Origin: Geotalea uraniireducens Rf4 | GTDB taxonomy: Bacteria > Desulfobacterota > Desulfuromonadia > Geobacterales > Geobacteraceae | DNA: 32,000 bases | Reading direction: 5' to 3' | Assembly (NCBI RefSeq): GCF_000016745.1 | Contig: NC_009483.1 | Span: 2,640,001 to 2,672,000, forward strand | Part shown: piece by piece, positions 1 to 32,000 of the stretch | Layout of the letters: every line of letters begins with the position of its first letter | How positions within the stretch are numbered: the first letter of the stretch is position 1 | The notes under the pieces: model-generated | Seen by the model: the letters and a program-made list of their open reading frames with translations, nothing else | What the model was told of the DNA's origin: nothing | The model's database searches: none | Made by a program: the position numbers and the translations under genes

Positions 1-59
1 TGGGCAACCACGAGGAGTGCCGTGCTGTTTATAATCCATTTGATGATGAGCTGTTTCAC
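1..59 (-). CDS. Partial CDS (N-terminus only, runs off the window): small membrane protein, DUF360 / phage-holin-4-like N-terminus
   Basis: The minus strand reads GTG AAA CAG CTC ATC ATC AAA TGG ATT ATA AAC AGC ACG GCA CTC CTC GTG GTT GCC = VKQLIIKWIINSTALLVVA. It is preceded by GAGGAGGAGA (SD) with about 3-4 nt spacing. The pattern resembles the N-terminus of DUF360-family membrane proteins. Only 19 codons are visible. Confidence 0.35.
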   Translation of the reverse strand, partial: MKQLIIKWIINSTALLVVA

Positions 60-188
60 TGTCTCCTCCTCAAGTCCACGATCAACATCGCCTGAAACGA
101 TGCTGCGCTTGCTTCTTTAAACATACCACAACTGCGAAGAATGCGACAAGGCCGGTGATTTGGCCCACCGCCACGAGACCCTCCAACA

Positions 189-207
189 GCACATGCAGGG
201 CATGTGC
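189..207. repeat. Perfect 8-bp inverted repeat with a 3-nt spacer (GCACATGC-AGG-GCATGTGC) in a divergent intergenic region
   Basis: Read directly from the sequence. It lies between the divergently oriented partial gene (1-59, minus) and the histidine kinase (403, plus). It could be an operator or a hairpin; function unknown. Confidence 0.5.
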
Positions 208-402
208 GTCGGCATTGCGTACATTTACAAAGCTTAGCGCTGTATGGTCCGCAGTCAATGTGAGTCACCCTACAAAATATGAACTGCCCTCCGACTTGCC
301 CCCCCTCCTCTTCCTGTTATTATTACGAAATACTTAGCCCGATTGCAAATGGCAGCGAGAGCGATGAATTGCAGTATCGGTAACCGGACAAAGGAGAACC
401 CC

Positions 403-3078
403 ATGCAGTTTGAGTTGCGTCTTCGGGAAAGCGAGGAGCTGTTTCATATACAGGTGGAGGGGGTGAAGGACTACGCGGTTTTCATGCTCGATACTCAGGG
501 AAATGTCCTGAATTGGAATGCGGGCGCTGAGCGCTTGAAGGGTTATCGGGACGAGGAGATTATCGGTAAACATTTCTCCTGTTTCTATACCGAAGAGGAG
601 CGGGCTGCCGGCAAGCCCGGAGAAGAACTCAAAAAAGCCGCGGCCGAGGGGCGGGTTGCAGATGAGGGGTGGCGGATCCGCAAGGACGGGAGCCGGTTCT
701 GGGCCGATGTGATAATAACGGCGCTCCACGATGAAAACGGGAACCTGCGGGGGTTCTCAATAGTGACGCGCGACAACACCGAACGAAAAAAGACGGAAGA
801 TGCCCTGCGTTTCAGCGAAGAACGTTATCGGGCCTTGTTTCGCGACAACCCGACCATGATCGTTACCCTCGATACCAAGTGGAAGATGCTCTCGGTCAAT
901 CCATTTTGCGCAAGCCAATTGGGCTACACGACAAATGAACTGGAAGGTCAATCGGTACTGAATCTGTTCCATGAAGACGACCGCCCTGCCGTGACCGAGC
1001 AGCTACAGATGTGTTTGCGGAACCCAGATCAGGTGTATCACTGGCAGTTTCGCAAGATCCGCAAAGACGGGAGCCTGCTCTGGGTGGAGGAAACAGCGCA
1101 GGCGGTGTATGACCTGGGCGGCGCGCTCAACGTCCTGGTAGTCAGTCAGGACATCACCGAGCGCAAGCGGGCAGAAGAGGAACAGGAACAACTGCTGGTG
1201 CAACTCGACGCTGTCCTGAACAGCATCAACGAAGGAGTTATCATCTCCGACCTCGAGGGCAACGTGCTGACAATGAACCCGTCGGCACTGGCCATCCACG
1301 AATATGAAAATGTCGAGCAGGTCCGGCGGCAGCTGCACCTGTACCAGGAGACCTTCGAACTGTCCGACCTTGATGGACACCCGGTGCCGTTCGAACAATG
1401 GCCACAGGCCCGCGCGCTCCGCGGCGAACGGTTTGCCGACTACGAGGTGAGCGTCCGACGCAAGGATACGGATAAATCGTGGATCGGCAGCTATAGCGGC
1501 ACACCTGTGCAGACCAAGTCGGGTGACATCATCCTCTCCGTCGTCACGTTGCGCGACATCACCGAGCGCAAACGAGTGGAGGAGGCGCTACGGGAATCGG
1601 AGAACAAGTTCTCCAAGGTCTTCCAAACGACGCCGAGCATCCTCGTCATAACGTCCCTGGCAGACGGGAGGTACCTGGAGGTCAACGAGGCCTTCGAACG
1701 GGTGATGGGCTACCGCCGCGACGAGGTGATCGGCCGTACTTCGATGGAGCTCCACATCTGGCAGAACCCGGAAGATCGGGCCATTGTACTCCGGATGCTC
1801 GCTGAAGGAAAGAAAGTACATGACATGGAGATCGGCTTAAGGAACAAATCGGGAACCATTCTAGTCGGCCTCTATTCGACGGAGATCATCGAAATCGGCG
1901 CGGAACAATGTCTGTTGAACGTGTTGAACGACATCACCGCCCGCAAGAAGGCGGAAGAAGAGCTGCGCCACAGCGAGGAGCGCTATCGCCGTCTCTACAA
2001 CGATACCCCGGTCATGCTCCATTCCATCGATCATGACGGGCGGTTGGTCAGCGTCAGCAATTACTGGCTCGAAACTCTCGGCTATGAGAGAAGCGAGGTG
2101 CTCGGCCGGCTATCCACGGAATTTCTCACGGCGGCATCCCGTTACTACGCCACCGAGTTTGTTCTTCCCGAATATTACCGGACCGGCTCCTGTAAGGAAG
2201 TGCCGTACCAGATGGTGAAGAAGAACGGCGAGATCCTGGACGTCCTCCTTTCCGCCATAGCGGAACGGGACAGCGAGGGGAAGGTCGTCCGCTCGCTCGC
2301 CGTCATAGTTGATGTGACCGATCGCAAGCAGGCGGATGAGGAGATCGAACGGCTGAACACCGACCTGGCGGCACGGGCCGCCGAGCTGGAGGCCGCCAAC
2401 CGGGAACTGGAGGCGTTCAACTACACGGTTGCCCACGATCTGCGCAAGCCGTTGACCGTGGTAAACGGCTATTGCCAGGCAATCCAGGAGCTGTGTGGCG
2501 ACAAACTCGGCGAGCAGTGCAAGGGTTTCCTCCGGGAGGCTTACGACGGCACCTGGCGCATGAACCGACTTATCGATGCCCTGCTCAACTTCTCTCGCCT
2601 GGCCCACGTTGAGACGCGCCGGGAAACGGTTGATTTCTCCGCCATGGCGCATGAGGTTGCCGCGGAGCTGAAGCTGGCCGAGCCGAAGCGCCGGGTCACG
2701 TTTCTTATCGCCGACGGGGTTAGTGCCGACGGGGATGCCGCCCTCTTGCGGGTGGTCCTGGATAACCTCCTCGGCAACGCCTGGAAGTACTCCGGCATGC
2801 GGGAGGAGACGGTCATTGAGTTCAGCGCGACGGAGATCGACGGGATGCCGGTTTATTTCGTCCGGGACAACGGAGTCGGTTTTAACAAGGCGGACGCGGA
2901 CAAACTCTTTGTCCCATTCCAGCGCCTCCCCGGCGCCGAAGAATGCAAAGGTTTCGGTATCGGTCTGGCCACGGTGGAGAAGATCATCCGGCGCCATGGC
3001 GGGAAGGTCTGGGCCAAGGGGGAGCCGGGCAATGGGGCGACCTTCTATTTTACGTTGAGCGGTGACAAAACCATCTGA
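403..3078 (+). CDS. Cytoplasmic multi-PAS sensor histidine kinase (five PAS/PAC modules + HisKA + HATPase_c)
   Basis: ORF 343-3078. I prefer the ATG at 403 because AAGGAGA sits 5 nt upstream. Five PAS-PAC units each end in a D[IVN]T[EAD]RK linker (DNTERKK, DITERKR x2, DITARKK, DVTDRKQ). H-box FNYTVAHDLRKPL. N/G boxes LLGNAWKY, DNGVGF, GFGIGLATV. No hydrophobic TM segment. Confidence 0.9.
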   Translation: MQFELRLRESEELFHIQVEGVKDYAVFMLDTQGNVLNWNAGAERLKGYRDEEIIGKHFSCFYTEEERAAGKPGEELKKAAAEGRVADEGWRIRKDGSRFWADVIITALHDENGNLRGFSIVTRDNTERKKTEDALRFSEERYRALFRDNPTMIVTLDTKWKMLSVNPFCASQLGYTTNELEGQSVLNLFHEDDRPAVTEQLQMCLRNPDQVYHWQFRKIRKDGSLLWVEETAQAVYDLGGALNVLVVSQDITERKRAEEEQEQLLVQLDAVLNSINEGVIISDLEGNVLTMNPSALAIHEYENVEQVRRQLHLYQETFELSDLDGHPVPFEQWPQARALRGERFADYEVSVRRKDTDKSWIGSYSGTPVQTKSGDIILSVVTLRDITERKRVEEALRESENKFSKVFQTTPSILVITSLADGRYLEVNEAFERVMGYRRDEVIGRTSMELHIWQNPEDRAIVLRMLAEGKKVHDMEIGLRNKSGTILVGLYSTEIIEIGAEQCLLNVLNDITARKKAEEELRHSEERYRRLYNDTPVMLHSIDHDGRLVSVSNYWLETLGYERSEVLGRLSTEFLTAASRYYATEFVLPEYYRTGSCKEVPYQMVKKNGEILDVLLSAIAERDSEGKVVRSLAVIVDVTDRKQADEEIERLNTDLAARAAELEAANRELEAFNYTVAHDLRKPLTVVNGYCQAIQELCGDKLGEQCKGFLREAYDGTWRMNRLIDALLNFSRLAHVETRRETVDFSAMAHEVAAELKLAEPKRRVTFLIADGVSADGDAALLRVVLDNLLGNAWKYSGMREETVIEFSATEIDGMPVYFVRDNGVGFNKADADKLFVPFQRLPGAEECKGFGIGLATVEKIIRRHGGKVWAKGEPGNGATFYFTLSGDKTI

Positions 3079-3130
3079 CAAACATCATACGGTCGTTAGT
3101 GGGGCGGCGAGCAGCAAGAATAGGAAGAGA

Positions 3131-3202
3131 GGTGCCGATTTCCTCATCAAGGCCGCGGATGAAGCCCTTTACCGGGCAAAAGAAAACGGCCGCAACCGCG
3201 TC
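3131..3202 (+). pseudogene. Stranded C-terminal fragment of a GGDEF (diguanylate cyclase) domain
   Basis: Translates to GADFLIKAADEALYRAKENGRNRV, the characteristic last helix of GGDEF domains (ADxALYxAKxxGRNRV). No GG[DE]EF core or upstream domain is present. The frame differs from the kinase that ends at 3078. Confidence 0.6.
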
Positions 3203-3333
3203 CGCCCTTTAGCGTCCCCCTCTCCTCCCAGGGGGGATTCTGGGAACATGCATGATAAGTACAGTCCCTTCCCATGCAATACCGCACGCATCAGCTCCCG
3301 AAAGCGCTCATCGTCGCGACATCATCACCATTT

Positions 3334-4275
3334 TCATACTGTGATTCCGTCCAGTCTGCGAATCCCTTCTTCCCGGGCGATTGCCACCGCTTCCTCGAAT
3401 TCACCGCTGGTTATCCTCCTGTTCATCGACGGGTGCTCAGAGGCCTTGAAGCAGGGGCGGTACTGGTCCATGATGTTGACGTAGGTGTCGGGAGATATCT
3501 CCCGGGCGATAAATTCCATTACCTGGCGGGTGCCGGCGAGTCCGGCAGGCAAGACCAGGTGCCGGACGAGGAGGCCGCGTACGGCAATCCCCCTTTCGTC
3601 CATGACCAGGTCCCCTACCTGGCGATGCATCTCCTTCAGGGCCTCTTTGGCTGTTACGACATAGTGGGGGATGCCGGAGAGCAGAAGTGCCGTCGCACTG
3701 TCGCCGTATTTGAAGTCGGGCATGTAGATGTCGAAGATACCGTCGAGAAGGCGCAGAGTTGCCGGCTCTTCATAGCCGCCGCAGTTGTAGACGAGAGGGA
3801 TGTTGAGCCCCCGATCGATGGCGTACGGCAGCGCCGTAAGGATCTGAGCGGCCTGGTGGGAGGGGGTAACGAAATTGATGTTGTGGCATCCCTGGCGCCA
3901 GAGTGACAACATCATCTCCCCCAGTTCGTCAACCTGCACCTCACGTCCCTCCCCCAGGTGGCTGATATCGTAGTTCTGGCAGAAGACGCACTTCATGTTG
4001 CAGTAGGTAAGGAAGATGGTGCCGCTGCCGTGCACCCCCACGAGGGGGCGCTCCTCGCCGAAATGTGGGCCATAACTGGAAACCATTGGTAGTGCCCCGA
4101 CCCGGCACACCCCTTTTTCTCCTTCGAGACGGTTGACATGGCAGTGCCACGGGCAGAGGGTACAGTCGGCAAGGATTTCCAGGAAGGCCTCGACACGCCT
4201 GGCGAGCTCACCGCTCTTGTGAAGACGGATGTAACTTGGCTCAATTGTCGGTTCTTTCTGCGGAGAAGGACTCAT
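3334..4275 (-). CDS. Radical SAM protein, PflX-like (putative pyruvate formate-lyase activating enzyme family)
   Basis: 313 aa. CX3CX2C radical SAM cluster motif CNMKCVFCQN. N-terminal extra Cys cluster CTLCPWHCHVNRLEGEKGVC, typical of the PflX/COG1313 group. Confidence 0.8.
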   Translation of the reverse strand: MSPSPQKEPTIEPSYIRLHKSGELARRVEAFLEILADCTLCPWHCHVNRLEGEKGVCRVGALPMVSSYGPHFGEERPLVGVHGSGTIFLTYCNMKCVFCQNYDISHLGEGREVQVDELGEMMLSLWRQGCHNINFVTPSHQAAQILTALPYAIDRGLNIPLVYNCGGYEEPATLRLLDGIFDIYMPDFKYGDSATALLLSGIPHYVVTAKEALKEMHRQVGDLVMDERGIAVRGLLVRHLVLPAGLAGTRQVMEFIAREISPDTYVNIMDQYRPCFKASEHPSMNRRITSGEFEEAVAIAREEGIRRLDGITV

Positions 4276-4282
4276 GTCGACA

Positions 4283-6385
4283 TTATCCTAGCTCATCGAG
4301 CAGCGCTCCGAGCGCATCAGCCCTGGTCACCGACGGCCGACAGGCACCCTTGGCACAGACGTAGGCGGTGGGGAGGCCGCCGACAGTCGGGGACTCTCCA
4401 CCTTCGCCTCCATAACGGAGGGCCAGATTCGGAATGAAACGGCGGTGGACGGCATCAAGCATCCCCCCCAACTCTTCCCTATTTCCCGCAAGGGTAACCG
4501 TCACCTCCGGCCCCAGGTGATAGTCAGAGGCTGAGAGGAAATTGAGGGAGGCGAGCGGCTGCCGGGTGACATCCCCCATGAAGGTCCGGACAACGGCCTC
4601 GCCCGACTCAAGGAACCGGCCATCACCGGTAATCCGACCAAGGCGGAACAGGTCAAAGGCAGCCACGCTGTTGCCTGATGGAAGGACTCCGTCACGGGCG
4701 CTCTGCCGTATCACGGGGAGTTGTTCGCTGTCGAGGCCGGTTTCATAGAGCCCGCCCTTTCCGCTGTGGAAGAGGCGTAGCATCTCGTCGGCCAGGAAAC
4801 GTGCGCTGTCGAGGAATTCAGGCTCAAGGGTCACCTGGTGAAGTTCGATGAGCCCCCAGACAAAAAAGGCATAATCATCGAGGAAGGCGGGTACGGAGGC
4901 CTCTCCCAAATGGAAACTGCGCATGAGCCTGCCGCCGGGGGAGGTCAGTCTTGTTCCGATAAAGGCTGCGGCCCGCTTCGCTGCCGCCAGGAAGCGCTCC
5001 TCGCCGGAAAGGGCGTACCCCCTCGCCAAGGCAGCGATCATGAGGCCGTTCCAGGCGGTAAGCACTTTTTCGTCCCGGAACGGACGGATACGGTTTCCCC
5101 TCACCTTGAGGAGCGTATGCCGCCATCGTTCCAAGTCGGCGGTGAGCACCTCGGTGAGTATCGCCTCCCTGGCCGCAAAGGTCTCAGGGGGAACGGGGAG
5201 ATGGAGGATGTTCCGCCCCTCGAAATTTCCCTTTTCGGTGACGTCGAAGAGCCGGCAGAAAACCTGCGCTTCGTCATGACCGATGGCGGCCGCGATTTCG
5301 GCCGGCGTCCAGATGTAGTAGTTCCCCTCCTCCCCCTCCGTGTCGGCGTCCTGCCCGGCAAAGAAGCCCCCCTCCGGTGAGGTCATCTCCCCGAGCACGT
5401 AGGCGAAAACCTCTTCCGCCACCTGCCGGTAAAAGGGAACAGCGGTCGCCTGGAAGGCATCCAGATACCCAATGGCTATGAGGGCCTGATCGTAGAGCAT
5501 TTTTTCGAAGTGGGGGACAAGCCACTGCCGGTCGACGGCGTAGCGGTGGAAGCCGAAACCGATTTGGTCGTATATCCCACCCTGGCGGAGCATGCGGAGG
5601 GTATGCTCCACCATGGCAAGAGATGCGCCATTGCCGCTCCTCTTCCAGAAGCGGAGAAGAAAGGTGAGGTAAAGGGGCATGGGGAACTTGGGAACGTTAC
5701 CGAACCCTCCCCACAGGTCGTCGTACATCTCCGTCAACTGCTGGTAGGCGTTTTGCACCAACACCATGTCAGGCAGGCTGCCGGGATGAGGCTGAAAATG
5801 GTGGGTCAGGGCCTCGATGGTGACATCTGAATCTTGCTCCAGTTTCTGCCGCTCCGTGCGCCAGAGTTCGGCCACCCTTTCAAGGATCTGAATGATCCCC
5901 GGCATCCCCATGCGCGGCGTTCGTGGCATGTACGTGGCGGCAAAGAACGGCTTTTTCTCGGGGGTCATGAAGATGTTGAGAGGCCAGCCGCCGCTGCCGG
6001 TCATCATCTGTGCCACAGCCATGTACTGCTCGTCGATGTCCGGCCGCTCCTCCCGGTCCACCTTGATGCAGATAAAAAAGCGATTGAATACCGCGGCTAC
6101 TTCACGGTCTTCGAACGCCTCGTGCTCCATGACGTGACACCAGTGGCAGGTGGCATAGCCGATGGAAAGGAAAATCGGTTTGTCATCGGCAGCTGCCTTT
6201 GCAAAGGCATCCTCCCCCCAGGGGTACCAGTCGACCGGATTAGTGGCATGCTGGAGGAGATAGGGGCTCATGGCGAAGATCAGACGGTTGAACTCCGGTC
6301 CACCGTCGGACGGCAGGGTGCTTTTGTCGAGCTCGATCAGGCGCTTGATGCGTACGTTTTCGTCCTTCAGATCATTGCCGCTCAT
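4283..6385 (-). CDS. Thioredoxin-domain protein, DUF255 / YyaL-like (N-terminal thioredoxin-like fold + six-hairpin glycosidase-like domain)
   Basis: About 700 aa. Hallmark [14 protein letters not shown] motif of the DUF255 family. The ORF opens at 6415, but the ATG at 6385 has a G-rich SD-like stretch upstream. The start is uncertain by 10 codons. Confidence 0.8.
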
Positions 6386-6443
6386 GTTTCCCCCGGCCGG
6401 CGCCGCCCGCAACATCTAGCGACAATTTTAGCCGATAATTACT

Positions 6444-7785
6444 GGCTCCTCGACGAATTGAGTGGGTAGCCTGGGCCGGGTTGATGTAAGATAGGCCACC
6501 ATCACTCAGCCTGGAGGTTAGTAATCGCTATGAATCCTGAAGATCTTTTTGGTGCTGCTCTTGGAATTGCCATCCCGTGGAAGGTTACCTCTGTTGACTT
6601 CAACAAGAAGTCAAGTCGTTTGGACATAACCATCGACTTCCAGCGGGGAGCCACCTTTCCCTGTCCGGTCTGCGGAACGTTGTCACCAGTCCATGACACC
6701 ACGGAGAAAGAGTGGCGGCATCTGAATTTCTTCCAGTACGAAGCCTACCTTCATGCGCGTGTTCCACGGGTAAAGTGCCCTAACAGCGACTGCGGCGTGA
6801 AGTTGGTCCAGGTACCCTGGGCTCGCGCAGGCTCAGGATTTACGCTGCTGTTTGAGGCCCTGGCCATGACCATGGCTCGTGATTTGCCGGTGAAGGTCAT
6901 GAGCAGGCTGTTTGCCGTTACCGATACCCGTCTATGGCGGTTGATTCAATCCTATGTCGAGAAGGCAAGGGCCGCAGAAGACTTCTCCGAGGTGAAGAGG
7001 GTCGGTGCGGATGAAACCTTTGCCGGGCGCAGTCATGACGAGAAATTCGTCACCTTCTTCTTCGACCTCGACATGCATAAGCTCTTGTTCGGCACGACGG
7101 GAAAGGACAACGAAACAGTCAAGAGCTTCGTCGCGGACCTTAAGTCACATGGCGGCGATCCTGATAGCATCACAGACGCTGCTATTGACATGTCCAAGGC
7201 ATTCATAAAGGGTGTCAAAGAGCAGTTGCCCCATGCCGTGGTCACCTTCGATAAATTCCACGTCATCAAGCTTATGAACGATAAGCTTAGTAAGATAAGG
7301 GCTCAAGAAGCCAGGTTATTTCCTGAAATCCTGAAAAAGAGCAGAAACCTGTTCCTCAAAAATCCAGAGAACCTGACACCGGAAGAGGAACAGCGCCTGG
7401 ATGCCATTATCACCAGTCAAAGCTTAAGGAGTACGGAAGCTTACATGCACAAGCTGAACCTTCAGAACGTCTATTTTGCTTCAAGCCGAACGGAGGCAGA
7501 AACCCTGTTGACCAAATGGCATCGGAAAGCCGCCGCAAGCTCAATCCAACTCATCAAGAACATGGCCGAATCTGTAAAAGAGCATTGGGATGGCATTCTG
7601 GCACATTTTGAAAGCGGCCTGACTAGCGGCTTCATTGAGGGCATCAACAGCCTAATTCAATCAGCCAAAACTCGGGCACGAGGCTATCGGAATCCTGACA
7701 ACTTGATCTGCATGGCTTATCTGGTTGCAGGCAAGCTCAACCTAAAGTCGCTATTCCCTCTACCCACTTGATTCGTTGCAGAGCC
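6444..7785 (+). mobile_element. Complete ISL3-family insertion sequence (1342 bp) with imperfect terminal IRs and an 8-bp target-site duplication
   Basis: IRL 6444-6466 is GGCTCCTCGACGAATTGAGTGGG. The reverse complement of IRR 7763-7785 is GGCTCTGCAACGAATCAAGTGGG, matching at 18/23 positions. Identical TAATTACT lies directly outside both ends (6436-6443 and 7786-7793). The transposase stop lies inside IRR. Confidence 0.9.
6530..7771 (+). CDS. ISL3-family transposase (N-terminal zinc-finger + DDE domain)
   Basis: 413 aa, uninterrupted. Zinc-finger CPVCG...CPNSDCG. Core GADETF...FDKFHVIKL...GFIEGINSLIQSAKTRARGYRN is typical of IS204/IS1001/IS1096/IS1165-type (ISL3) transposases. Confidence 0.9.
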   Translation: MNPEDLFGAALGIAIPWKVTSVDFNKKSSRLDITIDFQRGATFPCPVCGTLSPVHDTTEKEWRHLNFFQYEAYLHARVPRVKCPNSDCGVKLVQVPWARAGSGFTLLFEALAMTMARDLPVKVMSRLFAVTDTRLWRLIQSYVEKARAAEDFSEVKRVGADETFAGRSHDEKFVTFFFDLDMHKLLFGTTGKDNETVKSFVADLKSHGGDPDSITDAAIDMSKAFIKGVKEQLPHAVVTFDKFHVIKLMNDKLSKIRAQEARLFPEILKKSRNLFLKNPENLTPEEEQRLDAIITSQSLRSTEAYMHKLNLQNVYFASSRTEAETLLTKWHRKAAASSIQLIKNMAESVKEHWDGILAHFESGLTSGFIEGINSLIQSAKTRARGYRNPDNLICMAYLVAGKLNLKSLFPLPT

Positions 7786-7935
7786 TAATTACTTGCCTCC
7801 AACCATCGCAATTATACCGCAAAAACAATCGGTGCAAATCATGGGAATTTCAAACAGATAACAACGTGTGGGAGATCAATCAACAGACTTGAGGCAGCGA
7901 CGCAAAGAGCTTACAGAAGGAACCTTATACGCTTA

Positions 7936-8832
7936 TTACTGTCCCAATTTTCCACTCATTTCATAATTCACACTTAAACCATTTTCCTGCTTGACTAAAC
8001 CACCTATTCTGTCAGCAGTCTCCTCCATCAATATATCGAGTAAAACCTTCTTTTTCTTCGGAGGAGTGATAACATGCGGCTCGCCTTTAATCCCAGCCAA
8101 CTTCCCTGCCTCCTCTATGGCATCCTGCATTGTGCCGAGATTGTCGACTAGTTTAAGTGCAAGTGCCTGCTCACCAGAGTATATGCGTCCATCGGCCAGC
8201 GTTTTCACCTGTTCCAGAGGTAACTTTCTCCCCTCGGCAACTGCTTTAACAAACTGACCGTGAGTGCTGTCAATTACACCTTGCAGCATGGCCTTATCCT
8301 CTACCGACATGGTCCGGACCGGTGATCCAACGTCTTTATATTTACCAGTCTTAATGGTAAAGGCCTTCATTCCGATTTTATCCATCAGTCCTTCGATATT
8401 TGAGAACTTCATCAAGACGCCGATACTGCCGGTGATGGTCCCTGGATTCGCAAATATCTTCGTCGCAGGCGCGGCTATATAATAACCGCCTGAAGCGGCA
8501 ACGCTCCCCATGGATACCACTACTTTCTTCTTCAAGGCCAGTTTTTTTACGGCATCATAAATCTCTTGTGATGGCCCCACTACACCGCCTGGTGACTCAA
8601 TACGTAAAACAACCGCCTTGACGTTTTCGTTCTTTTTGAAATCAAACAACTGCTTTACCGTTTCTTGAGAGTCAAGGATAATTCCCTTCACCTCAACAAG
8701 ACCAATACCCTCTTTCCCAACAAAATCCGTCTTCTCCCCCGTAATGGTGGTAGCAATGTATAGCGACGCCACAAAGAAGATAAATATCAACATGACGACA
8801 GCCAATCCGAACAAGAGCCATTTAATTTTCAT
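7936..8832 (-). CDS. sppA: Signal peptide peptidase SppA, 36K type
   Basis: 298 aa. N-terminal TM anchor. ClpP/crotonase-like core with GSVAASGGYYIA (Ser nucleophile region) and the downstream GKYKD lysine region. Confidence 0.85.
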   Translation of the reverse strand: MKIKWLLFGLAVVMLIFIFFVASLYIATTITGEKTDFVGKEGIGLVEVKGIILDSQETVKQLFDFKKNENVKAVVLRIESPGGVVGPSQEIYDAVKKLALKKKVVVSMGSVAASGGYYIAAPATKIFANPGTITGSIGVLMKFSNIEGLMDKIGMKAFTIKTGKYKDVGSPVRTMSVEDKAMLQGVIDSTHGQFVKAVAEGRKLPLEQVKTLADGRIYSGEQALALKLVDNLGTMQDAIEEAGKLAGIKGEPHVITPPKKKKVLLDILMEETADRIGGLVKQENGLSVNYEMSGKLGQ

Positions 8833-8931
8833 AATTGCACCACTATTTCCTTGCCATTTAAACCAGCAATATCATAACTTGTAAATTAATATTAAAAATA
8901 GAGCGAAAAAGTAAATTCATCACAATCAATC

Positions 8932-9402
8932 ATGAAAATCCTTATTTTCTCAGATTCCCATGGCAATTATCCACTGGCAATCAAGGCGCTGGATAACGCT
9001 GGTCAGGTTGACCAGGTCATTCACCTCGGCGATGGAGCGGATGACGCCCAAATTATCGAAGATCTTTTGCGACAAAAGGTCATCACCGTTGCTGGTAATT
9101 GCGACTTCAAGACGTCCATACCGAGAGACATCCAAATAACGATCGACCATATGAAGTTATTTATTACGCACGGTCACAAGTATAATGTCAAAATGGGACT
9201 TAAGCAACTTTACAACAAAGCAATTGCTGAACAAACATCAATAGTGCTCTATGGACACACCCATATTGCAGCTATTGAGACAATAAATAACATAACATTC
9301 ATAAATCCAGGCTGCCTAAGTCAAAGCTGCACCTTTACCAGTTATGCCATCCTCAGTATTATTTCCGGGAAAGTATCTGCAGAAATTGTGGAAATACGCT
9401 AG
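8932..9402 (+). CDS. YfcE/MJ0936-family metallophosphoesterase
   Basis: 156 aa. Ordered metallophosphoesterase motifs DSHG, GDGAD, GNCD, THGH, GHTH. Confidence 0.85.
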   Translation: MKILIFSDSHGNYPLAIKALDNAGQVDQVIHLGDGADDAQIIEDLLRQKVITVAGNCDFKTSIPRDIQITIDHMKLFITHGHKYNVKMGLKQLYNKAIAEQTSIVLYGHTHIAAIETINNITFINPGCLSQSCTFTSYAILSIISGKVSAEIVEIR

Positions 9403-9431
9403 GAATTAGAGAAAGTCTTTTATATATTTTC

Positions 9432-9824
9432 TCAGCAGCCACAACCACAGTTGTGACAGACCCTACGATTATGATCTTCCGGCGGGACTGTTTCTGGTGC
9501 AAATGCTATTCGATTGACAGCCCTTTTAATATCTTCCATCAGATCAAGGTTCGGACTTTTATCAATGATGTGACCTACACACAGATTTGTAAAGCCATCT
9601 GAAGGCGATGAAATCCGCACAGCATTAAGAACGTCCGTATAACTATTTATATCAATAACCATCTGTTCGTTATCCGCACGTATGAGACTGATGCCGAATC
9701 TTGCAAGATCATCTGCCAGCTCAATTAAAAACAACTCGAATTTTGAGCTGAATTGATCCACGCGCCAATCAGGTCTCACGTGATTTTGACGGTAAAAGGT
9801 GATCACCATGTTTTTTCCAGCCAT
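9432..9824 (-). CDS. Hypothetical protein with a C-terminal Cys-rich tail (…RRVCHNCGCGC-stop)
   Basis: ORF opens at 9827 (TTG). ATG at 9824 with AAGAGG upstream. I recognise no family. The last 8 residues carry 4 Cys and 1 His. It is the last gene of the minus-strand array. Confidence 0.55.
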   Translation of the reverse strand: MAGKNMVITFYRQNHVRPDWRVDQFSSKFELFLIELADDLARFGISLIRADNEQMVIDINSYTDVLNAVRISSPSDGFTNLCVGHIIDKSPNLDLMEDIKRAVNRIAFAPETVPPEDHNRRVCHNCGCGC

Positions 9825-9874
9825 CAATAGAAACCTCTTAACATTTAAAGTATGTACTTCGTAGTATCAATTAT

Positions 9875-10258
9875 TTAACCGGCAGCCTTTCTTTGCATGG
9901 AGCTGAAAATCATATCCAGCACCGCCTTCTGCTTCGCTTCATATTTATTCAGTACTGCAAGACAAGTCCCCATGGGAAAGTGCTCGTGCAGATAATCGGC
10001 ATCACGTCCTGACAGTATTACTATTCTATTTTTATCGATCCCGGCTTCTGTTGCATATTTGAATATTTTAGTGCCGTCGAGCATCGGCATCTCCAGATCA
10101 ACCAACAATAGATCGATCTTTTTTTTCTTCATGGCACTCAAAGCCTTTAACGGATTTGTACACGTTTCAACATCCAGAAGCGGATAGAATTCCCTTATAT
10201 AACTGCTTAGAAAATTTAAGAAAGCTGCGTCATCATCAATTATCAATATTTTCCCCAT
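9875..10258 (-). CDS. Single-domain response regulator (CheY-like receiver)
   Basis: 127 aa. ILIIDDD acidic pocket, phospho-acceptor in LLLVDLEMPMLDG, conserved Ser (ILSG) and Lys (LNK). No output domain. ATG at 10258 is preceded by GAGG. Confidence 0.85.
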   Translation of the reverse strand: MGKILIIDDDAAFLNFLSSYIREFYPLLDVETCTNPLKALSAMKKKKIDLLLVDLEMPMLDGTKIFKYATEAGIDKNRIVILSGRDADYLHEHFPMGTCLAVLNKYEAKQKAVLDMIFSSMQRKAAG

Positions 10259-10304
10259 CACGACCTCAACCTGCTAAATATATTCCCGAAACTCTCAACG
10301 TCTA

Positions 10305-11267
10305 TTACTTCAACACCCTCGTTGCGACATTCAACACTTGTATAGGTACATGAAGGTCAAGCAACTTGGCAACCTTCAGGTTGACAATAAGATCAATTTT
10401 TTTTGGGGTGCTTATAGCCATATGTGCCGGTTTTTTGCCTGCGAGTATTTTTGCTGCATAATCACCTGCAATCTGACCCTGCTCCAAAGAGTTGATTTCC
10501 AAGGCAACGAGCGCTCCTTTATCTGAAGCATCCGGCACATGGGATATAACAGGTATTTTACTCTCGTTTGTCCTACGTATTATTTTTTCAAAACTGCGAC
10601 TTACCGGCGTGCTTTCCGATAAATATAGCCAATCCACACGAGATGAGAGCAAAGAACTCAATGCATTGTCAAGCATGGTCGTAGAAGATACGTTCATCTC
10701 TACAACAGCAAAACCCATTTGAGCTCCGATGCGCTTGAGTTCCTTCAACTGAACAACGGAACCAATTTCTCTGGAATTGTATAAAACACCGAGGGTTCTG
10801 ATCGGTTTGACTTCCTGAGCGGCTTTTATCAACGTGACCATGGGTACTTTCGAGCTGACCCCGGTAAAGTTCCCGCCCGGCACTGTCATACTTCTTGTTA
10901 TACCAGTTTCCACAGGCCCGTAGACATCGACAAATACTATGGGAATACTATCAGACTCGCGCATGGCTGCCAGCGTTACCGGAGCACCGTAAGTAATGAT
11001 AATATCAGCACCTATTGCATTAAATTTTCTAATTGTGTTGGCCCAGGAAATTGGGTCAGGGTTTGGAGTCTGAGTAATAATCTCGATATTGCTTTGATCA
11101 TAGCCTTTCTGAGCAAGTGTCCTGATAAAAGCCTTATGAGCTTCTCTGTAGCGAGGGAGGTCGCTTGTTAAAACAGCAGCAACGAGCTTTCTTGCAGCAT
11201 GGGTCGGTGCAGCAACTGTCATTACAAGCAAAATAAGTATTAAATAACAATAAAATTTCAACGGCAT
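10305..11267 (-). CDS. Periplasmic ABC-type substrate-binding protein, ABC_sub_bind / COG2984-like
   Basis: 320 aa. Signal peptide (…VAAPTHA-ARK). Periplasmic-binding-fold pattern KLVAAVLTSD…, GADIIITYGAPVTLAA, TLGVLYN…, VDWLYL… resembles the COG2984 family. No cognate permease in the window. Confidence 0.65.
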   Translation of the reverse strand: MPLKFYCYLILILLVMTVAAPTHAARKLVAAVLTSDLPRYREAHKAFIRTLAQKGYDQSNIEIITQTPNPDPISWANTIRKFNAIGADIIITYGAPVTLAAMRESDSIPIVFVDVYGPVETGITRSMTVPGGNFTGVSSKVPMVTLIKAAQEVKPIRTLGVLYNSREIGSVVQLKELKRIGAQMGFAVVEMNVSSTTMLDNALSSLLSSRVDWLYLSESTPVSRSFEKIIRRTNESKIPVISHVPDASDKGALVALEINSLEQGQIAGDYAAKILAGKKPAHMAISTPKKIDLIVNLKVAKLLDLHVPIQVLNVATRVLK

Positions 11268-11292
11268 GTCGCCAGCTCCGTAACAGGTAATA

Positions 11293-13431
11293 CTACCATT
11301 TTGTGCTCACATAAGCCGTTACAATATGTACAGTTCCGTCAAATAACGAAGAATATTTATCATTATAATCTTTCAGCTGATATTCAAGAGAACAGGTCAG
11401 GTTCTTGGTTAAATGATAATTCCCACGGGCCGAGAAGGAAGTCTCAACCGTCTTCAGGTGTGATATATCTTTAATCCCCGTGGTATTGTCATTGGGGGTA
11501 AACGATTTAATCTCCGGATTAAACTCTGAAAGCGAGAACACCTGTTGCAATGTCAGGGATATGTCCGATTTATCCGAATATTGATAAGCCGTATTTAACG
11601 AGTAGAACTGGGCCTTTGACGTGTAATTGGAAGCGGCTTCACTGCCAGCCCCTACTATTGTAAACAACACAGCTTGATCAGTGCTGCTATGTAAATATCC
11701 ATAATTGGCACTGACAGTGAGCTTTTCAACCGGGACAAACCAGAAGCCCGCAGTAACATTATCAGTTGCCTTATCCCGCGATAAAAGGTGAGAAAATAGT
11801 GCATATTTTAGAGGGTCTATCGAGACGATAGTTCTTCTCTCAATTTGGTCATTGCTCTCCCGGATGCTCCGATAGTTTGCCGTCACTCCCCATCGACCAG
11901 TCATGTTATAGTTGGTTAGCAGTTCGCCTTCGTGCTTATTTGCAAATGAGGTGCCATAGGAAGGATGGTCCGTTGTGGTGTAGTTGTAACGGGCGCTTAG
12001 TCTGAGCCCTTTCAGCGGTCGGATGAGCAATGCAAGAGTCCCCCGGTGGGTATCCTGGGTTTCATTTAAAAACCAGTTCAGTCTTTCATCGCTGTTAGAA
12101 GGCAAATCACGATGCAGGAACTCTCCCTTATATTCGCCCTTAATCGTAACAAGATTGTTCGGTCTGAGCGACAACGTGGCTACTATCACATCCTTCTCCG
12201 TGCTGATGGAAGGTCTGACAGCCAGCGTGTTCTGCACAAAAAAACTGTTGGTAATAAAGGCCGGGCTGTTATTATCCACTTCCTGCCGCCGGTACTTCAG
12301 TCCCAGGGAGAATTCTTTGAAAGGTGTATAGACAAAGTCACCAGCCACATTGTGTAGATTAACCGATGCCTGCTCTGCGCCTTTTGTATCGCTAAGCGTC
12401 GAGAGATTATCCCTTTTGCCGTACGTATAAGAAGCAGCTCCAACAATACCGCCGGCCAGTGATGTGTGCAACTTGACCGTCTGGGCAAGATATCGGCTGC
12501 CCGGATCTTCGTTGTGTTCCTGCAAACCGCCGGTTCTATCAAGAACACCCTGGACATTATTACGTGGGGCAAAATCATCCCGAAGCTGAGCGGCATTATT
12601 CACAAACTGCCGGATCTGGAAGTTATATATCAGATCAACTGGGCCGAGGTGCGTGTCGAAACCGAGATTCCCCTCATGGGTCTCACGGTTTACAGATCTT
12701 GACCTCGCAAAAAAGTTGTTCTCGGGGCCTTCAAAAGCAATATCGGCAAAGCGCAGTTGACTAGCTCCCTCTTTTACCATACGCCAGTAACCGAGATTCA
12801 TGTGCAAAGGAAAGTCATGAAGCTTATAGCGAAAGCTTGCCAGGTCCTGTTCTGCTCTAACCCCGTATTTGGTTAAGGAATCATCCTGATGTGGGATATA
12901 ATCCGCCAAGGCACCGCGAAGATCCGCCCGCCCCAGTTGAAATGGCGTATCAAACAGCTTTTCACCAGCCAGATTGTGAAACAACGATTCGGTACGCATG
13001 TGAACACGATATTCTCCCCCATAGTCGAAGAGCATATCGCCATGGTAATCCTTATCGTTTAATATGGCACCGTCAAGCGCGAATTTAAGATCTTGTCCAA
13101 GACTGTTAAAATACCCGCCACCAATAAGCCCCGAATGAAGGTAGTCATATTGCGCAGCACGTCCTCCATAATTGTCGACTGATAAAAATCTGTAACCGGT
13201 AAAACCACCCAGAATAGTATGGGTTTCAACCTTTTTAACCGCCGCACTTTCTTCTTCGAGCTGAATGCCCTCTCCTAATTCGCTGCTGTTTTCAGCATTA
13301 TCATCATTGTTTAATGGTTTTACACCTGGCGATATGTTCTGGTTTTCTGCAGCTAATGTTAATGTGGCTGTCAAATTCAACAGGAACATTGTCACAACAA
13401 TCAGGCACGTCATACGGATCAGATTAGTCAC
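11293..13431 (-). CDS. Outer-membrane beta-barrel protein, MtrB/PioB-like (decaheme-associated porin)
   Basis: About 712 aa. ORF opens at 13461 (TTG). I prefer GTG at 13431 (AAGGAGA 6 nt upstream), which gives signal peptide VTNLIRMTCLIVVTMFLLNLTATLTLA-AEN. C-terminal aromatic residue (…YVSTKW). Abundant alternating Y/G/N/T strand-like segments. Sits immediately downstream of an MtrA-family decaheme gene, as in mtrAB/pioAB/mtoAB. The family call rests mainly on size, barrel features and context. Confidence 0.65.
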   Translation of the reverse strand: MTNLIRMTCLIVVTMFLLNLTATLTLAAENQNISPGVKPLNNDDNAENSSELGEGIQLEEESAAVKKVETHTILGGFTGYRFLSVDNYGGRAAQYDYLHSGLIGGGYFNSLGQDLKFALDGAILNDKDYHGDMLFDYGGEYRVHMRTESLFHNLAGEKLFDTPFQLGRADLRGALADYIPHQDDSLTKYGVRAEQDLASFRYKLHDFPLHMNLGYWRMVKEGASQLRFADIAFEGPENNFFARSRSVNRETHEGNLGFDTHLGPVDLIYNFQIRQFVNNAAQLRDDFAPRNNVQGVLDRTGGLQEHNEDPGSRYLAQTVKLHTSLAGGIVGAASYTYGKRDNLSTLSDTKGAEQASVNLHNVAGDFVYTPFKEFSLGLKYRRQEVDNNSPAFITNSFFVQNTLAVRPSISTEKDVIVATLSLRPNNLVTIKGEYKGEFLHRDLPSNSDERLNWFLNETQDTHRGTLALLIRPLKGLRLSARYNYTTTDHPSYGTSFANKHEGELLTNYNMTGRWGVTANYRSIRESNDQIERRTIVSIDPLKYALFSHLLSRDKATDNVTAGFWFVPVEKLTVSANYGYLHSSTDQAVLFTIVGAGSEAASNYTSKAQFYSLNTAYQYSDKSDISLTLQQVFSLSEFNPEIKSFTPNDNTTGIKDISHLKTVETSFSARGNYHLTKNLTCSLEYQLKDYNDKYSSLFDGTVHIVTAYVSTKW

Positions 13432-13469
13432 CCGCAATCTCCTTATTATCAAAATCGACAATTGATATT

Positions 13470-14477
13470 TTACTGGCGTAGAGAACCGGGGCCAGTGACA
13501 GCCGGAGTTGGAATATCCGTACCGTGAATCTGGGAATGGCAGTCAGTGCAACGATTGGAAAAAAGCTGTTTATTACCGGCAGCAGTGTTCACAGTATGCC
13601 CGCCATGACATTGCAGGCAAAGGAAAGGCATAGCAGCATTAAGCAGATGGTTGTTAATCGACCCGTGAGCAGAATGGCAATTGGCACAGTTTTCAGTTAC
13701 GTCACCATGTTCGAAAACAAAAGGCCCCTGCTTTTCCATATGGCATCGGGTGCAGGTTTCTTTCGGGGTATTTCCTTTCAGAAGCTTGTCCTGCGTCGAA
13801 CCATGCACATCATGACAGTCAACGCAGGCCATCTTCTTTTCCATCAGGGGATGATGGGAAAACAGGTTATTCTCAACCTTTACTTGAGGATGGCAGCCAT
13901 AACAAAGCTCTGCCATTTCCTCACGGCTTACCTTCTGCTGAGGGCCTTGATGGAGTTTGTGACAGTCGAAACAACTGACATCGTTCAACGCATGTGTGCC
14001 GGCATTCCAGTGGGCGAGAGTGGGGATGGAAGCTGCAGAATGACACTTGAGACAGATGAGGGATTGCGCCTGCGGGGGGAGGTTCATGATATCCAGGAAT
14101 TTTTTCGTATCGCATTTCTTTTTGAGCTTATCGTTGAGTTCGGGGTCATCTTCAATTTCGGCAATGGCAAGACTTCCCGGGCCATGACATGACTCGCAAT
14201 TGACCAGAGGCAATCCGGTTCCCGGCTTTAACTGCTCGCCATGAATACTGTGTTTAAAGTCATCGGTGATCTTATCATGCTTATGACACCTGGCAACGCA
14301 GTTGTCCGTCCCCACATAATCGGCATCAAGCCTGCCGACAATCATCTTTTCATATTCATGGACAGGCAAGAGTGGTTTGCTCTGCTTCAGTTCTGCACAT
14401 GCAGCAAACAGAAAAGGGGCTGCGAAAAACATTGGCAAGATAATATAACGGAACAAAGGCCTGTCTTTCAATTCCAT
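13470..14477 (-). CDS. Decaheme c-type cytochrome, MtrA/DmsE family
   Basis: 335 aa. Ten CXXCH motifs: CVARCH, CESCH, CLKCH, CFDCH, CYGCH, CVDCH, CTRCH, CANCH, CLQCH, CTDCH. Blocks match my recollection of Shewanella MtrA: CTRCHMEKQGPFVFEHGDVTENCANCHSAHGS versus [32 protein letters not shown], and a C-terminal CxxCHSQ[IV]HG. N-terminal signal sequence. Confidence 0.9.
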   Translation of the reverse strand: MELKDRPLFRYIILPMFFAAPFLFAACAELKQSKPLLPVHEYEKMIVGRLDADYVGTDNCVARCHKHDKITDDFKHSIHGEQLKPGTGLPLVNCESCHGPGSLAIAEIEDDPELNDKLKKKCDTKKFLDIMNLPPQAQSLICLKCHSAASIPTLAHWNAGTHALNDVSCFDCHKLHQGPQQKVSREEMAELCYGCHPQVKVENNLFSHHPLMEKKMACVDCHDVHGSTQDKLLKGNTPKETCTRCHMEKQGPFVFEHGDVTENCANCHSAHGSINNHLLNAAMPFLCLQCHGGHTVNTAAGNKQLFSNRCTDCHSQIHGTDIPTPAVTGPGSLRQ

Positions 14478-15356
14478 CTAGTCCTCTCGTATCCCCTTGG
14501 TTGTTGTATAAATAAAACCTTTCACAATCGGGTTTTGGCTTTTCTTGATTTCTGCAGGTGTGCCGACTTCAACAATTCTTCCACCATGCATCATGGCAAT
14601 TCGGTCTGAAATATAAAGGGCAAAGTTCAAATCATGGGTAACGATAACCGTAGTATTTTTGGTTGTCTCTTTGAGTTTTAGAATTGTGTTGGCGAGTTCG
14701 TCTGTCGTCACCGGATCAAGCTCAGCGGTAGGTTCGTCGTACAGTATCAGGTCAGGATTCATGGCAAGTGAGCGCGCAATTGCCACCCTTTTTTTCATTC
14801 CTCCCGAAAGTTCGGAGGTACGCAGATTTTCCTTACCGGCCAGACCCACCTGATCCAGTTTTTCCTTAATGATCTCCTTTATCTTGTATTCCTTACATAT
14901 CCGCTTTTCCCTTAACCATAATCCGACGTTTTCCCCAACCGTCAGCGAGTTAAACAGTGCCGATGATTGAAAAACCATACTATAGCGATAATCCCGCTCC
15001 GACTGCTTTTTGTTATTCGCGAAGATGGGAAAGCCGTCAATATAAATCTCACCGCTGTCAGGATGCTCCAGCTTCACTATATGCTTTAACAGCACACTTT
15101 TACCTGTGCCGGATGGTCCTATAATTGAAAATGTTTCCCCGGCAAAGATCTCCAAATCAATGTCTTGAAGTACATGCAGTTCGCCAAAATACTTGTTAAG
15201 CTTTTCCACCTTGATATCAACGCCACGGGTATCATTAAGATTTACCGTACACTCGCAGCCGTCATCATGTAAAATTGAACCAGTCAGACCGTGCTTCAAC
15301 TTTTCAAACACACTCACGTTCCTTTTCCCTTGGTATTGAAACGAGTCAATACCCAA
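14478..15356 (-). CDS. ABC transporter ATP-binding protein, MlaF/Ttg2A-like
   Basis: Walker A GPSGTGKS, signature LSGGMKKR, Walker B LILYDEPTAELD, H-loop VTHD. Overall MlaF-like (…VEKLNKYFG…, …NPIVKGFI…). The start is uncertain: TTG at 15356 or GTG at 15317. The stop codon (14478-14480) abuts the cytochrome ATG (14475-14477). Confidence 0.8.
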   Translation of the reverse strand: MGIDSFQYQGKRNVSVFEKLKHGLTGSILHDDGCECTVNLNDTRGVDIKVEKLNKYFGELHVLQDIDLEIFAGETFSIIGPSGTGKSVLLKHIVKLEHPDSGEIYIDGFPIFANNKKQSERDYRYSMVFQSSALFNSLTVGENVGLWLREKRICKEYKIKEIIKEKLDQVGLAGKENLRTSELSGGMKKRVAIARSLAMNPDLILYDEPTAELDPVTTDELANTILKLKETTKNTTVIVTHDLNFALYISDRIAMMHGGRIVEVGTPAEIKKSQNPIVKGFIYTTTKGIRED

Positions 15357-15427
15357 AAATGTAGGTCATACTACCAAAGCAGACAATATTAATGCAAGGA
15401 GAGAATAGCCTAATAATATTTTATTAA

Positions 15428-15865
15428 CTAAAAAAGATATTTGTAGGGATTGTTAAAATAGTTCTTATGACGGTATATAAATTGAGTCAAAAGAAGAATG
15501 GCCAAAGCAGCTGCTATATTATTGATCCACAGGGCTTCCTGTTGCACCCGGGAGCCTACGAGTTTCTCCAGTTCCCGGGGGGTAATGAAACTCAGATTAA
15601 CGATAGTATTGATCACCTGGAATAAGTTGTAACCCAGCAACAAATACCAGGTGAGCAATTGACGTTTCATGATCCCTAAAAAGAGATAAAGGCAAATGAG
15701 ACTGTCGACAATAACCAGCGCCTTGGCCGATGTTCCCACATAAATATTGCCGAGAAATGGGAACGGATTGCCAAAAGTAGACGCTGAAACCATAAAGAAA
15801 AAAAGATACAGACCGGTTAAGAGAGTTAATCCCAAGGGGCGGCGTAACTCGTCACTATCTTCCAT
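15428..15865 (-). CDS. Hypothetical integral membrane protein (about 4 TM segments)
   Basis: 145 aa. ATG with AAGGAT 7 nt upstream. Four hydrophobic stretches. Too small to be an MlaE-type permease, and I recognise no permease motifs. Confidence 0.55.
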   Translation of the reverse strand: MEDSDELRRPLGLTLLTGLYLFFFMVSASTFGNPFPFLGNIYVGTSAKALVIVDSLICLYLFLGIMKRQLLTWYLLLGYNLFQVINTIVNLSFITPRELEKLVGSRVQQEALWINNIAAALAILLLTQFIYRHKNYFNNPYKYLF

Positions 15866-15905
15866 ATTTTGATCCTTATCCAGACGTGTCGTATTTACGG
15901 CATGA

Positions 15906-16007
15906 CTACTTCGATTTTTTTCGCATGTCGCTTATGGCAACGCAAACAAAGATGATTATCATAACCACGGCGATAAACAGCCAATCGGCTGAGCTGAAAC
16001 CGAACAT
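15906..16007 (-). CDS. Small single-TM peptide (33 aa), not in the ORF track
   Basis: The minus strand reads ATG TTC GGT … = MFGFSSADWLFIAVVMIIIFVCVAISDMRKKSK-stop. AAAGGAGA sits 3 nt upstream of the ATG. One hydrophobic helix plus a basic tail. Confidence 0.45.
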   Translation of the reverse strand: MFGFSSADWLFIAVVMIIIFVCVAISDMRKKSK

Positions 16008-16032
16008 AAATCTCCTTTATTTCAAAAGTTGA

Positions 16033-17088
16033 CCTGATTGGCCCTCATCTTCAGCCAATGGAGAAAAGGACGTATTCTGTCACATGTCTAGAGTAGTGTC
16101 ATAGTGAAATAAGCCAAGGAGGCCACTATGACGAAGAATCACTTTCAGTTTCAACAAGGGCTCAGCTTGAACGACTTTTTGTACAGCTATGGCACTGAAG
16201 AGCAATGTTCAGCGATCTTGGAAAAGAGCCGCTGGCCCCAGGGTTTCAAATGTCCTTCCTGTCAGAGTACCAGCCACTGTGTAGTCTGGCATGCACAAGT
16301 CAAAACATTTCAGTGCAATCGGTGTCATACCCAGACAACGCTGACCGCAGGCTCGATTTTTCACTCAACCAAGTTGCCGCTGGTCCAATGGTTTCAGGCC
16401 ATGTACTTTCTCACGCAAACCAAGAACAATGTCTCGGCTCTGGAGTTGAAGCGCCTGATCGGTGTTTGCTACAAAACCGCATGGCGTGTGAAGCACAAGC
16501 TCATGCAAGTTATGGTTGAACAGGAGCAGGACACGATTTTGCTCGGCCGGGTCGAAGTAGATGATGCCTACCTGGGTGGAGAAAACCCAGGAGGCAAGGC
16601 CGGGCGAGGTTCGGAAAACAAGACGCCGTTTATTGCTGCTGTTGAAACCAATGAAAAGGGCCATCCACTTCGTGCTGTGTTTCAAAGGTGCCAGCCTTTA
16701 ACCGCGAAGTAGTCACCGAATGGGCAAAACGGTCACTGTCAGCTTCAGCGACAGTGGTAAGCGACGGACTGGCCTGCTTTCGTGCAGTTACCGAGGCTGG
16801 ATGTTTCCATACCCCAACCATTGTCGGGAAGAAACGCAAGAGTACCGACATTGTGTGTTTCAATTGGGTCAATACCATTCTCGGCAACCTCAAGACGTCG
16901 ATCTCTGGAACGTACCATGCATTTGATTTCGAAAAGTATGGAACTCGTTACCTGGCTGAGGTTCAATACCGATTCAACCGCCGGAAGGATCTGCGCGGCA
17001 TGCTCTCGCGACTGATCTCGGCGGCGGCTACTACTGGCAAGCATCCCGAGCACAATCTCAGACTGGCTGAAGATTGGCGCTAATCAGG
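16033..17088 (+). mobile_element. IS1595-family (ISXO2-like) insertion sequence, 1056 bp, with IRs and an 8-bp target-site duplication
   Basis: IRL 16033-16059 is CCTGATTGGCCCTCATCTTCAGCCAAT. The reverse complement of IRR 17062-17088 is CCTGATTAGCGCCAATCTTCAGCCAGT, matching at 22/27 positions. Identical AAAGTTGA directly flanks both ends (16025-16032 and 17089-17096). Confidence 0.85.
16128..17083 (+). pseudogene. IS1595-family transposase, split by a single-nucleotide frameshift
   Basis: The N-terminal part (16128-16712) has the zinc-ribbon CPSCQ…CNRCH. The C-terminal part (from about 16682 in the -1 frame) has the ISXO2-like DDE region …VVSDGLACFRAV…. The two parts join as …LRAVF|SKVPAFNREVV if one T is restored to the T-run at 16680-16682. 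AAGGAGG SD lies before 16128. Confidence 0.8.
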
Positions 17089-18016
17089 AAAGTTGATCAA
17101 GTGCACAGCGGACCTCCTGATAATCAGGATTGAGCTTGAGCGCTTCATGCAGATATTCCTCGGCATATCGCGGCATATCCATCTTCACACAACATTGTCC
17201 AAGATAATAAAATATCTCAGGCAGCGGAAATTGTTCGCAAAAAAACGTATCGTCAATAATGTCCTGTAGTATGGCTGCCGCCTCTTCGTATTCACCCCGT
17301 TCATACACGAAAAATGCCGCCGCAACCGCTTCCAGATAATCAACCACTGGTATCCGCGGCAGTTCCCCACCTGCAATCTGCTGCAAACGAACCTCTAGTT
17401 TTTGCGCTTCCTTTGATTCCAGAGCACAAAGTATACCACGCCAACAAACAGAAGCGTCCTGGTACTTGCCCAGCAGATAACAAACCTCTCCGAGCTTGTT
17501 CCTGACAATTACATGTTCAGGAGATAACTGCAACGCCTTACGGAGGAAATCCTCCGCGCGGTAAAGCGTAACCGTAGATAAATGCAAAGCGGAAAGCCGC
17601 AACCCTTTATCAAGGAGAGTTATGCCGATCTCTAAGGGAAACTGCGGGTTTTCCGGCTCGATCAAAGCAAATATTTTCAAATAATTAATTCTTCTATCCA
17701 GGTAAGTAATTTCCACATCTTTATGCTCAAGCATAATGATATGGCTGGCAAGTTCTGAAAGATAGTGGGGATAGGCCTCTTTCAGCAGCATCGCATAGCG
17801 CGCGCTCAAAACAGAGTCGGGATTTGCACGCAACAGTTGATAAATGCCGCGGCCAACGGCATCGTATGAGGGATAAGGACCGTCAAGGGCCGCGTAGTCT
17901 TCTTCCAAAAGAGGGATAGGAATTTCCCCGTATGGAATCCTGATCCTTCCGTCAAGGCCTGTCAGAATGGCGTCTTCCGGAGGTTCAAAATAGCGGATTC
18001 CCGGAATCGGTGTCAA
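17084..18016 (-). CDS. TPR-repeat protein
   Basis: 310 aa. Repeated A-x-x-x-Y/F…A…P helical-pair patterns (…YRAEDFLRKALQLSPEH…, …YAEEYLHEALKLNPDY…). Only a TTG start is available at 18016, with a weak SD. The last codon and the stop (TCC TGA) are supplied by the IS1595 end. Confidence 0.7.
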   Translation of the reverse strand: MTPIPGIRYFEPPEDAILTGLDGRIRIPYGEIPIPLLEEDYAALDGPYPSYDAVGRGIYQLLRANPDSVLSARYAMLLKEAYPHYLSELASHIIMLEHKDVEITYLDRRINYLKIFALIEPENPQFPLEIGITLLDKGLRLSALHLSTVTLYRAEDFLRKALQLSPEHVIVRNKLGEVCYLLGKYQDASVCWRGILCALESKEAQKLEVRLQQIAGGELPRIPVVDYLEAVAAAFFVYERGEYEEAAAILQDIIDDTFFCEQFPLPEIFYYLGQCCVKMDMPRYAEEYLHEALKLNPDYQEVRCALDQLS

Positions 18017-18036
18017 TTCTTTAAGATTTATATGGT

Positions 18037-18885
18037 TTATGGCTGCGTCTCCTCTGATTCCCTGTCGGGAAAGGTATTTATAGCGGCTGATTCGCCGACC
18101 ATTTTGTAGATTTTCACATTATCCCACGGCTCATCCATGATGCCATCATGGATGGCCCAGCTGCGGCCACGTACTGATTTCTCCATACCAGGCATACGAA
18201 ACGGAGAGGAGCCGTCCATCCTCTTGCAAAGTACCCCCCCCGGCCTAAACCCTTCATTTATCACAAGCATCAGCCTTTTGCCGGTTATATAATCAAAACC
18301 GTATTTTTCGTAACGGATAGCGTTGTCATAAGTAAGCGGCTCGGCAACAATCATCTCCATACCCAAACCATCCACGAATCGCTCGAAGAGAGCAAAGAAC
18401 TCCCTGAACATCTTCAAACCCCGATGGGTTTGATTCGGAAAAAGGCCGGCCCCCATGGCTGAGATTTCCTCCGGGATATTACGGCCAAGACTGGTAAAAC
18501 AATTGTCCATGCCGGAACTATCCTTATCCACATTGAAACGTGGCGCACGAGGATCATTAATAATACAGAATGCCAGTTCCATCTGGCGATAATGGGTATC
18601 TGCAAGCTCAAGAAAAAAAACCTTATCGTCGTCAAACTCACGCATCCTTGCCTCGATACGCAGGATACCCAGACCGCGCGGGGCGATAACGGTGATTTTT
18701 CGTTCACCGTCTGCACCGCAAAAGTTTACTGCAGAGACAGCCAAAATATCAAAGAGCCGCGGCGGAATAATTCTTTTATAAATCATCTCCTTCTCGACTG
18801 CATCAAGAAGGTTAATGTCCCTCAGGGAAAAAAGCGGCTTCCCCTGAAGGTCGGTCAGCTGTTCATTTCCCGGAAGTCTGGCCAT
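18037..18885 (-). CDS. Hypothetical protein (282 aa), translationally overlapped with the upstream deacetylase gene
   Basis: Long uninterrupted ORF with normal amino-acid composition. ATG at 18885 (the ORF track opens at TTG 18894), overlapping the HDAC-like gene's 3' end (18863) by 23 nt. No family recognised with confidence. Region …HRGLKMFREFFALFERFV…YEKYGFDY… is faintly GNAT-like. Confidence 0.6.
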   Translation of the reverse strand: MARLPGNEQLTDLQGKPLFSLRDINLLDAVEKEMIYKRIIPPRLFDILAVSAVNFCGADGERKITVIAPRGLGILRIEARMREFDDDKVFFLELADTHYRQMELAFCIINDPRAPRFNVDKDSSGMDNCFTSLGRNIPEEISAMGAGLFPNQTHRGLKMFREFFALFERFVDGLGMEMIVAEPLTYDNAIRYEKYGFDYITGKRLMLVINEGFRPGGVLCKRMDGSSPFRMPGMEKSVRGRSWAIHDGIMDEPWDNVKIYKMVGESAAINTFPDRESEETQP

Positions 18886-20020
18886 ATTCACCAATAATAA
18901 CAGGGAAAATCGTTTTTTTAATTGCAGCTACACTCTTCTCGACCGCATCCAGAGCCCTGTTTCGGTCGTCTTCATCAGCCCAGTGCATGGCATCTAGCAG
19001 CATCTTGTGCGGGAAACCCAACGGCCTGATAATCTTTATAAACGATGACGGTAAAGCTGGGGGCAAATCAATGCCGTTCATTATAGCCCAGACAATAGTC
19101 CACGCCCGTGCAACGTTCATAATGTCGTAACCACCGCCACCAACCGCTATCCAAGGGATTTGCAACGCCTTCAATTTCCTGATTATATATGAATAGGCAT
19201 GGGTAGTAATTTCAAGCCTGGTGAGAGGATCGGTGCGAAAGGTATCCGCACCGACCTGCGTAACCAGAACATCCGGGTCGAACGCAGCAATCAAGGGAAA
19301 AGCGACCTCATCAAAAGCCTTCATATATAGGGCGTCATCGGTGTGTTCCAAAAGCGGGATGTTGACAGAATACCCCACCCCCTTGCCGGCGCCTGTTTCA
19401 TTTTCAAATCCGGTCCCCGGGAAAAAATATACTCCGCTTTCGTGAAGAGAAATGGTCAGAACTTGATCGCTGTCGTAAAAAGCATCTTGAACACCATCAC
19501 CGTGATGGGCATCAAGATCAAGATAAACAACCCTTTTCCCTTTAGCGAGCAGTACATTTATGGCAATAACGGCATCGTTCAGATAGGAAAAGCCCGACGC
19601 CTTATTCCTGTGGGCATGGTGCCAACCTCCAGCCAGGTTAAAAGCAAAGTCATACCCTTCTTCGGCAACCAACCGTGCGGCTTCTACCGTTCCGGCTGTT
19701 CCCAGACAGGCCCAGTCATAAACACCTTTAAAAACAGGATTCTCCGTATCACCCAGGCCATAACGAAAGTCCGCTCTCGGTTCTTCAGCAGTACTGAATT
19801 CCTTGAGCTGCGCCAAATAATCAGGGGAATGAAAGGTGAGAAGCTGTTCTTCAGCAATGGGACGGCTTTGACATAACCGCACACCTGGAATCCGGGTCAG
19901 CCCGTAAGCTTGAATGAGCTCATAGGCCAGTCTGTAACGCTGCACTTTGAACGGATGTTCGGCACCGTAACTGTAACGGCTGAAATCCGGCGAATAGATC
20001 AGGGCTGATTTACCTGACAA
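18863..20020 (-). CDS. Histone deacetylase-family protein (AcuC/acetoin-utilisation-type class I deacetylase)
   Basis: 385 aa. Catalytic motifs GGWHHAHRNKASGFSYLNDAV, LDLDAHHGDG, GGGGY. TTG start at 20020 with GGAGAA 5 nt upstream. Confidence 0.85.
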   Translation of the reverse strand: MSGKSALIYSPDFSRYSYGAEHPFKVQRYRLAYELIQAYGLTRIPGVRLCQSRPIAEEQLLTFHSPDYLAQLKEFSTAEEPRADFRYGLGDTENPVFKGVYDWACLGTAGTVEAARLVAEEGYDFAFNLAGGWHHAHRNKASGFSYLNDAVIAINVLLAKGKRVVYLDLDAHHGDGVQDAFYDSDQVLTISLHESGVYFFPGTGFENETGAGKGVGYSVNIPLLEHTDDALYMKAFDEVAFPLIAAFDPDVLVTQVGADTFRTDPLTRLEITTHAYSYIIRKLKALQIPWIAVGGGGYDIMNVARAWTIVWAIMNGIDLPPALPSSFIKIIRPLGFPHKMLLDAMHWADEDDRNRALDAVEKSVAAIKKTIFPVIIGEYGQTSGK

Positions 20021-20225
20021 GCTGTTTCTCCGGTTGCATCAGGAATAGTTGAAATCCCGTCCTTTTCTCATGTGAATTTACAATGTTAGCTGAAGAGCGT
20101 CAACAACTATTTCCCCCCGGACAAGCCCTATTTTTAGGCATGACAGGTGATAATTTAAGCAAAACAGTGAAATCCTCGGGCACACCAGAAGTATGGCAGC
20201 CAATGTTTTCGATATGTTACAGGGT

Positions 20226-20241
20226 TGGCAAAAAGGTTGCT
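20226..20241 (+). promoter_or_regulatory. Sigma-54 (-24/-12) type promoter upstream of the ammonium transporter
   Basis: TGGCAA-AAAGG-TTGCT matches TGGCAC-N5-TTGCW at all but one position. It ends 66 nt upstream of the amt ATG (20307). Confidence 0.6.
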
Positions 20242-20306
20242 AAGGAGATTGTTCTGTCTTTACCCAATGGCGGGTTAAAGAGTAATTACCACGGAGGTAA
20301 TATTAA

Positions 20307-21527
20307 ATGGATGTAATGTCATCGTTGACAAATCTGCGTAACAGTTCTGACGTGTTGTTTCTTATGCTGGGCGCTGTCATGGTTTTTGCCATGCACGCCG
20401 GTTTTGCTTTTCTTGAAGTCGGAACCGTGCGTAAGAAGAACCAGGTAAACGCCTTTGTTAAGATACTTACCGATTGGTCTGTATCTACCATCGTCTACTT
20501 CCTGATCGGCTTTCCCCTTGCTTATGGCATCTCATTTCTCACTCCTGCAGAAAAACTGCTCGGCACCACCCAGGGTTATGATCTGACCCACTTCTTCTTC
20601 CTCCTTTGCTTTGCTGCCTGTATTCCGGCCATCATTTCGGGGGGTATCGCCGAGCGTGCCAAGTTCTGGCCCCAGGTATGTGCAGGTGCAATTTTTGCTG
20701 CCCTTACCTACCCAATTTTTGAGTCGCTCATTTGGGGCAAAAATGCCTCATTACTCCAGGATTTATTTAAAAGCTTCGGTGGCGCCGAATTCCACGATTA
20801 TGCAGGTTCAGTGGTGGTTCATTCAATCGGCGGATGGCTGGCATTACCTGCGGTCATCATTCTTGGCCCGCGCATGGGCCGTTATGTTCGTGGCAAGTCA
20901 CACCCTATCCCCATCAGCAATATCCCATTCCTGGCGCTCGGCTCCTGGATTTTAGCAATCGGCTGGTTTGGCTTCAATGTCATGAGCGCAGGGCATCTGG
21001 ATAAAATATCAGGTTTGGTTGCCGTAAATTCGCTACTTGCAATGGTGGGTGGCGTCCTCTTTGCCCTGATTGCAGGTAAAAATGATCCAGGTTTCGTTCA
21101 CAACGGCGCCCTTGCCGGTCTCATAGCTGTCTGCGCCGGTAGCGATATCATGCATCCCCTGGCCGCTTTCGTAACCGGTGGTATCGCTTCAATCATTTTT
21201 GTTTACGGTTTTCATATTGAACAGGAAAAACTTAAAATTGACGATGTACTTGGCGTCTGGCCTCTGCATGGCGTTATCGGCTCCTGGGGAGGTATTGCTG
21301 CAGGCATCTTCGGTCAAAAGGCGCTGGGAGGAATGGGAGGAGTCACCTTCATCTCGCAACTGACCGGAAGCCTCGTTGCCGTTGTTTTTGCCTTGGTCAA
21401 TGGATTCCTTGTTTATGGCATCCTCTCTAAAACAGTCGGTATCAGACTGGCGGAAGAAGAAGAATTTGCCGGGGCGGATCTCAGCATTCACAGTATCGGA
21501 GCTTATCCCGAAGAGCATGTCAGATAA
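20307..21527 (+). CDS. amt: Ammonium transporter (Amt family)
   Basis: 406 aa, about 11 TM segments. Amt signatures FAMHAGFAFLEVGTVRKKN, DYAGSVVVHSIGGW, GWFGFN, GVWPLHGVIGSWGG. GGAGGT SD lies 8 nt upstream. Confidence 0.9.
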   Translation: MDVMSSLTNLRNSSDVLFLMLGAVMVFAMHAGFAFLEVGTVRKKNQVNAFVKILTDWSVSTIVYFLIGFPLAYGISFLTPAEKLLGTTQGYDLTHFFFLLCFAACIPAIISGGIAERAKFWPQVCAGAIFAALTYPIFESLIWGKNASLLQDLFKSFGGAEFHDYAGSVVVHSIGGWLALPAVIILGPRMGRYVRGKSHPIPISNIPFLALGSWILAIGWFGFNVMSAGHLDKISGLVAVNSLLAMVGGVLFALIAGKNDPGFVHNGALAGLIAVCAGSDIMHPLAAFVTGGIASIIFVYGFHIEQEKLKIDDVLGVWPLHGVIGSWGGIAAGIFGQKALGGMGGVTFISQLTGSLVAVVFALVNGFLVYGILSKTVGIRLAEEEEFAGADLSIHSIGAYPEEHVR

Positions 21528-21551
21528 TTCTCAACATATATCAATGCTTAC

Positions 21552-21585
21552 AAAAGGCCCAAATACTGGGCCTTTTTGATTTTTT
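21552..21585 (+). terminator. Rho-independent terminator after amt
   Basis: Perfect 10-bp stem AAAAGGCCCA (21552-21561) / TGGGCCTTTT (21567-21576) with a 5-nt loop, followed by a T-rich run (TTTTGATTTTTT). Confidence 0.8.
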
Positions 21586-21659
21586 GCTTTACAGTTTGAT
21601 ATATAGGCCGATATAAATACTGTAACGCACATTTTCTAACGAGTTATGGACATAAGGCC

Positions 21660-22487
21660 ATGAAAAAACATTTGGGAGATTTATTGGTAGAAGCCGGGAT
21701 TATTACGGTTAAGACCCTTGAACGTGCATTGGAAAGGCAAAAAGGGAGCAATAAACGTCTCGGTGTAGTTCTGGAAGAGATGGGCGTCATTACCGGCGAT
21801 GAATTGGTAGACGCACTTGCCAGTCAATACGGATTTAAGACCGTCAAGAACTTATTATCCTATTCCTATTCACAAGAATTGCTTGACTTGATACCCGAAG
21901 ACCTGGCGGTACAGAAACAAATCTTCCCACTTAAGCAGAAAGAAGGGATGCTTGCCATAGCAATAACCGACCCGTTCGACAACGATTCAGTCGATTACCT
22001 GGCTAAAAAAACCGGTTTGAAGATAATACCCGTTCTAGCTACAAGTAAAGATATTATGGAGGCGGTCAGGAAATACTACCTGAAAGGGGTTGAACAGGGA
22101 AGCAGGCATAAAGTTCTCGTGGTTGATGACTCAAAGTCGATCGCCACGATCATCGAAGTAGCACTGCAAAAGGAAGGTTACGAAGTGGTTGTGGGATATG
22201 ACGGTCTTGAGGGCCTGAAATTAGCACTCCACCACAAACCCGACCTCGTCATCTGTGACGCTGTTATGCCCCGCATGGACGGCTACGGTTTATTGCGCGC
22301 ATTGAAAGCCAACCCGGAAACAGCTCAGATACCTATCATTCTCCTTACCTCTAAAGCCTCAGCTGAAGAAGAAAACACGGCGTTGATATCAGGTTTCACG
22401 GATTTTATTGCTAAACCGGTAATGCCGATGCGGGTAATTTCCCGAGTCAAGAGGACATTTGAAATCATCCAAAACATGAAAAAATAA
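21660..22487 (+). CDS. Two-domain protein: N-terminal MshEN / T2SSE_N (c-di-GMP-binding type) domain + C-terminal response-regulator receiver
   Basis: 275 aa. N-terminus has two tandem 24-residue motifs, HLGDLLVEAGIITVKTLERALERQ and RLGVVLEEMGVITGDELVDALASQ, separated by the 5 residues KGSNK. C-terminal REC: VLVVDDS, DLVICDAVMPRMDG, ILLTSK. Confidence 0.8.
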   Translation: MKKHLGDLLVEAGIITVKTLERALERQKGSNKRLGVVLEEMGVITGDELVDALASQYGFKTVKNLLSYSYSQELLDLIPEDLAVQKQIFPLKQKEGMLAIAITDPFDNDSVDYLAKKTGLKIIPVLATSKDIMEAVRKYYLKGVEQGSRHKVLVVDDSKSIATIIEVALQKEGYEVVVGYDGLEGLKLALHHKPDLVICDAVMPRMDGYGLLRALKANPETAQIPIILLTSKASAEEENTALISGFTDFIAKPVMPMRVISRVKRTFEIIQNMKK

Positions 22488-22536
22488 AGAAAGGGGGCAG
22501 CAATTTCACGACGCCACCCCCTTCGCAACTTTTTCC

Positions 22537-23940
22537 CTACCCTCTCCTGACAAACGCTAAAGCTTTCTCAAGCCTCAAATTGGTTTCCTCTTTGCCGAGC
22601 ACCTCCATAACCTCGAAAATGCTCGGAGCGACTGTTCCGCCGCACAACGCTATCCTGGCCGGTTGGGCAACCTGGCCAAGCTTTAAACCTTTCTCTTCAC
22701 AAATTTCCTTAAAAATTTGTTCTATACTCTGATGCGTAAAATCGGCCGATGATGCAAACTTTGCAATCAGAAGCTCATATAATGGTGAAACCTCCGGTGT
22801 GAGGAATTTTTCAACAGCCTTTTCGTCATAGGAAAAATCTCTCCTGAAATAGAAGAGCGCACCGTCTGCCATCTCCAAGAGTGTCCTGGACCGTTCCTGA
22901 AGGGTTTTCACTACAGCAACGAGATCTGGTCCGCCAGTTGGGTCGACACCTCTTTCCCGGAGAAATGGAACCAGCAGTCCCGCCAGCCGGGAAGGATCGC
23001 CGGTTTTAATGTAATGGGCGTTCAACCAGAGGAGCTTGTCGGGATTGAAGACACCGGCTGACCGTCCAACCTGTTCGATGGAGAATTTTTCGATCAGATC
23101 TTCCTTACTGAAAATCTCCTCATCGCCGAAACTCCAACCAAGCCTTACCAGGTAATTAACCAACGCCTCGGGCAGATAGCCCATATCCCGATAAGCCATG
23201 ACGCCCGTTGCCCCATGTCGCTTGGAAAGACGTGCTTTGTCTGCGCCAAGAATCATCGGCACATGAGCAAAATGAGGTACGGGATAGCCAAGCGCCTCGT
23301 AAAGAAGGATCTGCCGGGGCGTGTTATTGACATGATCGTCACCGCGAATGACCGTGGTGATGCCCATGGTGGCGTCGTCGATCACCACGACGAAATTATA
23401 GGTTGGCGTTCCATCGCTCCGCTGGATTATCAGGTCGTCCAGTTCGTCATTATTAAAGGCAATCCGCCCTTTGATCAGGTCGTCGAATGCCGTGACCCCC
23501 TCGTGAGGTGCTCTGAATCTCACCACATGGGGCTTGCCGGGCACATCACCGGCCAACTCCCGACATGTGCCGTCGTACTTAGGCTTGCGACCGTCCATGA
23601 GGGCCTGCTCCCGCTTGGCCTCCAACTCTTCCGGCGTGCAATAGCATTTATACGCCTTGCCGCTGTCAAGAAGCTTTTGCACAAACTCCTTATACACGGG
23701 GAACCTGTCCGACTGGTAATAGGGACCTTCATCCCAATCCAGACCAAGCCACTCCATTCCCTGTAAAATAGCATCGACCGATTCCTGGGTCGAACGTGCC
23801 ACATCGGTATCCTCGATACGGAGAATAAATGTGCCTTTTTGCTTTCTGGCCAAAAGCCAGTTGAAAAGGGCCGTACGCGCGCCCCCCACATGGAGATAGC
23901 CGGTTGGGCTAGGGGCAAAGCGGAGACGAACTTCAGTCAT
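22537..23940 (-). CDS. gltX: Glutamate--tRNA ligase
   Basis: Class I HIGH motif [16 protein letters not shown]-type motif RLSKRHG. ORF opens at 23961, but the ATG at 23940 has AAAGGAG 7 nt upstream. Confidence 0.95.
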
Positions 23941-24026
23941 TGGTAACTCCTTTAAAACCATATTTCTATTTTCTGTGCCTTAAACGGATCATCAATTGTG
24001 TGTCATGCACAGAAACAGCTACAGGA

Positions 24027-24209
24027 CTATTCCGACTCTTCCTCATCATCATCGGCTTTTTTCTCACCTGGAATGCGGTAATCTTCAGTAACCCAGGCAC
24101 CCAAGTCAATCAGCTTGCAGCGTTCGGAACAAAACGGACGATAAGGGTTTTCTTCCCAGACAACGTCTTTACGGCATTGTGGGCACAGTCGTTTTTTCAA
24201 CGTTTTCAT
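24027..24209 (-). CDS. yacG: DNA gyrase inhibitor YacG (zinc finger)
   Basis: CPQC…[23 protein letters not shown] is the YacG signature. I prefer the ATG at 24209 ([12 protein letters not shown]) over the ORF-track start at 24251. Confidence 0.85.
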
Positions 24210-24289
24210 TTTTCCACCCCACAAACGCATGGTTGCACCACTGTCAACCATCTATACTAAAAACTAACGACTGGTTTTGCAATTACAGT

Positions 24290-25264
24290 TCAGTTATTTT
24301 CCTTGTACCAACGGATAAATGCGCGTAGCCCCTCTTCTATGGAAGTAACCGGCTGATAACCGAGAATGGAACCTGACTTCGCCAGGTCCGCAAAGGTGAT
24401 ATGCACATCACCCGGCTGCATGGGGAGCCGATCCAGTATGGCCTTTTTACCAAGCTCCGATTCGAGAATTTCGACCAGACGGCTCAGCTCCACCGGCCTA
24501 GATCCCCCAAGATTGAAGATGTCATATCGTGGTTCAACGGAACAAACCCAGGACAGGGCCTTCTCCACGCCGGCAATGATATCGTTTATGAAGGTGTAGT
24601 CACGGCTTGTAGTCCCATCGCCATAAAAAGGGACCGCTTTTCCCTGATCGATAAGTCTGGTGAACTTGTTTATGGCAAGATCAGGGCGCTGGCGCGGCCC
24701 GTAAACAGTGAAAAACCTGAGACAGGCAATGTTCATTTTATACAGATGGTGATAAGTATGACAGATCAGCTCACCGGCCTTTTTAGTCGCTGCATAGGGG
24801 GAAATGGGATGGTCGACCGGATCACTTTCTGAAAACGGGGTTTTGAAGCTGTTGCCGTATACGGAAGAGCTGGAAGCGAACAACAAGAAACGGACACCAG
24901 CTGTCCTTGCCGCCTCCAGAATATTCATCGTGCCACGGATATTCACTTCTTCATAGAACAGCGGATTCTCAATGGAGGGGCGCACGCCGGCAGCAGCAGC
25001 AAGATGAATGACCGCATCGACTGATTCCTGAAGAACGACTGCCTTGACAAAATCGGCATCACGAATATCCCCTTCGCAGAGGATCAGGTTTTGCTCCCCT
25101 TCCTCGGCGGTTCCGACAATCTCCGAAAAGTTTCTCCGTTTCAGCTGCGGGTCGTAGAAATCATTAAAGTTATCAATGATTACGACATCATGCCCTGAAG
25201 AAATGAGTCGCTCTACGAGATGAGAACCAATAAATCCAGCGCCGCCGGTGACCAGTATCCTCAT
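24290..25264 (-). CDS. NAD-dependent sugar-nucleotide epimerase (UDP-glucuronate 4-epimerase-like SDR)
   Basis: True start is [15 protein letters not shown] at 25264; the longer ORF-track version would overlap the SPOR gene. DNFNDFYDPQLKRRN and YAATKKAGE (YxxxK) are typical of extended SDR UDP-GlcA 4-epimerases. The substrate call is an inference. Confidence 0.75.
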   Translation of the reverse strand: MRILVTGGAGFIGSHLVERLISSGHDVVIIDNFNDFYDPQLKRRNFSEIVGTAEEGEQNLILCEGDIRDADFVKAVVLQESVDAVIHLAAAAGVRPSIENPLFYEEVNIRGTMNILEAARTAGVRFLLFASSSSVYGNSFKTPFSESDPVDHPISPYAATKKAGELICHTYHHLYKMNIACLRFFTVYGPRQRPDLAINKFTRLIDQGKAVPFYGDGTTSRDYTFINDIIAGVEKALSWVCSVEPRYDIFNLGGSRPVELSRLVEILESELGKKAILDRLPMQPGDVHITFADLAKSGSILGYQPVTSIEEGLRAFIRWYKENN

Positions 25265-25280
25265 ATAAGTCCCTTTACAC

Positions 25281-26021
25281 TCATTCGGGAATAACGATTG
25301 CACCCTTTCCAGCTTTGGCTGCCAAATCGTTTGCCTCAGACTGATCCAGATGCTTGCCCAGCCTGACTCGGAACCAGACGCCCTTATCCTGGACTTTGGA
25401 TTCAACAATATATACGGCTAGACCTCTAGCCGTCAGTCGGGCTTTTACCGCTTCTGCATCCTTTCTATCTTTGGACGAAGCCACTTGTACACAGAAAGTA
25501 GATTTTCCAACAGGTTGTTTCTTTACCGCGTTTCCGTGATCGACACTCGGTTCCACGCGTTTTGCAGCTTCACCTGGAAGATCTGCACGATCAGCATGTT
25601 CCTCCGGTCGAACAACTTTAGCAGCCGGTGCTTTCTGCTGCTGCGAAGTCGAAGTCTCCTCGTTGGCAGGCTTTTTCCCAGTATCATCATCGCTTTTCTT
25701 CGGATTCAGTCCGCTGCCGATTACAGCTTTACCACCGTGCGGCAGAGTTTGATAAAAAGTCAGCGGCACGTCTTGTCCGTTAGGCGGAGGCTGACTTGCC
25801 GGCAAAGTTGCACTGCCAGCTCTCTGATTGGGTGTGGCAGCAACCGGCGGAGGAGCAATCTGCTTTGATTGGGGTTGTCGAAAAAGCAGCCAACCGGTCA
25901 TCACGCCGATACCGAATGACACAGTTACGGCTCCAATGAGAATGAAAATAAATATCCCGACAGGCTGTTTTTTCGGACGGTTTTTGCTGACAGGTCTGCG
26001 TTCGCAATAATCCAGCACCAT
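25281..26021 (-). CDS. SPOR domain-containing protein (membrane-anchored, Pro/Ala-rich linker)
   Basis: 246 aa. One N-terminal TM, a low-complexity linker, and a C-terminal SPOR pattern FCVQVASSKDRKDAEAVKARL…VWFRVRLGKH…A. Confidence 0.8.
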   Translation of the reverse strand: MVLDYCERRPVSKNRPKKQPVGIFIFILIGAVTVSFGIGVMTGWLLFRQPQSKQIAPPPVAATPNQRAGSATLPASQPPPNGQDVPLTFYQTLPHGGKAVIGSGLNPKKSDDDTGKKPANEETSTSQQQKAPAAKVVRPEEHADRADLPGEAAKRVEPSVDHGNAVKKQPVGKSTFCVQVASSKDRKDAEAVKARLTARGLAVYIVESKVQDKGVWFRVRLGKHLDQSEANDLAAKAGKGAIVIPE

Positions 26022-26037
26022 ACACCAAGCCCTCTGA

Positions 26038-27723
26038 TTACATCTTTTCCGGAGCGGAAATCCCGAGCACGGTTAGTGCATTTTTAAGCGTCAATGCAAC
26101 ACACTTCAATAGAAAGAGCCTGGCGGCGGTCAGCTCGGCATCCTCGGTTATCACCCTGTTCCTGTTGTAAAAGCTGTGGAACTGGCCTGCAAGTTCCTGA
26201 AGGTAGTAGGTGACCCGGTGCGGTTCGAAGTTAAGGGCGCTTCCCTCTAAAATCTCAGGAAAGGATGCGAGGGTCTTGATGATCGTCATTTCCTCAAGGG
26301 TCACAAGCCGCTCAAGCGGTACGCTTTCGGCAGCAGGCAGGACGAACCCTCTCTCCAGAGCATTTTCAAAGATGCTGCAGATCCTGGCGTGGGCATACTG
26401 GACGTAGTAGACCGGGTTGTCGAGGGTCTGCTGTTTCGCCAGATCGATGTCAAAGACAAGCTGGGAATCCGGCTTGCGCATGACAAAAAAGAAACGCGTG
26501 GCGTCGCGGCCCACCTCGTCGATGAGGTCTCGCAGGGTGACATAGCTGCCGGCGCGCTTGGAGATCTTTACCTCCTCGCCGCCGCGCATGACAGTTACCA
26601 TCTGGTGAAGCACGTACTCCGGCCATCCAACCGGGATTCCCGCATTAAGCGCCTGCAAACCGGCCCGCACACGCGTGATGGTACTATGGTGGTCTGCGCC
26701 CTGCTCGTTAATGACGCGGGTAAAACCCCGCTCCCACTTGCTCAGGTGGTAGGCGACATCTGGTACGAAGTAAGTGTACCCGCCATCGGCCTTACGCATC
26801 ACCCGGTCCTTGTCGTCACCGAAGGTCGTGGTACGTAGCCAGAGAGCGCCGTCTTGTTCATAGGTATGACCGCTGTCGATAAGACGCTGGACCACTGCTT
26901 CGACGCGACCTTCGGCATAAAGAGCAGATTCGAGGGAATAGACGTCGAAGTGAACGTCGAAGGCCGTAAGATCCTGGTCCTGTTCCCGGCGTAAATAAGC
27001 GACTGCGAAGCGGCGGATGGCGTCCAGGTCTTGCGGATCGCCGGCAGCAGTAACGTGCTGGTCGTCGGCTTCGACCGTCTCCTGCCCCAGATAGGAGCGG
27101 GCCACGTCCCTGATATAGTCGCCCTGGTAGCCGTCTAACGGCCAGCGGGGGTCGTCCGGCTCGATACCAAGGCAGCGCGCCTGGACCGATAGCGCCAGAT
27201 TGGCGATCTGCTGGCCGGCATCATTGTAATAGAACTCGCGGGTTACATCCCAACCGATAGCAGCGAGCAAACGGCAGATGGTGTCGCCGATGGCGGCGCC
27301 GCGACCATGCCCGATATGAAGAGGCCCGGTCGGGTTGGCGCTGACGAACTCCACCTGGATCTTTTTACCTTCCCCGATGCGACTTTTACCGTAATCGGCG
27401 CACGCACGGTCAATGGCGATAAGGGTCTGGCGCCACGCTTCATCCTTTACATAAAAATTGATAAATCCAGGCCCGGCTACTTCCAACTTTGAGCATATAT
27501 CCGCGCTTTCCTGCAAACGGCTGACAAGGATCTCGGCGACAACCCGTGGAGCCTTTTTTTCCGCCTTAGCCAGAAGCATGGCCACATTAGTGGCGAAATC
27601 TCCATGTTCCGCATGGGCCGGTTTTTCTATGACAATTGAAGGAAAGACACCGGAGGAAAGTGATCCGTCGGCAAAACAGCTTGCCAGCTCCTTCGTTATA
27701 AGATCACGTAACAATTCTTTCAT
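26038..27723 (-). CDS. argS: Arginine--tRNA ligase
   Basis: 561 aa. [17 protein letters not shown] (HIGH region). Full-length ArgRS architecture ending …LGISAPEKM. Confidence 0.95.
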
Positions 27724-27905
27724 CAGCTCTCCCGCTTATCTTCGTTCGATTTATCACTATCCTTAGACGTTCTATCATCCCGTAACGATATATCCCGGGT
27801 AAAGTCGGGACAGTGGGCCCCACCGTCGGGTACGGAAAATTTCTTTGCGCAATTTTCCCGCCATGCGCAAATAGCGCAAAACTGGCGCTCGTTTTTAACG
27901 CTCAT
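27723..27905 (-). CDS. Small Cys4 protein (60 aa) translationally coupled to argS
   Basis: [35 protein letters not shown]… followed by an acidic/basic tail. Its TGA shares one nucleotide with the argS ATG (TGATG). Coding status is not proven. Confidence 0.45.
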
Positions 27906-28065
27906 GATTCACTCCTCTTATGCCGCATAAACACCTATCGTCAGAATCAGTCTGATTATAAAATACAAAGAATTTGATTGCCGATCATTGTCCGTTAAAG
28001 TAGTGCCATATCATTAATCGAGGCTTCTTAAGGGAGGGGATTTACGAACGTTCCGGGCCAAGCGG

Positions 28066-28356
28066 CTATTTTTCTTTCTTGTCCTGTACGGGGAACTGGT
28101 AAATTACTTCATTCTGCCGTACCAAACCGAAATCCCTTCGCGCTATGCTCTCCAGGTATCGTCGATCAGTACGCAAGGCCTCAATTTCACGCTTCAGCTT
28201 TTCGTTTTCGCTTTTTAGCGTTTCGAGATTCCCCTGGATCTCCTTTTTTTCCTTGCTCAGATGATAGATGCGTAACAGTCCGCGATCACCGAATACGGTA
28301 AAAAAAAGAATAAATATTATGACCCCGGCAGGAATGAGAAACATCCGCTTCCGCAT
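28066..28356 (-). CDS. ftsB: Septum formation initiator FtsB/DivIC-family protein
   Basis: Single N-terminal TM (MFLIPAGVIIFILFFTVF) plus a coiled coil (LETLKSENEKLKREIEALR) and …RDFGLVRQNEVIY. ATG at 28356 with GGAGG upstream; the ORF-track start at 28401 would overlap the upstream gene. Confidence 0.8.
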   Translation of the reverse strand: MRKRMFLIPAGVIIFILFFTVFGDRGLLRIYHLSKEKKEIQGNLETLKSENEKLKREIEALRTDRRYLESIARRDFGLVRQNEVIYQFPVQDKKEK

Positions 28357-28375
28357 GAACCCTCCGCAGGCAATA

Positions 28376-29311
28376 CTACCCCTCTGCGAGGAGAGAGGCA
28401 AAATAATCGATGGTTTTTTTCAGACCGGTTTCCACGTCCACCTGCGGTTGCCAGCCGAGTTTTTCTTTGGCCTGAGAAATATCAGGTTGGCGCTGTTTTG
28501 GGTCATCGTCCGGCAGTTCATTGAACACTATCCTTGATTTTGAGCCGGTCAATGCGACAATCCTCCGGGCAAACTCCAGAATCGTGGTTTCTGTCGGATT
28601 CCCGAGGTTCACCGGTCCGGTAAAACCTTCACACTCCATCATTCTGATCATGCCTTCTACAAGATCGTCCACATAACAGAATGAACGGGTCTGCATCCCC
28701 TCACCGTAAACGGTAATATCCTCACCTCGAAGAGCCTGGACGATGAAATTGGATACCACTCGACCGTCATTTACGGCCATACGCGGACCATAGGTGTTAA
28801 AAATTCGGATAATGCGGATATCGACGCCGTTTTGCCGATGGTAGTCCATCATCAACGTTTCGGCCACCCTCTTCCCCTCGTCGTAGCAGCTGCGTATGCC
28901 GATAGGATTGACATTGCCCCAGTATTCCTCGCTCTGTGGATGGACCTGCGGGTCACCATACACTTCCGACGTGGATGCCTGGAGAATCCTCGCCCTCACC
29001 CTCTTCGCAAGTCCGAGCATGTTGATGGCGCCCATGACGCTGGTTTTAATGGTCTTTACCGGGTTGTACTGGTAGTGAATGGGTGACGCCGGGCAGGCCA
29101 GATTATAGACGCGGTCTACTTCCAGAAGTATCGGTTCGGTAATGTCGTGGCGAATCAGTTCAAAACCCGGATTGTCAAATAGTCTGGCAATGTTTCTCTT
29201 ACTGCCGGTGAAGAAATTATCGAGACAGATGACTTCATGCCCTTCCCTGAGAAGTCGTCCACACAAATGAGAACCGATAAATCCGGCGCCGCCGGTAACA
29301 AGAATACGCAT
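28376..29311 (-). CDS. UDP-glucuronate decarboxylase (UDP-xylose synthase, UXS-type SDR)
   Basis: 311 aa. [41 protein letters not shown], [16 protein letters not shown](V/A)AE are the UXS hallmarks. Confidence 0.85.
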
Positions 29312-29359
29312 ATGGCCACCTTTTATTCAATGACATTTATTTTCATTTCGTGAAACACG

Positions 29360-30712
29360 TTAAATATCAACAAAATGCCGACCATTACGTCCTATGGGTA
29401 AATATTCAAAGCCGGCTTCCTTCATCCGTGACGGCTGGTAGAGATTTCTACCGTCAAAGATGAGCGGCTGGCGAAGCAACGACTTTATCCTGTCGAAATC
29501 AGGATTGCGATATTCGTTCCACTCCGTAACGATGGCCAAGGCATCGGCCCCTTTAAGGATATCGTACTGGTTATTACTGTAAACAATATTTTCGCCGAAG
29601 ATCTTTTTTGCTTCTTTGACGGCTTCCGGGTCGTGGGCACAGACCTTAGCCCCCAACGCCAACAGACGGTTTATGATGACAACAGACGGTGCTTCACGCA
29701 TATCATCGGTCCGGGGTTTGAATGACAGTCCCCAGATGGCAATCGTCTTACCTGTCAGAGGCTTCAACAGGGAGTTGTCGCCGAGTCGCAAATTGATTTT
29801 GTCGGTAAGTACCAGCTTCTGAAGCTCATTTACTTCTTCAACAGCCTTCAACAGGATGAACTCGTAGTCGCATTCCTCAGCTGTCTTTACCAGAGCCTTC
29901 ACATCTTTGGGAAAACAGGAACCACCATACCCAACACCGGGAAAGAGGAAATCATAGCCGATGCGGGAGTCGGAACCAATCCCTTCCCTGACTGCCGATA
30001 CATCGGCGCCCATCCGCTCGCAGAGATTGGCAATCTGGTTCATGAAGGATATTTTGGTGGCCAACATGGCATTGGCAGCATACTTGGTCATTTCTGCACT
30101 TCTGATGTCCATGACGATAAGGCGGTTGGTCTTCCGCATGAAGGGCGCATAGAGCTCCTTCATGATCTCGGCAGTACGTACGTTGTCCGTGCCGATAACC
30201 ACCCGGTCCGGCTTCATGAAATCGTCAATAGCAGCGCCTTCCTTCAGGAATTCCGGATTAGACACCACGTCAAATTCAATAGTTGCATGTCTTTTCTCAA
30301 GTTCTTCATTAACAACCGCCCGCACTTTATCGGCTGTTCCAACCGGGACGGTGGACTTATCAACCAATATCTTGAAGCTCTCCATATTGCGGCCGATTGT
30401 TCGTGCCACGTCCAGTACATATTGCAGGTCGGCGGACCCGTCTTCACCCGGTGGGGTTCCGACAGCGATAAAATTAACCAGGGACGCCTTGACTGCCGAT
30501 GCCAGATCGGTCGTGAAGCTAAGTCTCCCCTCTTCGCAATTCCTGAGCACAAGCTCCTTCAGGCCGGGCTCGTAGATCGGAATAACTCCGTTTTTAAGCC
30601 CCTCGATCTTTGCCTCATCTACATCGACACAGATAACATCATTGCCGCTCTCGGCAAAACAGGTGCCTGCTACAAGCCCCACATAGCCTGTTCCTATTAT
30701 GCAGATTTTCAT
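29360..30712 (-). CDS. ugd: UDP-glucose 6-dehydrogenase
   Basis: [14 protein letters not shown] Rossmann start at 30712 (GGGAGA 8 nt upstream). Catalytic Cys motif [11 protein letters not shown]-terminal UDP-binding domain. Confidence 0.9.
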
Positions 30713-30829
30713 GAATGTTTTCTCCCTAGTCAATTAATTTAGCACATTTATATAACACAGAAGATGGTACTTGTGCCAGAGTTTTCCTGATTAATTCCAG
30801 CTTTGCCAGTCATGCTGGATGAATGAATT

Positions 30830-31008
30830 CAGCAGTGTCCGGTTAGATAATTGCACTGGCATCAAAAGCTGTGAAAACTATCTTTTTGCACCCTCCCCCA
30901 GCCCCTCCCATCGAAGGGAGGGGAGCTTTTATTCCCTCTCCCCTGGTGGGAGAGGGCTAGGGAGAGGGGGGAATGTGTCGGCTGCAAAAACCTAACCGGA
31001 CACTGCTG
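30830..31008. repeat. MITE-like palindromic element: 17-bp perfect terminal inverted repeats enclosing G/C-run hairpins
   Basis: CAGCAGTGTCCGGTTAG (30830-30846) and its exact reverse complement CTAACCGGACACTGCTG (30992-31008). Inside are nested IRs: TTTTTGCA / TGCAAAAA, CCCTCCC-ATCGAA-GGGAGGG, and CCCTCTCCC-CTGGT-GGGAGAGGG. No ORF. Lies between the rsmA stop and the ugd start. Confidence 0.7.
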
Positions 31009-31043
31009 GAATAAATTTCATTATTAATATAATGCCGAACACC

Positions 31044-31871
31044 CTATGTATTTAACTTCCGTAAGCCGAGAATCGCCCGCGTCAACACGGCAAATTCATC
31101 CAGGGAAAGGGTCTCTCCTCTCCTGCTCCCGTCTATTCCACACTTGGTAAGTAATGAGAGGAGGACATCACCATCCACACCCAGTTCTGACGATTTGAGA
31201 CAGTTCCATAATGTCTTACGACGCTGGCTAAAAGCTGCTTTAACGACTTTGCGAAAAAAGCTCTCATCCTCCACATCAACCCTCGGAGCCGGCAAGGGAA
31301 CAAATTTCAGCACGACTGAATCTACCTTGGGAACAGGGGTAAAAGAGCCCGGCTTAACGATCAATACGCGGCTGATATCAAAATGAAGACGGCAAAAAAC
31401 AGAAAGTATCCCGTAATCTTTGCAGCCGGGTGCGGCAATGAGCCTGTCGCCAACCTCTTTCTGCAACATGAGTATGAGCAGCGAAAAGAGCTTCGGGTTA
31501 TCAAGAAATTTGAACAGCACCTGACTGGAAATATTATATGGCAGATTCGCAGCAACCTTCCATGCCCCACTCCAGCGGTCCATGAGCAGTTCGGAAAGGT
31601 TCACCTTAAGGATATCTCCCTGAACGAACTCCACATTTTTTTGCGGGGCAAATTCCCTGGCAAGAAATGGAACAAGCTGTCGATCCAACTCAACGGCCAA
31701 GACCTGTGCAGCGCGCTCCACCAATAAAGCGGTCAGCGCACCCTTTCCCGGTCCTACTTCCAGAATCCTGTCTTCAGCACTAATATTTACAGCGTCAACG
31801 ATCCGAGTAAGGACATTTCTGTCAACGAGGAAATTTTGCCCCATTGATTTTTTAGCGCGAATTTTTTCCAT
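31044..31871 (-). CDS. rsmA: 16S rRNA (adenine1518/1519-N6)-dimethyltransferase RsmA/KsgA
   Basis: 275 aa. KKSMGQNFLVD signature. SAM-binding ILEVGPGKGALT. NLPYNISS motif. Confidence 0.95.
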   Translation of the reverse strand: MEKIRAKKSMGQNFLVDRNVLTRIVDAVNISAEDRILEVGPGKGALTALLVERAAQVLAVELDRQLVPFLAREFAPQKNVEFVQGDILKVNLSELLMDRWSGAWKVAANLPYNISSQVLFKFLDNPKLFSLLILMLQKEVGDRLIAAPGCKDYGILSVFCRLHFDISRVLIVKPGSFTPVPKVDSVVLKFVPLPAPRVDVEDESFFRKVVKAAFSQRRKTLWNCLKSSELGVDGDVLLSLLTKCGIDGSRRGETLSLDEFAVLTRAILGLRKLNT

Positions 31872-32000
31872 TATGATCCCTTTGTCAGACGCGAAGCAAT
31901 GCTATCAAGGGGCCAAACCGGCAGAGCATCGATATCAAAGCCACTGAGAATGTTATTGCTCAGATAGTAGTCTCCCGGCACGGCAATCATGGCAGCATTA
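31871..32000 (-). CDS. 3' end of an unidentified CDS running off the window, stop overlapping the rsmA start
   Basis: The minus strand translates without a stop as …NAAMIAVPGDYYLSNNILSGFDIDALPVWPLDSIASRLTKGS-TAA. The TAA shares one nucleotide with the rsmA ATG (TAATG). No family recognised from 42 residues. Confidence 0.4.
   Translation of the reverse strand, partial: NAAMIAVPGDYYLSNNILSGFDIDALPVWPLDSIASRLTKGS

Follow-up and report, generated by a model that had tools for sequence, protein, structure and literature searches.

A conserved operon of Geotalea uraniireducens Rf4 probably encodes an OmcI-type, MtrAB-like porin-cytochrome conduit

Accounts of extracellular electron transfer in Geobacter usually centre on Pcc/Ext conduits and cytochrome filaments. 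A 32,000-nucleotide stretch of the Geotalea uraniireducens Rf4 genome (NC_009483.1, positions 2,640,001 to 2,672,000; hereafter the window) raises the question of what an MtrAB-like cytochrome-barrel pair does in this family and whether the genes around it belong to the same system. The array consists of eight open reading frames, all on the minus strand and located where an earlier sequence-only reading had placed them, in the order 33-aa peptide, 4-TM protein, MlaF-type ATPase, cytochrome, barrel, PF04392 binding protein, CheY receiver and CXXCGCGC-tail protein. The cytochrome gene starts directly after the ATPase stop (0 nt apart), the spacing of 38 nt from the end of the decaheme gene to the barrel ATG at 13431 was also borne out, and no intrinsic terminator pattern was found between the array genes.

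The gene at 13470..14477 (minus strand) encodes a 335-aa decaheme c-type cytochrome of the DmsE/MtrA/OmcI family, predicted to be a lipoprotein. Its heme motifs are nine CXXCH and one CX3CH (CVARCH, residue 60); the earlier count of ten stands, and the wording "exactly ten CXXCH" does not. The CX3CH occupies the position of MtrA heme 1, where heme binding is predicted, and the 9+1 pattern was invariant in the best 120 homologues and in all 36 related loci holding the cytochrome gene. A lipobox Cys lies ahead of the first heme motif in 120 of the 120 homologues checked. The protein scored 273.7 bits against TIGR03508 (DmsE/MtrA), above the cut-off of 192.2, and matched solved MtrA (6R2Q_A) at E 3.5e-41 over 270 residues (55-324), while the score against the GSU2203 model (NF041028), 237.9 bits, was below the cut-off of 325. 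Its sequence places the predicted cytochrome in the DmsE/MtrA family, as the MtrA-like assignment made earlier had it.

The next gene (11293..13431, minus strand; alternative TTG start at 13461) encodes a predicted outer-membrane beta-barrel of about 712 aa, which appears from its fold match and the PF11854 matches of its orthologues to be a divergent sheath protein of the MtrB/PioB superfamily. For the window barrel itself no Pfam match was obtained (PF11854: none at E<=1) and TIGR03509 (MtrB/PioB) gave no match at E<=10; relatives of the barrel reached only 20-42 bits against TIGR03509, where the cut-off is 240, and the barrel scored 80.7 bits against NF041027 (GSU2204), below the cut-off of 350. 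PF11854 (MtrB_PioB) was matched weakly by 10 of 22 barrel orthologues (best E 1.1e-11), some orthologues are named as MtrB/PioB family by NCBI, weak TIGR03509 matches were obtained as well, and a search of the PDB by sequence with the barrel family profile did not find MtrB. In the single-chain AF2 model (pLDDT 71.7) about 24 strands are confident, and the first ~138 residues are poorly modelled (pLDDT <50). The model's best PDB fold match was MtrB (6R2Q_B, E 3.2e-14, moderate TM-score of 0.44-0.48), which has 26 strands in 6R2Q, and the next was ZnuD at E 1.5e-7, seven orders of magnitude behind. The predicted fold appears MtrB-like, and the kinship with MtrB/PioB is distant. The earlier assignment as an MtrB/PioB barrel fails at TIGR03509, while no unrelated OMP family was matched either and MtrB came first by fold. 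An N-terminal CXXC is a feature of Shewanella-type MtrB. The window barrel contains two Cys only, with no CXXC, CXXCH or in-frame UGA, and CXXC was absent from every Geobacteraceae orthologue examined, consistent with the earlier description of a barrel without this motif.

Upstream of the cytochrome gene lies the gene of an MlaF/MceG-type ABC ATPase (14478..15356, minus strand; PF00005). Among solved structures it is closest to MlaF (7D06_B and 6Z5U_K, E 6e-48), and the mycobacterial MCE-transporter ATPase of 8FED is also one of its best relatives. The conserved 145-aa 4-TM protein (15428..15865, minus strand), kept in 27 related loci and unassigned to a family, has no Pfam or NCBIfam match and is unrelated to MlaE (hhalign probability 0.1%); by Pfam, NCBIfam and hhalign against MlaE, no recognisable permease was found in the window. 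The 33-aa single-TM peptide (15906..16007, minus strand) is conserved in 29 related loci at 61-100% identity and its gene has an AAGGAG ribosome-binding site. The differences from its orthologues are distributed as 167/106/420 over the codon positions, and this third-position excess indicates that the peptide gene is real.

Downstream of the barrel gene, a periplasmic PF04392 (COG2984) substrate-binding protein is encoded at 10305..11267 (minus strand; PF04392 E 1.4e-46), with a TrpX model score of 155 bits, below the cut-off of 390, and with 6HNI, 3LKV and 3LFT as solved relatives. In mechanical ORF calls, where the first start codon is taken as the start, its reading frame and that of the barrel overlap at many loci. 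Then follow a single-domain CheY-like receiver (9875..10261, minus strand; PF00072 E 2.6e-13) and a 130-aa cytoplasmic Cys-tail protein of an orphan family (9432..9827, minus strand) with an invariant C-terminal CHNCGCGC tail (VCHNCGCGC in 31/31 aligned orthologues). This last protein has no Pfam domain, its 457 homologues are nearly all unnamed or from Geobacteraceae, and its AF2 model (pLDDT 86.3, tail disordered) gave no significant PDB fold match. The matches to MlaF structures, PF04392 and PF00072 uphold the earlier naming of an MlaF-like ATPase, a COG2984-like binding protein and a CheY-like receiver.

No other multiheme ORF is present in the window, and among the 36 loci scanned for multiheme ORFs none had a further ORF with at least three CXXCH within ~10 kb (0/36) or an MtrC- or CymA-like gene within 10 kb, so the earlier statement that the window holds no MtrC/OmcA- or CymA-like gene is correct and extends to these loci. 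The Pfam matches of the array include no HiPIP.

About 33 Geobacteraceae loci share the whole array gene for gene, including that of G. metallireducens, which is identical in gene content. The order recurs in each retrieved Geobacteraceae locus, barring contig ends and single loci where a few genes were missed, indicating that the adjacency is far from chance. The cytochrome and barrel genes are neighbours in 38 of 38 related loci, the receiver is 65-84% conserved among the Geobacteraceae loci, and the G+C of the array follows that of each host genome. The flanks, gltX...sppA, are common to the Geobacteraceae loci, and these flanking genes are as syntenic as the array itself. The linkage of the accessory genes proposed earlier is seen in this comparison as conserved order with abutting or overlapping frames. 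As judged from sequence comparison, the locus is a vertically inherited core operon of Geobacteraceae, resident here as an ordinary copy, and not the oddity in a Pcc/Ext background for which it had been taken; the DmsE/MtrA/OmcI group is found in at least 58% of Desulfuromonadia species, according to a 2024 survey (PMC11492766).

In the Desulfuromonadales relatives, the genes at the locus are ordered MlaE-MlaF-MlaD-cytochrome-barrel-binding protein. MlaE and MlaD are present only in these four loci and are absent at the window and at all Geobacteraceae loci; the window ATPase is 69% identical to that of locus L036, which is flanked there by MlaE and MlaD. Between mlaD and the cytochrome gene there is a gap of ~250-290 nt, and each Desulfuromonadales barrel at the syntenic locus has one CXXCH. 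No receiver, Cys-tail protein, 4-TM protein or peptide is encoded there. The core retained across the two orders is ATPase-cytochrome-barrel-binding protein, with barrel identity dropping to 28-31%.

Three genes upstream of the array (17084..20020, minus strand), encoding a histone-deacetylase-family enzyme (PF00850), a 285-aa protein and a TPR protein (TPR matches), are syntenic in Geobacteraceae and Desulfuromonadales loci. In L037, a relative with 98% identity, the TPR gene stops 9 nt away from the start codon of the 33-aa peptide, and in relatives the upstream genes possibly share a transcription unit with the array. In the window, a 1056-bp IS1595-family insertion (16033..17088), missing from L037, lies between the TPR gene and the peptide gene, with an 8-bp target duplication (AAAGTTGA), imperfect inverted ends and a transposase split into two frames. 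It is outside the system and is the sole disturbance of an otherwise ordinary locus copy.

Taken together, the locus is probably an OmcI-type, MtrAB-like two-component porin-cytochrome conduit. The lipid-anchored DmsE/MtrA-family decaheme would thread into the large barrel of roughly 24-26 strands, a distant MtrB/PioB relative, and the heme chain of the cytochrome would move electrons through the outer membrane, linking periplasmic carriers whose genes lie elsewhere to a partner outside the cell. Outward flow, with reduction of metal or another extracellular acceptor, appears more likely than inward flow. OmcI is an outer-membrane lipoprotein cytochrome that groups with MtrA/DmsE (PMC11434368), and operons combining DmsE/MtrA/OmcI and MtrB/PioB-like genes with genes for an ABC ATPase and a substrate-binding protein are described for Geobacterales in the 2024 survey (PMC11492766), so that the accessory set had been reported before, contrary to the sequence-only reading. 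The observation made in that reading is confirmed and its interpretation partly supported; the locus type is conserved across the Geobacter family and already in print, and the window adds no new kind of system.

A plain conduit leaves the conserved ATPase, binding-protein, receiver and Cys-tail genes unexplained. Functional coupling of these accessory proteins to the conduit may exist, and in its fullest form, which we consider rather unlikely, the array would encode one envelope-spanning device in which an MtrAB-type heme wire is coupled to an ATP-driven inner-membrane module, the binding protein, the receiver and the Cys-tail protein as a metal binder. In the membrane, the orphaned MlaF-type ATPase would pair with the 4-TM protein and with the 33-aa peptide, and the device would either sense an extracellular metal or redox-active ligand or take it up, reductively or under redox gating. 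The survival of the four-gene core over two orders despite barrel identity of 28-31%, the abutting or overlapping reading frames, and the conservation of the receiver and Cys-tail protein as strongly as that of the cytochrome are consistent with this. In addition, the Cys tail holds CXXCGC, the pattern of the high-affinity Ni(II) site of HypB (PMC12284835), and a metal-uptake role is proposed for such operons in the survey (PMC11492766). However, synteny within Geobacteraceae says little about coupling, as the genes flanking the array show it to the same degree, and the Desulfuromonadales loci have the mlaD-cytochrome gap and do without the receiver, Cys-tail protein, 4-TM protein and peptide. 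The window also offers such a device no recognisable permease, and PF04392 binding proteins are not known to work with MlaE-type systems.

The sequence-only reading had favoured a conduit in the style of PioAB/MtoAB, possibly for electron uptake or Fe(II) oxidation. Such an inward conduit, oxidising Fe(II) or drawing electrons from minerals or cathodes, now seems quite improbable. The presence of A and B components alone, MtrC-like genes being absent from the window and the 36 scanned loci, and a barrel lacking the N-terminal CXXC would suit it, but no HiPIP (PioC), MtoD or CymA-type partner accompanies them, and the host belongs to a lineage of metal reducers, whose many extracellular cytochromes have their genes elsewhere. 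The absence of MtrC, the one observation behind the earlier proposal, is shared by MtrAB-only reducers (PMC7005843). Moreover, the only phenotype reported for OmcI concerns Fe(III) reduction, deletion of omcI reportedly impairing growth with Fe(III) citrate as well as with Fe(III) oxide (Aklujkar 2013, cited in PMC9248073 and PMC8235581). Finally, the barrel could have served an ancestral Mla/MCE system, as a substrate channel or in lipid handling, with nothing threaded through it and a cytochrome that only delivers electrons in the periplasm. MlaE-MlaF-MlaD immediately upstream in Desulfuromonadales and the failed curated MtrB/PioB models might suggest this, but it is very improbable: MtrB is by far the best fold match, every barrel gene has an MtrA-family decaheme gene as its partner, and Geobacteraceae lost MlaE and MlaD at the locus and kept the pair.

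The MtrAB-like pair is among the most conserved cytochrome loci of the Geobacter family, yet it is little studied. Tractable model strains carry the locus, G. metallireducens among them, so that genetics can address its role and that of the accessory genes. If the accessory genes are coupled to the conduit, the uses of Mtr-type conduits would extend beyond respiration, and an envelope-spanning device of the kind outlined above would be an Mtr-type system of a kind so far without mechanistic description.

Compared with known systems, the locus resembles MlaFEDB/MCE ABC systems in its MlaF-like ATPase, the Desulfuromonadales orthologue of which lies between MlaE and MlaD, and differs in that MlaE and MlaD are missing here and the 4-TM protein is unrelated to MlaE. 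It is similar to PioAB/MtoAB in having an A and B pair without a surface decaheme, whereas a PioC/MtoD/CymA-type partner is lacking, the barrel falls outside TIGR03509, and the host lineage and the sole reported phenotype point to reduction. By score, the nearest curated families for both proteins are OmcK/GSU2203 and the GSU2204 CXXCH-containing (seleno)protein barrel (NF041028/NF041027), but both window proteins are sub-cut-off and the barrel has neither CXXCH nor in-frame UGA. With Shewanella MtrAB (MtrCAB, 6R2Q) the locus shares a predicted periplasm-facing DmsE/MtrA-family decaheme, MtrB as the best barrel fold match, and adjacent genes with the cytochrome first. Unlike Shewanella MtrAB, it lacks genes for MtrC/OmcA and CymA; its cytochrome has CX3CH at heme 1 and is predicted to be a lipoprotein, the barrel is under every curated MtrB/PioB threshold and has no N-terminal CXXC, and the operon adds ATPase, binding-protein, receiver and Cys-tail genes. 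The likeness to the OmcI (GSU1228) group operons is one of description: the available part of PMC11492766 names the ATPase and the binding protein and does not mention the peptide, 4-TM protein, receiver, Cys-tail protein or MlaE/MlaD ancestry, the gene content found here matches that description, and OmcI is described as a lipoprotein, as the cytochrome here is predicted to be.

In the window, eight closely packed ORFs were found on the minus strand (9432-16007), encoding a 33-aa single-TM peptide (15906-16007), a 145-aa 4-TM protein (15428-15865), an ABC ATPase (14478-15356), a 335-aa multiheme cytochrome (13470-14477), a barrel candidate of 712 aa (11293-13431) or of 722 aa with a TTG start (to 13461), a PF04392 binding protein (10305-11267), a 128-aa receiver (9875-10261), and a 130-aa protein with a CHNCGCGC end (9432-9827; the Cys-tail protein). 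The cytochrome start directly abuts the ATPase stop, and the ORF coordinates agree with the 38 nt between the cytochrome and barrel genes noted in the sequence-only reading. Judging from its ribosome-binding site and a third-position substitution bias, the 33-aa peptide is a real gene. Upstream of the array are genes encoding a histone-deacetylase-family protein, a 285-aa protein without a known domain and a TPR protein (17084-20020). These three precede the array in Geobacteraceae and Desulfuromonadales in overlapping or near-abutting frames, and may be part of its transcription unit. Cyclic di-GMP (c-di-GMP) and cGAMP switches occur near Geobacter cytochrome genes; no riboswitch or other known RNA was found upstream in the window and six related loci.

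Exactly ten CXXCH motifs had been read in the cytochrome. Ten heme motifs are present, but nine are CXXCH and the other is a CX3CH (CVARCH at residue 60), which aligns with MtrA heme 1 with a one-residue insertion. The 120 best homologues all share this nine-plus-one pattern, as does each related locus holding the cytochrome gene. On TIGR03508, the model for DmsE-family decahemes (cut-off 192.2), the cytochrome scored 273.7 bits, and on the GSU2203-family model 237.9 bits, below its cut-off of 325; about 270 of its residues aligned with the solved MtrA chain of 6R2Q (E 3.5e-41). A lipobox-like [LIVMF]-x-[AGS]-C ends the signal peptide in all 120 top homologues, and we take the family to be lipoproteins. 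This prediction fits the published description of G. sulfurreducens OmcI, which is given in the available text of PMC11434368 as an outer-membrane lipoprotein cytochrome that groups with MtrA and DmsE.

For the barrel candidate, which had been read as an MtrB/PioB-type porin, the evidence was divided. The window protein had no Pfam match, did not match the MtrB/PioB model TIGR03509 even at E<=10 and scored 80.7 bits on the GSU2204 model, below the cut-off of 350; by sequence it belongs to no curated family. Although the window protein itself thus lacks a TIGR03509 match, its orthologues and its fold resemble MtrB/PioB. PF11854 was matched by 10 of 22 orthologues (best E 1.1e-11), relatives matched TIGR03509 weakly (20-42 bits), and some orthologues are named MtrB/PioB family by NCBI. 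In the AlphaFold model (pLDDT 71.7), a disordered acidic N-terminus precedes about 24 confident strands, and the model's top PDB match was MtrB (6R2Q_B, E 3.2e-14), followed by a TonB-dependent barrel (E 1.5e-7). The TM-score to MtrB was only 0.44-0.48, so the strand count, and any lumen size taken from the model, are provisional. On the PF11854 matches of the orthologues, the weak TIGR03509 matches and the fold match, we place the predicted barrel in the MtrB/PioB superfamily. A sequence link to the solved MtrB was rejected, since a profile of the 22 orthologues found nothing relevant among PDB sequences and no MtrB match at E<=1, and the fold search alone connects them. Intermediates bridging to canonical MtrB/PioB were likewise rejected: an exhaustive profile search with the barrel family gave 438 cluster representatives at E<=1e-3, and all 10 of those sampled fell below the TIGR03509 and NF041027 (GSU2204 model) cut-offs, indicating that, on this sample, the barrel family is a distinct clade beside the GSU2204 family.

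Neither CXXC nor CXXCH occurs in the barrel, which agrees with the missing N-terminal CXXC of the sequence-only reading; CXXCH is absent from the Geobacteraceae barrels. One CXXCH (CNQCH, CTACH or CSACH, at about residue 199-234) is present in each of the four Desulfuromonadales barrel orthologues (L033 9785-12022; L034 5198-7231; L035 9872-11914; L036 9854-11914), which suggests that a heme may be carried on the barrel itself.

No further multiheme ORF besides the decaheme was found in the window, consistent with the earlier observation that no MtrC/CymA-like gene is present. Nor was a partner of this kind found just beyond the array: across the 36 loci scanned, no other ORF with at least three CXXCH lay within about 10 kb. 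The evidence best supports a two-component conduit across the outer membrane with an MtrAB-like build, in which a lipid-anchored decaheme would be inserted in a large barrel and would relay electrons between periplasmic carriers and something extracellular. The suggestion of Fe(II) oxidation is not sustained, as it was drawn solely from the missing MtrC, which MtrAB-only reducers also lack according to the available text of PMC7005843. The lineage and the phenotype reported for omcI incline us towards outward electron flow: with Fe(III) citrate and with Fe(III) oxide, the omcI deletion grew less well (Aklujkar et al. 2013, as cited in the available text of PMC9248073 and PMC8235581).

The locus scan, with one genome per species, gave 36 loci, and three more were added from a groundwater relative with 98% identity (L037) and from G. 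metallireducens. Gene order was constant in essentially all loci of Geobacteraceae (Geotalea, Geomonas, Geobacter, Geomobilimonas, Geoanaerobacter, and Geomesophilobacter): deacetylase, 285-aa protein, TPR protein, peptide, 4-TM protein, ATPase, cytochrome, barrel, binding protein, receiver, Cys-tail protein, a YfcE-type phosphodiesterase on the opposite strand, and SppA. The accessory genes thus stay with the cytochrome-barrel pair in this family, and gltX, amtB and an MshEN-receiver gene upstream are also common to the window and its relatives. Across these loci, the cytochrome was 73-83% and the ATPase 76-86% identical, the barrel only 40-64%. The array G+C follows the host genome (0.45-0.64). 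From these comparisons, the array is a core locus inherited vertically and not an acquired island; a genomic island between two IS elements was rejected, since L037 has the array in place without either IS and the G+C tracks the hosts.

The four Desulfuromonadales loci (Trichloromonas and Desulfuromonas) retain the deacetylase, 285-aa and TPR genes, followed by genes encoding a 492-aa secreted protein, MlaE, the MlaF-type ATPase and an MlaD/MCE protein (4424-8584 in L036; also in L033-L035), a gap of roughly 250-290 nt, and then the cytochrome, barrel and binding protein. None of these loci has the peptide, 4-TM protein, receiver or Cys-tail protein. The 492-aa protein is rich in WP[LF] repeats and without a Pfam match, and the 362-aa MlaD/MCE protein has repeated G-x-G-S/T-L-G-R/K-L motifs. 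Gene content across both groups therefore gives a long-lived core of ATPase, cytochrome, barrel and binding protein. In Geobacteraceae, the MlaE/MlaD neighbours of the ATPase appear to have been lost, the ATPase alone being kept. On whether the accessory genes work together with the conduit, the evidence points both ways: in favour, the core is retained across orders with abutting or overlapping frames within it; against, the whole neighbourhood is syntenic in Geobacteraceae, the Desulfuromonadales loci have the gap before the cytochrome, and no permease is recognisable.

The best solved relatives of the ATPase were MlaF of MlaFEDB (6e-48) and the ATPase of the mycobacterial MCE transporter (8FED). 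The 4-TM protein as an MlaE remnant was ruled out (pairwise BLASTP E 0.007; profile-profile probability 0.1%). Solved relatives of the binding protein are 6HNI, 3LKV and 3LFT, and the receiver stands alone, its sequence reading as one with the usual acidic pocket and phospho-acceptor Asp. The Cys-tail protein falls in an orphan family without a Pfam domain, whose 457 sequences are almost all unnamed or Geobacteraceae proteins and in which the C-terminal NR[RK]VCHNCGCGC and an AFAPET motif are invariant. Its model (pLDDT 86.3, tail disordered) gave nothing significant in a PDB fold search (best E 0.027); several of the weak, non-significant matches are what we take to be thioredoxin-like domains, and the body may be thioredoxin-like. 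The invariant tail also contains CXXCGC, the high-affinity Ni(II) site pattern of HypB in the available text of PMC12284835, a resemblance only.

Compared with L037, three differences are peculiar to the window. The first is an IS1595-family element of 1056 bp (16033-17088), absent from L037, whose inverted ends are imperfect and whose target duplication is 8 bp long (AAAGTTGA). It sits within the final codons of the TPR gene and 25 nt upstream of the gene for the 33-aa peptide; its transposase is divided between two overlapping frames (16128-16712 and 16688-17083). This copy may be polar and alter expression of the array, if the array is normally read through from upstream genes. The second is a segment (6447-7919) with an ISL3-family transposase gene (6530-7771), standing in for 331 bp of intergenic DNA of L037 between sppA and a DsbH-like thioredoxin-domain gene. 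The third, a 3.2-kb segment (103-3322) also absent from L037, codes for a histidine kinase of 911 aa that contains five PAS domains (343-3078). The 1-6 kb stretch around it has a high G+C content (0.58-0.61, against 0.41-0.50 in the rest of the window).

The array is an ordinary example of a conserved operon type, noticed before but never characterised. According to the available text of PMC11492766 (2024), at least 58% of Desulfuromonadia species carry DmsE/MtoA/MtrA/OmcI homologues, and these share operons with an MtrB/PioB-like porin gene; in Geobacterales an ABC ATPase and a substrate-binding protein are also encoded in such operons. Its authors suggest a metal-uptake role. In the open-access text consulted, no description was found of the peptide, 4-TM protein, receiver and Cys-tail protein as fixed members, or of the MlaE/MlaD ancestry, the CX3CH motif and the CXXCH of the Desulfuromonadales barrels. 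OmcI (GSU1228) is a candidate counterpart of the window cytochrome. The single CXXCH of the Desulfuromonadales barrels can be likened to the heme motif in the barrel of the GSU2204 family. Shewanella MtrA is soluble, whereas the window cytochrome has a predicted lipid anchor.

Follow-up and report, generated by a model that had tools for sequence, protein, structure and literature searches.

Insertion sequences that enter operons are known for polar effects, classical examples being IS1 and IS2 in the gal and lac operons of E. coli. Members of the IS1595 family are about 1 kb long, contain a single open reading frame (ORF) for a transposase of about 300 amino acids, are bounded by imperfect terminal inverted repeats, and generate an 8-bp target duplication. 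Their transposases combine an N-terminal zinc ribbon with a DDE_Tnp_IS1595 domain, in which two D residues are followed by N, E, or H, with K or R seven residues later. The family and its ISXO2-like transposase are reportedly the subject of work from 2009 by Siguier, Gagnevin and Chandler.

In the Geobacterales, DmsE/MtoA/MtrA/OmcI-type genes and MtrB/PioB-like genes occur in operons together with genes of an ABC ATPase and a binding protein, and the role of these operons is unknown (PMC11492766). The omcI gene has been listed as GSU1228, Geob_2912, and Gura_2291 (PMC9961858). Literature searches around omcI (Gura_2290-2295, GSU1227-1231) and on the insertion sequence (IS) retrieved nothing that deals with this insertion or with how the locus is expressed. 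The stretch of 32,000 nucleotides of Geotalea uraniireducens Rf4 analyzed here (the window) carries a gene array resembling these operons, which is split by an IS1595-family element. In the following, the insertion is compared with its sibling copies, with the same junction in related genomes, and with natural empty sites in metagenomes.

The element and the gene junction

The + strand from 16025 to 17096 reads AAAGTTGA / CCTGATTGGCCCTCATCTTCAGCCAAT ... ACTGGCTGAAGATTGGCGCTAATCAGG / AAAGTTGA, so that the element is flanked on both sides by the same eight letters (Table 1). Its left terminal repeat and the reverse complement of the right one are equal at 22 of 27 positions. The original prediction, made from the sequence of the window, had described the element with these borders, this degree of repeat similarity, and a perfect 8-bp duplication; all of these features and the reading frames were confirmed. 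It had also placed the insertion on the junction of the stop codon and the Shine-Dalgarno sequence between the TPR gene and the downstream genes. The exact spot differs from this description, as the insertion point is located inside the last three TPR codons, where it precedes the old TAA by 5 nt and the ATG of the peptide gene by 17 nt, while the other sequence details of the prediction hold.

Today the TPR ORF ends with ...ALDQLS. As predicted, the terminal repeat of the IS supplies the end of the last Ser codon, and the TGA that follows (17084-17086) lies inside the right repeat. The old TAA (16017-16019), now orphaned, has remained with the peptide gene together with the motif AGGAGA (16011-16016), whose upstream context is TAA-AGGAGA-TTT. 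When the IS and one copy of the duplication are removed in silico, the junction reads ...GAT CAA CTT TTG AAA TAA AGGAGATTT ATG. The distance between the TPR and peptide genes, which is 1076 nt now, was thus 9 nt before the insertion.

Table 1. Features of the insertion and of the split gene array (positions in the window).
Feature	Position	Strand	Remarks
IS1595-family insertion sequence	16033-17088	+	1056 bp; transposase gene on + strand, array genes on - strand
Left terminal inverted repeat (IRL)	16033-16059		starts CCTGATTGG; end identical across all full copies
Right terminal inverted repeat (IRR)	17062-17088		minus-strand reading starts CCTGATTAG; provides the current TGA of the TPR gene
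Target-site duplication, left copy	16025-16032		AAAGTTGA; single copy in empty-site contigs
Target-site duplication, right copy	17089-17096		AAAGTTGA; single copy in empty-site contigs
Transposase, N-terminal fragment	16128-16712	+	zinc ribbon and first half of the DDE domain; NF033547 positions 1-108
Transposase, C-terminal fragment	16688-17083	+	other frame; NF033547 positions 119-215; continuous with the N-terminal part in siblings
Weak candidate outward promoter, IS left end	16102-16074	-	ATGACA-17-CAGAAT, TG before second hexamer; 9/12; consensus scan only
Second weak outward match	16154-16125	-	sigma-70-like, 9/12; consensus scan only
TPR-repeat protein gene	17084-18016	-	310 aa; C-terminus changed from ...DQLLK to ...DQLS; Pfam TPR_1, TPR_2
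33-aa single-helix membrane peptide gene	15906-16007	-	conserved; one hydrophobic stretch
Upstream array part	18037-20020	-	histone-deacetylase-family gene (PF00850, E = 9e-87) and 285-aa gene of unknown family
Downstream array part	9432-15865	-	145-aa membrane protein, ABC ATPase, multihaem cytochrome, 722-aa, ABC substrate-binding, receiver-domain, and 131-aa proteins

Conservation of the array and predicted effect on its expression

The split array consists of 11 genes in the order deacetylase, 285-aa protein, TPR protein, peptide, 145-aa membrane protein, ABC ATPase, DmsE/MtrA-family cytochrome, 722-aa protein, ABC binding protein, receiver protein, and 131-aa protein. The deacetylase and 285-aa genes overlap by 32 nt, 20 nt separate them from the TPR gene, the gaps in the downstream part amount to 0-71 nt, and the spacing of the whole array apart from the IS ranges from -32 to 71 nt. 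Location on one strand, short or overlapping junctions, and an order kept in relatives, which were used as criteria for a single operon, were found for the entire stretch from the deacetylase to the 131-aa gene. No credible intrinsic terminator was predicted on the minus strand between the array genes, and the sole promoter-like site in a plausible place (20103-20075, consensus scan) lies upstream of the deacetylase gene. With its genes closely spaced on the same strand and no terminator predicted between them, the array appears to form one transcription unit.

The genes downstream of the IS include a putative electron conduit. The cytochrome contains nine CXXCH motifs and passes the DmsE-family decahaem model TIGR03508 of NCBIfam (274 bits at a cut-off of 192). 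The 722-aa protein is a putative outer-membrane barrel with a signal-like N-terminus and the C-terminus ...STKW, as in outer-membrane barrels; it matched no Pfam family.

Orthologues of the TPR protein, with 44-71% identity, were found in 34 of the 40 related genomes searched. In all 11 related loci that were examined, the peptide gene directly follows the TPR gene, and neither unrelated sequence between the two nor the IS at this site was seen in any of them. The encoded peptides are 65-84% identical and share the pattern MFG[FY]S..DW.FI...V...CV.[IV]SDM..K. The distance from the TPR stop codon to the ATG of the peptide gene is 6-9 nt in ten of the 11 relatives and 27 nt in the remaining one, and the junction of the same-genus relatives reads ...ALDQLY-TAG-GAGATTT-ATG. 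The complete order of 11 genes is colinear in a genome of the same genus (G004) and in one of another genus (G013), whereas in a further genome (G006) the array is colinear from the TPR gene onward. In a member of another family (G034), the TPR, peptide, and receiver genes are adjacent without the cytochrome and ABC block. This arrangement identifies the TPR/peptide junction, which is the one split by the IS, as the best conserved one within the array. The original prediction that the genes on both sides had been one tightly coupled unit is supported by the 11 relatives, the colinear arrays, and the natural empty sites described below.

The two adjoining genes are hardly altered by the insertion. 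The TPR protein is nearly untouched, with ...LLK replaced by ...S and the stop codon now supplied by the IS end, and the peptide gene keeps its own ribosome-binding site. The DNA now located between both genes is antisense to the transposase in the reading direction of the array and untranslated, and transcripts starting upstream of the deacetylase gene would have to cross about 1 kb of such RNA, a classical setting for polarity. The peptide, ABC, cytochrome, and barrel genes located downstream would probably be expressed less, owing to lost translational coupling and Rho-type polarity, unless they are served by a promoter located within the IS or past it. The argument for polarity combines the location of all genes on one strand at spacings between -32 and 71 nt, the lack of a credible terminator, and outward promoter matches at chance level. 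From these sequence features we lean slightly toward real polarity on the downstream genes.

As a possible, if somewhat doubtful, alternative, the insertion could be neutral or even activating, with an outward IS promoter, a hybrid promoter, or a promoter of the downstream genes' own driving their expression, so that the conduit proteins would still be produced. The promoter scan, which was confined to sigma-70-type consensus sites, detected two sigma-70-like outward matches near the left end of the IS, one of them with an extended -10 TG (Table 1), and the peptide gene retains its AGGAGA in front of downstream genes that are all intact. However, both matches reach only 9 of 12 positions and are no commoner than in shuffled sequence: seven promoter-like sites were found at the outward end compared to 3.6 +/- 1.8 in shuffles, which is about chance level. 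In the relatives, the TPR-peptide gap of 6-9 nt leaves no room for a promoter. The intact state of all seven genes of the downstream part is compatible both with genes that are still in use and with an insertion too young for decay to have set in. A scan for sigma-54 motifs revealed no site relevant to the array. The contigs of the metatranscriptome run X18 contained 12% of the sampled words. In the antisense transcript of the IS, one rut-like stretch (78 nt, 16620-16543, C/G ratio 1.76) was considered and rejected as too weak.

Sibling copies, family assignment, and a defect in the window copy

The source genome consists of one contig with 5,136,364 bases, a G+C content of 54.2%, and 100% completeness. 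Besides the window copy it contains three further full copies of the element, at 85321, 2899136, and 3747638, and a truncated copy at 1308293 that has no counterpart of the first 175 bases. The three full siblings are 1057 bp long, mutually identical, and have the same ends, whereas the perfect 8-bp repeats around them differ from copy to copy (ATGTGGAA, ACAAGATA, and TCAATTAA). A fifth copy with 98% identity, inserted elsewhere and flanked by the 8-bp duplication TTAAATTA, was detected in a wetland metagenome (run X7). The original prediction had proposed counting other copies in the genome and was to be considered refuted if the repeat ends and the duplication did not reappear at them; both the ends and the 8-bp duplication recur there. 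The presence of the same ends with individual 8-bp repeats in three full siblings thus indicates that the terminal repeats and the duplication in the window are not due to chance. The sibling at 85321-86377 also splits a very large ORF.

The five target 8-mers available (four genomic and one metagenomic) all differ from each other and contain 5 to 8 A/T out of eight letters (62-100%). Compared to a genome with 54% G+C these targets are AT-rich, and a landing in the AT-rich stretch formed by the gene end and the Shine-Dalgarno sequence fits this pattern.

The intact ORF of the siblings encodes a transposase of 318 amino acids. It matches the ISXO2-like DDE domain PF12762 with E = 4e-44 (150.7 bits, cut-off 27), the zinc ribbon PF12760 with E = 5e-15 (residues 22-69), and the NCBIfam model NF033547 'IS1595 family transposase' with 203 bits at a cut-off of 75. 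The segments VEVDDAY, VVSDGLA, and NWVNTILGNLK, picked out by eye in the sibling protein, would correspond to a DDN-K pattern. Based on this intact sibling protein, the element clearly belongs to the IS1595 family. Its occurrence in identical copies at several sites and the existence of occupied and empty alleles in near-identical strains are indirect evidence of mobility. A search for the transposase in two genomes of the same genus (G004 and G005) gave no match. Within the order, 42 of 150 genomes contain IS1595-family relatives, with a best transposase identity of 72%, and a plasmid collection yielded only partial matches to IS1595-family genes, at 67-74%.

With 1056 bp, the window copy is one base shorter than the three 1057-bp siblings and otherwise identical to all four sibling copies. 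It reads GTTTCAAAGG where the four siblings and the wetland copy of run X7 have GTTTACAAAGG; comparison with these paralogues shows that the missing base is one A after 16682, directly past a TTT run. The loss of this single A shifts the reading frame and divides the transposase gene into two fragments (Table 1). The A could have been lost after the insertion or during transposition. The window copy would then be without a transposase of its own and could be moved only by the enzyme of the three intact siblings.

A missing single base that every other copy possesses might also be suspected to reflect a sequencing or assembly error, in which case the window copy would be intact and autonomous like its siblings. 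This is unlikely, as the affected site (TTT-A-CAAA) places the missing base outside any long homopolymer and the genome is a single finished contig.

Natural empty sites and history of the insertion

The original prediction had suggested searching for the empty site in metagenomic data, and it was found in three groundwater runs and one JGI contig. Contigs of four metagenome runs were aligned to positions 15400-17700. In the groundwater runs X3, X4, and X6, which carry three study codes, one contig each is at least 99% identical to the flanks and joins 16024 to 17089. These contigs skip 1064 bases (1056 + 8), with the eight letters of the duplication being ambiguous between the two sides. The empty-site contig of run X3 has a length of 41 kb and a depth of 131. 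The interior of the IS was uncovered in X4 and X6 and, apart from one piece of 173 nt, in X3 as well; since contigs and filtering produce gaps, the IS may nevertheless be present elsewhere in these strains.

In addition, JGI metagenome contigs were scanned for exact matches to a 30-mer spanning the predicted junction. One contig of 130.6 kb was retrieved (Ga0074193_1000146), which is 99.6% identical to positions 14131-16032 and 97.9% identical to 17089-21411, with a single AAAGTTGA common to both alignments. Its TPR protein ends with ...ARCALDQLLK, followed by TAA AGGAGATTT ATG and an identical peptide. The ancestral junction that had been predicted, with a TPR end of ALDQLLK-stop 9 nt in front of the peptide ATG, is thus seen in exactly this form in a natural sequence. 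Some of the data sets with empty sites may share a site or campaign, and together they were taken to represent two or more independent observations instead of four.

These results support the view that the insertion is recent and strain-specific and splits a conserved junction. Its recent age, which was part of the original prediction, is supported by the perfect duplication, the difference of one base in 1057 from the siblings, the empty site in environmental strains with 98-99.6% identity, and the absence of matches in the two genomes of the same genus. Taken together, the copies that are identical or one nucleotide apart and the empty alleles point to a recent burst of transposition in the lineage of the sequenced strain. 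In the scenario favoured here, an IS1595-family element transposed into the last TPR codons of a conserved 11-gene minus-strand array and thereby generated the duplication of AAAGTTGA. This event took place in the lineage of the sequenced strain, with near-identical groundwater strains keeping the uninterrupted site.

Two further readings are very improbable. Precise loss of an IS between 8-bp repeats is possible in principle, and the environmental contigs with exactly one repeat copy could accordingly be taken for excision products of an older, occupied state; this is contradicted by the outgroups, as the junction is uninterrupted in all 11 related species, no match to the element was obtained in G004 and G005, and the window copy is only 1 nt away from its siblings, and precise excision was rejected. 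That the IS was placed at this site by an assembly artefact is equally hard to maintain: a multi-copy repeat of about 1 kb is of the kind prone to misplacement, but the 8-bp duplication around this copy is perfect and site-specific, one base distinguishes the copy from all others, the genome is a single contig with 100% completeness, and two 'organism A' runs, possibly the source data themselves, contain 97% of the words sampled from the flanks plus IS. As a whole, a recent insertion whose copy is now defective and which probably reduced downstream expression is, with high probability, the best explanation.

Significance and comparison with known systems

The type of event, in which an IS splits an operon and duplicates its target, is ordinary and known from textbooks. 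The main additions of this analysis are the natural empty-site sequences and the sibling comparison that identified the missing base as an A. The pair of occupied and empty alleles is a natural comparison, and the five AT-rich 8-mers document the target choice of an IS1595 element. Users of the strain who are interested in the conduit locus, or in the deacetylase and TPR partners, should be aware that the operon is split and that the electron-conduit locus of the isolate is possibly down-regulated relative to wild strains that are 98-99.6% identical and have an intact junction. Tentatively, the sequenced, cultured strain could be seen as a natural variant in which a conserved OmcI-type cytochrome-barrel-ABC module is either knocked down by polarity or rewired to another promoter, whereas the aquifer population carries the intact operon. 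If this were true, the isolate and an empty-site strain would provide a ready-made genetic test of a widespread Geobacteraceae locus, and the physiology of the isolate would under-report the function of the cytochrome-barrel-ABC locus.

Like other members of the IS1595 family, the siblings are about 1 kb in size and have one transposase gene with a zinc ribbon and a DDE_Tnp_IS1595 domain, imperfect inverted repeats, and an 8-bp duplication. The window copy deviates by its frameshifted transposase, which makes it a defective member and not a non-member of the family, and the nearest transposases in the other searched genomes are at most 72% identical. With the classical polar IS insertions the locus shares an IS located between closely spaced co-directional genes and oriented opposite to the operon, where lower distal expression is expected. 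It differs from these cases in that both adjoining ORFs are essentially whole and the distal ribosome-binding site is intact, and polarity is here a prediction. While the description of the OmcI-type operons mentions neither deacetylase, 285-aa unknown, TPR, and 33-aa peptide genes nor an IS (PMC11492766), the split array has in common with these operons a DmsE-family cytochrome, a large barrel-like protein, an ABC ATPase, and an ABC substrate-binding protein.

Insertion sequence ends and related copies in the genome

The ends of the IS1595-family element, read inward from the flanks, are CCTGATTAG (positions 17080-17088) and CCTGATTGG (16033-16041). TGA is present in both ends and the right end carries TAG as well, so that incoming translation is halted there in two of the three frames; the new stop of the TPR gene is thus explained by stop codons carried in the right end of the element itself. 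Elsewhere in the genome, a sibling copy lies mid-way in a very long open frame (see table): when this copy and one copy of its repeat are deleted, a single frame of at least 997 codons runs uninterrupted through the site, a lower bound set by the flanks read. Another copy of the same element is truncated at its 5' end, and a strong hairpin-plus-T-run terminator shape was observed immediately upstream of it. The window also harbors an unrelated mobile element, whose 413-aa transposase (6530-7771) was assigned to the ISL3 family (PF01610, E = 1e-67).

Features of the window and of the genome's single contig (G000:C1)
Feature	Location	Strand	Remarks
ISL3-family mobile element	window 6436-7793		unrelated to the IS1595-family copy
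ABC ATPase ORF as listed	window 14478-15356	-	TTG start, 46-62 residues ahead of the ABC domain
Sigma-54-type -24/-12 motif	window 20226-20241	+	TGGCAAAAAGGTTGCT; precedes the ammonium-transporter gene (20307-21527) by ~65 nt
Sibling IS copy	G000:C1:85321-86377 (outside window)		duplication ATGTGGAA; mid-way in very long open frame
5'-truncated copy of the same IS	G000:C1:1308293-1309174 (outside window)		without first 175 bases and left repeat

Flanking genes and the composition of the array

The metagenome contig Ga0074193_1000146, which has the empty site, shares 99.6% identity with the window on the peptide side (14131-16032) and only 97.9% on the TPR side (17089-21411). One possible reading of this unequal flank identity is that a boundary of inter-strain recombination lies close to the insertion point. 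Within the array, alignment of the ABC ATPase with its relatives begins only at residue 11-16, and its real start is therefore probably located further downstream than the listed TTG. As for the sigma-54-type motif, its position before the ammonium-transporter gene is suggestive, but the motif count is not (three observed in the window versus 2.6 expected).

In a genome from another family of the order (G034:C1:2826500-2843000), the TPR, 33-aa peptide, and receiver-domain genes adjoin one another, and the 145-aa, ABC, cytochrome, barrel, and binding-protein genes are absent between them. Because the three genes are contiguous there without the cytochrome/ABC block, this block looks like a cassette that an older TPR-peptide-receiver core has either gained by insertion or lost.
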